Source of the DNA: an uncultured bacterium | GTDB lineage: Bacteria; Zixibacteria; MSB-5A5; CAIYYT01 | Assembly (NCBI GenBank): GCA_963726455.1 | Contig: CAVSCK010000003.1 | Location: 672,001 to 736,000, forward strand | Direction: 5' to 3' | Length of the DNA: 64,000 nucleotides | Part shown: positions 1 to 64,000 of the stretch, piece after piece | How the letters are laid out: every line of letters begins with the position of its first letter | How positions within the stretch are numbered: the first letter of the stretch is position 1 | Notes under the pieces: model-generated | What the model was told of the DNA's origin: nothing | Databases searched by the model: none | Seen by the model: only the letters and a program-made list of their open reading frames with translations | Made by a program: the position numbers and the translations under genes

Positions 1-1
1 C

Positions 2-499
2 TATGAGACCCCGCGTCCGATGCGGCGAGCGTCGATCTATCACGCCTATCAACTGGCCAGTAATGCACCGTCGGATCTCGACCTCCTTTACAGCGAAGAT
101 TTCCCGTATATGAAGTTGCTCCTGCTGTCAGAGGCGCCTGAGTATCAGCCGGCACTGCCTGATTCGGGCGCGGCCGAAAAGGTCGAGATTGTGCAGCATG
201 AAATCGCCCGTCAGCGCTATGAAGTTGAATTGGTGACGCCGGGCCTGTTGTTCGTGTCGGAGAATTACTTCCCGGGATGGAAAGTCAAAGTCGATGGCGT
301 CGAAAAGAAGCTCTTGAAGGCACACTATACGTTCCGGGCAGTGTCATTGGACAAGGGTTCGCATGATGTCGAATTCTATTGGGACTGGCCGCGCTATGAC
401 GACAGCCGCCTGGTGACTATTCTGACGGTCATCTTCTCCTGCGTTGGTTTGGCGGCCTGCATCTGGATTGAACGCAAACCGAAAGGACCTGCTGCTTGA
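2..499 (+). CDS. YfhO-family membrane protein, C-terminal part (5'-partial)
   Basis: Frame is open to the window edge; motifs 'SENYFPGWKVKVDG' and 'FRAVSLDKGSHDVEFY' plus a terminal TM helix are typical of the YfhO C-terminus. Confidence 0.75.
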   Translation, partial: YETPRPMRRASIYHAYQLASNAPSDLDLLYSEDFPYMKLLLLSEAPEYQPALPDSGAAEKVEIVQHEIARQRYEVELVTPGLLFVSENYFPGWKVKVDGVEKKLLKAHYTFRAVSLDKGSHDVEFYWDWPRYDDSRLVTILTVIFSCVGLAACIWIERKPKGPAA

Positions 500-1242
500 C
501 CGAACGTGCTCTGGTGCTGTTGCCGACATATAATGAGAAAGATAATGTTGAGAAGATCTCGCGGCAGATTCTGGCGGTTGATCCGCGACTGGAGATTCTG
601 ATTGTTGATGACAACTCTCCGGATGGCACCGGTCAAATTGCCGACCGATTGGCCGAGGAGAGCCCACGTATCAAGGTCTTGCATCGCGCCGGCAAGCAGG
701 GGCTCGGCAGGGCGTACATCGCAGGGTTCCACTACGGTATTGAACACAAGTATGACTATATCTTCGAAATGGACGCGGATTTCTCGCATCAGCCGAAGTA
801 CTTGGCGGATCATCTGGTAAATATCCAGAACTGTGACATCAGTTTGGGGTCGCGTTATATCAAGGGTGGCGGAGTTGAGAATTGGCCCAAGACCCGCTGG
901 GCGATTTCATATTATGCCAACGTCTACTCACGGGTGGTCACCGGTCTGCCGGTTCGCGACGCTACCGGCGGTTTCAAGTGCTTCCGCCGCCAGGTCTTGG
1001 AGACAATCAATCTTGACCGAGTTCGTTCGAATGGATATTCGTTCCAAATCGAGGTTAGCTTTCGCGCCTGGTTGCAGAATTTTAGAATCAAGGAAATCCC
1101 CATTATTTTCGTCGAGCGCGAAGCCGGACACTCGAAGTTCTCCCGCAAGATCATTTACGAGGCGGTCTTTATGGTGCTCTACCTCGGTTTGAAATCGATT
1201 CCTTTCCGTATGAAACGGCTTGTTGGTCTCGGTAAGAAATGA
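496..1242 (+). CDS. Polyprenol monophosphomannose synthase (DPM1-like GT2)
   Basis: PTYNE, VDDNSPDGT, MDADFSH and DATGGFKCFRR motifs; TTG start overlaps the upstream stop. Confidence 0.9.
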   Translation: MTERALVLLPTYNEKDNVEKISRQILAVDPRLEILIVDDNSPDGTGQIADRLAEESPRIKVLHRAGKQGLGRAYIAGFHYGIEHKYDYIFEMDADFSHQPKYLADHLVNIQNCDISLGSRYIKGGGVENWPKTRWAISYYANVYSRVVTGLPVRDATGGFKCFRRQVLETINLDRVRSNGYSFQIEVSFRAWLQNFRIKEIPIIFVEREAGHSKFSRKIIYEAVFMVLYLGLKSIPFRMKRLVGLGKK

Positions 1243-2090
1243 GCGAGACGCGTAGTTCAGTCTCCGTAATAATCATAAACTACAACACGCCAGAGCTAGT
1301 GACCGACCTGATTGCGTCGATTCGCAAGCACACTGCCGGGATATCCTATGACATCACGGTTGTGGACAACGGCTCCCGGCCCGAACGCAGGTTCAGGGAT
1401 GACACCTGCGATACGGCCATAAGGGTGATTCAGTCGGAGGCCAATCTTGGATTCGCGACGGCGGCGAATCTTGGGGCACGGAATGGCCACTCGACTTATC
1501 TTCTGTTTGCCAACTCGGACTGCCGGTTGACCGCCAACATTATCCCGCTCATGTCAATCTATCTGGATCGGAATCCGGACTGCGCTGCCTGTGGGCCGCA
1601 AACAGTGGATGAAAAAGGAAAAGTGCATTCCTCGATTCGTTTACTGCCCACATACAGCAATCTTCGTCATTCGCGTGCCTCGATACTGGGAGGCGGCTCG
1701 GATTACACACTAGTCGCCGATTCCACACGCAAGCCGGTGGAAGCGATGTCAGCAACATTCATGATGGTCCGGCGCAGCATTTTCGAGCAGGTCGGTGGTT
1801 TTGATGAGCGATATTTCATGTATGTGGAGGATACAGATCTCTGCAAGAGATTCCAGGATCTCGGCAAGCAAGTGGTCTATTTGGGCGATCTCAGTGTCAT
1901 TCATATCTGGGGGGCCTCAACGAGAGCGAAGCCGTGGCGAATGAGATTCGAACACCACCGGTCGATGAGGTATTACTTCCGCAAGCATTTTCCCAAAAAG
2001 CAGTTTGCCAATTTTCTATTGACGCTGCAATTGATGGCCAACTTCTTTCTACTGGCAATCAAGATAGCGCTTTCGCGGAGCGTGAGGTAG
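1239..2090 (+). CDS. Glycosyltransferase family 2 (rhamnosyltransferase-like)
   Basis: VVDNGS, NLGFA..AN.G, FANSD and GGFDERYFMYVEDTDLC motifs. Confidence 0.88.
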   Translation: MSETRSSVSVIIINYNTPELVTDLIASIRKHTAGISYDITVVDNGSRPERRFRDDTCDTAIRVIQSEANLGFATAANLGARNGHSTYLLFANSDCRLTANIIPLMSIYLDRNPDCAACGPQTVDEKGKVHSSIRLLPTYSNLRHSRASILGGGSDYTLVADSTRKPVEAMSATFMMVRRSIFEQVGGFDERYFMYVEDTDLCKRFQDLGKQVVYLGDLSVIHIWGASTRAKPWRMRFEHHRSMRYYFRKHFPKKQFANFLLTLQLMANFFLLAIKIALSRSVR

Positions 2091-2093
2091 CGA

Positions 2094-3134
2094 GTGACGA
2101 CATTGCTGATCGCAGTTGCAGGGATGGCCCTGGTGGTCTCCTATCTGACTATGCCGCTCCTAATCAAAATATCGCATCGATTTGGATTGCTGGACGAGCC
2201 GCATGGCCACAAACGCCATGAGGTACCGACACCGTTTACCGGTGGTTGGGCGGTATTCGTGTTCTTCTGGTTGGGGATTCTGGCCTGCATCAAATTCTCC
2301 CCTGAACTGCAAGGCGAGTTGAGGCATTATCTGCCAGCCTTGTTTGGCGCCCATGCTCTCATCTTTGCAGGAGGGGTGGTCGACGACCTGGTCAATCTGC
2401 GAGCGCCTTTCAAGCTGTTGATTCAGATCACTGCCGCCACCGTGCTATTTCTATCCGGCTTGAAGATTGACACGATCTACGTGCCCTTCGTCGGTTCATT
2501 CCTGCTCGGAAATCTGAGTTTTCCGGCAACAGTATTATGGGTGCTCTTAATCGTAAATGCGCTCAACATAGTGGACGGCATGGACGGTCTGGCTGCCGGT
2601 TTGTCGATAATCGGCGCTGTCGGGCTTCTATACACGGCCATCAGTCTGCACGTCCTGCCGGTAGCGGTTTTCATGGTCGTGTTGATAGCTGTGCTACTGG
2701 GATTCCTCCGTTTCAACTTTCCGAAAGCGCGGGTTTTCCTTGGAGATTCGGGGGCACAGTCGATCGGATTGATCTTTGCCGTCGCTGCCATTTACTGCCC
2801 AATCAAGAGCTACACGGTGGCGGCAATGTTCATTCCCCTCCTGGCACTGGGGGTTCCGCTGCTCGAATTGGGGATCAGTTTCCTGCGCCGGCTGATTTCC
2901 GGGAAGTCAATAGTAAGGGGCGATTCGGGTCATCTGTTCCATCTGCTGCCCCGTCGTGGCATCAGTAAACTCAAGACTGTGTTGGTGTTCTGGGGAATTG
3001 CGGCGGCGCTACAAATCTTTGTATTTACTCTTTTTCTATTTGACCGAGCTATCGTATTCTCTATATTGGTTGTGTTTATGGCAGTCGTAGCCGGGCGGTT
3101 TCTGTTTCTTCTGAGACAGGAGGAGCAAAACTAA
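2094..3134 (+). CDS. MraY/WecA/TagO-family undecaprenyl-phosphate GlcNAc-1-phosphate transferase
   Basis: Polytopic membrane protein with GVVDD, NALNIVDGMDGLA, FNFPKARVFLGDSG and HLFH motifs. Confidence 0.88.
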   Translation: MTTLLIAVAGMALVVSYLTMPLLIKISHRFGLLDEPHGHKRHEVPTPFTGGWAVFVFFWLGILACIKFSPELQGELRHYLPALFGAHALIFAGGVVDDLVNLRAPFKLLIQITAATVLFLSGLKIDTIYVPFVGSFLLGNLSFPATVLWVLLIVNALNIVDGMDGLAAGLSIIGAVGLLYTAISLHVLPVAVFMVVLIAVLLGFLRFNFPKARVFLGDSGAQSIGLIFAVAAIYCPIKSYTVAAMFIPLLALGVPLLELGISFLRRLISGKSIVRGDSGHLFHLLPRRGISKLKTVLVFWGIAAALQIFVFTLFLFDRAIVFSILVVFMAVVAGRFLFLLRQEEQN

Positions 3135-4096
3135 TGGCAGCGGGCGGGTACTTGGATTTCGAAAAGCCAATACTGGAGCTTGAGAAAAAGATCAAAGAGA
3201 TGAAGGAGTTCGCCTCCGGCGAGGAGATCGAGCTCTCTTCTGAAATTGTTTCTCTCGAGCGTAAACTACAGAAGCTTCAGGACGAGATATTCTCGAAGCT
3301 GTCGCGCTGGCAGCGAGTTCAGTTGGCGCGCCATCCAAATCGTCCCTACACGCTCGACTATATTGGCCATATCTTCACTGATTTCATTGAGTTACACGGC
3401 GATCGGTCATTTGCCGATGACAAGGCCGTTATCTGCGGTTTTGCCAAGCTGGACGGTCAGAAGGCATTTATCGTAGGCCAGCAGAAAGGCCGTGATACCA
3501 AGGCCAAGTTGATGCGGAACTTCGGTATGATGCATCCGGAGGGGTACCGTAAAGCGCTGCGCCTGATGAAGACTGCCGCCAGATTCAACACGCCGATCTT
3601 TATCTTTATCGATACTCCGGGCGCCTACCCGGGATTGCAGGCCGAAGAACGTGGACAGGCAGAGGCAATCGCACGCAATATTCGCGAGATGTCGGTGATG
3701 CCGGTTCCGATAATTATCACGATTATCGGCGAGGGTGCTTCGGGCGGCGCGCTGGGAATCGGCGTTGGTGACACTCTCCTGATGTTGGAGAATGCCTGGT
3801 ATTCGGTCATCTCGCCCGAGGGCTGCGCTGCCATTTTGTGGCGCGATCAGGCCAAGGCGCCGGACGCAGCCGAGGCGCTGAAACTGTCGGCGCCGGATCT
3901 ACTGGAGCTGAAAGTCATCGACAAGATTCTTCCCGAGCCGACCGGCGGTGCACATCGCAACCATCAATTGGCGGCACAGATCGTTAAAGGTGAGCTGGTG
4001 GCATCCTTGGAACAACTCAAGCAACTTTCAACCCCCGAGTTGCTGCAGCGACGCCTCAATAAATTCCGGTCTATTGGCATTTATGACGAAATCTGA
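3134..4096 (+). CDS. accA: Acetyl-CoA carboxylase carboxyltransferase alpha subunit
   Basis: YLDFEKPI, ARHPNRPYTLDYI, IDTPGAYPG and YSVISPEGCAAILW motifs. Confidence 0.97.
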   Translation: MAAGGYLDFEKPILELEKKIKEMKEFASGEEIELSSEIVSLERKLQKLQDEIFSKLSRWQRVQLARHPNRPYTLDYIGHIFTDFIELHGDRSFADDKAVICGFAKLDGQKAFIVGQQKGRDTKAKLMRNFGMMHPEGYRKALRLMKTAARFNTPIFIFIDTPGAYPGLQAEERGQAEAIARNIREMSVMPVPIIITIIGEGASGGALGIGVGDTLLMLENAWYSVISPEGCAAILWRDQAKAPDAAEALKLSAPDLLELKVIDKILPEPTGGAHRNHQLAAQIVKGELVASLEQLKQLSTPELLQRRLNKFRSIGIYDEI

Positions 4097-4277
4097 CAAG
4101 AGTGGGAGTAACGGAATTGATCCTGAACTCCTGCGTGTCCTGGCATGCCCCCGTTGTAAAGGGGAGTTGAACTACAATTCTCAGACTGAATCTTTAGATT
4201 GCAATGCCTGCAAATTGCGTTATCTTGTGCGATCAGGCATCCCTAACTTATTGATTGAGGATGCCGAGACCTTTTGA
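4083..4277 (+). CDS. Trm112/YcaR-family small protein
   Basis: 'IDPELLRVLACPRCKGEL...C..C...Y.VRSGIPNLL'; ATG at 4083 overlaps the end of accA. Confidence 0.85.
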   Translation: MTKSDKSGSNGIDPELLRVLACPRCKGELNYNSQTESLDCNACKLRYLVRSGIPNLLIEDAETF

Positions 4278-4303
4278 CAGGAATATTAAGGAGCGACCAT
4301 TAA

Positions 4304-4759
4304 ATGAAATTATCGAAGTTTTGCGAGGAACATCTTATCAATTTCAACCTCGCCGGCACGACCAAGAATGAAGTGATCGAAGAATTGGTGGAGCTTGCCG
4401 CCAAGTCGAAACTCGTTAAGGACAAAGCCCTGTTACTGAAAGATATTGTCACCCGCGAAAATCTTGTTACCACCGGCGTTGGCTATGGTGTGGCCTTTCC
4501 CCATGCCAAGACCAAAGCCACGCGCGGCATTGTCATAGCGTTTGGCCGCTCCGATAGAGGAGTGGATTTTAACGCCATGGACCGCAAGCCGGTTAATCTT
4601 TTCTTCCTGATAGCCGCCCCTGAGGATGCTATCGGCGCTCACCTCAAAGTAATGGCGCATTTGTCATTCCTCATGAAATCGGAGAAGAACCGCGAGAAAC
4701 TGATGACAGTCAAGAGCCCGGGGGAATTGCTGCAGATTCTCGACACCATCAATGACTGA
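4304..4759 (+). CDS. PTS EIIA component (PtsN/fructose-mannitol family)
   Basis: 'RENLVTTGVGYGVAFPHAK' with the phosphorylated His; AGGAG RBS. Confidence 0.9.
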   Translation: MKLSKFCEEHLINFNLAGTTKNEVIEELVELAAKSKLVKDKALLLKDIVTRENLVTTGVGYGVAFPHAKTKATRGIVIAFGRSDRGVDFNAMDRKPVNLFFLIAAPEDAIGAHLKVMAHLSFLMKSEKNREKLMTVKSPGELLQILDTIND

Positions 4760-4764
4760 CCCAG

Positions 4765-5562
4765 ATGAAATGGGCGACCGGCCGATTATATAAAAACAGA
4801 AAGCTATTCATGATTGTAGCGGGATTGATTATCCCGCTGCTTCTCTATGCCTTGCAGTCTGGGCAAAAGACGTTCGCCGCCCGTCCGATACAGCAGATCT
4901 TCTACGGCCCTTTCTGGTCGATCTCAAATCAGTTGACCTCGCTCCTGTACGTGTATAAAAACAATGTGGCACTGAAAGCAGAGAACGTGCGGCTTAAGTT
5001 TGAGCGGATGAGCTTCGAACAAAGTCGCGTCCAGAATGAACATTACCGCGAGATGCTGCTGTTGCTGCCGCGACCAGACTACAAGCTGATTCCTGCCGAT
5101 GTAATTGCCCACGACCAGGGAAGGCGCTGGTCGGCGGTTATGATCAGAGGAGCGGAAACGATCGATCCGTTTCTGCCGGTGGTAGACGAGGACGGACTAG
5201 TCGGAAAAGTTGCCAGCACTACCGGCTCGGTGGCAACGGTATCGCTTTTGATCGGCCCGAACTGCCGGGTAGCGGCCCGCGACCTTCAGACACGGACGCT
5301 GGGAATCGTCAAATGGAACTCCGGCCGCGGACTCTTGTTCGACGGCGTGGCTATAGAGACCGATGTCTACCCCGGGGACACGTTGATTTCCTCCGGCATG
5401 GGAGGGGTATTTCCCGAGGGCTTGACAATCGGCATCGTCGCCGAGGTTGACACTGTGGCGACGGCAGTCTTCAAGAAGATTGTGGTCGAGCCGACGGTCG
5501 ATTTCAGCTCCCTTGATAACGTAATGGTGCTTAAGCCGTTGAGTGGAAGCTTTGGCAACTAA
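4765..5562 (+). CDS. mreC: Rod shape-determining protein MreC
   Basis: N-terminal TM helix, coiled coil, GLVGKV and SSGMGGVFPEGL motifs; operon context. Confidence 0.9.
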   Translation: MKWATGRLYKNRKLFMIVAGLIIPLLLYALQSGQKTFAARPIQQIFYGPFWSISNQLTSLLYVYKNNVALKAENVRLKFERMSFEQSRVQNEHYREMLLLLPRPDYKLIPADVIAHDQGRRWSAVMIRGAETIDPFLPVVDEDGLVGKVASTTGSVATVSLLIGPNCRVAARDLQTRTLGIVKWNSGRGLLFDGVAIETDVYPGDTLISSGMGGVFPEGLTIGIVAEVDTVATAVFKKIVVEPTVDFSSLDNVMVLKPLSGSFGN

Positions 5563-6055
5563 GATCCTCAAATTCCTGCTGCTCGCCTATCTGGTGACTT
5601 TCTGCCAGACGGTACTGTCGAACGCGACATCGGTAGTCGGTATTTCGCCGAACTTCGGCACAATAATCATCCTGTTGATAGTCTTGCGAACGGAATGGAC
5701 AGTAGCGTTCCCGACCTCCTTCATGGTGGCGCTGATCATCGACGCTCTCAATCCCGACCTCTTCGGGCTGGGTACGGCGGTACGGTTCGCCATCGCGGTA
5801 GCGGTAAGTGAGATCAGGCAGCATCTCGACATTGAGCAATTACCGGCACAACTATATTTGCTGATTGGCTCGGAGATCGTGTTCCAGGTTCTCTACCAGG
5901 CGCTGGCCAATTCGTTTGATTTTGCGACGCTTTCCAGAATATACGTTGAAGTTTCCCTCCCCACTCTCGTTTATACAGCAGTTGTGGGGTTTGTTGTACT
6001 AGTCATGTCGGATATGCAATTCAAACTGGAAATCAAGAGGCGCGGCATTGGTTGA
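5543..6055 (+). CDS. mreD: Rod shape-determining protein MreD
   Basis: Hydrophobic 170-aa protein between mreC and mrdA. Confidence 0.8.
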   Translation: MEALATKILKFLLLAYLVTFCQTVLSNATSVVGISPNFGTIIILLIVLRTEWTVAFPTSFMVALIIDALNPDLFGLGTAVRFAIAVAVSEIRQHLDIEQLPAQLYLLIGSEIVFQVLYQALANSFDFATLSRIYVEVSLPTLVYTAVVGFVVLVMSDMQFKLEIKRRGIG

Positions 6056-7880
6056 TCAGGTTCCCAAAAGCTCGCGTGGCTGGATATTGACCGGTGGACT
6101 GGTCGCGGCAATCGTGCTGATTTTGGCCAAACTGGTCTTCTTGCAGGTATTCCAGTACAAATACTACTTCCAGATGTCGGAGGAAAATCGAATCCGCGTG
6201 CTCCCTCGGGCGGCGACGCGCGGCAAGATTGTCGATCGCGAGGGACGATTGCTGGCATCTGACCGTCCGGCGTACACTGTTTCGATCATTCCTTCAGAGG
6301 TTTCCAAGATCGATTATCTGGCGTCTGAACTGTCGCCGCTTCTGGAGATGGATAAACAGGCGATTGTCCGCAAGGTTGCCGACCGTCGGACTCGCAAGTA
6401 CGAGCCGGTGGCAATTCGGAAAGATTTGTCGTTCCCGGCGGTGTGCATTATCGAAGAATCCAGTGAGTTGTTTCCGGGTGTAATCTATCAACTCGACCAG
6501 ACGCGAACATATTATTTCGGCAACGCGCTCTGTCACATGATCGGCTATACCGGAGAGGTTGACGAACGTGAGTCGAAAGATCAGCAATATCGCATCGGTT
6601 CGGTCATTGGCCGCGCCGGCGTGGAGCGGCAATATGATCAGGCGCTGCGAGGCATTGATGGAATAGATTATCTCGAAGTCTCTGCAACGGGACGCATAAT
6701 TGGTCCCCTTGAGGATCGCCCAAGTAAAGATCCGATCCTCGGCGACGAATTGGGTTTAACCATCGATATGGATCTGCAAATGTGTATCGACTCCTGTTTT
6801 GGCGATACACTTGCGGGCGCCGCAGTATTTCTCGATCCCAAGACCGGCGAGATACTGGCATTGATTTCCAAGCCGGATTATGACCCGAATTTATTTGCCG
6901 GTTTCGTGTCACGCTCGGATTATCAGTCTCTGGCCGGCGACGAACGCCAGCCCCTCTTCGATCGCACTATACGAGGAACTTATCCCCCCGGGTCGACATC
7001 CAAGTTGCTCACGGCGGGAGCGGCGCTGGAAGAGGGTGTCATAACGCCCGACAGCCATTTCGGCGCCTGTCACGGCGGCTATCAGTTTGGCAACAGATAC
7101 TTTCGATGCCATCTGAAGGGCGGGCACGGCAGTCTCGACTTATATGGCGCCATCGAGCAATCGTGCGACGTTTACTTCTACCAGCTCGGGTTGAAACTGG
7201 GACTTGAGAAATGGTCCAAGTATGCGAAGGCGTGTGGATTCAATCAGATAACAGGCATCGACATACCGGCAGAGAAGTACGGATTTGTTCCGGACGAAAA
7301 GTGGTATGAAAAAACATACGGCAAGTATGGCTGGACTAAATCAGTGATGCTGAATCTTGCGATTGGACAGGGTGAATTTCTGGTGACGCCCATGGAATTG
7401 GCGCAGTTCTTTGCCGGCATGGTCAATCACGGTGTTGTAATGAAGCCGCACCTGATGCACTATCTGCGCTCGTCAAAAGGCGAAACAAATTACTACCACG
7501 CCGAAATCGCACGGGTGTTGCCTTTCTCCGAAGAGACGATGAATGTACTGATGCAGGGCTGTTTCCGAGTTGTCCAGAGTGGTACTGCTGCGAGATCGAA
7601 AATACCTGAAGTCACGATGGGTGGAAAGACAGGAACCGCACAGAATCCCCATGGAGAGGATCACGCCTGGTTCGTGGGCTATGCACCGGCGATTGATCCG
7701 CAGATTCTCGGTTGTGTAATCGTTGAGAATGCCGGCCATGGGTCAACTATTTCAGCGCCGATTGTCAAAGCCGTGTTTACGAAGTTTTTCCAGAAGAAGG
7801 GCATTATCAAGATGCCGACGCCTCCACCGATGCCGCCGTTAGTGGCCGCCGGAAACGGATATCGGGGAAATGCAAACTAG
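6048..7880 (+). CDS. mrdA: Penicillin-binding protein 2
   Basis: RG.I.DR, SxxK (GSTSK), SCDVYFY and KTGTAQ motifs. Confidence 0.95.
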   Translation: MVDQVPKSSRGWILTGGLVAAIVLILAKLVFLQVFQYKYYFQMSEENRIRVLPRAATRGKIVDREGRLLASDRPAYTVSIIPSEVSKIDYLASELSPLLEMDKQAIVRKVADRRTRKYEPVAIRKDLSFPAVCIIEESSELFPGVIYQLDQTRTYYFGNALCHMIGYTGEVDERESKDQQYRIGSVIGRAGVERQYDQALRGIDGIDYLEVSATGRIIGPLEDRPSKDPILGDELGLTIDMDLQMCIDSCFGDTLAGAAVFLDPKTGEILALISKPDYDPNLFAGFVSRSDYQSLAGDERQPLFDRTIRGTYPPGSTSKLLTAGAALEEGVITPDSHFGACHGGYQFGNRYFRCHLKGGHGSLDLYGAIEQSCDVYFYQLGLKLGLEKWSKYAKACGFNQITGIDIPAEKYGFVPDEKWYEKTYGKYGWTKSVMLNLAIGQGEFLVTPMELAQFFAGMVNHGVVMKPHLMHYLRSSKGETNYYHAEIARVLPFSEETMNVLMQGCFRVVQSGTAARSKIPEVTMGGKTGTAQNPHGEDHAWFVGYAPAIDPQILGCVIVENAGHGSTISAPIVKAVFTKFFQKKGIIKMPTPPPMPPLVAAGNGYRGNAN

Positions 7881-9102
7881 GAATCCCTTCGCTTCAGGCG
7901 GTTGGTCGATGTTTGTCGCCGGCGCGCTGCTGACGATCATCTCGATCATGCTGGTATATTCGGCAAATCATGATTCTCCTGATCCACGGCTGAGCGATGA
8001 CTGGGTCAAGCAGATTATTTGGTTCGGACTGGCGGCAATAGCGTTCTTTGTAACCACAGCCATTCCCCTGCGGATTCATGAGATATTCGCGCCGGTCTAT
8101 TACGGTGTCGCCGTCATCATGCTCCTGGGGCTGATACTTTTCGGCGCTTCCATGTTCGGCGCGCAACGTTGGTATAGTCTAGGCGCGTTCAGCATACAGC
8201 CGGCAGAAATCGGGAAGGTGGCTTTCATCTTCACCCTGGCGCGCTATCTAACATATAGCAGGCGTCCGATCACGAGCATCAAGAAGATAGCCGTGGCAAG
8301 TTCGATTTGCGCGGTGATTACGATACTGGTCTTGCGGCAGCCCGATTTGGGTTCGGCAGTGATTTTCGCCGTGGTCTTTCTGGTGATGATGTTCTGGGAA
8401 GGCATGGAAGTCAAGTACCTGCTATTGTTCATCACGCCCGTCGCCAGTATGATTGCGTCATCGAGTACAATTGCCTGGGTCGTCTTCTTTGCGCTATTGA
8501 TATTTGCGGTATTGCCGCTGGTAAGGTCGTCACTGGCGTTCACGCTGAGTTTGGTAACTATCAACTTAGCGGTGGGCGCATTAAGTTCAATTGTTTGGAA
8601 TCGGTTGCACGACTACCAGCAGATGCGAATTAAGATTTTTCTCGATCCGGGACAGGATCCGCTGGGAGCAGGATACCAGATTATCCAGTCGAAGGTTGCC
8701 ATTGGATCGGGGGGATTACTGGGCAAGGGATACCTGGCCGGCAGCCAGAACAAGCTCGACTTTCTGCCGTTGCGGCATACGGATTTCATATTCTCTGTGG
8801 CCGCTGAGGAATTCGGGATGATCGGCGCGGTGATTATAATTGCGCTGTTCGCTTACATATTTTATCGCGGAATTCGGGCGGCGATGAAGAGCCGCAACAC
8901 TTACAATGCGCTGGTGGCGATTGGAGCGACCTCGGCGCTGGCGTTTCAGATGTTTGTGAACATCGGGATGGTGCTGGGATTACTGCCGGTCGCGGGAGTG
9001 CCCCTGCCCTTCGTCAGTTATGGGGGGTCATCGCTTATAGTGAGCTGGATATTCCTGGGGCTGGTGGTGAATGCGGAGAGGAACTGGCAGGAGTATGCCT
9101 GA
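7870..9102 (+). CDS. rodA: SEDS peptidoglycan glycosyltransferase RodA
   Basis: QPDLGS, GYQIIQSKVAIGSGG, HTDFIFS..AEEFG and PFVSYGGSS motifs. Confidence 0.95.
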   Translation: MQTRNPFASGGWSMFVAGALLTIISIMLVYSANHDSPDPRLSDDWVKQIIWFGLAAIAFFVTTAIPLRIHEIFAPVYYGVAVIMLLGLILFGASMFGAQRWYSLGAFSIQPAEIGKVAFIFTLARYLTYSRRPITSIKKIAVASSICAVITILVLRQPDLGSAVIFAVVFLVMMFWEGMEVKYLLLFITPVASMIASSSTIAWVVFFALLIFAVLPLVRSSLAFTLSLVTINLAVGALSSIVWNRLHDYQQMRIKIFLDPGQDPLGAGYQIIQSKVAIGSGGLLGKGYLAGSQNKLDFLPLRHTDFIFSVAAEEFGMIGAVIIIALFAYIFYRGIRAAMKSRNTYNALVAIGATSALAFQMFVNIGMVLGLLPVAGVPLPFVSYGGSSLIVSWIFLGLVVNAERNWQEYA

Positions 9103-9158
9103 TGGTGAATGATTTTGGGCCAACATGCCCGTGACAGAATGATATCGCTGAGGGAATC

Positions 9159-10118
9159 ATGACCAAGAACTTTGCAATGACCGGCGTGGCGGGATACATC
9201 GCGCCGAGACACCTGAAAGCTATCAAAGAAACCGGCAACCGGCTGCTGGCGGCCTGCGATCCGCATGATTCAGTAGGATTGCTGGACAGTTATTTCGAGG
9301 ACTGCAAATTCTTTACCGAATTCGAAAGGTTCGACCGGCACGTCGAGAAGATTCGCCGATTAGGTGATGAGCAGCGGGTGCATTACGTCACCGTCTGTTC
9401 ACCGAATTATCTTCACGACGCACACGTACGCTTTGCGCTGCGGATCGGCGCGGATGCCATCTGCGAAAAACCGGTGGTGCTGAATCCGTGGAATATCGAT
9501 GCATTGCAGGAGTTGGAGCAGGAGTCAGGCCGGCGCGTCTTTACGATTCTGCAACTGCGTGTGCATCCGTCTTTGGTGGCATTGCACGAAAAGCTGCAGA
9601 AAGAACGCGCAAACCACAAGCATGAGATCAACCTGACTTATATCACTTCGCGCGGCGCCTGGTATCTGGCATCCTGGAAAGGACAGCCGGAGCGTTCCGG
9701 CGGATTGCCGACCAACATCGGGATTCACTTTTTCGACCTGCTGATCTGGTTGTTCGGCTCCGTTCAGAATAGCCAGGTGCACCACGCTTCCGCCAAACGC
9801 GCTTGCGGATACCTCGAACTGGCGAACGCGAATGTGAAGTGGTTTTTGTCCATCGATCAGGATGATTTGCCTGAGGGTATCAAACTGAAGAAACAGCGGA
9901 CGTATCGTTCGATCACTATCGACGGACAGGAAATCGAGTTTTCCGAAGGGTTCACCGACTTACACACAGTCGTGTATCGCGAAACTTTGGCCGGACGTGG
10001 TTTCGGGCTGGATGACGCCAGGGCGTCGGTGATACTGGCGCACGACATTCGCGAATCGAAACCGACCGGCGTAGGGGTGCATTCGCATCCGTTGGCGTTA
10101 CAACTGAAATTGACTTAG
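9159..10118 (+). CDS. WbpB/WlbA-type Gfo/Idh/MocA oxidoreductase (UDP-GlcNAcA 3-dehydrogenase-like)
   Basis: GYIAPRHLKAI, SPNYLHDAH, CEKPVVLNPWN, TNIGIHFFD and EFSEGFTDLH motifs. Confidence 0.88.
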   Translation: MTKNFAMTGVAGYIAPRHLKAIKETGNRLLAACDPHDSVGLLDSYFEDCKFFTEFERFDRHVEKIRRLGDEQRVHYVTVCSPNYLHDAHVRFALRIGADAICEKPVVLNPWNIDALQELEQESGRRVFTILQLRVHPSLVALHEKLQKERANHKHEINLTYITSRGAWYLASWKGQPERSGGLPTNIGIHFFDLLIWLFGSVQNSQVHHASAKRACGYLELANANVKWFLSIDQDDLPEGIKLKKQRTYRSITIDGQEIEFSEGFTDLHTVVYRETLAGRGFGLDDARASVILAHDIRESKPTGVGVHSHPLALQLKLT

Positions 10119-10248
10119 GGTAACTGACGAATAGAATCTGACCTGCAGATCACACGAGGAAATTCTGTGATAGAGCACGGGTGCGAGTCTTTTTGCCTTC
10201 GGATCGTTGTAAGCCCCTGCCTCGCTGTTGGATATCACTAAATAACGA

Positions 10249-10746
10249 TCAGAATTTGAGACTCAGTTTGATTGATGCGCCGCCTTGCGGCTCCTGAAAA
10301 TCAGGGGTCACGTCAACATCGAAGCCGGCCAAATGGGCATCAACGTAGGCGTCGAACATGCTGACAAAGACGGTGATTCCGGCAGCCCAAAGATAGTCAT
10401 CGCGGCGCGTTCGATAGGATTTGTAAGTATTGAAACGTTGAAACTGGAGTGCCGGGTCGGTGGTTGCAAGTACCTGACTGTATTGATTTTCGGTCCGCTG
10501 CCACCAGTCAACGGCCTTGACAATAAAGAAGGTTTCGGCAGTGAACACAACCGCACTCTTGACGTATTTGTGGTTGTAAAGCTGCCCCCAGCCGGGGACG
10601 GCTACCGAGCGCAACAGCGCGCCCATGGGAGAACGTTTCGGCTTTGTGCGCAACCGGGGCGGAGTTGTTGACAGACTGTCGGCGGCCAGGACGGAGCCGG
10701 CAAAAAAAGCTGTCAATAGGAACGTTAAAAGGACAATCCGACGCAT
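10249..10746 (-). CDS. DUF5683-like secreted/membrane protein
   Basis: Signal peptide; 'SP..ALLRS.AVPGWGQLYN.KY.K' and 'DAYVDAHL..FDV' motifs. Confidence 0.75.
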   Translation of the reverse strand: MRRIVLLTFLLTAFFAGSVLAADSLSTTPPRLRTKPKRSPMGALLRSVAVPGWGQLYNHKYVKSAVVFTAETFFIVKAVDWWQRTENQYSQVLATTDPALQFQRFNTYKSYRTRRDDYLWAAGITVFVSMFDAYVDAHLAGFDVDVTPDFQEPQGGASIKLSLKF

Positions 10747-10754
10747 TGGATGGT

Positions 10755-10783
10755 ATAATAAACAAGAGCCATGAGAGTAGCAA
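10755..10783 (-). promoter_or_regulatory. Sigma70-type promoter TTGCTA-17-TATTAT for the DUF5683 gene
   Basis: Hexamers read directly from the sequence; the -10 ends 8 nt before the ATG. Confidence 0.5.
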
Positions 10784-10802
10784 GGCCTTTACCAACTTGA
10801 CC

Positions 10803-10830
10803 TTGACAGGGTAGACGATTTCGGTATATT
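10803..10830 (+). promoter_or_regulatory. Sigma70-type promoter TTGACA-16-TATATT for cobB
   Basis: Consensus -35 at 10803-10808 and -10 at 10825-10830. Confidence 0.65.
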
Positions 10831-10836
10831 TTGACG

Positions 10837-11586
10837 ATGCCCTTTTCGACGAAATTGATCGAACTGCTACGGGCCAATGTACGCACAGTCGCGCTGACCG
10901 GCGCGGGTGTTTCGGCGGAATCGGGCATACCTACTTTCCGTGGCGACGACGGACTGTGGAGCAAGTTCAGTCCCTCCGAGCTTGCGTCCATGGAAGCGTT
11001 TATGCGTAACCCCAAATTGGTCTGGGAATGGTACCTTTACCGCCGCGACATTGTCGGCAGGGCCGAACCGAATCCGGGACATGAAACGCTCGCAAACATG
11101 GAGCGCCAATTGAGGGACTTTGTCCTCATCACACAGAATGTTGACAACCTTCATCGCAAGGCCGGTTCAGTGAATGTGATCGAGTTGCACGGTAACATAC
11201 AGCGCAACAAATGCATGACGTGTGGGATGCAAATCGGCGACATAATGATCGATTCGGACAACCTTCCGCGCTGTAGCTGCGGCGGACAAGTTCGTCCCGA
11301 TGTTGTCTGGTTCGGTGAGATGCTTCCGCAAGACGCTTTGATTAGCGCCACTGACAAGGCCGAACAGGCGAAGCTATTCTTTTCGATCGGAACGTCGGCG
11401 GTTGTGTATCCGGCGGCCGATCTGCCGTTGATCGCCAAGGATGCGGGCGCGTATCTGGTGGAGATCAACCCGGAACCGACACCGATTACTTGCTTTGCCG
11501 ATGAAGTGTTCACCGGCAAGTCGGGCGACATCTTGCCGGCGTTATGGGATGCAGTCGGCGAGAAAACGTCGGATGCCAGATCGTAA
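10837..11586 (+). CDS. cobB: NAD-dependent protein deacylase (sirtuin, class III)
   Basis: GAGVSAESGIPTFR, TQNVDNLH, HG, Zn-finger Cys pairs and RPDVVWFGE; a YxxR motif (WYLYRR) as in desuccinylases. Confidence 0.93.
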   Translation: MPFSTKLIELLRANVRTVALTGAGVSAESGIPTFRGDDGLWSKFSPSELASMEAFMRNPKLVWEWYLYRRDIVGRAEPNPGHETLANMERQLRDFVLITQNVDNLHRKAGSVNVIELHGNIQRNKCMTCGMQIGDIMIDSDNLPRCSCGGQVRPDVVWFGEMLPQDALISATDKAEQAKLFFSIGTSAVVYPAADLPLIAKDAGAYLVEINPEPTPITCFADEVFTGKSGDILPALWDAVGEKTSDARS

Positions 11587-11619
11587 TAGCCGCAAGCAAA
11601 TGCCGAAGCGATAGAAACT

Positions 11620-13788
11620 TTGAACTACCAAGAGCTACATCATAGCGAGGATCATCTGGATACTAATTCGACATACAAACCGAAGCTGAGCTTGACGCTG
11701 CTGATGGCAATTGCCGTGTTGATCTTACTGGGCACCGGTTGCGTCTATTTCAACACGTTCTATCATGCTCGGCAGTGGTTCAATCAGGCCGAGAAAACGA
11801 GAGAGAGAGATGATCGCGACGAGGCCAAGGGTGGCGAGGTCAAGCTTTATCAGGACGCAATCAAGAAATCATCCAAGGTAATCAGCGAACACCCAAAGTC
11901 CAGCTACGTCGACGACGCTTTGTTCATGATAGGCAAGTCGTTTTATTATCTCGGCGATTTCCCGAAAGCTGAACGCAAATTCCGTGAATTGTTGTCATCG
12001 TACCCGAATTCCAAATATGCTGAAGAATCGAAGTTCTTCCTCGGGAAGTCCCGCTTTCAACTGGAGAATTACATTCTGGCAAGAGAAACATTCAAGGAAT
12101 TCCTGGACAAGGACAAGGGACATCAGTTCCGTGCGGAAGCAATGTACCTGATGGGCGAGACATCGCTTTTGGAGAATGATTCCAACACCGCCGTCGAGTA
12201 TTACCAGAAATATATCAGTGAATACAAATCGAACAATAAGTCCGGCGAGATTCAATTCAAGATCGGGCAGATTCAGTTTGCGCAGCAGAAGTTTGCGGAT
12301 GCCGAGAAATCCTTTGCGATGGCCGAAAAGCTTGCGCGCGACCGGAAGGCAGGCGATCAGGCGCTGTACCAGCAAGGTCGATCGCTCTACATGATCGACA
12401 GCGTCCGAACCGGGCTGGAGATATTCCAGAAATTGGCTGATAGCGCGCCGGACTCTGTGTTCTTACCTGACTATCTTCTGCGAATTGCCGAGGGGAACTA
12501 TTTGCTCGGCAACGAGCGCGAGGCAATTTTGCAGTATGACGACATCACCACAAGTTTCGCCAAACGGTCACAGGCCGCCGAAGCTTACTATCGGATGGGG
12601 TTGATTGCGCAGGATGGCTGGGGTGACCTGGAGCTCGCCAAAGGCATGTACGATCTTGCAGCCAAGCTCTCGACCGGAGGCAGTTGGACGCAAATGGCGT
12701 TGTCAAGATCGGCGGACATCACGAAGGTTGAAAAGTATCGCGCCGAACTGTCCGACTCCGCGATTGATATCGCAGATGATAACCGCTTTATGTTGGCGGA
12801 ACTTTATCGCACTGCCATCAATCAACCGGACTCGGCAATGAACGAGTACAAAAGTCTGGTGGATAATTTTCCGGGCAGTGAATTAGCGCCCAAGGCACTG
12901 ATGTCCATCGGTTGGCTCTATGAGAACCACTATCACGACACGACGGCGGGAAGGGAATACTATCAGAAGGTTTTGGACAATTATCCGCAGTCTGATGAAT
13001 ACAGTCAGGCGTTGAAAGTGCTGGGCCTGCATGATTCTCAATATGATTCGATCTATGCTGATAAGCTCTATATAATGGCGGAATCGCAATATTTCGACAG
13101 CAGCAATTCCGATTCGGCGATAGCGTTGTTCCGGCGGCTGGCCAGCGAATTTCCAAATTCGCGTCTGGTGCCACAAGCGGAATTTGCTGTTGCAAAGATC
13201 CGGCTCAGGAATTTTGTTCCGGAGGAACATCCGGAAGATTCCTCTTATGTTGATTCGACCATGATCAATGAATTCAAGTTGTTGGCCGAGAAGTATCCGC
13301 AGTCGCCGATCGGTATCGAATCCGGGCGATTGGCATCAGGCGAAGTTCTGACAAAGCAGGGAAAAGCCGAGGCGCCGGGAAAGCAGGCGGCAGATACAAG
13401 CGGCGCCGCCAAAGACTCAACCACTTTGGCACAGGCGGCTGACACTCTGACAGAAGCTCAGAGAGCCCAGACGAAACTGAATCAGGATATCGACAGCACG
13501 ATGTTGATTACGACTCAGGAGCCGGTGATTAAAGGAGAATTCCAATATCCTATCAGCGCGTCCGGATCAAAGTTTGAGGGCAAGCTGATGTTGAAGATCA
13601 AGATTGAATATGACGGCAAGGTCAGCGAATGCGAATTCCTTAAGAGTTCAGGCATTCCCGATATCGATCGCGAAGTCAAGAAGGCCATGCTCGATACATA
13701 TTTCGACCCAATCCAATTTGATCCTTTGAAGATCGGCGGCTATTTTATATATAACTACACGGTAGTGCTGCCGGAGGTTTACAAATAG
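11620..13788 (+). CDS. TPR-repeat lipoprotein with a C-terminal TonB_C-like domain
   Basis: Lipobox-like LLGTG/C; many TPR repeats; C-terminal 'YP..A....EGKL...I..DGKV......SSG...ID'. The true start may be downstream (e.g. ATG 11704). Confidence 0.75.
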   Translation: MNYQELHHSEDHLDTNSTYKPKLSLTLLMAIAVLILLGTGCVYFNTFYHARQWFNQAEKTRERDDRDEAKGGEVKLYQDAIKKSSKVISEHPKSSYVDDALFMIGKSFYYLGDFPKAERKFRELLSSYPNSKYAEESKFFLGKSRFQLENYILARETFKEFLDKDKGHQFRAEAMYLMGETSLLENDSNTAVEYYQKYISEYKSNNKSGEIQFKIGQIQFAQQKFADAEKSFAMAEKLARDRKAGDQALYQQGRSLYMIDSVRTGLEIFQKLADSAPDSVFLPDYLLRIAEGNYLLGNEREAILQYDDITTSFAKRSQAAEAYYRMGLIAQDGWGDLELAKGMYDLAAKLSTGGSWTQMALSRSADITKVEKYRAELSDSAIDIADDNRFMLAELYRTAINQPDSAMNEYKSLVDNFPGSELAPKALMSIGWLYENHYHDTTAGREYYQKVLDNYPQSDEYSQALKVLGLHDSQYDSIYADKLYIMAESQYFDSSNSDSAIALFRRLASEFPNSRLVPQAEFAVAKIRLRNFVPEEHPEDSSYVDSTMINEFKLLAEKYPQSPIGIESGRLASGEVLTKQGKAEAPGKQAADTSGAAKDSTTLAQAADTLTEAQRAQTKLNQDIDSTMLITTQEPVIKGEFQYPISASGSKFEGKLMLKIKIEYDGKVSECEFLKSSGIPDIDREVKKAMLDTYFDPIQFDPLKIGGYFIYNYTVVLPEVYK

Positions 13789-14591
13789 AGAAGAAGAACA
13801 TATTTCATCATTGCGAGGTCACCAGCAATCAGGAGCTTGGGGCGGGAGTCTTTCTTCTCTCCATCAAATTGACATTCGATCGTTTTCCAATTCCGGGAAC
13901 TTTCCTGCACATAAAGCCGTGGTCGGCCGGCACTGATCCGCTGTTGCGGCGCGCCTTTTCCATTTATGACTATGACGAGGCCACCGGGATAGCCGACGTT
14001 CTCTACAAAGTTTTCGGGCGCGGATCGCAGCTTCTCTCCAAAGTCAAAGCAGGAGAGATTCTGGATGTGTTGGGGCCGCTGGGGAACGGTTTCGAATTGC
14101 CGCGCGAAGTCGAACATCTGGCTCTTGTTGCCGGCGGGGTCGGCATACCTCCGATCTACCTCCTGGCAAAATGGCAGTTGCGGCAGGGATTCGACCGTAA
14201 ACGAATCACCTTCTTCTGCGGATTTACGAATGCCGGCGAGCGGCCGATGGCCGAACGACTTGACAAGCTGCCGATTGAGAAGAAATATTCCACCGACGAT
14301 GGATCGTTCGCCTTCAAAGGATATATCAGCGATTTGTTGCAGGTTCATCTCAATGACGGTTCCCTCGGCGCCAATCCGATTATCTGCGCCTGTGGGCCGG
14401 ACGGCATGCTCAAAGCGGTGCAACGAATTTCCAGGGAATCCGGCAAACGTTGTTACCTATCACTCGAATCGATCATGCCCTGCGGTGTCGGAACCTGCCT
14501 TGGCTGCGTAGTCAAGCAGGATGGCGAAGACAAGTTCCTGCGCGTCTGTCGTGAAGGGCCGGTATTTGACGCCAATGAGGTGGAATTGTGA
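13785..14591 (+). CDS. pyrK: Dihydroorotate dehydrogenase electron transfer subunit
   Basis: LRRAFSI, GPLGNGF, AGGVGIPP, ACGP and MPCGVGTCLGC...VCREGPVF motifs. Start placed at ATA 13785 (see findings); the first canonical start is TTG 13869. Confidence 0.9.
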   Translation: MEKKNIFHHCEVTSNQELGAGVFLLSIKLTFDRFPIPGTFLHIKPWSAGTDPLLRRAFSIYDYDEATGIADVLYKVFGRGSQLLSKVKAGEILDVLGPLGNGFELPREVEHLALVAGGVGIPPIYLLAKWQLRQGFDRKRITFFCGFTNAGERPMAERLDKLPIEKKYSTDDGSFAFKGYISDLLQVHLNDGSLGANPIICACGPDGMLKAVQRISRESGKRCYLSLESIMPCGVGTCLGCVVKQDGEDKFLRVCREGPVFDANEVEL

Positions 14592-14609
14592 GCATCGCCG
14601 AATCTCAAA

Positions 14610-15509
14610 GTGGTTGTCGGCGGTGTCGAGTTCAAGAATCCGATACTAACGGCGTCAGGCACGTTCGGGTATGGCGAGGAATTCAATGAATTCATCGACC
14701 TGTCGCGGCTCGGCGGTATCGTCACCAAATCGATCACTCGCTATGAACGAAAGGGCCATCCGCCGCCGCGTACCGCGGAGACGGCCTCCGGAATGCTGAA
14801 CGCAATCGGTTTGGCAAACGTGGGTGTCGATGCCTATGTGCGTGACAAGCTGCCATTTCTGCGTAACCTTGGCACCCGTATCGTTGTGAATGTCGCGGGA
14901 TTCGATGTCGAGGAATACCTCTACGTCATCGACAAGCTCAACGGCCACGACGAGATTGATATGATTGAACTCAATATTTCCTGCCCGAATGTCAAAGGCG
15001 ACGGGATGGAGTTCTCCTCGACTCCGGATGTCGCCTATAACATTGTCAAGAAGGTTCGGGGAATCTGTTCCTTCCCCTTAATGCCGAAATTGTCGCCGAA
15101 TGTTGCCGATATCAAACCGATTGCCAAGGCCTGTGAAGAGGCGGGCGCCGACGCGTTGGCGCTGATCAATACTTTGTACGGCATGGCAATCGATCCGCTG
15201 TCATGGAAGATCAAACTCACGAATGTCACCGGCGGTTTGTCGGGACCGGCGATCAAGCCGGTGGCGATTGCCGCCGTCTGGAAAGCCGCGAGTGTGGTGA
15301 AAATTCCGGTGGTCGGAATCGGCGGCATCATGGATTATCGCGACGTAGTGGAATTCATGCTGGCGGGAGCCACGGCGGTACAATTTGGCACGGCGAACTT
15401 TATTCAACCCGATTGTACAATTCGTGCCATTGACGGGCTAACGGATTATCTCCGGAGCCGTAACATACTAGATGTCAACGAACTGATTGGAAAGGCCAAG
15501 AAATCATGA
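14610..15509 (+). CDS. pyrD: Dihydroorotate dehydrogenase B catalytic subunit (family 1B)
   Basis: KNPILTASGTFGYG, ELNISCPNV, KLSPNV and GGLSGPAIKP motifs. Confidence 0.95.
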   Translation: MVVGGVEFKNPILTASGTFGYGEEFNEFIDLSRLGGIVTKSITRYERKGHPPPRTAETASGMLNAIGLANVGVDAYVRDKLPFLRNLGTRIVVNVAGFDVEEYLYVIDKLNGHDEIDMIELNISCPNVKGDGMEFSSTPDVAYNIVKKVRGICSFPLMPKLSPNVADIKPIAKACEEAGADALALINTLYGMAIDPLSWKIKLTNVTGGLSGPAIKPVAIAAVWKAASVVKIPVVGIGGIMDYRDVVEFMLAGATAVQFGTANFIQPDCTIRAIDGLTDYLRSRNILDVNELIGKAKKS

Positions 15510-16312
15510 ATCCGTTCCTGGATAAATTGACGAAAGCACAACAGAAGAATAACAGTCTTATCTGTGTCGGACTTGATTCCGACATCAACGTCCTGCCCGC
15601 ACATCTGCAAGGAGCTGAAGATTCGGTATTCGAATTTAACAAGGCGATTATCGATGCCACCTGCAACGCTTGTTGCGCCTATAAACCGAATCTCGCCTTT
15701 TATGAATCGCTCGGACCGCGCGGGATGGAGACGCTCAAGAAGACGATCATGCACATCCCGGCTGATATCCCCGTGATCCTCGATGCGAAGCGCGGAGACA
15801 TCGGCAACACGGCACAGAAATATGCCGAGGCGATCTTTGATGATCTCGAAGGTGATGCAGTAACCGTGTCGCCTTACATGGGATATGATTCGCTGGAGCC
15901 ATTCCTTAAGTATGAAGACAGCTTCGTTTTCGTGCTGGCGGTGACTTCGAACGCGGGCGCCAAAGATTTCCAGTACTTGAATTGCGACGGCAAGCCGCTG
16001 TATATGCATGTTGTCGAGAAAGTCGCGTCGTGGAATAGCGACGGCAATCTCGGGCTGGTGGTCGGCGCATCGGAGCCGGAACAGATTCGCGAAATCAGAG
16101 TCGCGGCGCCGCAACTCCCCTTTCTGATTCCTGGTGTAGGCGCTCAGGGAGGTGATTTGGCGAAGGCAGTCGAATACGGCACGATGATGGACGGCAAGAT
16201 TGTGATCAACATATCACGCGGCGTGATATTCGCTTCGAAAGGCGAAGACTTTGCCGTTGCTGCAGCCGACGCCTTGAAGGCGTTCAATTTCAGGATCAGC
16301 CAATTACGATAG
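15506..16312 (+). CDS. pyrF: Orotidine-5'-phosphate decarboxylase
   Basis: CVGLD, YKPNLAFYE, LDAKRGDIGNT and LIPGVGAQGG motifs. Confidence 0.95.
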   Translation: MNPFLDKLTKAQQKNNSLICVGLDSDINVLPAHLQGAEDSVFEFNKAIIDATCNACCAYKPNLAFYESLGPRGMETLKKTIMHIPADIPVILDAKRGDIGNTAQKYAEAIFDDLEGDAVTVSPYMGYDSLEPFLKYEDSFVFVLAVTSNAGAKDFQYLNCDGKPLYMHVVEKVASWNSDGNLGLVVGASEPEQIREIRVAAPQLPFLIPGVGAQGGDLAKAVEYGTMMDGKIVINISRGVIFASKGEDFAVAAADALKAFNFRISQLR

Positions 16313-16341
16313 ACCGATTCACGGACGCTGCTACCGCCTGA

Positions 16342-16641
16342 CTACGGCTCGAGCGCGCCGATTCGTTTGGCCAACTCGAAATCAAAGTCAGTGATTCCGC
16401 CGACATCGTGCGTGTAGATTTCCACGGCAACGCGAGGATAGGTCAGAATGACGTCGGGATGGTGATTAAGCTGATCGGCGATGCCACTGATCTTAACTAC
16501 CAGCTGCACACCCTTGTTGAAGTTGCCGGTCGAAAATTCGCGACGGAGTTTGCCGTTTGCGTATCTCCAACCGGGCGCTTCGCTGAGCCGCTGGTTGATG
16601 TCGGCGTCACTCAGTTTCTTGCGGTTTAGTACGGTAACCAT
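16342..16641 (-). CDS. phhB: Pterin-4-alpha-carbinolamine dehydratase
   Basis: NHHPDV and THDVGGITDFDFELA motifs. Confidence 0.9.
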   Translation of the reverse strand: MVTVLNRKKLSDADINQRLSEAPGWRYANGKLRREFSTGNFNKGVQLVVKISGIADQLNHHPDVILTYPRVAVEIYTHDVGGITDFDFELAKRIGALEP

Positions 16642-16785
16642 GAATTGCCTTTCTTCGGAACAGCAGTCTAATCAATTCCATGCTCGGGGAACGTCCCGCT
16701 CGGATTCTCCCGGGAGCCAACTTCTTGTCGAACTTGATACGTAAGTGGAGAGCTAAACCGACGAAGTCATTGATTCCGGCGGGGC

Positions 16786-16814
16786 TTGACACCTCTCTAC
16801 GCCGCCGATATATT
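16786..16814 (+). promoter_or_regulatory. Sigma70-type promoter TTGACA-17-TATATT for pyrE
   Basis: Perfect -35 with a 17-nt spacer, followed by an AAAAGGAG RBS and GTG at 16837. Confidence 0.75.
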
Positions 16815-16836
16815 GCGGCATCGAAAAGGAGTACTC

Positions 16837-17391
16837 GTGACAACTGATCTTAACTCGCTCAAGTCCAGACTGTTGAAACTGGTTAATGAAAATGCCGTAG
16901 TGCATGGGGATTTCGTGCTGACCTCCGGTCAACGTTCAACCTATTATATCGATGGCAAACTCTTGTCGCTCATGCCCGAGGGGCTTAATGTGCTCGCTCA
17001 CCTGATATTGGAAATGATTAAAGACGATGGAGTGGATGCGATAGGCGGACTGACTTTGGGTGCTGATCCAATTATCGGCGCAGTGGCAGCGATGTCGCAC
17101 GAGGCCGGCAAGCCATTGGCGGGACTCATCGTGCGGAAAGAGAAGTCATCGCATGGCAGGGAGAAACGAATCGAAGGCCCCCTGAAGCAAGGCATGCGCG
17201 TCGTAGTCATAGAAGATGTCGTCACAACCGGGTCATCATCGTTCAAAGCAATTGAGGCGTTGGAAGAAGCTGACTGCAAAATTGTGAAGGTAATTGCCAT
17301 TGTCGACCGGCTTGCCGGTGGTAAAGAGGCGTTTGCCGCCGAGGGCTACAAATTTGAACCGATCTTCACGCTGAGAGACCTCGCGATCTGA
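16837..17391 (+). CDS. pyrE: Orotate phosphoribosyltransferase
   Basis: GDFVLTSG..S.YYID and VRKE motifs; PRPP-binding VVVIEDVVTTGSS; GTG start with AGGAG RBS. Confidence 0.94.
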   Translation: MTTDLNSLKSRLLKLVNENAVVHGDFVLTSGQRSTYYIDGKLLSLMPEGLNVLAHLILEMIKDDGVDAIGGLTLGADPIIGAVAAMSHEAGKPLAGLIVRKEKSSHGREKRIEGPLKQGMRVVVIEDVVTTGSSSFKAIEALEEADCKIVKVIAIVDRLAGGKEAFAAEGYKFEPIFTLRDLAI

Positions 17392-18381
17392 TGCCACAAC
17401 TGCGAATCTACCATAGCGAAGATTGCGACCCGAAGTTCATTCTCAAGTCGCAGATCACGGTGGTTGGCTATGGCTCCCAGGGCCGTGCTCTAGCGCTGAA
17501 TCTGCGCGATTCCGGATGCAATGTCCAGGTGGCGTTACGCGAGGCCAGCCCTTCCCGCCAGCAGGTACTCAGCGAACGATTGCCGCTGCGGTCAATTGAG
17601 TCGGTCTCCAAGAGCGATGTTATTATTTTCGCGATACCCGATCAGGAACAACCAGAGTTCTATCGGCGCTATTTCCCCGAGAAGGACACGGCCAAGCGTT
17701 CGCTCGTGTTTCTGCACGGGCTCAACATCCATTTCCGAAACATCATTCCAAGTCCTTCCTACGACGTAATCCTTGTTGGCGCCGCACGGACCGGGAAATG
17801 ACCTGCGCGAGAAGTTCGTGTCCGGCGAAGGAATGTCGTGTTTTCTGGCGGTTGACGCTGACTCATCCGGGAACGCCAGGGAGATCGGATTGTCACTGGC
17901 GTCGGCGATTGGCGCTGACAAGGCGGGAATCTACGAAACGACGTTTGCTGACGAAACAATGGGCGATCTATTCGGTGAGCAGATCCTGCTGGTCGGCGGA
18001 CTCGCCGGTTTGACGATGGCTGTATTTCAGACAATGATCGATCATAAGATTCCGCCGGAAAATGCGTATCTCGAGACCATACACCAGCTCAGTCTGCTGG
18101 CGTCGATGATAGAGGAGTTCGGTCCGGAAGGAATGATTGAGCGGGTTTCCAAGACCGCGGCGTTTGGTTCTCTGAAGGCGATGGACAAACTATTTGACGC
18201 CGATTTTCGGGCCAAGTTGACTAAGGCTTATGCTAATATTGAGTCGGGCGAATTCAATCGAGAGCTGATGTCGGACGCAGCTCTGGGATTCCCGACATTG
18301 CAGGAGCTATTGAAGAAGGCACGTGAACATCAAAGCCAGATGATTTCGACTCAATTCAGCCGGAGAAGGAAATCTACATGA
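17391..18381 (+). CDS. ilvC: Ketol-acid reductoisomerase (short class I), interrupted by one +1 frameshift near 17778
   Basis: First part has GYGSQG.A.ALNLRDSG and HGLNIHF; second has AP.GPG, TTF..ET..DLFGEQ and AYLET.H. Removing one G gives a 329-aa ORF. Confidence 0.8.
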
Positions 18382-18821
18382 GTCTGGCAGTCGAATACCG
18401 TAATCTCAAACCGACAGATTATGACGAAATAATCCGCTTGTGGACGGAGGCCGGTCTTGGCCATAAGCCCAAGGGCCGCGATAGCCGGGAGCGCATGATG
18501 GATGAGATCAAGAATTCGCCGAATCTGTTCATCGGAGCATTCAATGACGGCAAGATGATTGGCACCGTGATCGGTACGTATGACGGGAGGCGCGGCTGCG
18601 TCAATCGATTGGCGGTGGCGCCGCCGTATCGTCATCAACAAATCGCTGAGAAGCTAGTGGCGATATGCGAGGAACGTCTGAAGAGTCTTGGTGCGCTCGT
18701 AATCTACTGCTTGATCGATAAGGAGAATGATGCATCGCTAGCACTGTTCTCCAAGCGGCTCGGCTACCGCATTCACGACGGCATTGTATATTTATCGAAA
18801 CGCGATAATCAAGACTTGTAA
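18378..18821 (+). CDS. GNAT-family acetyltransferase (YpeA-like)
   Basis: GTYDGRRGCVNRLAVAP.YR...IA motif. Confidence 0.85.
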   Translation: MSLAVEYRNLKPTDYDEIIRLWTEAGLGHKPKGRDSRERMMDEIKNSPNLFIGAFNDGKMIGTVIGTYDGRRGCVNRLAVAPPYRHQQIAEKLVAICEERLKSLGALVIYCLIDKENDASLALFSKRLGYRIHDGIVYLSKRDNQDL

Positions 18822-18902
18822 GCGGAAGCGAAACTTCACCGCGCCCGCAGCGTATCACATTACAAGTATCCAGGACCAGAACGGAATGACCAAGAGGAAC
18901 AC

Positions 18903-19685
18903 GTGATCAAAGTTGATAACCTGTCGCGACAATACGGCACCCTCTGGGCGGTAAAGGATCTCAGTTTCGAGATCAAGGACGGCGAAATATACGGCCTGCT
19001 TGGACCAAACGGCGCAGGCAAGAGCACGACGGTCAAGATCATGGTTGGAATGCTGGCGCCGTCGTCCGGTGATGTGGTCATAAATGGTCACAATATCAGG
19101 GACGATGGCAACGCGATCAAAGCAAGTCTGGGATATGTGCCGGAATCGTGCGCACTCTACGAGAACCTTACCGGACGCGAACACCTGGAGATGGTTTGCA
19201 ACTTGCACCATCTGGCAATTGAGGGCATCGAGTCGCAAGTGAACAAGCTGATTGAATTGCTTGATCTCAAGGATGCTGCGGACAAACGAATTGCAGGTTA
19301 TTCCAAGGGAATGAAGCAGAAATTGCTGCTAGCGGGTGGGATCATTCATAATCCGCGAGTATTGATCCTCGATGAGCCGCTGTCGGGACTTGACGCCAAC
19401 GCGCAATCGCTGTTTCGCGAACTCATCAAGGAATTTGCGCGTGACGGCCGCGTAGTGATTTTCTGTTCACACGTACTAGAAGTTGTTGAGCGCCTGTGCG
19501 ATCGGCTGTTGATTATGGACCACGGCAAGAAACTTACCGAAGGCACACCGCAGGAAATAATCGCGAACCTCAGCGTTGCTACGCTGGGTGAGGCCTTCAA
19601 TCGTTTGACCGGCGCAACGGACATCGACGATCAGGCGCGCGGTATCCTGCGTGCGATCGAAAGCAATGAACAAGATGGCAAGTAG
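18903..19685 (+). CDS. ABC transporter ATP-binding protein
   Basis: Walker A GPNGAGKST, signature YSKGMKQ, Walker B LILDEP. Confidence 0.95.
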   Translation: MIKVDNLSRQYGTLWAVKDLSFEIKDGEIYGLLGPNGAGKSTTVKIMVGMLAPSSGDVVINGHNIRDDGNAIKASLGYVPESCALYENLTGREHLEMVCNLHHLAIEGIESQVNKLIELLDLKDAADKRIAGYSKGMKQKLLLAGGIIHNPRVLILDEPLSGLDANAQSLFRELIKEFARDGRVVIFCSHVLEVVERLCDRLLIMDHGKKLTEGTPQEIIANLSVATLGEAFNRLTGATDIDDQARGILRAIESNEQDGK

Positions 19686-21318
19686 AGAACCAATCGACAA
19701 GCGGCAGCTTTGGACGCTGCTCAAGATCAGTCTCAAGACCGACCTGAGAGCATCTTCGTCTCGAGTCGGCGGCGAAAGACGCAGCGGGTTGGCGCTTCCG
19801 CCGATACTATTGCTGGTACTGATGTACGGTATTCTTTCGGCTTTCCTGTCGGCTGCCGTGATAAAGACCGACGACGTCTTTCTCGGCAACTTCATTGTCA
19901 TCACGGTGCAGATGGTATTCATGGCTGTCACGATATTGCTGGAGTTCTCGAATCTGATTCTGTCACCCGAGGATTTCCCGATCCTGTCGCCGCATCCTGT
20001 CAATTCACGGACATTTTTTGTCGCGAAATTGCTGCACATGATGATCTATGTCATGTTGCTCGCTGTGTTACTGGGCCTGGCGCCTGCGGTTGTAACCGCG
20101 GTTCACTTCAAACAGCCGCTCCTCTTTGTTCCGAGCTTTCTTGGCTGTTGGGCGGCGGCGACGGCGACGGCCTTCTTCTTCGCAGTGTTCTATACCGTCA
20201 TGCTGCGTCTGACCAATCGCGACCGTATGCATCGCTACCTGAGTTACTTGCAACTTATCATGATATTCATGTTGTTTGGCGGCTACAATTTCCTACCGGG
20301 TCTATTCCGAAAGATCATTTTGCTCATGAAGTCGGGTATCAATCTCACGTATCTTTATATGACCCCACCAGGTTGGTTCGCGTCCTGGGCGGAATTAGCT
20401 CACGGGAGCTTTAGCGCTTCACAGATCTGGGCCACTGCTGCAGGCTTGATTGTCTTGGTCACCCTCTATTTTCTGGCAGTTAACAAACTCTCATTTGGAT
20501 ACGCCAAGACGCTGAACGATATCGTGGAGCAACAGCAAGATAGAGGCGAGTCACGAAATCGGAGCGGATTGTTCGAGCGGCTGCTGTCGACGTTTAGCAC
20601 ACCGGAGGATCGTGTGGTCTGGCGTCTGATGCAGAAGCAATTCAAATATGACAATCGCTACAAAATGTCGCTCTTGATGATCTTCCCGCTTACGGTGCTT
20701 TATCTATACTTGGGACTGAAAGATGGCAAAACGTTTGTCGATCCGTTCGTGCCGGCAGGCGGGCTCTCCGTCGAATCGGCTTCCTTTCTAGTCTACATGG
20801 CGCTTTCGTTCGTGCCGTTCATGGTAGTGACAAATTCGTCTTACAGCGCATCCTGGCAAGCTTCGTGGCTATTTTATGCGTCGCCTGCCAATCGGACAAG
20901 ACTCGTGAACGCCACCAACCGATTCGCCCTGATCTTCTTCTGTCTCCCCTACTTGTTGTTCCTCTGCGCGATCCTGGCTTACTTCTTTGGAAACATTCTG
21001 CATGCCATCCTGCATTGCATCGTCTTATACCTTTTTCTACTTGCATTAGTTGGGGCCACTTCATTGATACTCCCGCGACTACCGTTTGCCCTGCCGCAGA
21101 AATCGGGCCAACGCGCCGGCGCTATGATGGCCGCGATGCTGGTTCCGACCACTATCTTGATCGTTGCCATGACTATACTGTCGCATACCGGATACGGCGG
21201 CGTGATCGGCTACAGCACTATCGTCATCGCTCTGATTCTGGCTTCTCTCTTGATGTCCTATTTACAGAGACGCTTCACTCCCCGACGTATGGCGAAGCTG
21301 GAATTTCTCGAATCCTAA
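19666..21318 (+). CDS. ABC exporter permease (multi-pass membrane protein)
   Basis: About 12 hydrophobic segments; overlaps the ATPase gene. Confidence 0.8.
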   Translation: MNKMASREPIDKRQLWTLLKISLKTDLRASSSRVGGERRSGLALPPILLLVLMYGILSAFLSAAVIKTDDVFLGNFIVITVQMVFMAVTILLEFSNLILSPEDFPILSPHPVNSRTFFVAKLLHMMIYVMLLAVLLGLAPAVVTAVHFKQPLLFVPSFLGCWAAATATAFFFAVFYTVMLRLTNRDRMHRYLSYLQLIMIFMLFGGYNFLPGLFRKIILLMKSGINLTYLYMTPPGWFASWAELAHGSFSASQIWATAAGLIVLVTLYFLAVNKLSFGYAKTLNDIVEQQQDRGESRNRSGLFERLLSTFSTPEDRVVWRLMQKQFKYDNRYKMSLLMIFPLTVLYLYLGLKDGKTFVDPFVPAGGLSVESASFLVYMALSFVPFMVVTNSSYSASWQASWLFYASPANRTRLVNATNRFALIFFCLPYLLFLCAILAYFFGNILHAILHCIVLYLFLLALVGATSLILPRLPFALPQKSGQRAGAMMAAMLVPTTILIVAMTILSHTGYGGVIGYSTIVIALILASLLMSYLQRRFTPRRMAKLEFLES

Positions 21319-21341
21319 CTAAGCGGTCTGCCTCACGGGAC

Positions 21342-21986
21342 TCAAAAGTAAAGCGACATTCCGAGGCGCGCGCCGCGGGATTGAATTGCGTAGGATTTGG
21401 CCTCAGTTCTTGCTGTTGTTCCAATTCCACCACTAAATGATTCGTTTTCGGAAGAACTGTATCCCAGGAATAGGCCGTACTCCCCGAACAGCGAAATTCC
21501 GCTAGTTACAAACCATTCACCGCCGATCAGAAGGTCGGCACCCAGTCCCCATTCTGACTGCTCAGTGTGAGCTAATCCGTGGTCGAGTTCCTGACTACCT
21601 GACGTGTAGGCGAAGCGGGGCCCGGTTCCCACAAAAGCGCCTAGTCGATTGGATGGCGAATAGTAGTAGAGGTATTGGAGACTTATCTCGGAGCGGAATT
21701 GCTTGGTGGTCGTAGTTCGGGCTTGTTGATAATTGTTGGTTCTTTCCTTATCAAAGAATACCGTCACTCCGGCTCGGATTGCCGAACTGGGTGAATAGTG
21801 GCGTTTGGCTGCGACCGTAGCTCCGCCGAAACTGGTCAGACTGGCGTTCTGTGCGATGCCGAACTGCAGCGACCACGAGCCCTTCTTCAATGATTCGCGG
21901 GCATACTCGGAGTCCGCGGCAACCAGACATGATGCGGTAAGCAGCAGTGCTGAAACGACCGTGACGAGGATTTTGTTCGCACTCAT
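21342..21986 (-). CDS. Small outer-membrane beta-barrel protein
   Basis: Signal peptide, alternating amphipathic strands, C-terminal aromatic 'LGMSLYF'. Confidence 0.75.
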   Translation of the reverse strand: MSANKILVTVVSALLLTASCLVAADSEYARESLKKGSWSLQFGIAQNASLTSFGGATVAAKRHYSPSSAIRAGVTVFFDKERTNNYQQARTTTTKQFRSEISLQYLYYYSPSNRLGAFVGTGPRFAYTSGSQELDHGLAHTEQSEWGLGADLLIGGEWFVTSGISLFGEYGLFLGYSSSENESFSGGIGTTARTEAKSYAIQSRGARLGMSLYF

Positions 21987-22268
21987 GGGAGTCTCCCTTT
22001 CTGTTGGGCAGTTATCTGTTTAGTTCTTTCTGTCTCTGGCCTCGGGCTTTGACAGCAAAGCTCAACTAAGTCCATTCTAGGGCAAACGGACCCGATTACC
22101 AAAACATCTGTGAACCAGACTTCTACATCTTCGACATTTAGATATACAACCAGCTTGTGGCAATATGCCCATCTTTTTCGAAAATCGTGCCTCCCGGCGA
22201 ACCCGAGGTTTGTATATTATTACAGATTACTTCAGCGTGGGGGCGTCGACCATAACTGTGAGGATTTC

Positions 22269-22859
22269 ATGATTACGCCCAAGGTTCGCGACATCGTGAC
22301 TATGATTGCCATGCTTACATTATTTGTTCTGTTGTCAAATCCTGCCGACGTGGTTGCTCAATCGGTCGCGCCCGCCGACAGTGTGCACTGGGTCGATCTG
22401 GAATCGGGATTTGCAACTGCCCGGTCAGCAAATAAGCCCGTCTTTCTCTGGTTCTATGGCGACGACTGCCCCTACTGCCAGAAAATGCGGGAGAAGGTTT
22501 ACACCGACACCGGAGTAGTCCGGCGCCTCAACGCCAGTTTCGTGCCGATCAAAATCGAGGGCTCATCCCAGAAGCGGATCACTTACGACAGCGTCAGCAT
22601 GACCGAAGCAGATTTCGCGAGACAGAAGTTCAACGCCCGCCGCATTCCGTCAACCTGGTTCGTCGAACCGAACGGCTGCCGCATCCGGCATCTCAGTGGG
22701 TACAGACCAGTTGGCGATATGATAATTAATCTCGATTCCGTCGCGACCAAGCTGTATGGCGAATGCCAGAACGTGTCCCTCGCCAATCCGCCACGAAAAC
22801 CGACCCTGCTGCCTGATTCGCTCTGGAAACCGCCGGCTGCGGACTCGACGAAGAAATAA
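22269..22859 (+). CDS. Periplasmic thioredoxin-family protein (SoxW-like)
   Basis: Signal peptide; 'KPVFLWFYGDDCPYCQKM'; ATG 22269 with GAGGA RBS. Confidence 0.8.
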   Translation: MITPKVRDIVTMIAMLTLFVLLSNPADVVAQSVAPADSVHWVDLESGFATARSANKPVFLWFYGDDCPYCQKMREKVYTDTGVVRRLNASFVPIKIEGSSQKRITYDSVSMTEADFARQKFNARRIPSTWFVEPNGCRIRHLSGYRPVGDMIINLDSVATKLYGECQNVSLANPPRKPTLLPDSLWKPPAADSTKK

Positions 22860-22900
22860 GCAGGAGTAAGTCGAGCGCCAACGTCGTGAGTTGCGCTTGG

Positions 22901-25723
22901 CTAGGCCTTCAATTCCTCTTTCAGAAACTGTCCCGTATAAGATTCCTTAACCCGTGCGACGTCTTCGGGAGTGCCGATGGCAATGACTCTGCCACCATCA
23001 TCGCCACCTTCGGGGCCAAGGTCAATGATATAGTCTGCTGTCTTGATGACGTCAAGATTGTGCTCGATCACGACCACCGTGTTGCCACGATTTACCAATT
23101 CATTCAGAACCAATAACAGCATCTTGATGTCTTCGAAGTGCAGGCCGGTCGTCGGCTCATCAAGGATATAGAGCGTGTTGCCGGTGGCAGTCTTGGAAAG
23201 CTCGGTCGCCAGCTTGACACGTTGGGCTTCACCACCGGAAAGCGTGGTGGCCTGCTGGCCCAGATGGATATATCCCAGGCCCACTTGCTCCAGAACTTCG
23301 AGCTTCTTTCTCAGTGGAGGAATGCTGGCAAAAAACGGCGATGCCTCCGACACGGTCATGTCGAGAACTTCGGCGATTGACTTCCCTTTGTATTTCACTT
23401 CCAGAGTCTCGCGATTGTAGCGCTGTCCATGACAGACCTCGCATGGCACATAGACATCCGGCAGGAAATGCATTTCGATCTTGATGATGCCGTCCCCTTC
23501 GCAGGCCTCACATCGTCCGCCCTTGACATTAAAACTGAATCGTCCCGGCTGATAACCGCGGAGTTTCGATTCGGGCAGCTGAGCATAGAGATCGCGAATG
23601 AAGGTAAAGGTGCCGGTGTACGTCGCCGGATTGGATCGCGGAGTGCGGCCGATCGGCGACTGATCGATATCAATTACCTTATCTAGCAAATCCAGACCGA
23701 CGATCTTGTCGTATCCCAACGGCTCCTGGCGTGAATCCCAGAAGTGTTTGGAGAGTATTCGATAGAGTGTCTCATTGATCAAAGTTGATTTGCCCGAACC
23801 GGATACGCCGGTCACGCAGGTGAGCACGCCGATGGGAATGTCGATATCGACCTTCTTGAGATTGTTCCCGCGTGCGCCTTTGATGGCCAGCCATTTGCCG
23901 TTGCCGTTGCGGCGCCGCGCTGGAATCGGAATCGTCTTCTTGTGCGAAAGATACTGACCGGTGATTGACTTAGGATTGCGCATAATCTGGGCCGGCGTAC
24001 CTGCGGCGACTATCTTGCCGCCATTAATTCCGGCGCCGGGTCCAAGGTCAACGACATAGTCGGCGCGCTGAATGGTTTCGCGATCATGTTCGACCACGAG
24101 CACCGTATTGCCCAGGTCGCGCAGCTCCATCAAGGTGTTAAGCAATCGGCCGTTATCTCGCTGGTGCAGACCGATCGACGGCTCATCGAGAATGTAGAGC
24201 ACACCTACTAGCCGCGAACCGATCTGAGTTGCCAGGCGAATGCGCTGCGCTTCACCGCCGGACAACGTCGAGGCCACACGGTCGAGGGTCAGATAATCGA
24301 GCCCGACGTTGACGAGAAAGCCGAGGCGCTCCTTAACTTCTTTCAAAATCTGCCGGGCAATGGTTGCCTGTTTGTCAGTCAGCGACAATTTCTGAAAGAA
24401 CTTATGCGCATCCTTCACCGACATACCCGTTACACCGTTGATTGGCTGACTGCCCACGTATACCGACATTGCCTCACGCTTGAGACGCGAGCCCTTGCAG
24501 ATTTGACAAGGCGACATCGACATGTACTGCTCGATCCAACTGCGCACTCCGGCCGATTCGGTCTGTTTGTAGCGCCTTTCCAGATGCGGGATCACGCCTT
24601 CGAATTTGCTCTTGAATTGGCCTTTGTGGCGGCCCTCGCGCGATTCGTACTTGAACAGCAATTCGGCAGTAGATCCGTACAGGACTGCATGCTGTTGCTC
24701 TTTGGTAAGGTCAGCAAAGGGAGTCGTGAACTTGAAGCCAAAATGATCGGCAACTGCGCGCAACATCGTGCGATACCAGTTGGCCATATCAGAACGCCAG
24801 GGATGGATGGCGCCATCATTGATGGACAACATAGGATCGGGAACCACGCGCTCGGGGTCGATCTCCATCTTATGTCCGAGTCCGAGGCAGCCGGTACAGG
24901 CGCCGTAAGGCGAGTTGAACGAAAACATGCGCGGCGACAACTCTTCGAAAGAGATGTCGCAATTCGGGCAGGCGTATTGCGTCGAGAAGGCGCGCGCCGG
25001 TTCGTTGCCCTGCACGATCGATACCATGCCGCCGGACAACTTGATGGCGGTTTCAATTGAGTCCGCCAACCGTGTCGTAATCGTCGGCTTGACAACAAGG
25101 CGGTCTACCACTACCTCGATCGTGTGCTTCTTATTCTTGTCAAGTTTGATCTCGCTGTCGAGATCTTTCGGCTCGCCGTCAATCCGCACCCTCACAAAGC
25201 CATCTTTTCTGATGTCGTCCAATACATCGCGATGTTCGCCCTTGCGACCACGCACCATCGGCGACAGCACCTGGATACGGCTGTTTTCGGGGTATTCCAT
25301 CACGGCATCAACGATCTGAGAAACGGTCTGCTGTGCTATCAGTGCGCCGCACTGATAGCAATGCGGCTCACCGACGCGGGCATAGAGAAGCCGGAGATAG
25401 TCGTAAATCTCCGTTACCGTGGCGACGGTCGATCGTGGATTTTTGCTAGCCGAACGTTGCTCGATACTGATTGCCGGCGACAGTCCGTCGATGAAATCAA
25501 CATCCGGTTTTTCCATCAGGCCGAGGAATTGACGGGCATACGCCGACAGCGACTCGACATAGCGGCGTTGCCCCTCGGCGTAAATAGTGTCAAAGGCGAG
25601 TGATGACTTTCCCGAACCCGACAAACCGGTGATAACCACCAGTTGGTCGCGCGGGATGTTCACATCGATATTCTTGAGGTTATGTTCGCGAGCCCCCTTA
25701 ATTCGTATATATTCAGCCGACAT
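22901..25723 (-). CDS. uvrA: Excinuclease ABC subunit A
   Basis: [23 protein letters not shown], two LSGGEAQR signatures and Zn fingers. Confidence 0.99.
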
Positions 25724-25753
25724 CAATTACCTCCAAAACAAGCGCAACCTTGG

Positions 25754-25782
25754 AATATAGATACGCAGAGTAGCACGCGCAA
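25754..25782 (-). promoter_or_regulatory. Sigma70-type promoter TTGCGC-17-TATATT for uvrA
   Basis: Hexamers and spacer read on the minus strand, upstream of a GGAGGT RBS. Confidence 0.55.
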
Positions 25783-25868
25783 TCACTATTAGGTGTTCTC
25801 TGGCAAACTGGTGAAGAGTGATTGCCAAATGGTGTGGAAGCGGCTGAGAAAACCCACTGCGGGCTTGG

Positions 25869-26294
25869 CTAGCCGGTGGCGCGCAATCGGTTGTAATACA
25901 ATATGCTGGACAAGACCATGCCAAGGCCGATCGCGAGATAGATCGGCGCCAGATAAGTTCTGGGCAGGCCCGAATGACGGAGCCCATAACCCATAGCCAT
26001 CATGACTACGATGATGATGTAGCTGCGCGTGTTCTGGAAGGCGAAGATACAGACTCTGTCTTTTTGTGGCGCTTGTTCATATATACGAACGAGGTTCTTT
26101 CTTACCAGTCCGGCGAAACCGAAGCGATACACGATGTATCCTCCGCAGACACCAATCGAACTCACTACGAGGACGGAGTGGTTCTCGGTCAGCAGCCAGT
26201 GTACGGCTACGGAGATCAAGGCGAGACCTACCAGTGACCACACCAAACCGGCCATAAGTACGAGCGTTTCTCTGCGTGCTGCGGGAGCGTTCAT
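25869..26294 (-). CDS. Small four-TM hypothetical membrane protein
   Basis: Four hydrophobic helices; ATG at 26294. Confidence 0.6.
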   Translation of the reverse strand: MNAPAARRETLVLMAGLVWSLVGLALISVAVHWLLTENHSVLVVSSIGVCGGYIVYRFGFAGLVRKNLVRIYEQAPQKDRVCIFAFQNTRSYIIIVVMMAMGYGLRHSGLPRTYLAPIYLAIGLGMVLSSILYYNRLRATG

Positions 26295-26436
26295 GCCGAA
26301 AAATAATATCTGGTTCAATTTGCGGGTACTAGAAAACGAGCACCGGTACTCCATGGCTGAATAATTGTCGCCTGCGTGCGTCGATTACCTGCGAGGCAAT
26401 TTGAAATGAGTATGTCTCCGGGGAAATCCAGCCAAC

Positions 26437-26463
26437 AAAAAAGGCAGCCAAAACGGCTGCCTT
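26437..26463 (-). terminator. Intrinsic terminator after the PEP-CTERM gene
   Basis: AAGGCAGCC/GGCTGCCTT stem with a U-tract on the minus strand. Confidence 0.8.
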
Positions 26464-26489
26464 CTACATCAGCTTAACTGACGCTACAA

Positions 26490-27122
26490 TTACTTGGTGC
26501 GTCTGCGCAGGGTGCCGATTCCGGCCAGTCCCAGACCAAGCAGCATCAGAGTGCCCGGTTCCGGAACTACGTTCTGATCCTGCTCTTGACAGTAATCAAG
26601 CATTAGGATGGAGCGGTCAAGGCGGAACCTACGCTCGCCGGCCGTGATTCTGCAGTCGATCGTACCGTCGTTCCAGAATCCCGGTTCGTCTACGTGAGCC
26701 AGGTTGTACGTGGTATTATCCTGCAGGTGATCGTTCAACGGATCCCAGTCGAAGGTGCCTTCGATGCGAATCTCGTTTTCATTATTATCGATTTCATAAC
26801 CGTCGATCCAGAGACGCGCTCTGAGAATGTGATCCGGCGGTACTGAGAGGCCGTTCGGAAGCGTGTGGGCCCAGTTCATGTCGTCCGGATAGCCATGCTG
26901 AGTGCCAATCCACTCACCAAGTGGACCTGAGGCCGAGCTGCCGTCGTAGAAGTTGACCAGCGACGCATAATCATAGGTATGATTGTCACCGCTGAACCCA
27001 TACGCGGCTCCGCCAGCGAAGTCCCAGTTCGAGTAGATGAATTCGGCCGAGGCGAATGCCATTAGCTGCGCAGGCACCAACATGAGTGCGAGTACAACTA
27101 GACCATAGACTAGAAATTTCAT
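26490..27122 (-). CDS. PEP-CTERM sorting-domain surface protein
   Basis: Signal peptide MKFLVYGL...; C-terminal 'VPEPGTLMLLGLGLAGIGTLRRRTK'; GGAGG RBS. Confidence 0.92.
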   Translation of the reverse strand: MKFLVYGLVVLALMLVPAQLMAFASAEFIYSNWDFAGGAAYGFSGDNHTYDYASLVNFYDGSSASGPLGEWIGTQHGYPDDMNWAHTLPNGLSVPPDHILRARLWIDGYEIDNNENEIRIEGTFDWDPLNDHLQDNTTYNLAHVDEPGFWNDGTIDCRITAGERRFRLDRSILMLDYCQEQDQNVVPEPGTLMLLGLGLAGIGTLRRRTK

Positions 27123-27170
27123 TTGTCCTCCTGAATAAAACCAAAGTTTTATGTTGTCGCGCACGTCAAA

Positions 27171-27186
27171 AGCAATTGACGTGCCA
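27171..27186 (-). promoter_or_regulatory. Sigma-54 (-24/-12) promoter of the PEP-CTERM gene
   Basis: TGGCACGTCAATTGCT matches the TGGCACG-N4-TTGCW consensus exactly. Confidence 0.85.
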
Positions 27187-27272
27187 ATTCGCGATTGCGC
27201 GCATAACGCACGGTGTTTCAATGCGATACACATAGGAGAGGCACTAAGTCCCATCTTACCAAACATGCCAAA

Positions 27273-27389
27273 TGTCCAATAATGCGACAGTTTGGCTTAA
27301 AAAATCGAGTCCGGACAGAACTATTGCGCTATGTAACAAGAAGTTACGATTCACGCAGGCGAAACAAAACCGTGTCGGAATTGTTGACA
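27273..27389. promoter_or_regulatory. Two TGTC-N9-GACA palindromes (candidate enhancer-binding-protein sites)
   Basis: TGTCCAATAATGCGACA (27273-27289) and TGTCGGAATTGTTGACA (27373-27389), 100 bp apart, upstream of the sigma-54 site. Confidence 0.55.
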
Positions 27390-27463
27390 AAATCGCACGA
27401 GAATTGGCCTATTTGCTGTGAAATCAGCAAGGCAGACAGTTGTGCGCCTCATACGGTGGAAAT

Positions 27464-28051
27464 TCAGAGTTTTTTGCGCACAATCGCCCGACTAGCTGAC
27501 GGGCGCTTGGCTTCCTTGAATCCGGCCTTGATATAGGCGGGCAAAACGCCGGTCCAGACCCAGGGGTCGGGCAGCTTCTTGGTAGTTATTGATGGATAGC
27601 CCTCGATCACAATGCCACCCTGCGAACGAGCGTAGTCTTGAGCCGCCCTTAACATGGCGACCGAGACCCCGGCTCTGCGGTACGCCGGGTTTACGAATAA
27701 GCAGCTGACTGACCAAACCGGCTGGTCATCAAGGGGAGCAAATGACCGCGATTTCTCCAATCGCACGAAGGTCTCGCGGGGCGCCACAGAACACCAGCCA
27801 ATCGGAATTGCGCCGTCGTAAGCCAGGATCCCGGGGACTTGGCCTGACTTGATCAGCTTCCTGAAGGCCTTCTTGTTACCGTCGCCTTTTCCTGCCACGA
27901 ATTCTTTGCGGGAGCAGCGCCAATACATGCACCAACAACCGGCGCAAGCGCCCCGCTCACCGAACAGCTTCGCGAGATCGTCCCAGCGATCTTTGGTCAC
28001 CGGTTCGAAGTGCAGCTTGGCACCCGCTTTAGAAGCGGCCGTCTTCTTCAT
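27464..28051 (-). CDS. GNAT-family acetyltransferase
   Basis: CWCMYWR, GWCSVAPR, WSVSCLFV.P.YRRAGV and IEGYP motifs. Confidence 0.85.
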   Translation of the reverse strand: MKKTAASKAGAKLHFEPVTKDRWDDLAKLFGERGACAGCWCMYWRCSRKEFVAGKGDGNKKAFRKLIKSGQVPGILAYDGAIPIGWCSVAPRETFVRLEKSRSFAPLDDQPVWSVSCLFVNPAYRRAGVSVAMLRAAQDYARSQGGIVIEGYPSITTKKLPDPWVWTGVLPAYIKAGFKEAKRPSASRAIVRKKL

Positions 28052-28120
28052 CTCTCGTTACCTCCGCTCTCGGAATACGCCGTCTTCCTCAAGATGTTGT
28101 CCCATTCCTGCGAGAGCAAC

Positions 28121-28146
28121 AAAAAGGGCAGCCAAATGGCTGCCCT
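28121..28146 (-). terminator. Intrinsic terminator after maeB
   Basis: AGGGCAGCC/GGCTGCCCT stem with a U-tract. Confidence 0.8.
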
Positions 28147-28177
28147 CGATAATCGCGTTAAGAATTGCCTGACTGTA

Positions 28178-30433
28178 CTAATGCTTCCGGCAATCACTCG
28201 CTTCAACAGTGGCCAGCGCCGCCATCGTTACGACCTGCTCGACATCATTCTGGCGATGCAGGACGTGCACTGATTTCTTCATACCCATCAGGATCGGGCC
28301 GATGATTTCGGCGTTGCCGAGTTTGTTCATCAGCTTGTAGGCGATATTCCCCGAAGCCAATTCCGGGAAGATAAATACGTTCGCTTGTTCCTGTAATTTA
28401 CTGAAAGGATACATCGACTTGAGCATCTCGGGATCGGCTGCAGTATCGGCCTGCATGTCGCCATCGACAACCAGTTCCGGATGTTCGCGATGAAGTATTT
28501 CGACGGCCTTCTGCACCTTCTTGACCAACGGATGCTTGACCGATCCGAAGTTGGAGAAGGACAGCAGCGCGATCCGCGGTTCGACACCGAAGCGCCTGGC
28601 AGTCTCAGCACAGCAGAGCGTGATTTCCACCAGTTGCTCCGCCGTCGGATCGATATTCACGGTAGTATCTCCGAAGAAGTACAGCTTGTTCTTGATCATC
28701 AGCACAAACATCCCGCTCACGACCGAAAGGTCTTCACGCTTGCCAATGACTTCCAGCGCCGGACGGATGGTCTCTGGATAGTGCTGCGTCACGCCGGCCA
28801 GGAACGCATCGGCGTCCCCCATGTGTACCATCATCGTGCCGAAGTAGTTTGGATTGTGCATCAGCGCGCGGGATTCGTCCAGTGCTACGCCTTTCTTCTG
28901 GCGCAGCCGGAACAGCTCATTGACATACTTTTCGTAGAATTGGCTAGTGCGCGGCCTAATGATCTCGATACCGGAAAGATCGATATCATTCTGTTGCGCG
29001 ATCTCTTTGATTTCATCCTCGCGGCCCAACAGCATCGGCTTGGCAAATCCTTCGTCAACAATGATGCGCGCGGCGCGCATAATCTGAGTCGAAGAACCTT
29101 CGCTGAAGACGATGCGTTTCGGGGCCTTCTTGGCGCGGTCAATCATCATGCTGCGAATCTCGCGTCCCATGCCGAGGCGGTGTTCGAGTTGACGCTTGTA
29201 TTCCTCGATATCAACTTTCGAGCGAGCTACTCCGCATTCCATCGCGGCCTGCGCCACGGCGGACGCTTCCCAAATCAACACGCGCGGATCGAACGGTTTG
29301 GGGATAATGTACTCGCGGCTGAACTTGAAACTGGAGACGCCATAAGCGCGCGCCACAATATCGGGAACGTCTTCCTTGGCCAATCTTGACAACGCCATCG
29401 AAGCCGCGATCTTCATCGGTTCGGTGATCGCGCTGGCGTGAACGTCGAGGGCGCCGCGGAATATGAACGGAAATCCCAGCACGTTGTTGACCTGGTTGGG
29501 ATAGTCGGAGCGCCCGGTCGCCATGATGACGTCCTTGCGGGCGTCTTTTGCGTCCGGGTAGGTGATTTCGGGGTCGGGATTTGCCATCGCGAAAATGATT
29601 GGATCTTTCGCCATCGACTTGACCATTTCTTTGGTCACCAGATCTTTGGCCGACACACCGACAAATACATCGGCCTCTTTAAGAGCATCTCCGATTGTCT
29701 TGCAGTCGGTCTTGCGCACGAATTCCTGTTTGTATTTGTTCCAGTTTGGTTCACGTCCTTCGTACAAGACGCCTTTGCTGTCGCACATCATGATGTTCTC
29801 AGTCTTGACGCCCAATGCGAGATACAGTTTGGCACAAGCAATGCCTGCGGCGCCGGCGCCGGAAAAGACTACGCGTATTTTGGAGATATCTTTGCCATTA
29901 AGTTCCAAAGCGTTCATCAGCGCAGCTCCAGAAATGATCGCGGTGCCGTGCTGGTCATCATGGAAGACGGGAATTGACATTGTCTTCTTGAGAGTCTCTT
30001 CGATCAAGAAGCATTCGGGTGCCTTGATGTCTTCCAGATTGATTCCGCCGAAAGTCGGTTCCAGGAGCTGAACGACCTTGATTACGTCCTCGGGATTTTC
30101 CGAGGCCACTTCGATGTCGAAAACATCCACGTCGGCAAATCTTTTGAAAAGAACGGCCTTGCCTTCCATGACCGGTTTGCCGGCCAATGCCCCGATGTTT
30201 CCGAGTCCGAGAACGGCTGTGCCGTTGCTGACTACGGCAACGAGGTTCCCCTTGGCAGTATACAAGTAAGCATCGGCAGGATTTTTCTCGATTTCCAAGC
30301 AAGGCACCGCAACACCCGGTGTATATGCGAGAGACAGGTCGCGCTGAGTGGCACACGGCTTGGTCGCGACCACTTCGATCTTGCCCCTGCGTCCCATGGA
30401 ATGATAATCTAGAGCTTCTTCTTTCTTAATCAC
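28178..30433 (-). CDS. maeB: NADP-dependent malic enzyme with a PTA-like C-terminal domain
   Basis: [31 protein letters not shown] and [13 protein letters not shown] motifs; C-terminal LLSFSNFGS and GPILMG. Confidence 0.97.
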
Positions 30434-30661
30434 TTTTTCCTCTCCTCCGTTATAAGAGCAGTCGCCGGAATATAGTCTTTCTCCTATCGGTCGCCACTAT
30501 ATTTTGCGACTTTCTTGCACAGGTTTGTGCCTATTTTCACAATCTCCCCTGCCAAACCCGATAATTCCTGACTTCTATCATACGTCTGGATACCATGTTC
30601 TGAGGGCTGGGAAATGGGACTATTTTTTTATTTGACACCAATCGGTCTGACAATTACCAAG

Positions 30662-30693
30662 TGGTGGATTAGGTCATGTCATCTAATCCACCA
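30662..30693. repeat. Perfect 11-bp inverted repeat in the divergent intergenic region
   Basis: TGGTGGATTAG-N10-CTAATCCACCA. Confidence 0.7.
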
Positions 30694-30747
30694 ATGTCGC
30701 GTATTATCGCTGAATATCAGTTTCCATACTGGAGGTAAATCAGGGCT

Positions 30748-31284
30748 ATGAAGAGAATGTTTGGGTATCTGCTCGCACTGCTGCTGGTATTTCTCAGCAG
30801 CATTTTTCTGTTGAAGACAACGGCTCAGGCAGCGTCAAAGGGTGAATCCTTGCTCAACAAGGGTGATTCGATTGCCGTCTACATCGACGCTGAGGATTTC
30901 GACGCGATCAAGGCCTCCAAGGCCGGCGCCAAAGTAAAGATCAAGGTCTTGGACAACGTCGTACGATCCGGAGAAAAGCTGATCAACAAAGGTGAGCCGG
31001 TCTATGCGACACTCACTAAGAGGAGTCGTGGAGGCGGTTACGGTGGCGGAGGAAATATCACATTAGCCATCGACTCAACGCACTCCAGTGCCAAAACGAA
31101 GGTGCCTCTCAAGGGCCAGGTGACGCTCAAAGGGAAAGGCGCGGGCTTCATAAAGATATTCTACTATGTCCCGTTGTTCCCAATCGGCTGGCTTTTCAAG
31201 GGCTCGGATGTCGAATTTCCGGAGGGTAAGAACGTTTTCAAGCCGGTAGTCGCCGACGACACGCCCGTTTATTACGAACGGTAG
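30748..31284 (+). CDS. Secreted hypothetical protein (possible TrbI/VirB10-like beta domain)
   Basis: Signal peptide and GGAGG RBS; pattern 'V.DNV...G..LI.KG.PV.A......GGG.I.L.ID....VPL.G ... KG.DV.FPEG'. Confidence 0.65.
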   Translation: MKRMFGYLLALLLVFLSSIFLLKTTAQAASKGESLLNKGDSIAVYIDAEDFDAIKASKAGAKVKIKVLDNVVRSGEKLINKGEPVYATLTKRSRGGGYGGGGNITLAIDSTHSSAKTKVPLKGQVTLKGKGAGFIKIFYYVPLFPIGWLFKGSDVEFPEGKNVFKPVVADDTPVYYER

Positions 31285-31349
31285 AGGTCTTTGGAGCCCG
31301 GTAGGAGCGTTGTCTCCATGTCGGCCTAGTGACATGAAGCCACAATATA

Positions 31350-31380
31350 AGCGCCGTCAGGAATCTTTCCTGACGGCGCT
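31350..31380. terminator. Terminator hairpin between the convergent 30748 gene and the T6SS operon
   Basis: 14-bp perfect stem AGCGCCGTCAGGAA/TTCCTGACGGCGCT. Confidence 0.8.
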
Positions 31381-31397
31381 ACTATTCGTTGTTTAAT

Positions 31398-32216
31398 TCA
31401 GACTTCCGGGGACAGCAAGGTTTCCAGCACTGCCACATCCTTGTTCTCAATCGCTGAAGCCAATGCCTGAAGATAGGCGTCGATATCGTTCGCTTGCATA
31501 CAACATACCTTGATGTGGTTCTCACCAACAGCGGCGAACTCAAGCGCGCCTGCTTCCGGCGCTTCATATCTTGAAGAATATGCCAGTGACAAATCGAGAT
31601 CTTCTGACGGCTTGAAAACAAATTCCGACCAATTGATGAGCTTGCGGCTGGCAGATGGCAGAAGTCTGATTAGCCGCAGGAGATATCCATTTGAATAGGG
31701 CGTATTCCTGTCGGCATACAGCACCAGCCGTTGACCGCTTAGCAAGGCAGCGAGATTCCTTCGATAGTCGTCGAGATCGATGTCAACCAACTCCGACAAC
31801 CAGACATCATCGCCGACCGGGTTCTCGATTTCGAGTTCACCAAAATTCGCCAACTGTTCGGCGGTTCCTCCCGAAATCAGAAAAGATTCCAGTTTGTGAG
31901 GGGAGTAGTTGAACGACTGATACTGATCGGAAAACAAAATTGCAGAATGCCTCAGTAACGCTCCCCAGCGGCCGGAGAAATCTCTGCCGACATGGCTAAC
32001 CTTGGTGATTGCGGCTTTCTCGTCATCGGGTGATTCACGATACCACTGAACCGAAATTGACGACTTGAATTCCTCGTTCTTGCAGTCACCAAACTGGTCA
32101 TAGAGATTTATCAGCCAGACCTGTAGCGCCTCCGTAATGCCATCGGACCGGTAGATCACATGCTGCGATCCCGGTGTATCGGGAAATGTACCGTATATCA
32201 GGTGGTCGATCTTCAT
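31398..32216 (-). CDS. GAP1-N-like domain protein (GTPase-associated; last gene of the T6SS operon)
   Basis: 'IDHLIYG....G...IYRS.G' and 'HVGRDFSGRWGALLRHSAI' resemble the GAP1-N2 signature 'G.D.SGR.G....H'; lies directly after the GTPase gene. Confidence 0.6.
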   Translation of the reverse strand: MKIDHLIYGTFPDTPGSQHVIYRSDGITEALQVWLINLYDQFGDCKNEEFKSSISVQWYRESPDDEKAAITKVSHVGRDFSGRWGALLRHSAILFSDQYQSFNYSPHKLESFLISGGTAEQLANFGELEIENPVGDDVWLSELVDIDLDDYRRNLAALLSGQRLVLYADRNTPYSNGYLLRLIRLLPSASRKLINWSEFVFKPSEDLDLSLAYSSRYEAPEAGALEFAAVGENHIKVCCMQANDIDAYLQALASAIENKDVAVLETLLSPEV

Positions 32217-32287
32217 TGGTGCATGGAAGATTGATGAGCCGGTGGCGAGCTTATCATGTTCACACACGGAACGGTGTAGCAGACATA

Positions 32288-34150
32288 TTAGGGTAACTTG
32301 GGTGGCTGTCCCGATTTGAGCTTGACGACAATCCCGTAATCCTTTCCGAAATCAAGGGTGTAGCCCTCGGTGAGCTTCGGATAGAAAGTTTCAATCGGAT
32401 TCTCGACGTCCTGTGGCACCGGTTCACCCGTGCTGGAAGGACTGAGGTCGATGAACTTCGCGTGCACCGGGGCGTTGCCTATTCCGGTCACCTGCTTTTC
32501 CACTTTGGGTGAATCACCTAGAAGATTCGCGAAGTCGACCGGTGGATTGTCACCGACCTGAATCACGACCTTGCTTTTCGGACGGAGGTTCTCGACTGCC
32601 AGAGTGATCTGGAACGGTAGTATCTGTGCCGTCGCCATGCCGGCCTTGAGTTGCGCAGGAGACGCCTCTACTTGCTTCACGAATACAGCATCGAGACTAT
32701 CCTTGGGATGATCCTGGAAAAGTTTGGTGATACCGGCTTCAAGCGCCGCCTGTTTATCGGTAGCCGGCAAAGTTGCCACCGAATCTTTCAGCCGCTTGAA
32801 ATCATCAGCAGCGGCTTTGGTTTTTTCATCGTAATTCGGCTTCGGCGGTTCTTTCTTTTCCTGTTCGGTTTTCTCGACAGAAATGCGACTATCAATAAAC
32901 TGCTGTCGTTCTTTTACAAACTGAATCAGCGGCGCGGCGCCGAAGAACTTGCTGACAGGCGTCTTGTCGTAGTAAGCGGTGTATTTCTCTTTGATGACTT
33001 TGGCCTGGTTCTCGGTGAATTGGCCGTTACTCGTCCGCAACTCGTCCACCAACTTGGTCTCCGCGCGGTCCAGCATGCTATAGAGCTTCAACTGATTGTA
33101 CAGGTTGACAATGCAGAACAGTGCCACCCACATCAAGCAGAGTGCAAACACCCACTTCACCAGGTATCGCCAGAATGCTTTGCGCTTATTGAACATGATG
33201 CGCCGGAATGCCCACTGGAGCGGATCGGCTACGCCGGACGAAGTCAAATCGCGCGGTGGCTCAATATCGCCAGTCGGCCGCTTGGCGATCGCGCCGGTCG
33301 AAGACACGAAGAAGACCTGGAAATCGAGCGTATAGGCACTCACCGAGTCAATGAAATTCGCCAAGGTGTGGCTGATACGCTCGGTCGTCTTGGCCCATAC
33401 CTCGCCAAAACGGCGGTTGTTGACTTTGACAAGTCCGCGGATGAAACTATCCTTGCGCCGGCCTTTGTATAGAGATGCACCACCCGGCACGAGATCGACG
33501 GGATTGATCTTTGAGAATCCGTCCAGGAAATCGGCCTTGGTAATCACGATACCCACCGGCACGCGCTTGGGCACGCAGTCATGCAGGTCGTGCAGGATGG
33601 TCTGAAATGCGGCGATCTGCTCCCGCAACAAGACATCAGTCTCTAGCACCGAAGCGTCAAGGAAGAACAAAGCCGCGCGCGCAAAGGGGAAGAAGCGCGC
33701 GAACTGTTTGCGTAACTCGCCCGGCTGGGCAATCGAGAGGGTTTCTCCCTTATAATCAACGGTATAGAACTTCACGCCTTTGCGAACCGACATGTCGAGG
33801 CCGAATCTGAGAATGCGCGTTTCGGACGTCATCGTCGGGAATTTGCGCTCCCCTTCGATCTCAACTTGCCGGCCTTCTTTGATGCGCAGCAATTTCCCGC
33901 GCATCATATTGTAGTTCTCGATCAGATTGGCGGCGGTATCATTGTCCAGAGGGGACAGTTTGAAATCTTCGTTGCCCTTTAACAATTCGTAGAGCACTGA
34001 GAAGTAAACCGTCTTGCCCGCGTTGGAATGCCCGAAGACGAGCACAACATTATCGTCATGATCAAATGGCGCGTCCGCTGCCTTGGGAGGCGCAGCCGAC
34101 TGCTTCTTGAAAATACCGAAGGCCTTCTTGACAAGTTCCAATGGGCTCAT
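32288..34150 (-). CDS. Membrane-anchored TRAFAC-type GTPase (double-GTPase-2-like domain, TM helix, extracytoplasmic domain)
   Basis: G1 GHSNAGKT, G2 PTMT, G3 DYKGE, G4 TKAD, G5 VSSTG and 'GVADPLQW'; TM helix YLVKWVFALCLMWVALFCIVNLY after a basic patch. Confidence 0.75.
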   Translation of the reverse strand: MSPLELVKKAFGIFKKQSAAPPKAADAPFDHDDNVVLVFGHSNAGKTVYFSVLYELLKGNEDFKLSPLDNDTAANLIENYNMMRGKLLRIKEGRQVEIEGERKFPTMTSETRILRFGLDMSVRKGVKFYTVDYKGETLSIAQPGELRKQFARFFPFARAALFFLDASVLETDVLLREQIAAFQTILHDLHDCVPKRVPVGIVITKADFLDGFSKINPVDLVPGGASLYKGRRKDSFIRGLVKVNNRRFGEVWAKTTERISHTLANFIDSVSAYTLDFQVFFVSSTGAIAKRPTGDIEPPRDLTSSGVADPLQWAFRRIMFNKRKAFWRYLVKWVFALCLMWVALFCIVNLYNQLKLYSMLDRAETKLVDELRTSNGQFTENQAKVIKEKYTAYYDKTPVSKFFGAAPLIQFVKERQQFIDSRISVEKTEQEKKEPPKPNYDEKTKAAADDFKRLKDSVATLPATDKQAALEAGITKLFQDHPKDSLDAVFVKQVEASPAQLKAGMATAQILPFQITLAVENLRPKSKVVIQVGDNPPVDFANLLGDSPKVEKQVTGIGNAPVHAKFIDLSPSSTGEPVPQDVENPIETFYPKLTEGYTLDFGKDYGIVVKLKSGQPPKLP

Positions 34151-35061
34151 CGGTACGTCTCCACGACACTATTGGTCTGTTTCAATTCAAGTATTTTCGC
34201 GCGGTGTTGCTTTTCCCAGAATGGACGCACACTCACCGCGGCATAAAGAAATAAGAGAGTCAGAACCAGATAGACGATGTAAACCGGCCAGCGGTCGCGA
34301 AGCACATGAAACACAAAGCGGTAATTGACCACCGACGTAATTGCCGAACCGATCGAATCGAAGAATTTCTTAATCGCCAGGACAAACCGGCTCTTGCCAC
34401 GATAGATATCGTTAACATTGAGATACCACGCCGCAAATTCGCTTTGGTCAGACATTCGACGAAGTTCTTCCTCGGGTGCAAACGAGCGAATGTCAGCTTT
34501 GCGCCCTTGCAATGTGCTGGCGGCGATGTGCAGCATCTTTTTCTGCCATGAATCAGTGCGAACAATTCTCGTAGCGGAGGAAGACACCTGATCTGTTTCG
34601 CGGAAATTGGCCGCAATTTGCGCGTAGCGATTCAGGAGCATCGACTTTAGCGCGTTTTCCTGCTTGCCAAAACGGCGGATTTTCTCGCCAAAAATCAGCG
34701 GCGCTACGGTCATTTCGATGAATTGGCTGTCGTCGGACGTGCCGCGCAATTTCTTGGCGGCCAAAAATGCGTTCTGGCATTGTTGCGGGGGGCGTCTGAC
34801 ATACCAGAAATACAGTGGCAGCAGGTTGGCTACCACCAGCGACAACGGCTGTGCCTGCCGGGGAACGGTATTGACGCGAAGCTTCAAGTGCTCGTCAATT
34901 ATGTTTCCATTTTCACCGGTCATGTCGAGGCGGTCCAGTTCATTGAAGTATGCCTCACTCTCGCGCAGAAACACGTCGGCCGAAAAATCCGGCTGTTGCT
35001 TCTCATAGCGATTGAGCTGGATGAAGATCGAATTGATCAGCGCTTTCAGTTTTTCCGACAT
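34147..35061 (-). CDS. Hypothetical protein with a single C-terminal TM helix (TssL-like topology)
   Basis: Helical soluble N-terminus and TM segment VYIVYLVLTLLFLYAAVSV near the C-terminus; 6 nt after tssK, with an ATGA overlap into the GTPase gene. Confidence 0.65.
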   Translation of the reverse strand: MSEKLKALINSIFIQLNRYEKQQPDFSADVFLRESEAYFNELDRLDMTGENGNIIDEHLKLRVNTVPRQAQPLSLVVANLLPLYFWYVRRPPQQCQNAFLAAKKLRGTSDDSQFIEMTVAPLIFGEKIRRFGKQENALKSMLLNRYAQIAANFRETDQVSSSATRIVRTDSWQKKMLHIAASTLQGRKADIRSFAPEEELRRMSDQSEFAAWYLNVNDIYRGKSRFVLAIKKFFDSIGSAITSVVNYRFVFHVLRDRWPVYIVYLVLTLLFLYAAVSVRPFWEKQHRAKILELKQTNSVVETYR

Positions 35062-35067
35062 ACGCTC

Positions 35068-36543
35068 TTATCGCGACCTGCTGAAGATCGCCACATGGTT
35101 CATCTTGACCGCTTCCAGCGCGGCGCGATCCACCTGTCCGTCGATAATTATATTCAGACGATCCAGCCGACTGCTCTTAAGCGGGAAATATTCGTTGGGC
35201 TGAATCAGCCAGAAGTCGGGATTTGTAACGTCGTCGACCGGCTTGCGTGCCACCGATGCGGCGGCGATGTCGTCAACTTCGTTGGCACCCAGGTATATGA
35301 TAACGTTGCTGGCATATTGAATCGGGAGCACCTTTTTGTCGAGCCGCACAATCACGTCCTCGGTACCGCGCGGATCGACACCGTCAATGATGATGTGGTG
35401 CCGATTGTTGCGGAATGAATACTTGACGGCGCCGTGATGTTGCAGAAGGAACCGGAAGCCGTCACGTTCGATTGAATCGGCAGCCCTTCCAGCGGCGCCA
35501 GAGGCATAATAGCTCAGAATTGCCGCGACAAACTTGAGCGCCTTCTCGGTGTCGTCAAAGAATTGCGTCATTTGATCGTAACCGTACTGGCGAGTCTGGT
35601 AGTCACGCAATTCAGGAAGGACCGTTCCGCCGGCAACAGTGCCCGAATCTACGGTCACTTGCGCATTGCGGACATATTCCCGCAACTCGGGATAAATCAG
35701 AAATCCCTGCTGAAATCCGCCCACGAGATCAGTAAAGGAATCTATCAAGGCGCGGCTGCCAACACCGGCAAAACCGTCGAACAAGCGATTGTAGCAGTAA
35801 TTCACAAAATGCAGCAGTGTCTCGGCCTGCAGGAAGACGCCGCGAATGGTTTCTTCCTCGGCTGCCGAGGGCCGGCTCTTCGTCTTGGCACGAACCTCGG
35901 CAATTGCCGCCAATCCGACCCGCTGAATCTCGTCGACCACTTTGCGGAGGCGCTCCATGCGCGAAACCACGGCCTTGCCACAGGTAGTATTCAGCACGGC
36001 AGGAACAAAGTCGGATCTGATTTCGAAGTCGTTTCCGGCGCGTACCAACTCCGTAATTTGAAATCCGCAGGATGAACTAAGACTCTCGGACGGGCCTACC
36101 GAAAGAGTCAGCCGCGGAACCTGGAACGGAAACCGACTCAACTGTTCGCCCGGAAGCGGGTCGCCAAACATTGTCCGATCTTGCGGCGCGGCATATAAGA
36201 AGATCGGCAGTCGCTCGCGAGATTCTTTGGCCAGATCGATCTTCAGTTCCACGGAGTGATACTTGGTGAAATCTTCATTGACATGTATCGGAGTTCCATT
36301 CGGCATCAGTGCGACGCACCGGGTTACTGATAAATAAAGGATGTTGCCGTCGCGGCGTAATTGCAGTTCCAGCGGTTCGTTGCGTATGGTCGCGGGTTTC
36401 GCAATACCATAGCCGCCGGCCAAGTTCGATGCCGCCCAGCGGTTGAGGTTGAGTGCGAAAGTCTCCTGCTGGTTCAGATGGACGCTGGATACCAGCATGC
36501 CATCAATCCAGTTAACTCCCCAAACATTGAATTCATCCATCAT
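35068..36543 (-). CDS. tssK: T6SS baseplate subunit TssK (Bacteroidota-type)
   Basis: N-terminal 'VNWIDGMLVS..HL.QQE', 'C.ALMPNG..I', 'R..FGDP' and 'DFVPA' motifs; position after tssG. Confidence 0.78.
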   Translation of the reverse strand: MMDEFNVWGVNWIDGMLVSSVHLNQQETFALNLNRWAASNLAGGYGIAKPATIRNEPLELQLRRDGNILYLSVTRCVALMPNGTPIHVNEDFTKYHSVELKIDLAKESRERLPIFLYAAPQDRTMFGDPLPGEQLSRFPFQVPRLTLSVGPSESLSSSCGFQITELVRAGNDFEIRSDFVPAVLNTTCGKAVVSRMERLRKVVDEIQRVGLAAIAEVRAKTKSRPSAAEEETIRGVFLQAETLLHFVNYCYNRLFDGFAGVGSRALIDSFTDLVGGFQQGFLIYPELREYVRNAQVTVDSGTVAGGTVLPELRDYQTRQYGYDQMTQFFDDTEKALKFVAAILSYYASGAAGRAADSIERDGFRFLLQHHGAVKYSFRNNRHHIIIDGVDPRGTEDVIVRLDKKVLPIQYASNVIIYLGANEVDDIAAASVARKPVDDVTNPDFWLIQPNEYFPLKSSRLDRLNIIIDGQVDRAALEAVKMNHVAIFSRSR

Positions 36544-36583
36544 CAGTTTCACCCATTTAGAACTTGAGGTGCAATATATCTTG

Positions 36584-37501
36584 TCATGCTGTTTCCCGCA
36601 AGAACGTCGAGAAACCCAGGTAAGCCGTACGAGATTCTTCCCCCGGCACAAACGGAGACACGCCGGGAACGAAGTTGTATCGCACCAGAGCGCGCTGATG
36701 CGCGGGCGCGAACAACACTGTCAGATTATCTACCAGATCCCGGCGCGTTCCGGTCGGCGCGAGATCGCGGATATCGGATATTTCGAGGCCATTTACATTT
36801 ATCATGAAAGTGGAGAAATTCTCCTCAAAGGTTGATCCCGGGACAAAATCACGTCCGAGCCGGGAGTTCGCCTTGCCGAGAGAATTTCGAAAAGGCTCGG
36901 GCACGAGATTCTCCTCCGGAATGTTTTCATCGACCGTAACCTGCTTCTTCAGGAATGCCGGCAGTACTCTCTCATAAAGCAGTTTCCTGCCACGGAAGAA
37001 CGGCGCGAAGAAACGTAGCAGGAGCAGGAATCGCCGGTCTTCCTTCGCTATGGACGGCAGATCGCCGCCGAAACGGTCCCAGTATAATAGCTCTGCATCG
37101 CTGTCGTCGATACAGAATAACAGTCTGAGTTTGAGAATGTGGAAGGCAATCCAGAAACGGTACGTGATAGTATCGAAGGCGCTCCAGAACTCAAGGTACT
37201 TGTTTTCCATGACTCCCGGGTGGTGGTCCGACTCATCCATCTGTTCCACGAAAAAGGTGTCAGGGAAATGGTTCTTGAAAGACGGCAGATATGCCGCCAC
37301 CACGCGCTCCTCACGCCTGGACGTACGCGCCGTAAGGGTGCGGATCGCCTCAATGTCGGTTACGAAACCGCCCTGAGCTTCATGACTGATAAATGCGAAT
37401 TCCGCCGCATCAATTCCCAGCGAAGCCAGCAGAAGTGAAAACTCGGTGAGACGGATATGCTCGTTGATGCGGTAATCTGTGGCGACAAAACCGGTTTTCA
37501 T
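36584..37501 (-). CDS. tssG: T6SS baseplate subunit TssG
   Basis: About 300 aa after tssF with an ATGA overlap; 'LG...SRLG.DFV.G' and terminal 'YLGFST.L' resemble T6SS-iii TssG. Confidence 0.72.
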   Translation of the reverse strand: MKTGFVATDYRINEHIRLTEFSLLLASLGIDAAEFAFISHEAQGGFVTDIEAIRTLTARTSRREERVVAAYLPSFKNHFPDTFFVEQMDESDHHPGVMENKYLEFWSAFDTITYRFWIAFHILKLRLLFCIDDSDAELLYWDRFGGDLPSIAKEDRRFLLLLRFFAPFFRGRKLLYERVLPAFLKKQVTVDENIPEENLVPEPFRNSLGKANSRLGRDFVPGSTFEENFSTFMINVNGLEISDIRDLAPTGTRRDLVDNLTVLFAPAHQRALVRYNFVPGVSPFVPGEESRTAYLGFSTFLRETA

Positions 37502-39252
37502 GCTTCCACCAATCGCGCTTCCAGATGCAGGTTAAGCGGCGTGTAGCTATCGAGATATTCTGAAAGGCGTTGAACCAGGAATCGCCGTTCATCATCGGAA
37601 ATCTTCACGTCAGTACGAAGTCGCACATCAACTATCACCGACGGCAACAACCCGCCGGCGGTGCGGCTGACTCCGCGCGCGGCTTTGGCTTCGACAATTC
37701 GACTGTCAAAGTTGCGCGTCAGATATTCGATTTCTCCCTCTGACAATGCCACGCCGTGGTTGCGCAGGAAGAACCCCGTCAGGCGCTTCATCTCTTCGCG
37801 CGAACGAACGTCCGAGCCACCCGACGAAGTCACCAGATTGCGGATAGTTTGTATCTGCGGATGCGGCTTTGCCAGTTCAAAATCGATTTCGGCGCCGATC
37901 CCGTTGCCACTGTTGCCCTCAGTCACGGAGTATTCTACCACCACGAAATCGGGCGACGCTTTGCCGGTGGGAACAAAATCAAATTTGATTTTCAGCCCGT
38001 CTTCTTCTTCCACAATCATATATTTGCGAGGATTTCCAAAGGCCGTGAGGTCGAGATGGTTCGAATACTCGTCGTCATTGGAATCCCAGACGCGGTCGAT
38101 CGAAAACAGCCGGTCCGGCAACGAACCCGCTTCTTCATCTTCATACTCGAAGAGGTTAACTTCCAGCACCGGCTGGCCCATCGTGTACTTATTGCGATGA
38201 TTTTTGCGGCGGTTGATCGCCAGAATCGTGTTGCTGTCGAAGAAACGGAACTTACGCAAATCGCCTACACGTTCGTCTCTGGCCAGATCGATTCGCAGCC
38301 ACAGACGCGGTGCCTTAAGGCCGCTGAAGTCGATGTGCGAAAACTTGCTTTGCAACTGAGGCGGCAAGAGCATCTTCTCTGCCTTCGCATATTGTTCCTG
38401 CGGAACATGCACAAAACCCTTGGCGGGCGCCAAATAGTGCTTGAAATGCCAGAGCAGACGGCCCGCAGTCAAGAAATCTGAACTGTACAGCCGACTCTGA
38501 AAACTGCTTTCGAGCTCAAATTCGCGGATATCGAGATGCTTGAATATCTCCAGTCGGTCATGGAAGTTTCCCGGCTTGAACGGTGGGGTACGTTGCCCCG
38601 TCGTCTCGACATGCCAATCTACCCAGTTGAGCATCTGTCCGGCCGGCAAGTCCGGTCCGGTATACAGTCTGATGGCGTCGATATCCTCAAGAGGCAAGCC
38701 GGTGGTTATTCCTATATATATGGTACCGCCCAATGGTGGTGGGGCGCTTCGCTGCATCGTGCGGTAGTGCGATGACTGCAGCGTTTCTTCCCACTTGTCC
38801 GCCTCCGGCGGGAGCGCCTTGAGCACGCGGAAATAGTCGCCCGATACGAAAAATACCAGATCGGCGTTGATATCGAAAATGTCCTGGTCATGAAGAGGAT
38901 AGAACGAATAATCGCGCTGCTGCGCGCCTGGCAAGCGACAGATGAATTCCATTTCGGTGTCGACCTGTGCGCGCTTGTCGGAGCAGGAACAAGATAACAT
39001 GGTGAATGCCGGTATGGGCCGACGCAGTCCCGTGACAAAGAAATTCGTGATCATCGTGTCGATGACGGTCTCGGCGGCCTGCTTGAGTTTGTCTTCAGTC
39101 TGAATCGCGTGGAAGGCGAAGCCCTTGAGCATGAGCAGAAGCGCCGGATCCAACTGTTTCTCGCCTGATGGAACCTGATAGCCCCAGAAACGCAGCCGGT
39201 CTACAAGTTCATTATATACGCGCTCTTCGCGATCTGTCCACTTGGCGTTCAA
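37498..39252 (-). CDS. tssF: T6SS baseplate subunit TssF
   Basis: 'WG.......LDP.L.LML', 'RPIPAF', 'N....INR', 'T.G..GNGI' and 'SSGG......EE' motifs; baseplate-J-like C-terminus. Confidence 0.78.
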   Translation of the reverse strand: MNAKWTDREERVYNELVDRLRFWGYQVPSGEKQLDPALLLMLKGFAFHAIQTEDKLKQAAETVIDTMITNFFVTGLRRPIPAFTMLSCSCSDKRAQVDTEMEFICRLPGAQQRDYSFYPLHDQDIFDINADLVFFVSGDYFRVLKALPPEADKWEETLQSSHYRTMQRSAPPPLGGTIYIGITTGLPLEDIDAIRLYTGPDLPAGQMLNWVDWHVETTGQRTPPFKPGNFHDRLEIFKHLDIREFELESSFQSRLYSSDFLTAGRLLWHFKHYLAPAKGFVHVPQEQYAKAEKMLLPPQLQSKFSHIDFSGLKAPRLWLRIDLARDERVGDLRKFRFFDSNTILAINRRKNHRNKYTMGQPVLEVNLFEYEDEEAGSLPDRLFSIDRVWDSNDDEYSNHLDLTAFGNPRKYMIVEEEDGLKIKFDFVPTGKASPDFVVVEYSVTEGNSGNGIGAEIDFELAKPHPQIQTIRNLVTSSGGSDVRSREEMKRLTGFFLRNHGVALSEGEIEYLTRNFDSRIVEAKAARGVSRTAGGLLPSVIVDVRLRTDVKISDDERRFLVQRLSEYLDSYTPLNLHLEARLVEA

Positions 39253-39255
39253 ATG

Positions 39256-39603
39256 CTAGATCTCCCAGGAAAGGTCAAAGCGTTGCCCGTCACGAGCGGT
39301 GCCATATACGCGACAAGTAAAGGTGGCAGTGATGGTCTCTTCAACCTTGTCGGATATTGTCACGTTTACGGAGATGCCCATGTACCGCCGGAATTGTTCG
39401 ATGACGTGATTGCGAACTTCAGTCTTAAGGTCGGTGGAATATTCGGGAGTAAAGTATGCCGAACGACAGCCCAACTCGGGATCAGGGCGATAGCTGCCCA
39501 GCTCGGTTTCAATGAGAAACCGGGCAAATTCCTCCGATTGGCTGCTGCGCAGGAAGCGGCAGTCTTTTATTTCTAATGGTACCCGAAGCGCTTCGTCGGC
39601 CAT
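39256..39603 (-). CDS. tssE: GPW/gp25-family baseplate protein TssE
   Basis: 'LI.T.LG.YR.DP.LGC' gp25 motif; 115 aa between vgrG and tssF. Confidence 0.75.
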   Translation of the reverse strand: MADEALRVPLEIKDCRFLRSSQSEEFARFLIETELGSYRPDPELGCRSAYFTPEYSTDLKTEVRNHVIEQFRRYMGISVNVTISDKVEETITATFTCRVYGTARDGQRFDLSWEI

Positions 39604-39606
39604 AGT

Positions 39607-41466
39607 TTAGTTTAGTGAAATCGGCGATCCCTTGACGGTAACCGGTCCTTTCCCGCTAATATCCATCATTGCCGCACTCTGTTGCAGGTTCCCCTGCGCA
39701 TCCAGCGTCATCATGCCGCTGCTTTTGACTTCGGCGCCGCCGCCGCCTGCTTTGATCTTGCAGGAAGTCTTGGCGTCAATCGACACGTTCTGCGCCTCCA
39801 ACTTGAAATCACCGTCGGCCTTAAGAGTAATATTACCTTTGACGGTGAGGTTGTAATCTTTATCGGCAGTGATGTTGATTGTATTCTCTTTCGAATCTAT
39901 GATCATCGTGTTCTTGCCGGTGCGATCTATAATCTTGATCTTACCCGAGCCATCTTTATCATCGATGGCGATCTGGTGCCCCGAACGTGTATAGATAACC
40001 TTGAGATCATTCTTGCTGGCTTCGCCGTCGCTGCCCTTCGGATCGATTGCACTTTGCGGCGGCTTGTCGGTGCCATTCCACATCGCCCCCAGCACGATCG
40101 GCATGTTGGGATCGCCCATTTCAAAGGCGACCAAAACCTCGTCCGCAATTTCGGGCATGAAGTAGATACCTCTATTATTTCCGGCATACCCACTGATCGT
40201 GCGCAGCCAGGGACTGATCAGGTCGCTGCCATTTTCACCCTTGGCAGGGAATTTTACTTTGACGCGTCCGCGTAAGTCCGGATCAACATTATCGGTGACG
40301 ATCGCGGTTATCGGATCGGTACGCACTTCATGCTTGACCTGCGGCCAGGGCGGACAGGCGCTTTCCAGCGGGCTTGCGGTCACAAAATTATGGTAATCGG
40401 TGCCGGTCTCGATATGGTGCATGATTGAGGTTATGATAAAGACGCCCGTGTAGGTGTCGCCCATGCCTTCAAGTTGAATCGCGTCCCCAACCTTCAGTGA
40501 CGGGACGTTAGTTTGCAGGTGACATTCAGTCAACGAGCCAAGTTGCTCGGCCTGCATCGCTTCCGTGACTTGCTTTTCTTGCGCCGCCTTGGAATCGCCG
40601 CGCGTGGGAAGTATCGCTGACGACACCTTGCCCATATTCTGTCCCGAGGCGTTGTAGGCCTTCTTGGCTATCCCCGAGAATTGCGTTTGGGGAGCCGGCT
40701 GGTTCTTTTCGATTACGCTCTTGGCGGCCTCGTCCCAGGTGTAGTTCTTGTACTTGAAGCCGGTCACATTCATTTTGAGATTCGCCGAGCCAATGTGTTT
40801 CTGCCAGGTCAGAGTATGAGTGTTCCGGCTTTTCTTCTCCTCGACGACCAGCTTCTTGCCGTCATAGAACACCCAGCCCGGATAAGTCTTCCATCCAGAT
40901 GTCAGATATTCCCAGTCGGTCAAGCCCCATTTGGTCCAGAAATCTCTGGTGGCGGCGCCGCTAACTGAGATTGACCCGGTATCGATATTGTATTGACCCA
41001 TAATCGTGCGGACGATGTCCTCAAATGACATATTCTCAAAGAAGACGTATCCCCGGCTCTGATCGGTGAGAATCGTCGGGCTCATGGCTTCGATTACGAT
41101 TCTGTTCATTTCACCGCCGGTGTTGGAAAACCCGACGTTCGTAATCAATCCAAAAAATTCAAGTGCCTCTCCGGCGGCGACATACTCGTCGGCGGGAGTG
41201 ATCTTAAGACTCACGCTTTTGCCGATCGTATCCTGATACTTGGTGGTCGACACAAACTCCCGGCCCTGGTTGGCGGCCTCGATGTCGAGCGAAAATTCCA
41301 GCACCAACCGATGATGAGCAAAGACGCTTTGCTCAAGCCGGAACGACTGCAACGGCCAGTTGACGGCGACGTTGGCTATCATAACCGTGGCTGACACCAC
41401 GCAGCGTGAGTGCACGTCGGCTTCAGTCATTTGCGGTCGGTTACTATTGGGATCAAGTTCCGGCAT
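39607..41466 (-). CDS. vgrG: VgrG spike protein (Bacteroidota-type, no C-terminal extension)
   Basis: gp27-like N-terminus; gp5 OB fold 'A.VTDN.DP..RGRVKVKFP...SPWLR....AG..RG.YFMPE..DEVLVAFE.GDP..P.VLG.MWNG'; 'TRSGH.I..DD'; beta-helix ending ISLN. Confidence 0.92.
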   Translation of the reverse strand: MPELDPNSNRPQMTEADVHSRCVVSATVMIANVAVNWPLQSFRLEQSVFAHHRLVLEFSLDIEAANQGREFVSTTKYQDTIGKSVSLKITPADEYVAAGEALEFFGLITNVGFSNTGGEMNRIVIEAMSPTILTDQSRGYVFFENMSFEDIVRTIMGQYNIDTGSISVSGAATRDFWTKWGLTDWEYLTSGWKTYPGWVFYDGKKLVVEEKKSRNTHTLTWQKHIGSANLKMNVTGFKYKNYTWDEAAKSVIEKNQPAPQTQFSGIAKKAYNASGQNMGKVSSAILPTRGDSKAAQEKQVTEAMQAEQLGSLTECHLQTNVPSLKVGDAIQLEGMGDTYTGVFIITSIMHHIETGTDYHNFVTASPLESACPPWPQVKHEVRTDPITAIVTDNVDPDLRGRVKVKFPAKGENGSDLISPWLRTISGYAGNNRGIYFMPEIADEVLVAFEMGDPNMPIVLGAMWNGTDKPPQSAIDPKGSDGEASKNDLKVIYTRSGHQIAIDDKDGSGKIKIIDRTGKNTMIIDSKENTINITADKDYNLTVKGNITLKADGDFKLEAQNVSIDAKTSCKIKAGGGGAEVKSSGMMTLDAQGNLQQSAAMMDISGKGPVTVKGSPISLN

Positions 41467-41497
41467 TTGTTCCTCTGGTTTTGTCCGTGTGGCGGCT

Positions 41498-41534
41498 AAA
41501 AGAGCGGGAAGGGAGCGTGTACTCGCCTTCCCGC
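41498..41534 (-). terminator. Internal terminator-like hairpin between hcp and vgrG
   Basis: GCGGGAAGG...CCTTCCCGC stem followed by TCTTTT on the minus strand. Confidence 0.65.
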
Positions 41535-41558
41535 CACTATCTCAGTGCCCCGATGGGC

Positions 41559-41973
41559 TCATTTGCCTTTCCAGTCCTTCTTGTACTCGACACCGTTGAC
41601 ATCCACCAACTCGGCGGAAATCTCGAAGTACTCGTACATCTGCTCGTTCGGCATGGCCGACGTGGACGGAACGTGCTCTTCGTAGTGCGTGACAAAGCCG
41701 TTCTGCCACTTGAGAACCTTCAGTTCCTTCTTCAGGTTGGGATCCTTGAAGGTGATCTCACCGGCCTTGCGATTGACCTGCGAAGAGTCAAATGCCCAGC
41801 TGCGCGATGCCGACGTTGTCATCTGACTCGCGGCTGATCTTGATCTTCAGACCACACGGGATCGAACTGGGCTTGCCGTCCGTGGTGTCATGAGGCGTGA
41901 AGATTTCATAACTGACCGAGCGCACTTTGTCGAACTTCTCGCCGTCAATCTTGAGTTCTACTTCTTGTGCCAT
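41559..41973 (-). CDS. hcp: T6SS tube protein Hcp/TssD (Bacteroidota-type), one +1 frameshift near 41799
   Basis: Joined 137-aa product has 'DGKPSSIPCGLKIKISRES', 'GEITFK......K.LKWQNGFVTHYEE' and 'ISAE...VNG..Y.KDW', matching the T6SS-iii TssD pattern. Confidence 0.85.
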
Positions 41974-42082
41974 TGGTTGGCTTCCTCCTACTATCGTTTA
42001 CAGTCTCTGTTTCTCTGTTTCTGGGCTTCTTCCTGCCGCTTTCACCCATAACTGTCGAGATACCCCTCGGAGCGGTTCAGAA

Positions 42083-43497
42083 TTATTTTACCGCCGCCTG
42101 ACCCGACTCGTCGACCAGCGCTTCCAGCTTGACGACGTACTGCTTGATCGGCGTCTTGGTGTTGAGCGCCACTTCCAGCAACATCTGCTGGTTTTCGATC
42201 ATTTCGTTGGTCGCAATCACGTTGCAGGTAAAACCGTTGATCACTTTGTTCCGCTGCAGCAGACTCAGGAACTTGTTCAGATCGCCGTCGATCGACTTCT
42301 TCAGCTTGTCGTCGAAAGCCCTTGTAGACCTGCTGGTTGAGATAATTGCGCATCGTCTTGTAGATGTAATCGTAGGTGCGCTTGATCGTATAGTTGCGGA
42401 ACTTGGGATCCTTGCTCAGCGTGTCGGCGCCCATCGCCACGACATCACCCACATCACCCTGCCAGTTGAGCACGCAGTTGACACCCTTCTCGTTGATCTT
42501 GGTATTCTTGGCTTCCGACAATTTGATTCGAGTTCGCGAAACTCCGCCCAGCTTGCCGTTGGCTTTACCGGCGGACGGCGCCTGGATACCGATCTCGTTA
42601 TCATTTTTGTATATCAGGCCGGCTACCATCGGTGACGGCGGCAGCCACATCGCTTCTTTGTCGAAACGGCTTTCCGGCTTCTCGGCCTTGACGTAGTTGC
42701 CGAATACCGAGATGTACGCCTTGTACTCGTCGTTGCCACGCAGATCATCGTAAGCCGGATCGTCCAATTCGTCCGACCAGTTCTTCGTAAGTGTCGAAAT
42801 GTTTGAAGTCGGTCAGAATGTGCAGCTTGTTCGGCAGTCCCATATCGCGGGCGACCGTATCGATGTCTTTCACTGACCCCAGATAACCGGGAATAGCAGC
42901 AGAGGGCGTAGCTGTTCTTGATGTCGTAAAGCCCGTAGATATCGTGAATCTGCCGGTTGATATACTCGAACTTTTCACGATCGTTTGGATCGGTCAGATC
43001 GCTGATACCGACATTGGCGAAATAGGCATAGATTTCCGAATCCGGGCGCGCCGCAGCGTTCTGGAAGAACAGATCGATGCCGCGGATAGGCGGTTTCCAG
43101 CGGACGAATCGTTTCGTGAATGTTCTTCATGTTCTCGACGAGATTCTTGTCCGCCGCTTCTGATCATGTTGTCCAGTTTGTCCTTGAATTCGTCAGAGGT
43201 GACGTCATTCGGCCCTAACTGTTCAGCCCAAACTTGCAGACGCTGTTTCAGTTGGTTACGGCGATCTTTGAATTCGTCGGAAGTGAGAAACTTATTAAAT
43301 GATTCGTTCTTGGGATCGAGGAACTTTACACCCTCGATGTGTAAACCATCCTGGCTCTTGAAATGAGACAGGTGGTCTTTGACAAGCTCGTAGCCGACAA
43401 AACCGACTCCGAGGATGTCTTTTAGGTCAGCTTTTTCCTTGACCTTGGCTTCGGCTTGTGCCGATTCCTTTTGCAGATCTTTTTCTTCGTCAGCCAT
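42083..43497 (-). CDS. tssC: T6SS sheath large subunit TssC (DUF5458-type), five +1 frameshifts
   Basis: Reconstructed 469-aa product contains 'IRPLETAYRGIDLFFQN', 'AIPGYLGS', 'LTDF', 'LPPS..VAGLIY', 'AGK.NG' and 'RTYDYIYK'; insertions near 43161, 43085, 42901, 42774 and 42315. Confidence 0.85.
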
Positions 43498-43514
43498 GAC
43501 TTCCTCGCAGCGGT

Positions 43515-43970
43515 TTACAGTTGATCGATATATGATTTAATGACCTTCATGAATTCCGCCTTCTTCTCCGGCGATGACAGGTCTTTTTTCAGCTTGGAAT
43601 TCGGTTTTTCCAGCAGGTTTTTCAGATTGCGCAGGATTTCCACTTCGTTGTACTTCGACTGAAGGTACTCATTCTTCTGAATGATCTCCATCGAACCGAA
43701 ATCCTTCATCGCGTTGAATTCCAGTTCGACCGTTTCTTCCGAGCCATCCTGCTTCTGGACGGTAACTTCCTGCGACGGACGGAAGGTCGTGAAGACTTCC
43801 TTGAGATTCTTGCAGCGGGTCAATTCCGGTTCGCTCTCTTCGCGCGAATTCAATTTGGTCAAGTAGACCATTTTGTTCGACGGAAGCAGATCGACCGGAA
43901 TAGAATCGCTCTTTTCCTTGTACTCCGTAGTGCCGATATGGGGAGCGGCAATACGATACTGGTCTGCCAT
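43515..43970 (-). CDS. tssB: T6SS sheath small subunit TssB (Bacteroidota-type)
   Basis: 'EVFTTFRPSQEV......G......EF..MKDF' and terminal 'LSSPEKKAEF...I' match the T6SS-iii TssB pattern; AGGAGG RBS. Confidence 0.82.
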   Translation of the reverse strand: MADQYRIAAPHIGTTEYKEKSDSIPVDLLPSNKMVYLTKLNSREESEPELTRCKNLKEVFTTFRPSQEVTVQKQDGSEETVELEFNAMKDFGSMEIIQKNEYLQSKYNEVEILRNLKNLLEKPNSKLKKDLSSPEKKAEFMKVIKSYIDQL

Positions 43971-43986
43971 ATAACCTCCTTAGAAT

Positions 43987-45060
43987 CTATACTTTCACAA
44001 TTTCAAATTCGTCTTTGTTCATCCGCACTTCGACCTGCGAACCTTCCGGAAAGCGGCCGTCAATGATCGCCATCGAGAGCGGATTGAGAATCTCCTTTTC
44101 AATAAGCCGCTGCAATGGGCGCGCACCCATTTCGAAATTATACCCCCGGTCAGCCAGCGCCTTCTTGGCGTCAGCCGCACAGGTAATGGTCATCTTCTGA
44201 TCTTTAAGAATTCCATTGATCACTTTCAACTGGATATCGACGATAGCGCCGATGCCGACTTCTGACAACGGCCGGAAGATAATCCATTCCAGACGGTTCA
44301 GAAATTCGGGACGGAACTTGGTCTTCAGCACGTTCATCATTTCTTCCCGCTCGACCGGCTTGTTTTCGCGATAACAGTCCAGAATATAGTGGGCGCCGAA
44401 GTTCGAGGTCAGAATTATCATCGCGTTGGTGAAATCGATCGTGTTCCCCTGCCCGTCGGTCAGTCGGCCGTCGTCCATGATCTGCAGCATGATGTTGAAA
44501 ACATCGGGGTCCGCCTTTTCGACTTCGTCGAAAAGTACTACCGAAAAAGGATTGCGCCGCACTTTTTCGGTCAACAAACCACCCTGATCGTAGCCGACAT
44601 ATCCCGGCGGCGCGCCGATCAGCTTGGCGACGGAGTGCTTCTCCATATATTCCGACATATCAAACCGGACGATATTCGATTCATCGTTAAAAAGATATTC
44701 CGCCAATGTCTTCGCCAATTCGGTCTTGCCGGTACCGGTCGGTCCCAGGAATAGGAATGAGCCAATCGGGCGGTTATGCCGCTTGATTCCCGAGCGGGAA
44801 CGCCGTACCGCTTCCGAAATTGTCTTGATCGCGGAATCCTGGTCGACCACGCGTTTCTGCAGGTAGTCTTCCATATGCAGCAGCTTGGTCTTTTCATCTT
44901 CCATCATTCGCGACACCGGAATTTTGGTCCAGCGGGAAATGACAAAGGCCACGTCTTCAGGAGACAGTGTGGGATCGGTCTTGAAGACGAACTGTTCCAG
45001 TCGCTCCATCTTCTGAATGTTTTCCTTAAACCTGCTTATTTGCGTTTGTTCTTTTTCCAT
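43987..45060 (-). CDS. ClpV/TssH C-terminal half (AAA+ D2)
   Basis: SRWTKIPV, Walker A GPTGTGKT, pore loop GAPPGYVGY, Walker B LFDEVEKA and GARPLQR; no IGF loop. Confidence 0.88.
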   Translation of the reverse strand: MEKEQTQISRFKENIQKMERLEQFVFKTDPTLSPEDVAFVISRWTKIPVSRMMEDEKTKLLHMEDYLQKRVVDQDSAIKTISEAVRRSRSGIKRHNRPIGSFLFLGPTGTGKTELAKTLAEYLFNDESNIVRFDMSEYMEKHSVAKLIGAPPGYVGYDQGGLLTEKVRRNPFSVVLFDEVEKADPDVFNIMLQIMDDGRLTDGQGNTIDFTNAMIILTSNFGAHYILDCYRENKPVEREEMMNVLKTKFRPEFLNRLEWIIFRPLSEVGIGAIVDIQLKVINGILKDQKMTITCAADAKKALADRGYNFEMGARPLQRLIEKEILNPLSMAIIDGRFPEGSQVEVRMNKDEFEIVKV

Positions 45061-45098
45061 ATTTCCCACTCAGTTTGATCGTGCTATCAAAGCAACGC

Positions 45099-46517
45099 TT
45101 ACTTGACCCGATCTTTCCAGGGTGCAAAGAGCTCATCGAATTCTTCATTAAACGCCTGTAGCTTCGACTTGATTTCCGGAGCGATCTTGGCGTCACTGTC
45201 GGTCTTAATACTGTCGCCTAGTTCCTGATTTAGTTCAGCGGCCATCTTCTTCAGCCCTTCCAGACTGTTTTTTGTGCGCGTACAGTTGAGTCGGAACGAC
45301 GCACAGGCCTCATCCAAAAGATCAATGGCCTTGTCGGGAAGGAAGCGGTCGCCGATGTATCGTTGCGACAGCCGAATTGACTCGTCCACGACCGAATCGG
45401 GAATGGCCAGACTGTGATGCTTGCTATACACGTTTCGGACGCCGGCCAGGATTTCCTGGGCTTCGTTGAATTTCGGCTCTTCCACCATCACACGTTGGAA
45501 ACGCCGATCAAGCGCCTTATCCTTTTCGATATATTTGCGATATTCTTCGTTCGTAGTCGCACCGATAACCTTAAACGCACCGCGTGCCAGTGCCGGTTTC
45601 AGCAGGTTCGCTGCATCCATACCACCGGCAGGATTGCCCGCCCCTACCAGCGTATGCACCTCATCGATGAACAATACGAGGTTACCTTTGCCTTTGGACA
45701 ATCTGGATACGAGGTTGTTGAATCTTTCCTCGAATTCGCCTTTATATTTGGCTCCAGCCACCAATTGTCCCAAATCGAGATTTAGAATGACTGAATCGTG
45801 AAGTTCGGGGGTGGTCTGCTTGTTGACGATCTGTAGCGCCAGTCCTTCCACCAGAGCCGACTTGCCAACTCCCGGCGGACCAACCAGAATCGGGTTGTTT
45901 TTCCGGCGGCGAATCAGCACCCGGCTGATATTGTAAATATCTTCCTGCCGCCCAAAAAAGTTGTCCAGCTCGCCTTTGCGGGCCTTCTCCGTAAGGTCTA
46001 CGCAGTACTTTACACCTTCGATGCCGACAGCGGTTTCACCGTCCTCGGTCGTGACCTGTGTTCCAGCGATTGACTGCACGACCTTCATGTCAGCCATCGC
46101 GTCAATTATCTTGCCTTCATCGAAATCGAGTCGGCGTAGGATTTGTTCCGATAGTGGCGAATCCTTTGAGACCAGCACCATCAGCACATGCTCTGGACGA
46201 ACTTCGGAATCGGAGTACTTCTCGGCTTTGTTGCCGGACGCAACCAACAGAGACTGCAGCGCCGGAGCTGCGGCGGGTTTGACTTCGTCGGTGGACAGCT
46301 TGCGCATTTTCGACAACTCATCCGCCAGCAAAGCTTCAAAATACTCGGGCTTCTTCCCAAGTTGCTTGAAAATGGCAGCGAGTTCGCCCCCTTCGTCGCG
46401 CAGCAACACGAGGAAGAAGTGGTTGGGAGTGATCTCGGCATGGAAGTAACTCTTCGCAAGTTCCTGAGCCCGCCGAATGCAATTTGTCAAGGTCGCAGAA
46501 TACGATCCTAAATCCAT
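45099..46517 (-). CDS. ClpV/TssH N-terminal half (Clp-N repeats plus AAA+ D1)
   Basis: [43 protein letters not shown] and [14 protein letters not shown] motifs; ends at TAA 45099. Confidence 0.88.
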
Positions 46518-46570
46518 ATGCTTCCTACCGTCTTTTCTGAACTATGTGCATTTAATGCGCTTAGCGATCT

Positions 46571-46599
46571 AACTTACCGCTCGCCATGTCAAGTGTCAA
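46571..46599 (-). promoter_or_regulatory. Candidate sigma70 promoter of the T6SS operon, TTGACA-17-TAAGTT
   Basis: Two tandem TTGACA hexamers (46594-46599 and 46587-46592); the distal one is 17 nt from TAAGTT. Confidence 0.55.
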
Positions 46600-46847
46600 G
46601 GTTTTAGTTAGTTCAATTTCCCTAGTTAGCTAAACCGGCACAAAAACTTACCCAGTCAATATCCGCCACAAGTAAGGTATTTTCTGAAGGCACTGAGTCG
46701 CGGAGCGCCAATGGCTTAACGTATTCGCAGTGCTCCTTGTTTGCCGGCGTGCCTGTTTCCCCCAATCTTCGAATTTTGCTTTTCCAAACTGTCGCCTGGT
46801 GGTAAACTGCCGTCATCGGTGGCGTCAGCCCGGAAAGGTCAGTAATT

Positions 46848-47909
46848 GTGCAGTATTCTCCAGCCCAGCGATCTTGCATAGCCATTCTACCGCAAGTTTC
46901 GCGCTCGTTCGCCCTCAATATACGGGTTCTCGGGGGCGACCTGTACTGGTCCGTGCTGACGGCCTATTTATTCTGCCGCATAGTCGATACGGTCGAGGAT
47001 TCCGAGCAGCTATCCAGCGACACCCGGGAAAAATTGCTGACTGAGTACATCGGATTGTTCAAAAGCCGGGACATCTCAATCAGTCAGGTCGGTAAGTGGG
47101 CTACCACATTTGGCTCAAACGACGAGAGCAACCCTGAGCACGTGCTGATTGCGAAGTGCCCTTCAGTTTTCGAAGTGTTTCTCCAACTGCCTGATTCATC
47201 CAGACAGGCGATATCAGAATGCGTCATCGAGATGGCCACCGGCATGCGAAAAGCTGTCGCCGGCGGGCCCGCTGACGGAAAACTACATGTTTTGGAGACC
47301 ATGGCGGAACTGGAGGAATACTGCTACTACGTCGCCGGAACCGTCGGCAAAATGCTGACCCGGCTGTTTGTGTCGCATTCGCCGTCGATCAAACCCTCTA
47401 TTGTCAGGAAACTTGAACAATTGCAGGTGTCGTTTGCGCTGGGATTGCAGATGACCAATATCATCAAGGATTGTCATGACGATTTCGAGCGCGGTTGGTG
47501 TTATGTACCGGTCGAAATCGCGCAGAAACACGACGCCTCGATTGTAGAATTCCTTGAATTGCAAAATCGCGAAAGGTCGCTGAAGACTCTTGACGAGCTT
47601 ATCCGGGAGGCGGCGCGGCATCTCGATGACGCGATATCCTACACGCTGCTGATACCGCGCCGGGAAGTCCGAATGCGGCTTTTCAATCTCTGGTCGTTAT
47701 TCTTCGCCATCAAGACATTAAACATGTCGTTTCACAACGCTGACTTGTTAACCGGTGAGCGGAAAGTCAAAATATCGAGGTTTGAAGTCTACCGGACGTT
47801 GGTACAGACTGGCTTGAGAGTCTTCAGCAACTCGCTGCTGCGGTCGCTATACAAAAAACTCCGCGCCAAAATACCGGACAAAGCCGCAGATTTGATGTCA
47901 CAGATATAG
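46848..47909 (+). CDS. Squalene/phytoene synthase family protein
   Basis: VSRSFAL, DTVED, YCYYVAGTVG and GLQMTNIIKD..DD..RG motifs. Confidence 0.88.
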   Translation: MQYSPAQRSCIAILPQVSRSFALNIRVLGGDLYWSVLTAYLFCRIVDTVEDSEQLSSDTREKLLTEYIGLFKSRDISISQVGKWATTFGSNDESNPEHVLIAKCPSVFEVFLQLPDSSRQAISECVIEMATGMRKAVAGGPADGKLHVLETMAELEEYCYYVAGTVGKMLTRLFVSHSPSIKPSIVRKLEQLQVSFALGLQMTNIIKDCHDDFERGWCYVPVEIAQKHDASIVEFLELQNRERSLKTLDELIREAARHLDDAISYTLLIPRREVRMRLFNLWSLFFAIKTLNMSFHNADLLTGERKVKISRFEVYRTLVQTGLRVFSNSLLRSLYKKLRAKIPDKAADLMSQI

Positions 47910-47938
47910 TTTCGGGCAGGCAAAACTCGAAAGCTTAG

Positions 47939-48652
47939 CTAACGATTATTCATCGTCGCTGGGCCCTGGAAATTCGTGTCGTAGTTCCGGCGAAACTTGT
48001 TGACCATGATATGGGCCAGACGTAGCGGCTCCGGAAGTCGATAACCGCGCAGCAGGTCAATGATAGTCTTGACCGCAACTTCAACATCGACCTTGTGACC
48101 CGGCGACACGTAAAGCGGCTTAACTCCCTCTCGTGACCTGATGGAGCGTCCCACCTCGACATTACCGTTGAAGATAGCGGCGGTATCACCGACCTCGTTG
48201 CCCACCGGTTCGGCCGTCCCGCATAGCAACTTCTTGGCGCAGCCAATGGTCGGCATCTCAAGCATAATTCCCATTAACGAGGCCATACCGATGCCTTTGG
48301 GGTGATCAATACCGTGCCCGTCAAAGATAAAGCAGTCGGGGACGAATTTCAACCGGCTTAACGCCTTGAAAATGATAGGACCTTCGCGGAAGAAGAACAG
48401 TCCCGGCACAAACGGGAAAGTAACCTCTCCCTGTCCGCGAACCCGTTCAAGCAACTCCATTTCGGGCACTTTCATGACAACTACAACGGCAAATGCCGTA
48501 TTGTCTTTCTTGGAATAGGCAACGTCCACACCGCCGACCAGTCTGAAGCTGTTCTTTTCCGGCTTGGTAATAACTTCGCTGCGATATCTATCGAGAGTCT
48601 TTTCCGCCTCGCGGACGTCATCCGTCCAGATATGGGGACGAGAAAACTTCAT
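47939..48652 (-). CDS. nfi: Endonuclease V
   Basis: GGVDVAY, FVPGLFFFRE, DGHGIDHP, IGCAK, PLYVSPGH and YRLPEPLR.AH motifs. Confidence 0.9.
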   Translation of the reverse strand: MKFSRPHIWTDDVREAEKTLDRYRSEVITKPEKNSFRLVGGVDVAYSKKDNTAFAVVVVMKVPEMELLERVRGQGEVTFPFVPGLFFFREGPIIFKALSRLKFVPDCFIFDGHGIDHPKGIGMASLMGIMLEMPTIGCAKKLLCGTAEPVGNEVGDTAAIFNGNVEVGRSIRSREGVKPLYVSPGHKVDVEVAVKTIIDLLRGYRLPEPLRLAHIMVNKFRRNYDTNFQGPATMNNR

Positions 48653-48888
48653 TGCGTGTCCTTTTCACTTTCTGAAATGCATCATGTAGACGCGAACTTT
48701 GCGGCAGATTTCCAGGCGATCGCTTTATCGAGGCCTGATCGCCGCGCCCAGATCCTTTATTCAAATCCATTATACAAAGCTAGAATACCAAGTTCAAGAA
48801 ATGTTTTGCGTCCTTGCTGACCACTTCTTAGTACGTAACTTGCCTGCCGAACGTGCAATTGAATATGAATCCCCGATAAGGTCTTTTG

Positions 48889-48917
48889 TTGATTTTCTCA
48901 ACCTCCTGCGCTACACT
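48889..48917 (+). promoter_or_regulatory. Sigma70-type promoter TTGATT-17-TACACT
   Basis: Lies upstream of the AGGAG RBS and ATG 48942. Confidence 0.5.
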
Positions 48918-48941
48918 TACGTAGTGTCAGGAGTGCGAATC

Positions 48942-50336
48942 ATGAAATCCAGAATATTCAGCTCGATTTCACTGACTGTCTTGTTGCTCGTGTGTCTGGC
49001 CGGCTGCACGGAAGAAGACCCGACGGTCAATCAGCCGCCCGCGAGTTCGACGGTCAGGTTCAAGGATGTGCAATCGTTTCTGCAGAAACCGTCGCAGGTG
49101 CAGTTCACCTTTCGTATGGTTGACAGCCGCGGCCATGCGGTAGTTATCGATCAGGGCCCGTTAAGCGCACCGTTTCGAGTTTTCGAGGATGGCGCCGAGA
49201 TTGACTATACGGAAACGTCATATTTCGTTCATCCGTCGGTGAGTCTCGAACTTGACATGGTAGTGCTGCTCGATTTCACGAATAGCATGGCTACCTGGAG
49301 AGAGGGCGACAGCACGGGCATAGATCTGGAAGTTACCTGGGCGCGCGATATGATTAGCCAACTCGCTCCGACTCATAGAATGGCGATCATGGAATATCAC
49401 GATCGCAACGTCGATGCCGGGCTGATTGCGCCATTTTCCAGCAACAAGGAATATCTCAACGCATCGCTTGACCAATTCCTGAGTCAGAATATCGATCACG
49501 GTTCGTCCCGTGTGTGGGACGCCCTATACTCGGCCGTCAACATCTTTGACGGCGACCTCGCGCCGAACAAGGAACGCACCGTGTTCATGATAACTGACGG
49601 CAAGGAGACCTCGTCGTCGAGATCGCCGGCGGATGTAATTTCCATCGCCAAACAGTGGCAGGCGAGTGTCTTTATCATTGGCACCGGCAGCATAGCCAAT
49701 GAGCAATCACTGACCCAGATCACGGACCAAACGGGCGGAGAGTTTTACTCTGCCGGGGATATCGCCGCCTTCCGTCAGAAATTGCAGCAGATCACTCGCG
49801 ATCTGGGCGGACAATACAAGCTCAGCTACACGACACTCAAGAGCACCGGCCAGCATAACGTTCAAGTGAAGTTTGCCTACAATGGTCTCAGCGGTCAATT
49901 TGATGCCAGACTCGACCTCGGTAGCGTCTACGGCGATGACCGGGTAGGCGTCATCTCATTTGACTCGCCGACGCTGGCGACCGGCGGAGTCCTGCAAGTT
50001 GTCATGCGGGCGCAATTCGTCCCCCGCAATATCGACCGTTTTCGTTTCAAGCTCGATACGCCAAAAACTTATTCCGTGAGCTTGATTTCCGCAGACGCCG
50101 GCGGCCTCTGCGCGGACTGGACAATCTCTGGTCCCGACACACTTGGTTACGTTTTGTTGACATCGCAGACGCCGTTGCAGTTCGGCGATTTTGGACCATT
50201 GATTCAGATAGACATTTCGCCGATCATCGAAACTTCCGCGACCATACCTTTCGAATTGGATAACGCAATATATTCTGAGAATAAGTCGTTCACTTACCCG
50301 GCCAACATCACCTGGACTGCGGTCGGCAGCGAATAG
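48942..50336 (+). CDS. VWA-domain lipoprotein
   Basis: Lipobox LAG/C; MIDAS-like 'LLDFTNSM', 'ITDG' and 'TGG.FY' motifs. Confidence 0.8.
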   Translation: MKSRIFSSISLTVLLLVCLAGCTEEDPTVNQPPASSTVRFKDVQSFLQKPSQVQFTFRMVDSRGHAVVIDQGPLSAPFRVFEDGAEIDYTETSYFVHPSVSLELDMVVLLDFTNSMATWREGDSTGIDLEVTWARDMISQLAPTHRMAIMEYHDRNVDAGLIAPFSSNKEYLNASLDQFLSQNIDHGSSRVWDALYSAVNIFDGDLAPNKERTVFMITDGKETSSSRSPADVISIAKQWQASVFIIGTGSIANEQSLTQITDQTGGEFYSAGDIAAFRQKLQQITRDLGGQYKLSYTTLKSTGQHNVQVKFAYNGLSGQFDARLDLGSVYGDDRVGVISFDSPTLATGGVLQVVMRAQFVPRNIDRFRFKLDTPKTYSVSLISADAGGLCADWTISGPDTLGYVLLTSQTPLQFGDFGPLIQIDISPIIETSATIPFELDNAIYSENKSFTYPANITWTAVGSE

Positions 50337-50365
50337 CTTCGCAGATAACAAAGGAGAGGACTCTA

Positions 50366-51025
50366 ATGAAACGCTTTATCATTTTCACTCTGACATCAAC
50401 ATTAATTGTGACAATGATATTTGGTGCTTTGGTTTCGACGTATGCCGACTCTACTGCCGTCAAGGCGCCGGCCCCAGTGATCAAGAGCGTTGTGCCTAAG
50501 GCCAAAATCGCTGATTTCGAGGGCAAAGTGACACCGCTGCAACTATTCTGGATGCCGGTAACCGACTCGATAATGCAGGGCAAGTCGACCGCAGATATCA
50601 GTATCGTCCCGGACGGCGCCTCCGGAACCAAGCAGTCACTTAGGATCAGCGGTAGTGTGAAACTGGGCAGTAATCCTTACGTCATGTTTGCCGGCGCCGG
50701 AACTCGGTTCTTCGGCGGAAAGGCAATCTTTGACGTCACTTCTTTTACTGGCATCAAGTTCTGGGCCAAGGGCGACGGCAACACCTACCGAATCGACCTG
50801 CCTGCCGCGGCTGTAACCGACTTCATGTTCCATTCATTCTCCTTCACTCCCCCGACAGGTGAATGGAAAGAGTTCAAGATCCCGTTTGTCGGTTTCAAAC
50901 AGATGCCCTACGGCAAGAAGGTAACCTGGACAGGCACCGATCTGCAAGGGGTGGATTTCTTTACGGTCGGCGGCCCGATAGAGAAATTCACGTTGCAGGT
51001 GGATGAGCTGGAGTTCTACAAGTAG
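50366..51025 (+). CDS. Secreted CIA30/CBM11-like carbohydrate-binding domain protein
   Basis: Signal peptide; 'IADFE', 'D...FTGIKFWAKGDGNTY', 'EWKEFKIPF..F.Q' and 'L.VDELEFY' motifs. Confidence 0.75.
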   Translation: MKRFIIFTLTSTLIVTMIFGALVSTYADSTAVKAPAPVIKSVVPKAKIADFEGKVTPLQLFWMPVTDSIMQGKSTADISIVPDGASGTKQSLRISGSVKLGSNPYVMFAGAGTRFFGGKAIFDVTSFTGIKFWAKGDGNTYRIDLPAAAVTDFMFHSFSFTPPTGEWKEFKIPFVGFKQMPYGKKVTWTGTDLQGVDFFTVGGPIEKFTLQVDELEFYK

Positions 51026-51058
51026 TCTGGAACCGAGATTTTTGACAAGCTTCGATAT

Positions 51059-51736
51059 TTAGCGTTCACCTGATCGACGGTGAACGATCACGGCAGGGCC
51101 CGTGATTGTGATATCTACCTCATCGCGTGCAAAGAAATTGCGAAGAGTCCAACTGGAGCCGAGCCGGGTCACTTGATCCATCAGTTCCCACTTGGTGCCA
51201 CGTAAAGTTACGCGCACTTCCTTGCCGACAGGAATCACCGACAGCGTGTCTCCGCGGGTGCCGATGAGGGCCAGGCCACCGTCCTCGACAAAATAGACTT
51301 CCTGGCAATGATCAACAAGCCGCGCAGTCAAATGGCGACCGGTCTGCCGTTCGAGGTCGGCCACCAGAGCCAGCAGGAAAACATTGGCGAGCATCTGGTC
51401 GCTTTCAAAAGCAGTATCAAAGGCGCCGAAAATTTCGATTTGGTCGCAGCCCTGGTCCAGAACGTAGCGGACCGCCAGTTCTCCGTCCGTAGCATCCTTG
51501 TCAACCGGGTATTCGATCCGGAGCAGGTCAGGATATTTCGACAAAACTCGCGGATCGACTGAATCAAAATCACCCAACACCACATTGGGTTTCGCACCGA
51601 GGCGTTCAAATAGATTCAGAGCCCCATCCACCGCGACGACCAAACCGAGTCGTCCGGCATCTTCGATTTCGGCTCGATAGAACTCCAGGTGAGCCACCGG
51701 ATAGGCGCCGTTGAGAAAGATAGCCGCCTGTTTCAT
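51059..51736 (-). CDS. thiN: Thiamine diphosphokinase
   Basis: AVDGA, GDFDS, KDATDGELA and G.KW.L motifs. Confidence 0.88.
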   Translation of the reverse strand: MKQAAIFLNGAYPVAHLEFYRAEIEDAGRLGLVVAVDGALNLFERLGAKPNVVLGDFDSVDPRVLSKYPDLLRIEYPVDKDATDGELAVRYVLDQGCDQIEIFGAFDTAFESDQMLANVFLLALVADLERQTGRHLTARLVDHCQEVYFVEDGGLALIGTRGDTLSVIPVGKEVRVTLRGTKWELMDQVTRLGSSWTLRNFFARDEVDITITGPAVIVHRRSGER

Positions 51737-51817
51737 GTCATCTTCTCGATTTCAAAGTTGATGATCGGTTTCCTGCGCCTTATACTTCCCGCACGCAAAA
51801 TACGAGGAGATCTGTTG

Positions 51818-53590
51818 ATGCACAAATTAATATCGCTGGCAATTCTGCTTTGTTTCCTGGCGCCTGCCCTTACCGGCGCCAAACCGGCTGATGAATGGCT
51901 CACTTACTACGAGAAATCCAACTATCTCGAAACGCCTCGCTACGATGAGACGGCTGCATTCTGCAAGAGACTGGCCGATTTCTCGCCGATGGTCAAATTC
52001 ACTGACTTTGGCATCAGCCCCCAGGGGCGCAAGCTGCCGCTTTTGATCGTCGACAAGGACAAGGAATTCGATCCCAGGAAGGCGCATGATCGGGGTAAAG
52101 TCGTGCTGCTGGTTCAGGGTGGGATCCATGCCGGCGAGATCGAGGGCAAAGACGCCGGATTGACGTTGATTCGCGATATGATCGTGCGCGGCAAGTATGC
52201 GCAGGACTTGGATCACGTCGTCCTGTTGTTTATCCCGATCTTCAACGTCGACGGTCATGAGCGGTTCGGCCCTTACAATCGCATTAACCAGGACGGACCG
52301 GTCGAGATGGGATGGCGTACGACGGCACAGAATCTGAATCTCAATCGCGATTTCGTCAAAGCCGACGCTCCCGAAATGCGAAGCTGGCTCGGCTTATTCA
52401 ATCAGTGGCTCCCTGACTTCCTGATCGACATACACACTACTGACGGAGCCGACTTCCAGTATGTGATTACCTACACCTTGGAAACGAACAGCAACGTTGT
52501 CAAGCCGTTGGCCGAGTGGTGCGATGGCGTCTTTCTGCCCGAGCTGAATAAGAGAATGACAAAATCGGGTTTCCCGATGTCGCCTTATGTCGTGACGCGC
52601 AACGGCAATGATGTCACGAGCGGTCTGATGTCCTGGACGGCGACACCGCGTTTCTCCAACGGCTATGGCGCGGCGCAAAACCGCCCGTTTATGTTGATCG
52701 AGACGCACATGCTCAAGACCTATCGGCAGCGGGTCGAATCGAGCTACGAACTGGTGCGGAATGTCCTGGACTATCTCAATTCCAACGCGAATTCATTCAC
52801 GCGAATGATCGCAAAGGGCGACAGTCTGACGGCCGCCATGACTGGAAGTTACTATCCGCTCGGCTTCCGTCCAACGCGCGACAGCACGATGATCGACTTC
52901 CTCGGCGTGGACTTTCACTTTGAGCATTCGCCGATTTCCGACACTCAGACGATAGTCTGGGGCAAGAAGAAAGTAACGTACCATATTCCCTTCTTTGACA
53001 AGAATGCAATCTCCGATTCGGCGCTGACTCCCTACGCCTACATTATCCCGAAAGAATGGCAGGAGGAAATCAATCGGCTGACATTGCAGGGAATCAAGAT
53101 TGACTATCTCGCCCGCGACACTGAGTTGCTCGTCGACAGTTACAAATTCGATAGTCCCAGATGGAGCACCGAGCCGTTCGAGGGACGACATTCGTTGCGC
53201 GTCAAAACAACGCCTCTTGCCGAAAAGCGAATCTATCCGGCGGGAACGGCGGTCGTATTTCTCAACCAGCGGACAAATCGCCTTATCATCCACATGTTGG
53301 AACCGCGCGGCTCCGATTCATTTGTATCGTGGGGTTTCTTTGATGCGATATTGGAGCAGAAAGAGTACTCCGAAAATTACATTACGGAGAAAATGGCTCC
53401 CGCGATGCTGGCCAAAGATCCGGCGCTGAAAGCCGAGTTCGAAAGCAAGCTGGCGTCCGATACAACGTTTGCCAGGAGCCCCGATGCAAGATTGCAATTC
53501 TTTTATGAACGCTCGCCATACTGGGACAGACAGTTGAACGTCTATCCGGTTGGGAAATTGATGAACGCGGTGGGACTGCCGGTCAAGTAG
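51818..53590 (+). CDS. Secreted M14-family zinc carboxypeptidase
   Basis: Signal peptide; GIHAGEIEGKD (HxxE), NVDGHE, NLNRDF and DIHTTDG motifs; GAGGAG RBS; upstream TTGATG-17-TATACT. Confidence 0.9.
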   Translation: MHKLISLAILLCFLAPALTGAKPADEWLTYYEKSNYLETPRYDETAAFCKRLADFSPMVKFTDFGISPQGRKLPLLIVDKDKEFDPRKAHDRGKVVLLVQGGIHAGEIEGKDAGLTLIRDMIVRGKYAQDLDHVVLLFIPIFNVDGHERFGPYNRINQDGPVEMGWRTTAQNLNLNRDFVKADAPEMRSWLGLFNQWLPDFLIDIHTTDGADFQYVITYTLETNSNVVKPLAEWCDGVFLPELNKRMTKSGFPMSPYVVTRNGNDVTSGLMSWTATPRFSNGYGAAQNRPFMLIETHMLKTYRQRVESSYELVRNVLDYLNSNANSFTRMIAKGDSLTAAMTGSYYPLGFRPTRDSTMIDFLGVDFHFEHSPISDTQTIVWGKKKVTYHIPFFDKNAISDSALTPYAYIIPKEWQEEINRLTLQGIKIDYLARDTELLVDSYKFDSPRWSTEPFEGRHSLRVKTTPLAEKRIYPAGTAVVFLNQRTNRLIIHMLEPRGSDSFVSWGFFDAILEQKEYSENYITEKMAPAMLAKDPALKAEFESKLASDTTFARSPDARLQFFYERSPYWDRQLNVYPVGKLMNAVGLPVK

Positions 53591-53613
53591 CAGTCATCGC
53601 AATTGACAAAATG

Positions 53614-53642
53614 AAATGGCCGCCCCTGATGGAGCGGCCATT
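53614..53642 (+). terminator. Terminator-like hairpin after the M14 peptidase gene
   Basis: AATGGCCGC...GCGGCCATT stem followed by TGATTT. Confidence 0.6.
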
Positions 53643-53687
53643 GATTTATCGTGCTGGTGGATTAGCTGATTACCTCAGCGGCATAAC

Positions 53688-53771
53688 CTACTGACAAATG
53701 TACTGCCAGAACACCGCCTCACAAGGTGCCGCTCCTCCTGAGAAGATGTAGCTGATCAGAAAGACCACATT
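53688..53771 (-). pseudogene. Orphan 3' fragment of a dockerin-like tail
   Basis: Translates to NVVFLISYIFSGGAAPCEAVFWQYICQ*, paralogous to the tail of the upstream gene (AVYLIQYIFSGGAAPC). Confidence 0.7.
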
Positions 53772-53802
53772 CGGCTATTCGGTGTTAGCAACCCCAAATA
53801 GC

Positions 53803-53828
53803 CAGACCGCCCCTTGCGGGGCGGTCTG
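53803..53828 (-). terminator. Hairpin after the large peptidase gene
   Basis: 11-bp stem CAGACCGCCCC/GGGGCGGTCTG with a GCAA tetraloop on the minus strand. Confidence 0.7.
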
Positions 53829-53856
53829 TGAGGGGAAGTAAGCCGTCCTTTGAGGT

Positions 53857-56800
53857 CTACTCCTTATGCGGTGGGCCGTACTGGTAGAACCAGTCTGCAC
53901 AACTGCAGGGGGCCGCACCACCGGAGAAAATATACTGGATCAGATACACGGCGTCCGAAATGTCCACGGAGCCATCGCAATTCGCATCTCCCGAGCAAAC
54001 CGCGTATGGTGTGGGAGCCGGACCGCCGGCAAAAATGTACTGGATCAAATAGACGGCATCGGAAATATCCAGCGCGCCGTCGCCATTGGCATCACCCGGA
54101 TAGCAATCACAGAAGGTGCAGCAGTGACCTATGTGCAGTGCAAAGATCGTGGCATCATTGAGATCGACGATGCCGTTGCAGTCATAATCGTTGCACGGAC
54201 CGCCGACAAAGTCGGGCTGCTTCACGCACAAGTCACCGTTGATGTCAAAGAAGCTCACCGGTACCGTACGTAAGAACTGACCGTTGACTATCAGTCCGGC
54301 CACGCATGGCCCGCACATCAACCCTCCGGCATCAACACTGAAGTAGTGGACACCGTTCCTGCAGGAATCCGGGAATACGCGCGGCCACGCCGGTTCCTCA
54401 TTCGGGCACGGTCTCGCCGGGCACTGGCTGAAATCAAGCCAGGTTCCGGTCAGGTCGCACACCAGGTTCCCGCAACTGTCTTTCTCCGTGACCGTGAATA
54501 TCGCATCCGATCTCGGGCATACCAGAATGCATGGGTCATTCGTGGTACTGTCACCGTACGCAGGACCCGGAGGACACGGTTTGGTTGGGCATACTACTGT
54601 CGCCCACTCGATCATCGTGTAGACAGGTAATCCCGGCTGAGGCGTCCCAATCAGAGGCGGTTCAATCGGCTGGTTCATCCGTTCGAATTGAATGATGTCC
54701 GCAAAGTTGTCCGGATAGTCGGTAATTTCCAGACCCAGCGGAATCGGCTGATTCGGGCACTGGAACAGGCGCGGCGCAACATTGTAGACGTCATGATTCA
54801 TTGTTCCGTGCGGACCCGACACAAACTGGGCGTCGTTGTGCACGATGGACGGATGCGCAGATCCAGCCGGCGGCTCACCCTCGGCATGATCGAAGTACGG
54901 ATCAGAGATGCAAATTCTGGTCGAGGTTGTGCAGACACCGGCAACCGTGACATAGTGTCCGCCGATGCGCGTGCAATACGGCGGATTGCCCGGAATTTCC
55001 TGCCAGAAACCCAGCAACAGAATCACATCCTGGCTGTGCAACACGCTATCACGTATTTGCTCGAACGTCGGCGCCGGGTGCTGCGAAATGATATACCGGG
55101 ACTGAAGGCCGGCGTTGGTGATCCACTGTTGCATGCCGAGCGCGAGCTGATGAATGTTGGTTCCGAAACCGCCCGGCAGGCAGTTCATCATCGGCGAGAG
55201 CATATTCACGTAATTGGGAACATTGCTCTGATCGTGATCATCCACCACCAGCGACGGACTTTGCAGCAGCGGATAATTGTCAATGACCGATGGCGGCGGA
55301 ATGGTGTTCGGCTCGAACTTGGAATCAAACCACCACAGGCAGTTGAGCGCGGCGAGCGGGCCGCAGAAACTCCAGCCGCCATTCCAACCTATCCAGCCGT
55401 TCTGCTTCTGGTCAAAATCAGGCATGCCGACTGGCGCATAATCAGGATATGGGAGCTTGTAGTATTCACAGGTCGATGGTGCCGGTTTCGGACACAGAAC
55501 CTCGGCGTTCTCTACGATAGCCCACATCGGCCCGGGCGGAGGTGGAAACGGACAGGTGGCCCCGCCGTTTTGATTATAGAAATCCGTGATGAATTGAGCG
55601 ACCGGATAGCCCGGCATGAACAAACATCCCTGATGCGGCTCGCACATCATCGGACCCATCGGTATCATATCCCAGATGTCATGGGATACAATTGCCGCAT
55701 CGTTGTGGGGAATGGCGGAAGGTGTGGCGTCGTAGTACGGATCAGAAAATGCAATTTTGCGATTGAGTGAGTCAATGCCCGCCACTGTGACATAGTGCCC
55801 ACCGATACGGCAGCAGTTGTTCGGATTGCCGTCGACCGAGACATAGAATCCGATCAGCAGTATCACATCCTGACTCCTCCGCACTTCATGTGCCAACAGA
55901 TCCCAGGTCAAACCCTGGCAATCATACTGCGTCAAGATGTAGTCGTTCTGCAATTGTCTCGATGCCAGCCACGCCAGAATACCGTTGTGCATATCGACGA
56001 TGTTGGTTCCCGGCGCGGTGATATTCGTGTTGAAGGCAGTTCCGAGCGCATTGATAAACGGAACGGGGTTCAGAGGATCATGGTCATCCCATAGCGGAGG
56101 CATTGTGGCGTAGGTTTGAACCAGCGGATATCCGTCATTGTAGGTTGGTGGTGGCACGGGATTAGGTTCAAACTTGGAATCGAACCACCAGAAGCAGTTG
56201 GCGACCGCCGTCGGGCCGCAATAGCCGTGGTCGATCAGTCCGTCAGGGGGAATACTGAAATCCTGTTTCTGATCGAAATCCGGCATACCATTTGGGCAAT
56301 AGTCAACATATCCCGGTTTGTAATAGAAACTCTGCGGACACGCCTGCGATACCGTTTCACCGGCAACCGATAAAATAGGGTTACCCGGTACCGGCGGATT
56401 CCAGAGGTCGTACCATTCGACCCATTGACCGGTCATATAGAACCAGTTCACGCAGGTATCGGCCGTGGCGTTGTCAAACAGTATCGACGGAAATGGTCCG
56501 GCACCGGCATCGGTATATTCGAGACCAACATAGAAAGGTCCGTTAACGCAGCAGGGCGCAGGAAAAGTCGCCGTTCCCACTGCCGGATAGCCAAATTCTG
56601 CTTGACCGCAGGTTACGGTAAAGCGAGAGAGTTCCGTTCCCGGCCCTCCGCATACGTTTCCAGCCGTGGACATTCCGTAAACTACGACGTCCATCGTAAC
56701 CGGCCAGACCGCGCCTGTGAATCCGTAGAGCGTGAAGCTCAGACTGTTCAACTGCAGCGGATATTGTGGAGCCGCGCAGAGCACGCTCGGGTCAAGATAA

Positions 56801-57024
56801 GTGACATTCCGCATCCCGGCTCCATAGGCGCTGTAATAGCCGGCCGGAGTGCCATTGGTGCGGGTCAAACTGCATGCCGCTCTTGGAGCGGGAAAATTCA
56901 GCGTTTGAACATCCTGAGGGGAAAGGTACTCGGCTTGTTGTTTTGTAGTAGTTGCGAATGCCAGCACTGCACACAGCATGAGCACTGACACCCCTACCCA
57001 AACCCTTAGCAACTTCGTCCGCAT
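53857..57024 (-). CDS. Secreted protein with two tandem papain-like (C39/C10-like) peptidase domains and paired dockerin-like C-terminal repeats
   Basis: Signal peptide and AAGGAGGT RBS; 'PDFDQKQ...CGP.A..NC.WWFDSKFE...GGHYVTVAG...SDPY' occurs twice; '[21 protein letters not shown]' occurs twice. Confidence 0.8.
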   Translation of the reverse strand: MRTKLLRVWVGVSVLMLCAVLAFATTTKQQAEYLSPQDVQTLNFPAPRAACSLTRTNGTPAGYYSAYGAGMRNVTYLDPSVLCAAPQYPLQLNSLSFTLYGFTGAVWPVTMDVVVYGMSTAGNVCGGPGTELSRFTVTCGQAEFGYPAVGTATFPAPCCVNGPFYVGLEYTDAGAGPFPSILFDNATADTCVNWFYMTGQWVEWYDLWNPPVPGNPILSVAGETVSQACPQSFYYKPGYVDYCPNGMPDFDQKQDFSIPPDGLIDHGYCGPTAVANCFWWFDSKFEPNPVPPPTYNDGYPLVQTYATMPPLWDDHDPLNPVPFINALGTAFNTNITAPGTNIVDMHNGILAWLASRQLQNDYILTQYDCQGLTWDLLAHEVRRSQDVILLIGFYVSVDGNPNNCCRIGGHYVTVAGIDSLNRKIAFSDPYYDATPSAIPHNDAAIVSHDIWDMIPMGPMMCEPHQGCLFMPGYPVAQFITDFYNQNGGATCPFPPPPGPMWAIVENAEVLCPKPAPSTCEYYKLPYPDYAPVGMPDFDQKQNGWIGWNGGWSFCGPLAALNCLWWFDSKFEPNTIPPPSVIDNYPLLQSPSLVVDDHDQSNVPNYVNMLSPMMNCLPGGFGTNIHQLALGMQQWITNAGLQSRYIISQHPAPTFEQIRDSVLHSQDVILLLGFWQEIPGNPPYCTRIGGHYVTVAGVCTTSTRICISDPYFDHAEGEPPAGSAHPSIVHNDAQFVSGPHGTMNHDVYNVAPRLFQCPNQPIPLGLEITDYPDNFADIIQFERMNQPIEPPLIGTPQPGLPVYTMIEWATVVCPTKPCPPGPAYGDSTTNDPCILVCPRSDAIFTVTEKDSCGNLVCDLTGTWLDFSQCPARPCPNEEPAWPRVFPDSCRNGVHYFSVDAGGLMCGPCVAGLIVNGQFLRTVPVSFFDINGDLCVKQPDFVGGPCNDYDCNGIVDLNDATIFALHIGHCCTFCDCYPGDANGDGALDISDAVYLIQYIFAGGPAPTPYAVCSGDANCDGSVDISDAVYLIQYIFSGGAAPCSCADWFYQYGPPHKE
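54587..56328 (-). repeat. Intragenic tandem duplication of the peptidase domain (period about 861 nt)
   Basis: MPDFDQKQ codons begin at 56286 and 55425. Confidence 0.8.
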
Positions 57025-57373
57025 AAGCCTACCTCCTTGCAGACACAAAGTATGAGTTTTTGAACTGGCGAAATGACCTCGCCAGTAGACTTATTTGATT
57101 TTTCTGACCGCTATAGGAATGCTCGGGGGTTCCTGCCCGAATCCATCTACAATGTCGCGTTCCACGTCCGATTTGTCAAGTGGAAAAGTGTACCTCCGGC
57201 ACCACATCTTGAGCACATGAGTTTGAGTTGTGGACGCCAAAGTCTCCGATTGCACGACGAATACTTGACGGCTCGGACTCGTCGCGGTCGTTCGATATGA
57301 TGTCGAATATCCCCGGCGATAGCTGAGGCATTCACAGATAACTTATTGCTACACAGTATATTTCAAATAATAC

Positions 57374-57402
57374 TTGCATTTTCCGATCGGATTTATTATA
57401 GT
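57374..57402 (+). promoter_or_regulatory. Promoter TTGCAT-17-TATAGT with a TCCGATCGGA palindrome in the spacer
   Basis: Read directly upstream of the rrf2-cysK genes. Confidence 0.6.
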
Positions 57403-57448
57403 TGAGTCAAAGATTCTGCGTGAATCTCCGTATTTACACCGGTAGTAT

Positions 57449-57883
57449 ATGATATCAAATAAGTCATACTATGGAATCAGCGCCTTGGTTTACCTCGCGC
57501 TCAACGCTCGCGGCGGACACGTCGGTGTCAAAGACATCGCGACAAATCAGAATATCCCGTTAAGGTTTTTGGAATTGATCTTTTCGCGCCTGAAGGCATC
57601 CGAGATTGTTACCTCGGTTCGCGGCGCCGGTGGCGGTTACTATCTTGCCAAGCCCCCCGAGCAAATCACGCTGGCGGATGTGATATTCGCCTGTGAGGGC
57701 GCCTCGGAATTCGCGGTGCCGGCTGCGCTGGCGGAGCGGATGAACAACGGCGATCCCATCGGTCAGACATTGGTCAAGATCATTAACATGCAACTGGAGA
57801 ATCTTCAGCTCGGACTGCGTTCCGTGACCTTATCGGATGTTATTCAATCAGCAGGTTTGTCATCAGAAATGTACTGGATTTGA
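57449..57883 (+). CDS. Rrf2-family regulator (CymR-like)
   Basis: 'IA..QNIP.RFLE.I...LK', 'SVRGAGGGYYLAKPPEQITL' and terminal 'MYWI'; lacks the three-Cys Fe-S motif; adjacent to cysK. Confidence 0.88.
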   Translation: MISNKSYYGISALVYLALNARGGHVGVKDIATNQNIPLRFLELIFSRLKASEIVTSVRGAGGGYYLAKPPEQITLADVIFACEGASEFAVPAALAERMNNGDPIGQTLVKIINMQLENLQLGLRSVTLSDVIQSAGLSSEMYWI

Positions 57884-57907
57884 GGGGCTGAACAGAGGAG
57901 TGCTACC

Positions 57908-58843
57908 ATGAGAATCGCGAACAGCATTACCGATCTGATCGGTAAGACACCACTGGTCTACTTAGACCGCGCGACCGGCACGCTGCCGGGACGAGTTGCC
58001 GCCAAGCTGGAATCGTTCAACCCATGTTCATCGGTGAAAGACCGCATCGGGTTGGCGATGATCGAGGCCGCCGAGCATGAGGGCAAGATTCATAAGAATA
58101 CCATCATTGTCGAGCCGACATCGGGCAATACCGGTATTGCGCTGGCCTTTGTGTGTGCGATCAAGGGATACCGCTTGGTGCTGTTTATGCCCGAAACCAT
58201 GTCGGTTGAACGGCGCAATCTGCTAAAGGCATTTGGCGCTGAGCTCGTGTTGACTCCGGGACCCGAGGGAATGCCAGGAGCCGTCAAGCGCGCTGAAGAG
58301 CTGGTCGCGAGCGATTCGAAGTATTTCATGCCTCAGCAATTCAATAATCCCGCAAATCCCGCTATACATGCGAAAACTACTGCGGAAGAGATCTGGAACG
58401 ATACCGAAGGCAAGGTCGACGTCATTGTGTCCGGCATCGGTACCGGCGGAACCTTCACCGGTTGCGCTCAGGTATTAAAGCCGCGCAAACCGGGCCTCAA
58501 GATGATCGCCGTCGAACCGGCTGCTTCGCCGTTTCTCTCGAAGGGTACACGCGGCCCGCATCCGATTCAGGGAATCGGCGCCGGATTTAAACCCGACATT
58601 TTTGCGCAGGAATTGGCGGACGAAATCCTCACGGTCGAAAATGAGGAAGCCATCCAGATGACGCGTAAAGTCGTGCGCAGTGAGGGCATGCTAATCGGCA
58701 TTTCTTCCGGAGCAAATGTGGCGGCCGCAATGAAGGTGGCTTCGCGCCCGGAAAGCAAGGGCAAGCTGATCGTGACCTTCGTCTGCGATACTGGCGAACG
58801 CTATTTGTCGACGCCGACGTACACCGAACTGTCCTCCAACTGA
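57908..58843 (+). CDS. cysK: Cysteine synthase A
   Basis: [16 protein letters not shown] (PLP Lys), [25 protein letters not shown] and DTGERYLST motifs. Confidence 0.97.
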
Positions 58844-59063
58844 AACACTTGTTTCACAATTTGTTTCAGACTTTGAACCACGGCTATTCCTGACGGTGCA
58901 CGAACTGTCCCGCACTGCCATAGACCCTGTTGGCCTGCATGTGCTTGTATTTTTTTTCGCAAGACGGCACAGCCATTGCGTAAGAAATAGGCAAGACCAA
59001 AAAGGGTGGCGCAAAAACGGGCAACTGCATCGGGGCTAGCAAAGAGGGGAAGATCAAGTCCGT

Positions 59064-59105
59064 CCGTGTCAGAACTAGTTGGGGAGTTCTGACACGGTTT
59101 TTTTT
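59064..59105 (+). terminator. Strong intrinsic terminator downstream of cysK
   Basis: 13-bp stem CCGTGTCAGAACT/AGTTCTGACACGG followed by T8. Confidence 0.8.
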
Positions 59106-59218
59106 GCCTGCAACATTCTGACAAGAAGGCGCCGGCCTGTTGTCAGCAATCTGCTGCGATCCCGCCAGAATTCATGATTCTCGCAGGCTGATCTTCGTCA
59201 ATAGTTGGCCCATAAATC

Positions 59219-59251
59219 ACGAAGCCCCGCCTGTGCCGGACGGGGCTTCGT
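59219..59251 (-). terminator. Hairpin after the subtilase gene
   Basis: ACGAAGCCCCG/CGGGGCTTCGT stem. Confidence 0.65.
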
Positions 59252-59298
59252 TGTTGTAAGACGTTCGCTGCGTGATGCAGCAGGTTGTCAAGAGGGGT

Positions 59299-61944
59299 TT
59301 ACTTCATCAACAGCATCTTTCTGGTGTCGACGATTCCGCCCGAAGTCATCCGATAGAAATAGACTCCCGAGGCAACCGCAGTACCGTTGGCATCTCTGCC
59401 GTCCCAGACAGCACTGTGCTGACCGGCAGACTGATACTCGTCGACCAGCGTTCTGATCTGCTGGCCAAGCAAGTTGATCACCACCAATTCCACATCGGCG
59501 GAATTCACCAACGAGTAGCTGATAGTCGTCGTCGGGTTGAACGGGTTCGGATAGTTCTGATTCAACTCGAACTGCGACGGCACCGGCGCGGTCTTGGCCA
59601 TCGGCTCCGAGGAAATGACTGCGTCGTCACCGGCGAATGACAGCGCCACGGTCGAACTCACGCAGAAATCATCGAAATCGCTATTTGAATTGTTGTATCC
59701 GCAGCCAACCTGTCCGGCGCGAACCGCGGCGAACTTGTACGTCTTCACCGAGGTGGTTCCGACCTTGGCGGTAACATTACCGTCTGCAGCGGCAACCACA
59801 GTTACGGCATACCAAGTACCGGAACTAAACGAGTAACTCGCGTAACCTCTGGTATAGTTCGTGCCGCTGGTTCTCTCAATGATGTTCACGCGATTGGAAA
59901 CGTCATCGAACTCGACCATGCGATAGTTGCTGGCATCGGTATATCCGAAAATGATGCGCGCCTTGCGCTGCGTGCGACCGGTGTTCATGCGCACGTCGGC
60001 GTTGATGGTGGCTGTCGTGAAGGAGCCAAACGGTGACGTCGTCTTGGCATTAGACGTTGTCGAGTTACCCTTCATATAGCCACCGGTCGCGGTCCAGGTG
60101 CCGGTCTTGTTCAGCCAGTTGGTGATGTTGCCATCGGCAAAATCATCACACTGTTGAGCCGGCGGAGTGGTGACCGTAATGTAGCCGGTCTTGGTCAAGG
60201 TGTTGGAACCATAGGCATTGGTCGCCGTCAGCGCGACTGTGTACGTTCCGGCAGTTGTGTAAATGTAGGACGGATTCTGCGCGGTCGAAGTGCCACCGTC
60301 GCCGAAAGTCCAACTCCAGCTTGTCGGAGTATTAGTCGACTGATCGGTGAAGGCCACGGTCAACGGCGCATTGCCCGACAATGGCGTGCCCGTAAAGGCC
60401 GCCACCGGCGGGTTCGTGTTCGGCGCCGACACAGTGATATAACCAGTCTTCGTAAGCGTGTTCGAACCGTATGCGTTGGTCGCGGTCAGAGCGACAGTGT
60501 AGGTACCGGCGGTGGTGTAAGTGTACGACGGATTCTTCAGAGTCGAGGTGCCACCGTCGCCAAAGGTCCAGGACCAACTGGTCGGAGTGTTAGTGGACGC
60601 ATCCGTGAAAGCGACTGTCAGTGGCGCAATGCCCGAAAGCGGAGTGCCAGAGAATGCTGCGACCGGCGGATTGTTTCCAATCGTCGCCAGCGCGGCGGCC
60701 GGGTTGACCAGGCCGTAACCGTAATACTGGTCCCAGCCCGCGGCGCCGAGATCCGTTGCCGTATTTTGCAGCGCAGCTCTGACGGCATCAGGGGTCATGC
60801 TGCCACCCGCTTTGGCAATTAACAATGCTGCCGCACCGGCCACGTGCGGGCAGGCCATGGACGTTCCGTCCATGAAGTAGTAACCGAAAGTAGTGTAGTT
60901 GACGCCATCATGCGTTTGCTGCAGCACGCCGTCAACGTATCCGTCACCGTTCTGGTCGACGGCCACATCTCCGCCGGGGGCGCAGATGTCGATTGTCGAG
61001 CCGTAGCTGGTGTACCACGTATAGGTACGATCGTAGCGAACGGCCGATACCGAGATGCACTGCGTATACGCTGCCGGATACTGGGCAGCAGAAGTTCCGG
61101 CATTACCGGCCGCGCAAACGATCGTAACGCCCGCGTTGTAAGCATAGATCACGGCGTTTTGCAGGGTCGATGAGCCCGCCGCACCGCCGAGACTCATGTT
61201 GATCACCTTCGCGCCGTTGTCGGCAGCATAGGTGATACCATTGGCAATGGCAGTATAAGTGCCCGAACCGGCTGAGTTCAGCACCTTCACCGGCATGATG
61301 CTGCAGTCGAAGGCCACGCCGGTCACGCCGAGACTGTTGTTAGTGGTCTGCGCAATGGTACCGGTAACGTGTGTGCCGTGACCGCAGTCATCGTTCGGAT
61401 GGCTGTCATTATTCACGAAATCATATCCGGGAACAAAATGGGTGCCGGCCAAATCCGGCGCCTGTGCGAACGAGCCATAGTTTTCGTAGGCCACGCCGCA
61501 GTCGATCACTGCAACCACGACGCCGGTGCCGGTCGATTGATCCCACGCCGCCGGCATGTTAATCAGCGGCATGTGCCACTGATAGACGTAGTATGGATCA
61601 TTCGGAGTCATGAACGCATAAGCGATGTAGTTTGGCTCAGCATATTCTACATCGGGCCGGGCTTTGAAAGCGGCGACCATATCTTCGACTGTCTTGCCCG
61701 CAGGGACTCCGAGCTGATTGAATCCCAACTGGGCATTAGTCGAAATCAATTTCGTGCCGAGCTCAGTAATAGCAGAATTCACCTGCGCCTTACTTACACC
61801 GTCTTTGAATTTCACAACAACTTCGCCTGGAGCGTACTCCTGGCTCATCGTGGTGACGCAGGACTTACCGATCTGGAATTTCTCAGCGGCGGGGGCAATA
61901 CTGAACAATGCAAACAGTAGAATTATCGTAGTAAATACTCTCAT
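59299..61944 (-). CDS. Secreted S8 subtilase with propeptide, two PKD domains, a ConA-like domain and a FlgD/T9SS-type C-terminal domain
   Basis: Catalytic triad AVIDCG, HGTHVTG and GTSMACPHVAG; WSWTFGDG twice; 'FELNQNYPNPFNPTTTISY...WDGRD..G..VASGVYFYR...RKMLLMK'. Confidence 0.93.
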   Translation of the reverse strand: MRVFTTIILLFALFSIAPAAEKFQIGKSCVTTMSQEYAPGEVVVKFKDGVSKAQVNSAITELGTKLISTNAQLGFNQLGVPAGKTVEDMVAAFKARPDVEYAEPNYIAYAFMTPNDPYYVYQWHMPLINMPAAWDQSTGTGVVVAVIDCGVAYENYGSFAQAPDLAGTHFVPGYDFVNNDSHPNDDCGHGTHVTGTIAQTTNNSLGVTGVAFDCSIMPVKVLNSAGSGTYTAIANGITYAADNGAKVINMSLGGAAGSSTLQNAVIYAYNAGVTIVCAAGNAGTSAAQYPAAYTQCISVSAVRYDRTYTWYTSYGSTIDICAPGGDVAVDQNGDGYVDGVLQQTHDGVNYTTFGYYFMDGTSMACPHVAGAAALLIAKAGGSMTPDAVRAALQNTATDLGAAGWDQYYGYGLVNPAAALATIGNNPPVAAFSGTPLSGIAPLTVAFTDASTNTPTSWSWTFGDGGTSTLKNPSYTYTTAGTYTVALTATNAYGSNTLTKTGYITVSAPNTNPPVAAFTGTPLSGNAPLTVAFTDQSTNTPTSWSWTFGDGGTSTAQNPSYIYTTAGTYTVALTATNAYGSNTLTKTGYITVTTPPAQQCDDFADGNITNWLNKTGTWTATGGYMKGNSTTSNAKTTSPFGSFTTATINADVRMNTGRTQRKARIIFGYTDASNYRMVEFDDVSNRVNIIERTSGTNYTRGYASYSFSSGTWYAVTVVAAADGNVTAKVGTTSVKTYKFAAVRAGQVGCGYNNSNSDFDDFCVSSTVALSFAGDDAVISSEPMAKTAPVPSQFELNQNYPNPFNPTTTISYSLVNSADVELVVINLLGQQIRTLVDEYQSAGQHSAVWDGRDANGTAVASGVYFYRMTSGGIVDTRKMLLMK
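60173..60669 (-). repeat. Two tandem PKD-domain repeats (period 258 nt)
   Basis: Near-identical 86-aa units PPVAAF.GTPLSG.APLTVAFTD... Confidence 0.85.
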
Positions 61945-62323
61945 TGTACTTGCCTTTCTTCAACGATGAGGTTCGTTGAATAAACAAAACGACGTTTGCC
62001 GATTACCGACTGTCAATACCTTTCCCTCGAATCAAACATCGGGGACAGGAGACATTCTCTGTCAAATACAATAGCATTGATCTCTTAGCTGCTCCCGATC
62101 ACCCCCTTCGCGCCAGAGACAAATTCAAGCGCATCGTTAGCTGCTCGATTATTGGGATGACAATAACTTCTTAAGCGAGTTCGCGACCGAAGTCGAAAAC
62201 CAAGCATCACTCGTCCTATGTTAGTTTTGACCCGAATACCGGGGATGTTGCACTAAATTTGATCGAAATTAAGGGTATTGAAAATCATTGTCAAGACGAA
62301 AGCGTTATCACTGCATAAGAATC

Positions 62324-62352
62324 TTGACAAAATAAGTCATTGATGTTATATT
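62324..62352 (+). promoter_or_regulatory. Sigma70 promoter TTGACA-17-TATATT with an extended -10 TG
   Basis: Lies upstream of ATG 62388. Confidence 0.75.
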
Positions 62353-62387
62353 TGTTATGCTCACGAAAGAAAGGCAGGAAACTTCAA

Positions 62388-64000
62388 ATGCAAGAGAGAC
62401 CCAAAATCTGGGTGGCGCTGGTATTAGCAGTCATGGCGCTGTGCCCGTACACGACCACTTATTCCCAGCAAAGTACGACCGGACCGATACCACCGGCGAA
62501 TATGGACCTTGGACTCAGGGCGCCAACCAAGTCGCAGCATCTAATCTACGGAGTGCCGATATACTTGTGGCAACACGGATGCGGACCAACGGCGCTGGGC
62601 ATGGTGATCGGATTTTGGGACGCCAACGGCTACGGCGATCTTGTGGTTGGCGACGCCTCGACTCAGACGGCCGAAGCAAACGCCATGATTGCAGACGATC
62701 ACGGATCCCCCAATTGTACTTCCGGACCACAGGACAACTATCGCGACTATGCTTGCCCGATTGACAACGCGCCGGGACCGTTGCTGACTGATCGTTCCCA
62801 GACGGGCGGCGCCCATACGAGCAACTGCGTCGCGGACTTCATGAAGACCTCGCAAAGTGCCTATTACAACTACTATGGCTGGAGCTGGTTCGAGGATATT
62901 CAGAATGCGTTTCTGGCTTACGTTGCCTACAAGATTCCAACGGCGAATCCCGCCGCTACCAGTTGGTCGTATTCCAGCTTTAGCTTCAATGACTACAAGA
63001 ATGAAATTGACCATCGTCGTCCGGTGGTGTTGCTCGTAGATAGTGACCAGGACGGAAACACTGATCACTTTGTACCGGGTATCGGTTATGACGATGCAAC
63101 ATTTTCCTATGCCGTGTACAACACCTGGGATATGAACATTCACTGGTATCCGTGGCGGCCCATGTCGCCCGGAGCGGCCTTCGGTATCTATGGTGTAACG
63201 ACTTTGGTGCTGGATGTCATTTGCACGGATTCCGACAGCGACGGTCTTGGCGATCCGGGACATCCCGAGAACACCTGCGCTACTGATAATTGCCCCTATG
63301 CCTACAATCCTGATCAGAAAGATGTGGACGGCGACGGACTGGGAGATGCTTGCGATCCCGATATTGACGGCGACGGCATTCTCAATGCTACCGACAACTG
63401 TCCGCACGTTATCAACCCCGGACAGGAGAACAGCGACACCGACAGCGTAGGCGACGCCTGCGACAACTGCCTGTTCGTTTATAATCCTGACCAGTTGGAT
63501 GAGAACAATGACGGTGTCGGCGACTGGTGCGACGGCTTGGTTCATATTCACAGTCAGGACATGCCGAATGCCTACTATGGAGTGCCGTATTACTATCGGT
63601 TCCATGTTGCCGGCGGCACCGCACCACTTAACTGGACGTATATCGGTGGGGATCTTCCCTATGGTCTTAACTTCGTTGGCGATACTACCGGCGTCCTCAG
63701 CGGCTCGCCAACCTACCGGGCTACCTTCTATTTCACGGTGGCCGTTGCCGACAATGAACCGATTCCTCGTTGCGATACGGTCGACATTACCATGAAGATT
63801 ACCGACCCGCCACCACCGCCGTACATTTGTGGTGACGCCAACGGGGATAAGGCGATTGACATATCTGACGTTGTCTTCTTGATCCAGTATATTTTCGCCG
63901 GCGGTCCCGCGCCGTCACCATTGGCAGCAGGCGACGCCAACTGCGATTTGTTCGTCGACATCTCCGATGCCGTCTACCTGATCGCCTACATCTTCGCGAG
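62388..64000 (+). CDS. Secreted C39/C10-like cysteine peptidase with thrombospondin type 3 repeats, an Ig-like domain and a dockerin-like tail (3'-partial; absent from the ORF track)
   Basis: Manual translation [19 protein letters not shown]...; [30 protein letters not shown]; DNCP...NPDQ.D.DGDG.GDACD repeats; [29 protein letters not shown]; no stop before the window edge. Confidence 0.85.

Follow-up and report, generated by a model that had tools for sequence, protein, structure and literature searches.

What holds a type VI secretion system (T6SS) in the cell envelope when neither TssJLM nor TssNQOPR can be recognised beside its core? This question is raised by a 64,000-nucleotide stretch of DNA from an uncultured zixibacterium (the window), in which a row of co-directional minus-strand genes runs from 46517 to 31398 and encodes a split ClpV, TssB, TssC, Hcp, VgrG, TssE, TssF, TssG and TssK, followed by a tail-anchored protein (p304), a membrane GTPase (p620) and a GAP1-like protein (p289). 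The genes are read in the order claimed by the original prediction, which rightly suspected Zixibacteria as the lineage and in which the last three genes may encode an undescribed anchoring or gating complex. Here, we argue that p304, p620 and a small exported protein, p178, may be such an anchor, a reading to which we give a probability of roughly 55%, while p289 is placed outside the conserved module.

A T6SS-iii-like contractile core

All core genes lie on the minus strand. ClpV/TssH is divided into a gene for the N-domain and AAA D1 (472 aa, 45099-46517; Clp_N, AAA and AAA_lid_9) and a gene for AAA D2 (360 aa, 43987-45069; AAA_2 at 1.9e-67 and ClpB_D2-small), which are separate open reading frames (ORFs) in 16 of 16 colinear loci. 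The small sheath subunit TssB (151 aa, 43515-43970) matches T6SS_VipA at 26.9 bits (cut-off 24) and TIGR03358 weakly. The large sheath subunit TssC (42083-43497) and the tube protein Hcp/TssD (41559-41973), both of the T6SS-iii type, have broken frames; fragments of the former match PF17541, and the 3' part of the latter matches PF17642 at 2.9e-12. The spike protein VgrG/TssI (619 aa, 39607-41466) matches Phage_base_V and Phage_GPD as well as VgrG_rel and TIGR03361. A T6SS-iii pattern had been claimed for TssB, TssC and Hcp, and this agrees with a relative in which intact TssC matches PF17541 at 1.1e-71 and intact Hcp matches PF17642 at 4.5e-23, the T6SS-i-type VipB TssC model (PF05943) and T6SS_HCP giving no match to these two proteins at E<=0.01. 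The family models for TssC and Hcp thus support a T6SS-iii-like contractile core.

Among the baseplate proteins, the gp25-like wedge protein TssE (115 aa, 39256-39603) has no Pfam match in the window and was assigned from relatives at the same position: by tblastn it matches a 114-aa ORF there in loci of its own family (66-71% identity), and in a locus less closely related the corresponding 124-aa ORF matches GPW_gp25 at 4.2e-15. TssF (584 aa, 37498-39252) was assigned by position and size together with a weak TIGR02243 match, and TssF of a relative matches T6SS_TssF at 1.3e-4, under the cut-off. TssG (305 aa, 36584-37501) matches T6SS_TssG at 37.7 bits (cut-off 24.6). TssK (35068-36543; TIGR03353 at 1.1e-8) is read from an ATG start at 36543, which gives 491 aa; its longest ORF reaches 36651, but relatives align from residue 1 of the shorter form. 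Hence, the locus has the sheath, tube and spike of a T6SS (TssB/TssC, Hcp and VgrG), with tssC and hcp intact in 16 of 16 colinear relatives. It also has the baseplate and ClpV that separate T6SSs from extracellular contractile injection systems; TssG and ClpV exceed their Pfam cut-offs, and TssK, TssF and TssE are assigned by weak HMM matches and position, with gp25 in a relative.

Other than originally described, tssC does not form a single open frame: comparison with three congeners places five 1-base insertions in it, near 43160, 43086, 42895, 42776 and 42314, and one in hcp, near 41802. If these six insertions were real, the T6SS copy in this genome would be dead, a recently inactivated pseudo-operon; this would apply to the present genome alone and stands apart from the other explanations. 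Such an inactivation is unlikely, although the six +1 insertions fall inside 1.4 kb, none lies in a homopolymer, the other ten operon genes are free of them, and no public run containing the stretch was found for a check. Against it, no other genes of the locus are as well conserved as tssC and hcp, which display no sign of relaxed selection (tssC: 94% amino acid identity and dN/dS 0.039 against one congener, inserted columns ignored; hcp: 98.5% and 0.016). In addition, frame splits occur genome-wide and are often clustered, affecting 11 of 73 orthologues with at least 60% identity to another congener, of which 129 ORFs of at least 200 aa were tried over 208 kb. Because of the dN/dS values of 0.04 and 0.02 and these other split genes, the insertions are probably consensus or assembly errors.

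Boundaries of the locus

The claimed terminator at 31350 is present as a hairpin (31350-31380) with a stem of 14 pairs, nine of them G-C, and a loop of three bases, and forms a two-way, terminator-like site between the convergent p289 and p178 genes. As the p178 gene (30748-31284) belongs to the locus, the end first drawn at 31398 falls short. The promoter claimed near 46.6 kb fared less well: no sigma-70-like promoter upstream of clpV passed in a consensus scan, and what was read by eye upstream of clpV-D1 is a possible -35 of two overlapping TTGACA boxes (46585-46598, minus strand), with a weak -10, TAAGTT, 17 nt downstream. The flanks encode malic enzyme/PTA, squalene/phytoene synthase and endonuclease V but no integrase or transposase, in line with the resident locus originally suggested. 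The genome also holds two orphan PAAR loci.

Search for the known membrane anchors

In passages of Bongiovanni et al. 2024 (PMC10781749), the T6SS-iii of Bacteroidota has a TssNQOPR membrane complex, whose TssN has five membrane helices and is encoded between tssK and tssG. The search for this anchor took in TssN, TssO and TssR; none of the three models passed its cut-off in this 100%-complete genome, nor did any of them find a positive control among 14 control genomes. TssN likewise stayed under its cut-off in all 285 genomes of the phylum, with a model that had no positive control in that set of 14. The IcmF-related (TssM), DotU (TssL) and SciN (TssJ) models also remained below cut-off in the same complete genome. 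Neither anchor set had been recognised in the locus at first sight, and the whole-genome search with the TssJ/L/M and TssN/O/R models found none elsewhere; the presence of such genes had been named as the finding that would speak against a new anchor.

Canonical TssM (PF06761) was found in 22 of the 285 genomes, and the TssM model therefore works in this phylum. None of these 22 genomes carries the p620 GTPase or the iii-type TssC, and the T6SS-i VipB stands beside TssM in all five that were sampled. The system described here and canonical TssM are thus mutually exclusive across genomes, as expected for functional equivalents.

Proteins encoded after tssK

The tail-anchored p304 (304 aa, 34147-35061, minus strand) is all-helical and cytoplasmic, with a single hydrophobic transmembrane helix at its C-terminus (residues 257-281), as originally described. 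Its family is an orphan without a Pfam match, with 45 representatives among 1.84 billion proteins, each of at most 343 aa. A PDB fold search with the p304 model gave no matches at E<=0.001, TssL structures included.

The start of the p620 gene (32288-34150, minus strand) overlaps the p304 stop by 4 nt. The 620-aa protein consists of an N-terminal GTPase with the motifs GHSNAGKT, DYxG and TKAD, one transmembrane helix (residues 328-354), and a C-terminal helical and beta-sandwich domain that is presumably periplasmic; a hydrophobicity scan of the stretch before the GTPase domain gave nothing that passed. The periplasmic part is about 265 aa in the window's family, within a range of 265-400 aa, and is short for spanning the periplasm. 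Across 43 sequences, no variation occurs at G40, G45, K46, Y133, G135, K205 or D207, and conservation reaches at least 90% at T47, D132 and T204. The window protein itself matches DO-GTPase2 (PF19993) at E 0.0012 and 19 bits, under the cut-off of 27, but the GTPase identity becomes convincing only with its relatives: 21 of 21 members match this model at E<=0.01 (best 2e-7), and many homologues bear a precomputed PF19993 label. Moreover, the predicted structure (pLDDT 81.5) retrieved GTPases in 50 of the 50 Foldseek matches listed.

The third conserved partner of the GTPase, p178 (178 aa, 30748-31284, plus strand), is the best match in the genome for the HMM of a family of ~175 aa (E 4e-11). 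It carries a signal peptide, is beta-rich and has a hydrophobic patch near the C-terminus. In 53 of 80 loci a gene of this family comes after the GTPase gene, and in 11 of 80 it stands inverted after p289. Since p178 lacks a lipobox cysteine, the system shows no evident outer-membrane component.

The soluble, 289-aa p289 (31398-32267, minus strand) had been called GAP1-N-like. The window protein reaches GAP1-N2 (PF20013) at E 0.0037, under the 24-bit cut-off, and the GAP1-like assignment gains weight only with relatives, as three of three long members match (best 9.4e-5). The Atlas feature score is 0.96, with the best ten matches all in GAP1 families and a recognition value of 2045 (under the 2300 mark), and the gene lies downstream of the GTPase gene, the position of a GAP1 partner. 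However, the gene is present in only 18 of 80 loci, and elsewhere the ~175-aa exported protein follows the GTPase. The p289 gene is thus a lineage-specific addition in the window's Zixibacteria family and not the module part first claimed, and nothing was found to support the analogy with TagF.

Distribution and synteny of the module

The p620 GTPase is found in 144 of the 285 genomes of the Zixibacteria phylum, essentially as a single copy, and the T6SS-iii-type TssC in 150; the two occur together in 141. The three genomes that have the GTPase but not TssC are 64-78% complete, while the nine with TssC only comprise four genomes (58, 69, 86 and 97% complete) and five weak matches (E 2e-7 to 8e-6) in a single family, f9. 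A T6SS with a GTPase membrane module is therefore common to about half of the Zixibacteria, and in a second phylum, Krumholzibacteriota, the GTPase is likewise encoded by 22 of 208 genomes.

Of 20 fetched loci, 16 are colinear from clpV-D1 to the GTPase, and in four the GTPase does not adjoin the core. In 80 further loci, the p304 gene is adjacent in 75 and tssK is adjacent in 72, most others being cut by contig ends; the GTPase gene thus comes straight after tssK and the p304 gene in 72-75 of the 80, and the p304 gene lies directly after tssK in 75. In two loci (L042 and L043), the GTPase and ~175-aa genes are detached from the core yet remain together, adjoining a PAAR gene, and L049 is a third such locus. 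No further membrane protein is conserved in the locus. The proposed synteny of tssK, p304 and GTPase thus recurs across Zixibacteria and in the second phylum; as for the co-occurrence of the terminal genes with T6SS cores in relatives, it holds for p304 and the GTPase but not for the GAP1-like gene.

Relation to known anchors and GTPase systems

The system resembles T6SS-iii in its sheath and tube families (PF17541 and PF17642), in its ClpV, VgrG and TssE/F/G/K, and in membrane-module genes that adjoin tssK. It differs in that TssN, TssO and TssR are unmatched, ClpV is encoded by two genes, and its hosts are Zixibacteria and Krumholzibacteriota instead of Bacteroidota. Moreover, tssK is followed by genes for a tail-anchored protein and a GTPase, whereas TssN is placed between tssK and tssG in the passages of PMC10781749.

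The order after tssK and the topologies are those of the T6SS-i TssJ-TssL-TssM locus of E. coli 042 (sci-1): a tail-anchored protein, a membrane NTPase that bears a periplasmic domain, and a small protein that is exported. It could be speculated that p304, p620 and p178 are extremely diverged TssL, TssM and TssJ orthologues, an inherited anchor of TssLM type kept by a T6SS-iii-like core. In hhalign, the p620 alignment matched a 13-sequence TssM alignment with 33% probability (E 4.5e-4, 56 columns), p620 residues 159-214 aligning with TssM 183-240 over a shared motif, IPV..VI....D.L.GFS, and IcmF-related_N gave weak matches in 5 of 21 members (best 0.0019). From this weak profile match, the p620 GTPase may have a remote kinship with the TssM NTPase domain. 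Against orthology, hhalign with single sequences gave 0.8% for TssM and 0.6% for TssL, and DO-GTPase2 (best 2e-7, in 21 of 21) outperforms IcmF-related_N. The DotU, IcmF-related and SciN models all fail, the p304 model finds no DotU fold or TssL structure, and p178 lacks the lipobox of a lipoprotein. Of membrane helices, TssM has three and p620 one, with no stretch before its GTPase domain passing the hydrophobicity scan. The periplasmic part of p620 is much shorter than that of TssM (about 700 aa), with no detectable similarity between them, and neither sheath nor tube belongs to the T6SS-i type. Orthology with TssLMJ thus appears improbable; p620 would hardly count as the ordinary divergent TssM that had been named as refuting a new anchor, although the 33% match makes a remote kinship conceivable.

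A second possibility, which we also regard as doubtful, is that the GTPase module was taken over from GTPase-centred conflict systems as a regulatory or sensing switch, timing T6SS assembly or firing without being the structural anchor, with something else as the true anchor or the machine not spanning the envelope. In the passages of Kaur et al. 2020 (PMC7159879) that describe them, DO-GTPase2 systems have a conserved Walker B glutamate, paired GTPases and a GAP1 partner, and the DO-GTPase/GAP1 pair is a membrane-proximal switch. The present module shares with these systems matches to PF19993 in 21 of 21 members, membrane association and, in the window's family, a GAP1-like gene after the GTPase gene, and the periplasmic domain of p620 could be a sensor. 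Such kinship favours a role as a regulatory switch over one as a scaffold. Unlike the systems in those passages, each locus here has a single GTPase gene, the zinc ribbons, FNIII-repeat partner and effector domains are missing, the Walker B glutamate after DYxG is kept only in the window's family, and GAP1 is absent from 62 of 80 loci. PADLOC also gives no match. Furthermore, the genes of the module form part of a secretion-system operon, the module occurs one-to-one with the core in two phyla and never together with canonical TssM, and the locus has no further conserved membrane protein.

A possible GTPase-centred anchor

The preferred reading is that the locus would be the resident T6SS of this zixibacterium, in which a firing part of the Bacteroidota (T6SS-iii) kind, comprising the TssB/TssC sheath, Hcp tube, VgrG spike, TssE/F/G/K baseplate and two-gene ClpV, is held by an envelope part that is neither TssJLM nor TssNQOPR and may be made of three lineage-specific proteins encoded right after tssK. 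The helical, cytoplasmic p304 would hold the inner membrane by its C-terminal helix, p620 would place its GTPase on the cytoplasmic face and reach through one membrane helix to its periplasmic helical and beta-sandwich domain, and p178 would be a small exported component. What was observed is which genes the locus has, how they are conserved and co-occur, their topology, the GTPase motifs and that the known anchor families are missing. Beyond this, we infer a physical complex in which these proteins would dock the baseplate via TssK, spanning or gating the envelope. By binding or hydrolysing GTP, p620 may act as a switch for assembly or firing, and p289, where it has been added, would probably regulate the GTPase. 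The anchoring or gating complex first proposed would agree with the absent known anchors and the recurring synteny, with the GAP1-like gene left outside.

No description of the system in print was found. There is about an even chance that it represents a third T6SS membrane-complex architecture, in which a bitopic GTPase, together with a tail-anchored helical partner and a small exported protein, serves the T6SS-iii-like core of Zixibacteria and of a phylum near to them, this GTPase being kin of conflict-system DO-GTPases and perhaps, remotely, of the TssM NTPase. If so, the module could be a missing link in the evolution of T6SS anchors, in which an ancestral TssM-like GTPase anchor later gave way to TssNQOPR in Bacteroidota, and a GTPase/GAP1 switch would gate a secretion nanomachine.

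Gene content of the operon

In the window, an unbroken row of minus-strand genes runs from 46517 to 31398, in agreement with the order proposed in the original prediction, from ClpV (D1) to a GAP1-like protein, and most of its members can be named by Pfam and NCBIfam profile matches. ClpV is encoded by two genes (43987-46517) separated by 29 nt, the first comprising the N-domain and D1 (Clp_N, AAA, AAA_lid_9) and the second D2 (AAA_2 at 1.9e-67, ClpB_D2-small). The same division over two genes is found in all 16 colinear loci of relatives (within L032-L051), in most of them with a 4-nt stop/start overlap, and a conserved split ClpV is unusual among type VI secretion systems (T6SS). TssB (T6SS_VipA) and TssG match their profiles above cut-off, VgrG is likewise identified by Pfam/NCBIfam profiles, the fragments of TssC match PF17541, the 3' part of Hcp matches PF17642, and TssK is weakly matched by TIGR03353 at 1.1e-8. 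The assignments of TssE and TssF rely on gene position and size. The TssE gene also has a tblastn match to the same-position ORF in loci of its own family, and in the more distant locus L035 the ORF at this position matches gp25 at 4.2e-15 and the TssF counterpart matches T6SS_TssF at 1.3e-4. Three further genes follow tssK and encode p304, the GTPase p620 and the GAP1-like p289. A 14-pair hairpin at 31350-31380 corresponds to the 14-bp terminator predicted at 31350. A promoter scan of the window returned no promoter upstream of clpV; two TTGACA boxes are located at 46585-46598.

Several genes in the surroundings resemble T6SS accessories. A gene for a 545-aa von Willebrand A (vWA) protein lies on the opposite strand (48699-50336, plus strand), 2 kb upstream of the operon. 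According to Bongiovanni et al. (PMC10781749), TssR of the Bacteroidota-type T6SS-iii carries a vWA-like domain, yet despite this neighbor the TssR model has no match anywhere in the window's own genome, G000. G000 also has two orphan PAAR genes remote from the operon (G000:C5:34276-34548 and G000:C3:481853-482122); among the fetched loci, a PAAR gene is situated upstream of clpV in seven and just 3' of the GTPase gene in two more. Immediately 5' of clpV, several families carry an ORF of ~800 aa (L035:546-2963, L041:748-3147, L044:445-2904, L051:763-3144) that is not present upstream of clpV in the window. The L035 ORF, the one scanned, contains LysM and SpaA-like domains, and the protein could be a peptidoglycan-binding accessory or effector.

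Interrupted reading frames of tssC and hcp

In stop-to-stop translation, tssC occupies three frames and hcp two. Relative to three congeneric genomes, tssC contains single extra bases near 43160, 43086, 42895, 42776 and 42314, and hcp contains one near 41802, none of the six being in a homopolymer context. When the inserted columns are ignored, TssC is 94.0% identical to that of the congener G002 with a dN/dS of 0.039, and Hcp 98.5% identical with a dN/dS of 0.016, the lowest values in the operon. The remaining operon genes have no frame-breaking indels in the comparison with the congener. Frame splitting was further surveyed using 129 ORFs of at least 200 aa from 208 kb of the congener G003, 73 of which have a G000 orthologue at 60% identity or more. 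The G000 orthologues of 11 of these 73 are split over frames, often in neighboring genes. Indel errors thus occur in patches in this assembly, so that the six insertions in tssC and hcp are read as artefacts of assembly, an interpretation that is quite likely. Indel clusters occur in G000 contigs C3 and C4, e.g., at C4:129889-135548, C4:694599-698094 and C3:227460-230259, and given this clustering, gene calls in G000 need care. No public sequencing run was found to contain the stretch, as each of the seven runs listed contains at most 0.05 of its words.

Distribution and synteny

Homologues of p620 are few, with 34 in a set of 5.8 billion proteins, and the small number that carry a name are called Zixibacteria. 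Of the 285 genomes in the window's phylum, 144 encode the GTPase, essentially as a single copy, and 150 encode T6SS-iii-type TssC; matched by genome, 141 have both. The three genomes with the GTPase only are 64-78% complete, and the nine with TssC only consist of four genomes (58-97% complete) and five weak matches in family f9. The two tallies agree family by family: both proteins are found in 20/20 genomes of f1, 67/108 of f5, 4/6 of f10 and 5/10 of f16, while the GTPase and TssC are present, respectively, in 13 and 14 of 14 genomes in f6, 31 and 30 of 33 in f8, and 3 and 4 of 14 in f17. Most other families of the phylum have neither.

The genes from clpV-D1 to the GTPase are colinear in 16 of 20 fetched neighborhoods. 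In the other four, the GTPase lies apart from the core: L042, L043 and L047 (f16/f17) and L049 (genome G170). A frameshift-ridden assembly was considered for L049 and rejected, since TssC is ~420 kb away in G170 and the locus is therefore just a GTPase pair separated from the core. In L042, L043 and L047, the detached GTPase follows PD40 beta-propeller and PEGA/CarboxypepD_reg proteins of periplasmic type, with a PAAR protein coming next in L042 and L043. A gene of the ~175-aa family of exported proteins is found beside the detached GTPase in L042, L043 and L049; the L047 contig ends right after the GTPase gene.

When 185,579 species genomes were scanned with a pattern, 137 relatives were retrieved, of which 80 were kept. 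The expected synteny of tssK, an intervening gene and the GTPase recurs among them, with p304 5' of the GTPase in 75/80 loci and tssK in 72/80, most exceptions being cut by contig ends. Two of the loci belong to MAGs with Krumholzibacteriota in their titles, which represent a different phylum, where the GTPase is found in 22 of 208 genomes. This second phylum also has divergent GTPase relatives (G309:C3:4702-5766 and G318:C1:203554-204606), whose ORFs are 815-818 aa long and align with no more than the first ~375 positions of the profile. Public MAG titles such as 'Ignavibacteria', 'Calditrichota' or 'FCB group' (L060, L063-L068, L079 and others) were rejected as unreliable and as no sign of other phyla, because several of the MAGs (e.g., L063, L079, L096, L111) share contigs with genomes of the window's phylum. 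A search for TssC homologues gave at least 120 matches, those listed all being at least 78% identical, with no outgroup among them.

The GTPase module

p620 displays GHSNAGKT, DYxG and TKAD motifs, a single membrane helix (residues 328-354) and a C-terminal part of 265 aa. DO-GTPase2 is matched by every one of the 21 aligned members (best 2e-7) and IcmF-related_N, weakly, by five. The AlphaFold model (pLDDT 81.5) comprises a GTPase fold together with a single long helix, a bundle of helices and a beta-sandwich; Foldseek retrieved small and heterotrimeric GTPases with it, and the 50 matches listed include no TssM chain. For the periplasmic part of a long-form GTPase, the Protein Atlas gave no usable matches. 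p304 has a single hydrophobic helix at its C-terminus (257-281) and an all-helical model (pLDDT 80.6) without PDB fold matches at E<=0.001. No Pfam or NCBIfam profile matches p304. A profile search found 45 relatives among 1.84 billion representatives, all of at most 343 aa, and none of ten scanned has a credible Pfam match, one giving two chance-level matches. Sequence-profile searches of the PDB remained at chance level, the best E being 0.021 for p620 and 0.16 for p304.

The ~175-aa signal-peptide protein is encoded after the GTPase gene in 53/80 loci and in most families; in the window's family this slot is occupied by the soluble, GAP1-like p289. The best G000 match of the HMM for the ~175-aa family, also supported by alignment, is the gene for p178 at 30748-31284 (E 4e-11), which runs convergently to the operon and has the 31350-31380 hairpin in common with it. 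Such an inverted ~175-aa gene is seen in 11/80 loci. As this family is the usual partner of the GTPase and is found inverted here, the conserved module is p304, p620 and p178, with p289 a lineage-specific addition. Of the terminal module originally proposed, p304 and the GTPase are thus conserved, but p289 is encoded in only 18/80 loci, two of them from another family. All three long members of the p289 family match GAP1-N2 (best E 9.4e-5), and the ten best Atlas hits are all GAP1 families at a feature score of 0.96, with recognition below the tool's mark. The PADLOC defence-system models gave no relevant matches to p304, p620, p289 or p178; the sole match, GajA at E 0.0078, was rejected as P-loop-only.

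Relation to known membrane complexes

As far as TssN, TssO, TssR, TssJ, TssL and TssM are concerned, the absence of a recognizable anchor extends to the whole genome. In G000 (100% complete), the models for TssN, TssO and TssR of the TssNQOPR complex, which lack a positive control, and those for IcmF-related, DotU and SciN gave nothing above cut-off. TssN is above cut-off in none of the phylum's 285 genomes. Canonical TssM is above cut-off in 22 (f3, f19, f20, G113, G118 and G201), and these genomes serve as positive controls for its model. None of these 22 has the GTPase or iii-type TssC, and in all five sampled, a T6SS-i VipB lies a few kb from TssM. The phylum accordingly holds two kinds of T6SS that are mutually exclusive. 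Canonical T6SS-i families, with a TssM of ~1130 aa and VipB nearby, are represented by G024-G026, G113, G118, G201 and G267-G284, e.g., L167 (G276:C1:1568186-1572094).

Whether p620 hides a divergent TssM was examined with hhalign. With TssL and TssM of E. coli 042 as references, the p620 alignment gave 0.8% against the single TssM and the p304 alignment 0.6% against TssL. Against a 13-sequence TssM alignment, p620 reached 33% probability (E 4.5e-4) in a 56-column segment of the NTPase core, within which the stretch 'IPV..VI....D.L.GFS' is common to both; the periplasmic part of p620 has no match to TssM. This match is taken to hint at a distant relationship between the two NTPase domains rather than to place p620 in the TssM family.

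Proposed mechanism and significance

Gene content, conservation, topology, motifs and mutual exclusivity are established. By analogy with TssL/TssM or TssN, which dock TssK in known systems according to Bongiovanni et al. (PMC10781749), p304 and the GTPase domain may form a cytoplasmic hub docking TssK. The periplasmic domain of p620 and p178 would constitute the periplasmic portion, and it could be speculated that assembly or firing is gated by whether p620 is in its GTP state. In the window's family, p289 may tune the GTPase switch, as suggested by the DO-GTPase/GAP1 pairs described by Kaur et al. (PMC7159879). A predicted complex of p620 (residues 1-380) with p304 scored 0.02 against a mark of 0.32, which is evidence neither way.

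A T6SS of this kind in Zixibacteria appears to be undescribed in the literature searched, of which the supplementary tables (the T6SS-iii census of Bongiovanni et al. and the DO-GTPase neighborhoods of Kaur et al.) might list such loci, and literature on T6SS subtypes and on DO-GTPase with IcmF contained nothing relevant. A 2026 review distinguishes four classes (i-iv) and confines T6SS-iii to Bacteroidota (PMC13584744). Among the components of the machine, only the membrane complex is fundamentally different from class to class, and whether the ancestral anchor was of TssJLM type, of TssNQOPR type or lacking is left undecided by Bongiovanni et al. (PMC10781749). A widespread iii-type core combined with a putative GTPase anchor that is TssM-like in architecture provides a concrete test case for this question. 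Such a system further widens the range of contact-dependent antagonism to include abundant, uncultured phyla of sediment and soil, and links a family of conflict-system GTPases to a secretion machine.

Follow-up and report, generated by a model that had tools for sequence, protein, structure and literature searches.

A predicted membrane-anchored DO-GTPase2-type protein in the TssM position of a type VI secretion system variant of Zixibacteria

Two kinds of membrane complex are known for type VI secretion systems (T6SSs), TssJLM and TssNQOPR (2024). The means by which the baseplate attaches to the envelope and the purpose of the TssM NTPase domain are standing questions in the field. TssM possesses hhhhDxxG and (N/T)KxD motifs and hydrolyzes GTP (PMC3346141). 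TssNQOPR is the membrane complex of the T6SS-iii of Bacteroidota (Bongiovanni et al. 2024, PMC10781749), where TssN is a protein with five transmembrane (TM) helices and no NTPase; the word "GTPase" does not occur in the main text of that paper. Membrane-anchored G proteins have been described elsewhere, among the "GTPase-centric" DO-GTPase/GAP1-N2 systems (Kaur, Burroughs, Iyer, Aravind 2020, eLife, PMC7159879; Pfam PF19993, PF19975, and PF20013). The main text of that work covers TM-anchored GTPases with extracytoplasmic beta-sandwich domains past a C-terminal TM helix, places the GAP1 gene downstream of the GTPase gene, treats such pairs as switch or sensor cores, and names a Walker B glutamate as a DO-GTPase hallmark; within it, "t6ss" is absent and "type VI" appears in a reference only.

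The window analyzed here, a stretch of 64,000 nucleotides from an uncultured zixibacterium, harbors a T6SS cluster in which a predicted GTPase follows tssK and a tail-anchored gene, that is, the place where tssL and tssM sit in T6SS-i; a reading of the sequence alone (the sequence-only reading) had put the GTPase in the TssM position. The features of this region are as follows.

43987-46517, minus strand: ClpV (Pfam), frameshifted in the assembly
43515-43970, minus strand: TssB (Pfam)
about 42087-43497, minus strand: TssC (Pfam), frameshifted in the assembly
about 41560-41973, minus strand: Hcp (Pfam), frameshifted in the assembly
39607-41466, minus strand: VgrG (Pfam/NCBIfam matches; same order in related loci)
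39256-39603, minus strand: 115-aa ORF in the TssE position, an order common to related loci
37498-39252, minus strand: TssF-like protein (Pfam/NCBIfam matches; same order in related loci)
36584-37501, minus strand: TssG (Pfam/NCBIfam matches; same order in related loci)
35068-36651, minus strand: TssK-like baseplate protein (TIGR03353, sub-threshold at E = 1.1e-8), whose gene immediately precedes the 304-aa gene in related loci too
34147-35061, minus strand: tail-anchored all-alpha protein, 304 aa, TM helix at 260-278, ATGA overlap with the GTPase gene; AF2 model all helices (pLDDT 83.9)
32288-34150, minus strand: inner-membrane GTPase, P0001, 620 aa (ORF and translation)
33281-34054, minus strand: its predicted cytoplasmic G domain (approximately aa 33-290) of the DO-GTPase2-like kind, containing G1 GHSNAGKT, G3 DYKGE, G4 TKAD, and G5 VSSTG
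33107-33193, minus strand: basic patch FNKRKAFWR and single TM helix, aa 320-348 (hydropathy, K/R count, and model)
32291-33106, minus strand: predicted periplasmic part (aa 349-620) made up of helical hairpins, then a domain resembling a beta-sandwich, and at its end a conserved PPKLP-type tail (model)
31398-32216, minus strand: GAP1-N2-like cytoplasmic protein (PF20013), 272 aa from the conserved M18 start; the listed ORF extends to 32267
30748-31284, plus strand: secreted protein with a signal peptide, 178 aa, of a ~175-aa family (N-terminal hydrophobic segment)

The GTPase ORF is intact on the minus strand, the plus strand across the same interval containing many stops, and its start ATG indeed shares bases with the TGA that ends the 304-aa ORF upstream. 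All the motifs listed in the sequence-only reading are present: GHSNAGKT at 40-47, PTMT at 105-108, DYKGE at 132-136, TKAD at 204-207, and VSSTG at 282-286, followed by the basic patch at 320-328. In an alignment of P0001 with its homologs (n = 23, 23-83% identity), G40, H41, G45, K46, T47, D132, Y133, G135, K205, D207, V282, T285, and G286 are invariant, so the motifs are not due to chance. The claim of a complete G1-G5 set is softer for G2 alone: judging by conservation, PTMT is a plausible candidate, with F104 and P105 invariant but position 108 occupied by T or S, and T72 is invariant too. A small-GTPase alpha/beta fold was found for the G domain. The single Kyte-Doolittle segment (threshold, ≥1.6) spans aa 330-348, with a hydropathy of 2.47. 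Six K/R residues lie within the 15 positions before this helix and two after it; across the family, the means are 5.18 before and 1.86 after, with the N-terminal side richer in 54 of 57 members, so that the topology is expected to be N-in, C-out. The AF2 model (pLDDT 76.4) contains a long helix at 309-373, helices at 380-510, and strands at 512-613, with block pLDDT values in the periplasmic part mostly between 80 and 91, in agreement with the outer region of about 270 aa, helical and then beta-rich, that had been anticipated. This domain is the least conserved portion of the protein in the 23-homolog alignment, where the terminal P620 is nearly invariant. Full-length homologs with 48-83% identity are 620-640 aa long, and those with about 30% are 680-745 aa long. 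The protein is thus predicted to be a bitopic inner-membrane protein in which a single TM helix joins a cytoplasmic G domain of the Ras-like (TRAFAC) kind to a periplasmic helical and beta domain of ~270 aa, and the earlier designation as a membrane-anchored TRAFAC GTPase holds.

Profile comparisons assign the G domain, at the sequence level, to the DO-GTPase2 type. PF19993 (DO-GTPase2) was matched by all 23 family members at E ≤ 0.01 (best E, 1.7e-7); P0001 itself is below threshold (19 bits, E = 1.2e-3; cut-off, 27), and distant members exceed the cut-off with up to 47 bits. When the family was aligned with DO-GTPase2 proteins outside T6SSs, the hhalign probability was 99.9% (E = 3.4e-37), and in the ESM Atlas the closest clusters are those of DO-GTPase2 and DO-GTPase1 (scores, 0.90-0.92). 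The family profile detected no GTPase or TssM chain among PDB sequences at E ≤ 10, the sole match being a weak one of the C-terminal beta part to FnBPA (E = 0.035). For the periplasmic part, no fold or family emerged from the PDB-sequence, VIA, and ESM Atlas searches: the VIA list is taken up by G domain matches, and aa 350-620 gave no usable match in the ESM Atlas. NCBIfam holds no family for the GTPase or for the 304-aa, 289-aa, or 178-aa proteins.

With the systems in the main text of PMC7159879, the locus shares the TRAFAC family G domain, the TM anchor with an outer beta part, and a GAP1-N2-like ORF directly downstream (31398-32216). The downstream protein falls short of the PF20013 (GAP1-N2) cut-off of 24 (17.7 bits, E = 3.7e-3), and all six of its orthologs match this profile (E, 1.5e-5 to 5.5e-4), with one passing the cut-off at 25.5 bits; their alignment supports the start at M18 and contains the invariant block DFSGRWGALLRH. 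Unlike those systems, the GTPase here is single, lacks a paralogous partner and zinc ribbons, and sits inside a T6SS operon; the 272-aa downstream protein comprises the N2-like domain alone, with no GAP1-M or GAP1-C match; and the window contains no FNIII domains, tubulin/vWA partners, or variable effectors (Pfam and NCBIfam detected no FNIII or effector domains among the neighbors of the GTPase). The Walker B glutamate named as a hallmark in the same main text, taken as E136 of DYKGE, is retained in only 20 of 69 family members and hence is not conserved. Downstream of the GTPase gene, the GAP1-N2-like gene is followed by the gene for the 178-aa secreted protein and a malic enzyme gene. Encoded in only 17 of 91 loci, the GAP1-N2-like protein cannot be a universal regulator; secreted proteins of the ~175-aa family, to which the 178-aa protein belongs (hmmsearch E = 4e-10; hhalign, 94.7%), follow the GTPase in 81 of the 91 loci with downstream DNA. 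A relationship between the ~175-aa and GAP1-N2-like families was considered and rejected (hhalign, 10.5%).

The GTPase is a fixed component of its T6SS, as synteny and co-occurrence demonstrate. Among related loci with at least 3 kb of upstream DNA, which span 25-83% identity, 110 of 112 (65/65 from genomes and 45/47 from metagenomes) have a co-oriented tssK gene no more than 4 kb upstream, and the gene order ClpV-TssB-TssC-VgrG-TssF-TssG-TssK-304aa-GTPase recurs. An ORF of 300-350 aa ends directly 5' of the GTPase in loci with upstream DNA. Of 151 genomes from the phylum, 79 encode the GTPase and 78 this type of TssK, and all 78 encode both; the one genome with the GTPase only is 88% complete. 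Homologs were found almost always within T6SS loci, so the objection foreseen in the sequence-only reading, namely, that they might lie mostly elsewhere, does not refute it. In two cases (G085 and L158), the GTPase gene lies apart from the main cluster and the 304-aa gene remains by tssK; even there, the neighbors of the GTPase (a PEGA and outer membrane [OM]-barrel protein, PD40 propeller proteins, a small secreted protein, and a PAAR protein) constitute an envelope and T6SS context. The variant occurs in Zixibacteria and in some genomes labeled Krumholzibacteria, and we know of no cultured host. A literature search over PMC and bioRxiv texts found no description of a GTPase-bearing T6SS module in print.

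Canonical TssM, scored as PF14331 above the cut-off, is encoded in 16 of the 151 genomes, only one of which (G112) also carries the GTPase. The genome under study (100% complete) yields no Pfam match to TssM (PF14331), beyond a sub-threshold one (18 bits) of the GTPase itself, or to DotU. It also yields no match to TssN, TssO, or TssR at E ≤ 0.01, a weak negative because control genomes never exceeded the cut-off, and the T6SS cluster in the window encodes no outer-membrane component. The system resembles T6SS-iii in that its sheath and tube genes match PF17541 and PF17642 (in the intact orthologs of a related locus, L002, PF17541 TssC at 3.6e-50 and PF17642 TssD at 3.6e-20), profiles that we take to be built on Bacteroidota systems. 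In addition, a membrane protein gene adjoins tssK, and the system includes single-pass proteins that carry periplasmic domains. TssN differs in its five TM helices and its lack of an NTPase.

Considering this combination of features, the GTPase is probably a GTP-gated inner-membrane anchor or switch and an obligate part of a T6SS variant without TssJLM or recognizable TssN, TssO, or TssR. Together with the tail-anchored 304-aa protein, it would form an inner-membrane platform beneath the TssK baseplate, and its nucleotide state (GTP or GDP bound) would gate docking, assembly, or firing, along the lines of the GTP-switched docking or firing proposed in the sequence-only reading. In this clade, the GAP1-N2-like protein may set or read that state, its R100 and R106 being candidate arginine fingers; the complex predicted for it with aa 25-325 of the GTPase scored 0.14, which counts neither for nor against such a pairing. 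The periplasmic part might reach the small secreted partner of the 178-aa family and, in some lineages, the PD40 and PEGA/OM-barrel proteins as well. The physical contacts, the dependence on GTP, and a structural rather than purely regulatory role are what we infer from anatomy and gene context.

A less probable possibility, although one that deserves attention, is that the protein is purely a switch, i.e., a DO-GTPase/GAP1-type sensor attached to the T6SS that detects a signal in the envelope or periplasm through its outer domain and thereby licenses the system to assemble or fire, with the anchor supplied by other proteins (the 304-aa protein or unlinked ones). In T6SS-i, the TagQRST-PpkA-Fha pathway plays such a licensing role. 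Several observations are consistent with this scenario: the DO-GTPase2 membership along with a GAP1-N2-like neighbor, in view of the pairs discussed above; the separate location of the GTPase gene in G085 and L158, where the 304-aa gene stays by tssK; and the high variability of the periplasmic domain compared with the rest of the protein. However, one-to-one co-occurrence with TssK and near exclusivity with TssM make up the pattern of a core part, accessory regulators usually being patchier in occurrence, and the cluster encodes no other candidate envelope-spanning subunit detectable with Pfam or NCBIfam.

The likeness to TssM, which had been read as that of a minimal analog or ancestor, opens another possibility, that of a true, reduced or ancestor-like TssM ortholog, in which the G domain and the third TM helix are of common descent, the 304-aa protein represents TssL in diverged form, and the long arm in the periplasm either disappeared or had yet to be acquired. 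In T6SS-i loci of the phylum, the order is Fha-TssJ-TssK-DotU-TssM, so that both proteins are encoded after tssK and a tail-anchored protein; both consist of a GTPase-like P-loop domain with DxxG and TKxD, a TM helix, and a periplasmic part, in that order; and they nearly exclude each other across the phylum. The comparison between the two families by hhalign reached 87.9% (E = 3.2e-6, 130 columns), confined to the G4-G5 half, from strand 4 through G4 (ITKADFLDGF versus FTKCDLVSGF) to G5 (FFVSSTG versus YFTSGTQ), and in each a long helical insert separates G4 from G5. When TssM was the query profile, the GTPase family came out best of 10 comparisons (87.3%), and PF14331 (IcmF-related_N) was matched, always below threshold, by 3 of 23 members; the GTP hydrolysis and motifs described for TssM (PMC3346141) fit as well. 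Yet this similarity is weak and nonspecific. Housekeeping GTPases of the same genome score higher against the GTPase family (94%, E = 1.4e-7, and 92%, E = 5.8e-7), one of the MMR_HSR1 type aligns with TssM at 81.6%, and true TssM proteins of the phylum score 233-300 bits against PF14331, compared with 16.7 bits (cut-off, 25) for P0001, over profile positions 45-83 of 259 only. The full-length comparison gave just 12.8%, with only the G4-G5 region aligned and no resemblance between the periplasmic parts in profile-profile comparison. TssM sequences do not match DO-GTPase2, and neither PF06761 (IcmF-related) nor PF21070 (IcmF_helical) was matched by P0001 or the 23 members at E ≤ 0.01. The anatomy differs as well: TssM (open frames of 1107-1370 aa, about twice the 620 aa of the GTPase, as had been noted) has three TM helices, two N-terminal and one after the NTPase domain, whereas the GTPase has one; the N-terminal hairpin is seen in zixibacterial TssM sequences. 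No TssJ or TssL homolog accompanies the GTPase, the 304-aa family bears no similarity to TssL (hhalign, 0.4%), and the two kinds of system coexist in one phylum as distinct, non-intergrading forms. Because homology to TssM is no better detected than homology to housekeeping GTPases, an analog is plausible and descent of TssM from this protein is unsupported at the sequence level; orthology appears improbable.

An independent DO-GTPase conflict or defense system that merely travels beside T6SS genes, for which family membership alone speaks, is scarcely credible given the fixed position, orientation, and ATGA coupling maintained over 25-83% identity, the presence of this TssK type in 78 of 79 GTPase genomes, the trivial P-loop match that is all PADLOC returns, and the secreted 178-aa protein and malic enzyme genes that stand downstream in the window instead of a variable effector array.

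The GTP-gated anchor or switch would be informative in more than one respect. The variant is widespread, occurring in 79 of the 151 genomes sampled from the phylum, and because its only membrane NTPase is a compact G domain that retains the full set of motifs, it provides a clean setting in which to ask whether T6SS assembly is gated by nucleotide switching. Furthermore, the DO-GTPase/GAP1 pair, so far merely a predicted immunity switch, is placed in a defined machine with a measurable function. A bolder and more tentative extension, which we regard as possible but somewhat doubtful, is that Zixibacteria and allied uncultured phyla possess a third, independently built T6SS envelope module, with a membrane Ras-like G protein and a GAP1-like partner at its core and with docking or firing run on the G-protein cycle; the NTPase domain of TssM might then be a remote descendant of the same TM-anchored DO-type GTPase stock. 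If so, there would be a link between a core part of the T6SS and the GTPase switches that operate in bacterial conflict systems.

Finally, seven frameshifts lie between 41.8 and 45.1 kb, in Hcp, TssC, and ClpV, where the assembly has single-base insertions compared with L002; if these are real, the T6SS may be inactive in this particular strain.

The GTPase gene occupies window positions 32288..34150 on the minus strand and encodes a 620-aa product (P0001); on the plus strand of the same interval, reading is interrupted by stops. All five G motifs and the basic patch named in a sequence-only reading of this DNA were found in the P0001 translation:

aa 40-47, GHSNAGKT (G1)
aa 105-108, PTMT (G2)
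aa 132-136, DYKGE (G3)
aa 204-207, TKAD (G4)
aa 282-286, VSSTG (G5)
aa 320-328, FNKRKAFWR (basic patch)

The residues of G1, G3, G4, and G5 are invariant among 23 homologs of 23 to 83% identity. The assignment of PTMT to G2 is plausible, given that the string precedes strand 2, but invariance at this site is limited to F104 and P105; T72 is invariant as well. The predicted single transmembrane (TM) helix corresponds to the one hydrophobic segment of P0001 (aa 330-348), which has 6 K/R residues in the preceding 15 residues and 2 after it. The family means are 5.18 before the segment and 1.86 after it, with an N-terminal excess in 54 of the 57 sequences having the segment (at the 1.6 threshold, 12 of the 69 family sequences have none and were left out of the count). 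Because of this excess, the N terminus is assigned to the cytoplasm and the C terminus to the periplasm; the guanine-nucleotide pocket, intact and conserved, faces the cytoplasm at the inner membrane. The AF2 model (mean pLDDT of 76.4, 23-row alignment) comprises a Rossmann-like G domain, a single long helix (residues 309 to 373), helices up to residue 510, and strands from 512 to 613, in agreement with the helical and then beta-rich C-terminal part proposed from the sequence. A conserved P-x-L-P-type tail closes the C terminus of the periplasmic domain.

The GTPase gene lies in a minus-strand type VI secretion system (T6SS) operon, in the following order:

minus strand: ClpV (two ORFs), TssB, TssC (fragmented), Hcp (fragmented), VgrG
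39256-39603, minus strand: 115-aa ORF
minus strand: TssF-like, TssG, TssK
34147..35061, minus strand: 304-aa protein
32288..34150, minus strand: GTPase
31398..32216, minus strand: GAP1-N2-like protein (272 aa from the most likely start, M18, at 32216; the 289-aa ORF runs to 32267)
30748-31284, plus strand: convergent 178-aa ORF, followed by malic enzyme

The GTPase gene is translationally coupled to that of its tail-anchored 304-aa partner: as had been noted, its ATG overlaps the upstream TGA as ATGA. Order and strand are repeated in 79 loci from species-representative genomes, wherever DNA is available, and the position of the gene, at the baseplate end, is conserved. Homologs are not found mostly outside T6SS loci: TssK is encoded ≤4 kb upstream in 65/65 species-representative loci with at least 3 kb of upstream sequence and in 45 of the 47 such metagenome loci (80 metagenome loci were found with A6, the more distant family alignment). 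The two metagenome loci without a nearby upstream TssK are L158 and L170. In one sampled genome, G085, ∼670 kb separate the GTPase from the main T6SS cluster, where a 316-aa ORF, sized like the 304-aa partner family, directly follows tssK (locus L088, 7910-8860). In both L158 and G085 (locus L087, G085:C1:2188000-2207000), the genes ahead of the GTPase encode a PEGA+outer-membrane-barrel protein and either one or two PD40 propeller proteins; after it come the small secreted protein, encoded on the opposite strand, and a PAAR protein that bears Ig-like domains. The proteins of these split loci are candidate periplasmic and outer-membrane partners. The 115-aa ORF, between vgrG and the tssF-like gene, is located where tssE adjoins tssF in known clusters; it matched no family, and tblastn conservation (56 to 88% identity) was confined to the close group.

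Across the phylum, the GTPase was detected in 79 of the 151 sampled genomes and the TssK type of the window in 78, with both present in 78 and per-family tallies in agreement; the sole genome with the GTPase alone, G131, is 88% complete. Co-occurrence with this T6SS is obligate. The GTPase and TssM are nearly mutually exclusive, being found together only in G112 among the 16 TssM genomes. The 79 loci are mostly labeled Zixibacteria, with some Ignavibacteria, three Krumholzibacteria, two GN15, and one Deferrimicrobium. For one Krumholzibacteria-labeled locus, 8/61 genomes of the corresponding phylum encode the GTPase. The whole family is small, with 65 representatives at E ≤ 1e-3, and 48 at E ≤ 1e-10, among 1.84 billion. 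The genome that holds the window (3.64 Mb, 5 contigs, 100% complete) contains no PF14331 match besides the GTPase gene itself (18 bits) and no DotU match. TssN, TssO, and TssR were also unmatched there, a weak negative given that control genomes fall under the cutoff.

For the contractile core, matches to PF17541 and PF17642 were obtained (3.6e-50 and 3.6e-20 for the intact orthologs of locus L002); both families derive from the T6SS-iii of Bacteroidota. The membrane complex of T6SS-iii, TssNQOPR, is described without an NTPase, and the word “GTPase” occurs 0 times in the main text (PMC10781749). The PMC and bioRxiv literature searched yielded no report that describes a DO-type GTPase linked to a T6SS or a T6SS of Zixibacteria. 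We regard the system as a T6SS whose membrane module is of a third type, and the GTPase as a DO-GTPase in a setting new for that family.

Foldseek against the PDB returned 137 matches (E ≤ 1e-3), among which atlastin, G-alpha, Nog1, SR-beta, and EngB rank first. P0001 itself scores 19 bits against Pfam DO-GTPase2, under the cutoff of 27, and 16.7 bits against IcmF-related_N (cutoff of 25; profile positions 45 to 83 only). Among the 23 aligned members, all match DO-GTPase2 (best, 1.7e-7), 9 match DO-GTPase1, 3 match Gtr1/RagA, and 3 match IcmF-related_N (best, 4.9e-3); more distant members score up to 47 bits against DO-GTPase2. The cytoplasmic part (80 sequences) aligned by hhalign with non-T6SS DO-GTPase2 proteins at 99.9% (E = 3.4e-37), spanning G1 to G4; this set was retrieved with P0001, yet Pfam independently matches its members at 1e-8 to 1e-11. 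In the ESM Atlas, the neighbors of aa 25-325 are DO-GTPase clusters (0.90 to 0.92), with no IcmF cluster among the matches listed. Two non-T6SS relatives have a hydrophobic stretch shortly after an F-x-S-S-K type G5, so that the layout of a G domain followed by a TM helix is not peculiar to T6SS members.

The sequence-only reading had cast the GTPase as a minimal analog or ancestor of TssM. TssM (PF14331 over the cutoff) is present in 16/151 genomes of the same phylum, in the gene order Fha-TssJ-TssK-DotU-TssM, with open frames of 1107 to 1370 aa where complete (3 of the 16 are cut to 407 to 430 aa). These proteins possess two N-terminal TM helices, GPSAxGKS, DTAGR, TKCD, and YFTSGTQ motifs, and a third TM helix, and they do not match Pfam DO-GTPase2. 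Some families of the phylum carry this canonical T6SS-i instead (L081-L086, L089-L093). The TssM NTPase domain and the GTPase-family G domain are both TRAFAC G domains. A profile-profile comparison over the full length gave 12.8% (E = 0.0022), with G4 to G5 alone aligned; domain-limited alignments (80 versus 8 sequences) gave 87.9% (E = 3.2e-6, 130 columns). Two housekeeping GTPases of the window's own genome, run as controls against the same family, reached 94% (E = 1.4e-7, 131 columns) and 92% (E = 5.8e-7), so that TssM does no better than they do. Six other housekeeping GTPases from that genome, as single sequences, remained below 20%. With the TssM profile as the query, the GTPase family ranked best (87.3%), with an own-genome MMR_HSR1-type housekeeping GTPase close (81.6%) and non-T6SS DO-GTPase2 at 36.6%. 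No TssM or GTPase chain was found among PDB sequences with the profile of A1, another family alignment. A specific kinship is possible, as the two share TKxD-hh-GF, a long insert of helices between G4 and G5, and a G5 of the form F-[TV]-S-[SG]-T.

The 304-aa protein is all-alpha, with a single C-terminal TM helix (260-278) and a 26-residue tail. TssL is tail anchored, and the 304-aa protein shares this topology; no sequence similarity to TssL was detected (hhalign, 0.4%), and a fold search gave no significant match. The GAP1-N2-like gene is present in 17 of the 91 loci for which ≥2 kb of downstream sequence is available. The GAP1-N2 match of the protein encoded in the window is weak (17.7 bits), all six orthologs examined match this family (1.5e-5 to 5.5e-4, one over the cutoff), and the invariant block DFSGRWGALLRH contains two arginines. 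Kaur et al. (PMC7159879) describe DO-GTPases as a TRAFAC family with GAP1 encoded downstream as a partner and, for the GAP1-N2 type, some TM-anchored GTPases with PEGA, SH3, or beta-sandwich domains past the C-terminal TM helix. The arrangement found here agrees with that description; the main text of the same paper does not mention T6SS. One GAP1-N2-like ortholog (L003:11894-12703) has a faint DENN-domain match (E = 0.0065, residues 116-193) that, if real, would suit a GTPase-regulator role.

A ∼175-aa signal-peptide protein follows the GTPase in 81 of the same 91 loci; overall, the family is present in 116 of 159 loci, sharing the strand of the GTPase in 100 and lying opposite to it in 16. 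The 178-aa ORF of the window belongs to it (hmmsearch, 4e-10; hhalign, 94.7%). Identity of this family with the GAP1-N2-like family was considered, and the two are unrelated. The 178-aa protein, which includes a stretch rich in glycine and a hydrophobic segment at the C-terminal end (FIKIFYYVPLFPIGWLF), is unmatched in Pfam, NCBIfam, and PADLOC; an L158 homolog shows a faint PAAR_motif match (E = 0.0056).

In the mechanism that we propose, the 304-aa protein and the GTPase would form the inner-membrane seat of TssK, and docking or firing would be gated by the nucleotide state of the GTPase, which, in this clade, the GAP1-N2-like protein may set or read. The periplasmic domain, with its P-x-L-P-type tail, may contact the small secreted protein; in some lineages, it may also touch the PD40 and outer-membrane-barrel proteins. 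For A. tumefaciens TssM, PMC3346141 reports that nucleotide binding and hydrolysis are required for Hcp recruitment to TssM-TssL and that GTP is also hydrolyzed. The main rival to the proposed mechanism is a purely regulatory role.

Seven frameshifts are grouped within 41800-45100 (minus strand). Relative to L002, tssC contains five single-base insertions (near 43160, 43086, 42895, 42776, and 42314) and hcp contains one (near 41802); clpV accounts for the seventh, being split into frames of 472 and 360 aa. No homopolymer is present at the insertion sites, and no broken ORF was found in the 9 kb that extend from vgrG through the GAP1-N2-like gene or in uvrA and the malic enzyme gene. P0001 itself aligns with homologs across 100% of its length. 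Genuine decay of the genes for the sheath, the tube, and ClpV in this strain is the alternative, but the breaks are all +1 insertions, which suggests a local assembly artifact. Finally, just past the malic enzyme and GNAT genes, a 258-aa protein with a PEP-CTERM sorting signal (26490-27266, minus strand; E = 2.7e-7) appears to be unrelated to the T6SS.
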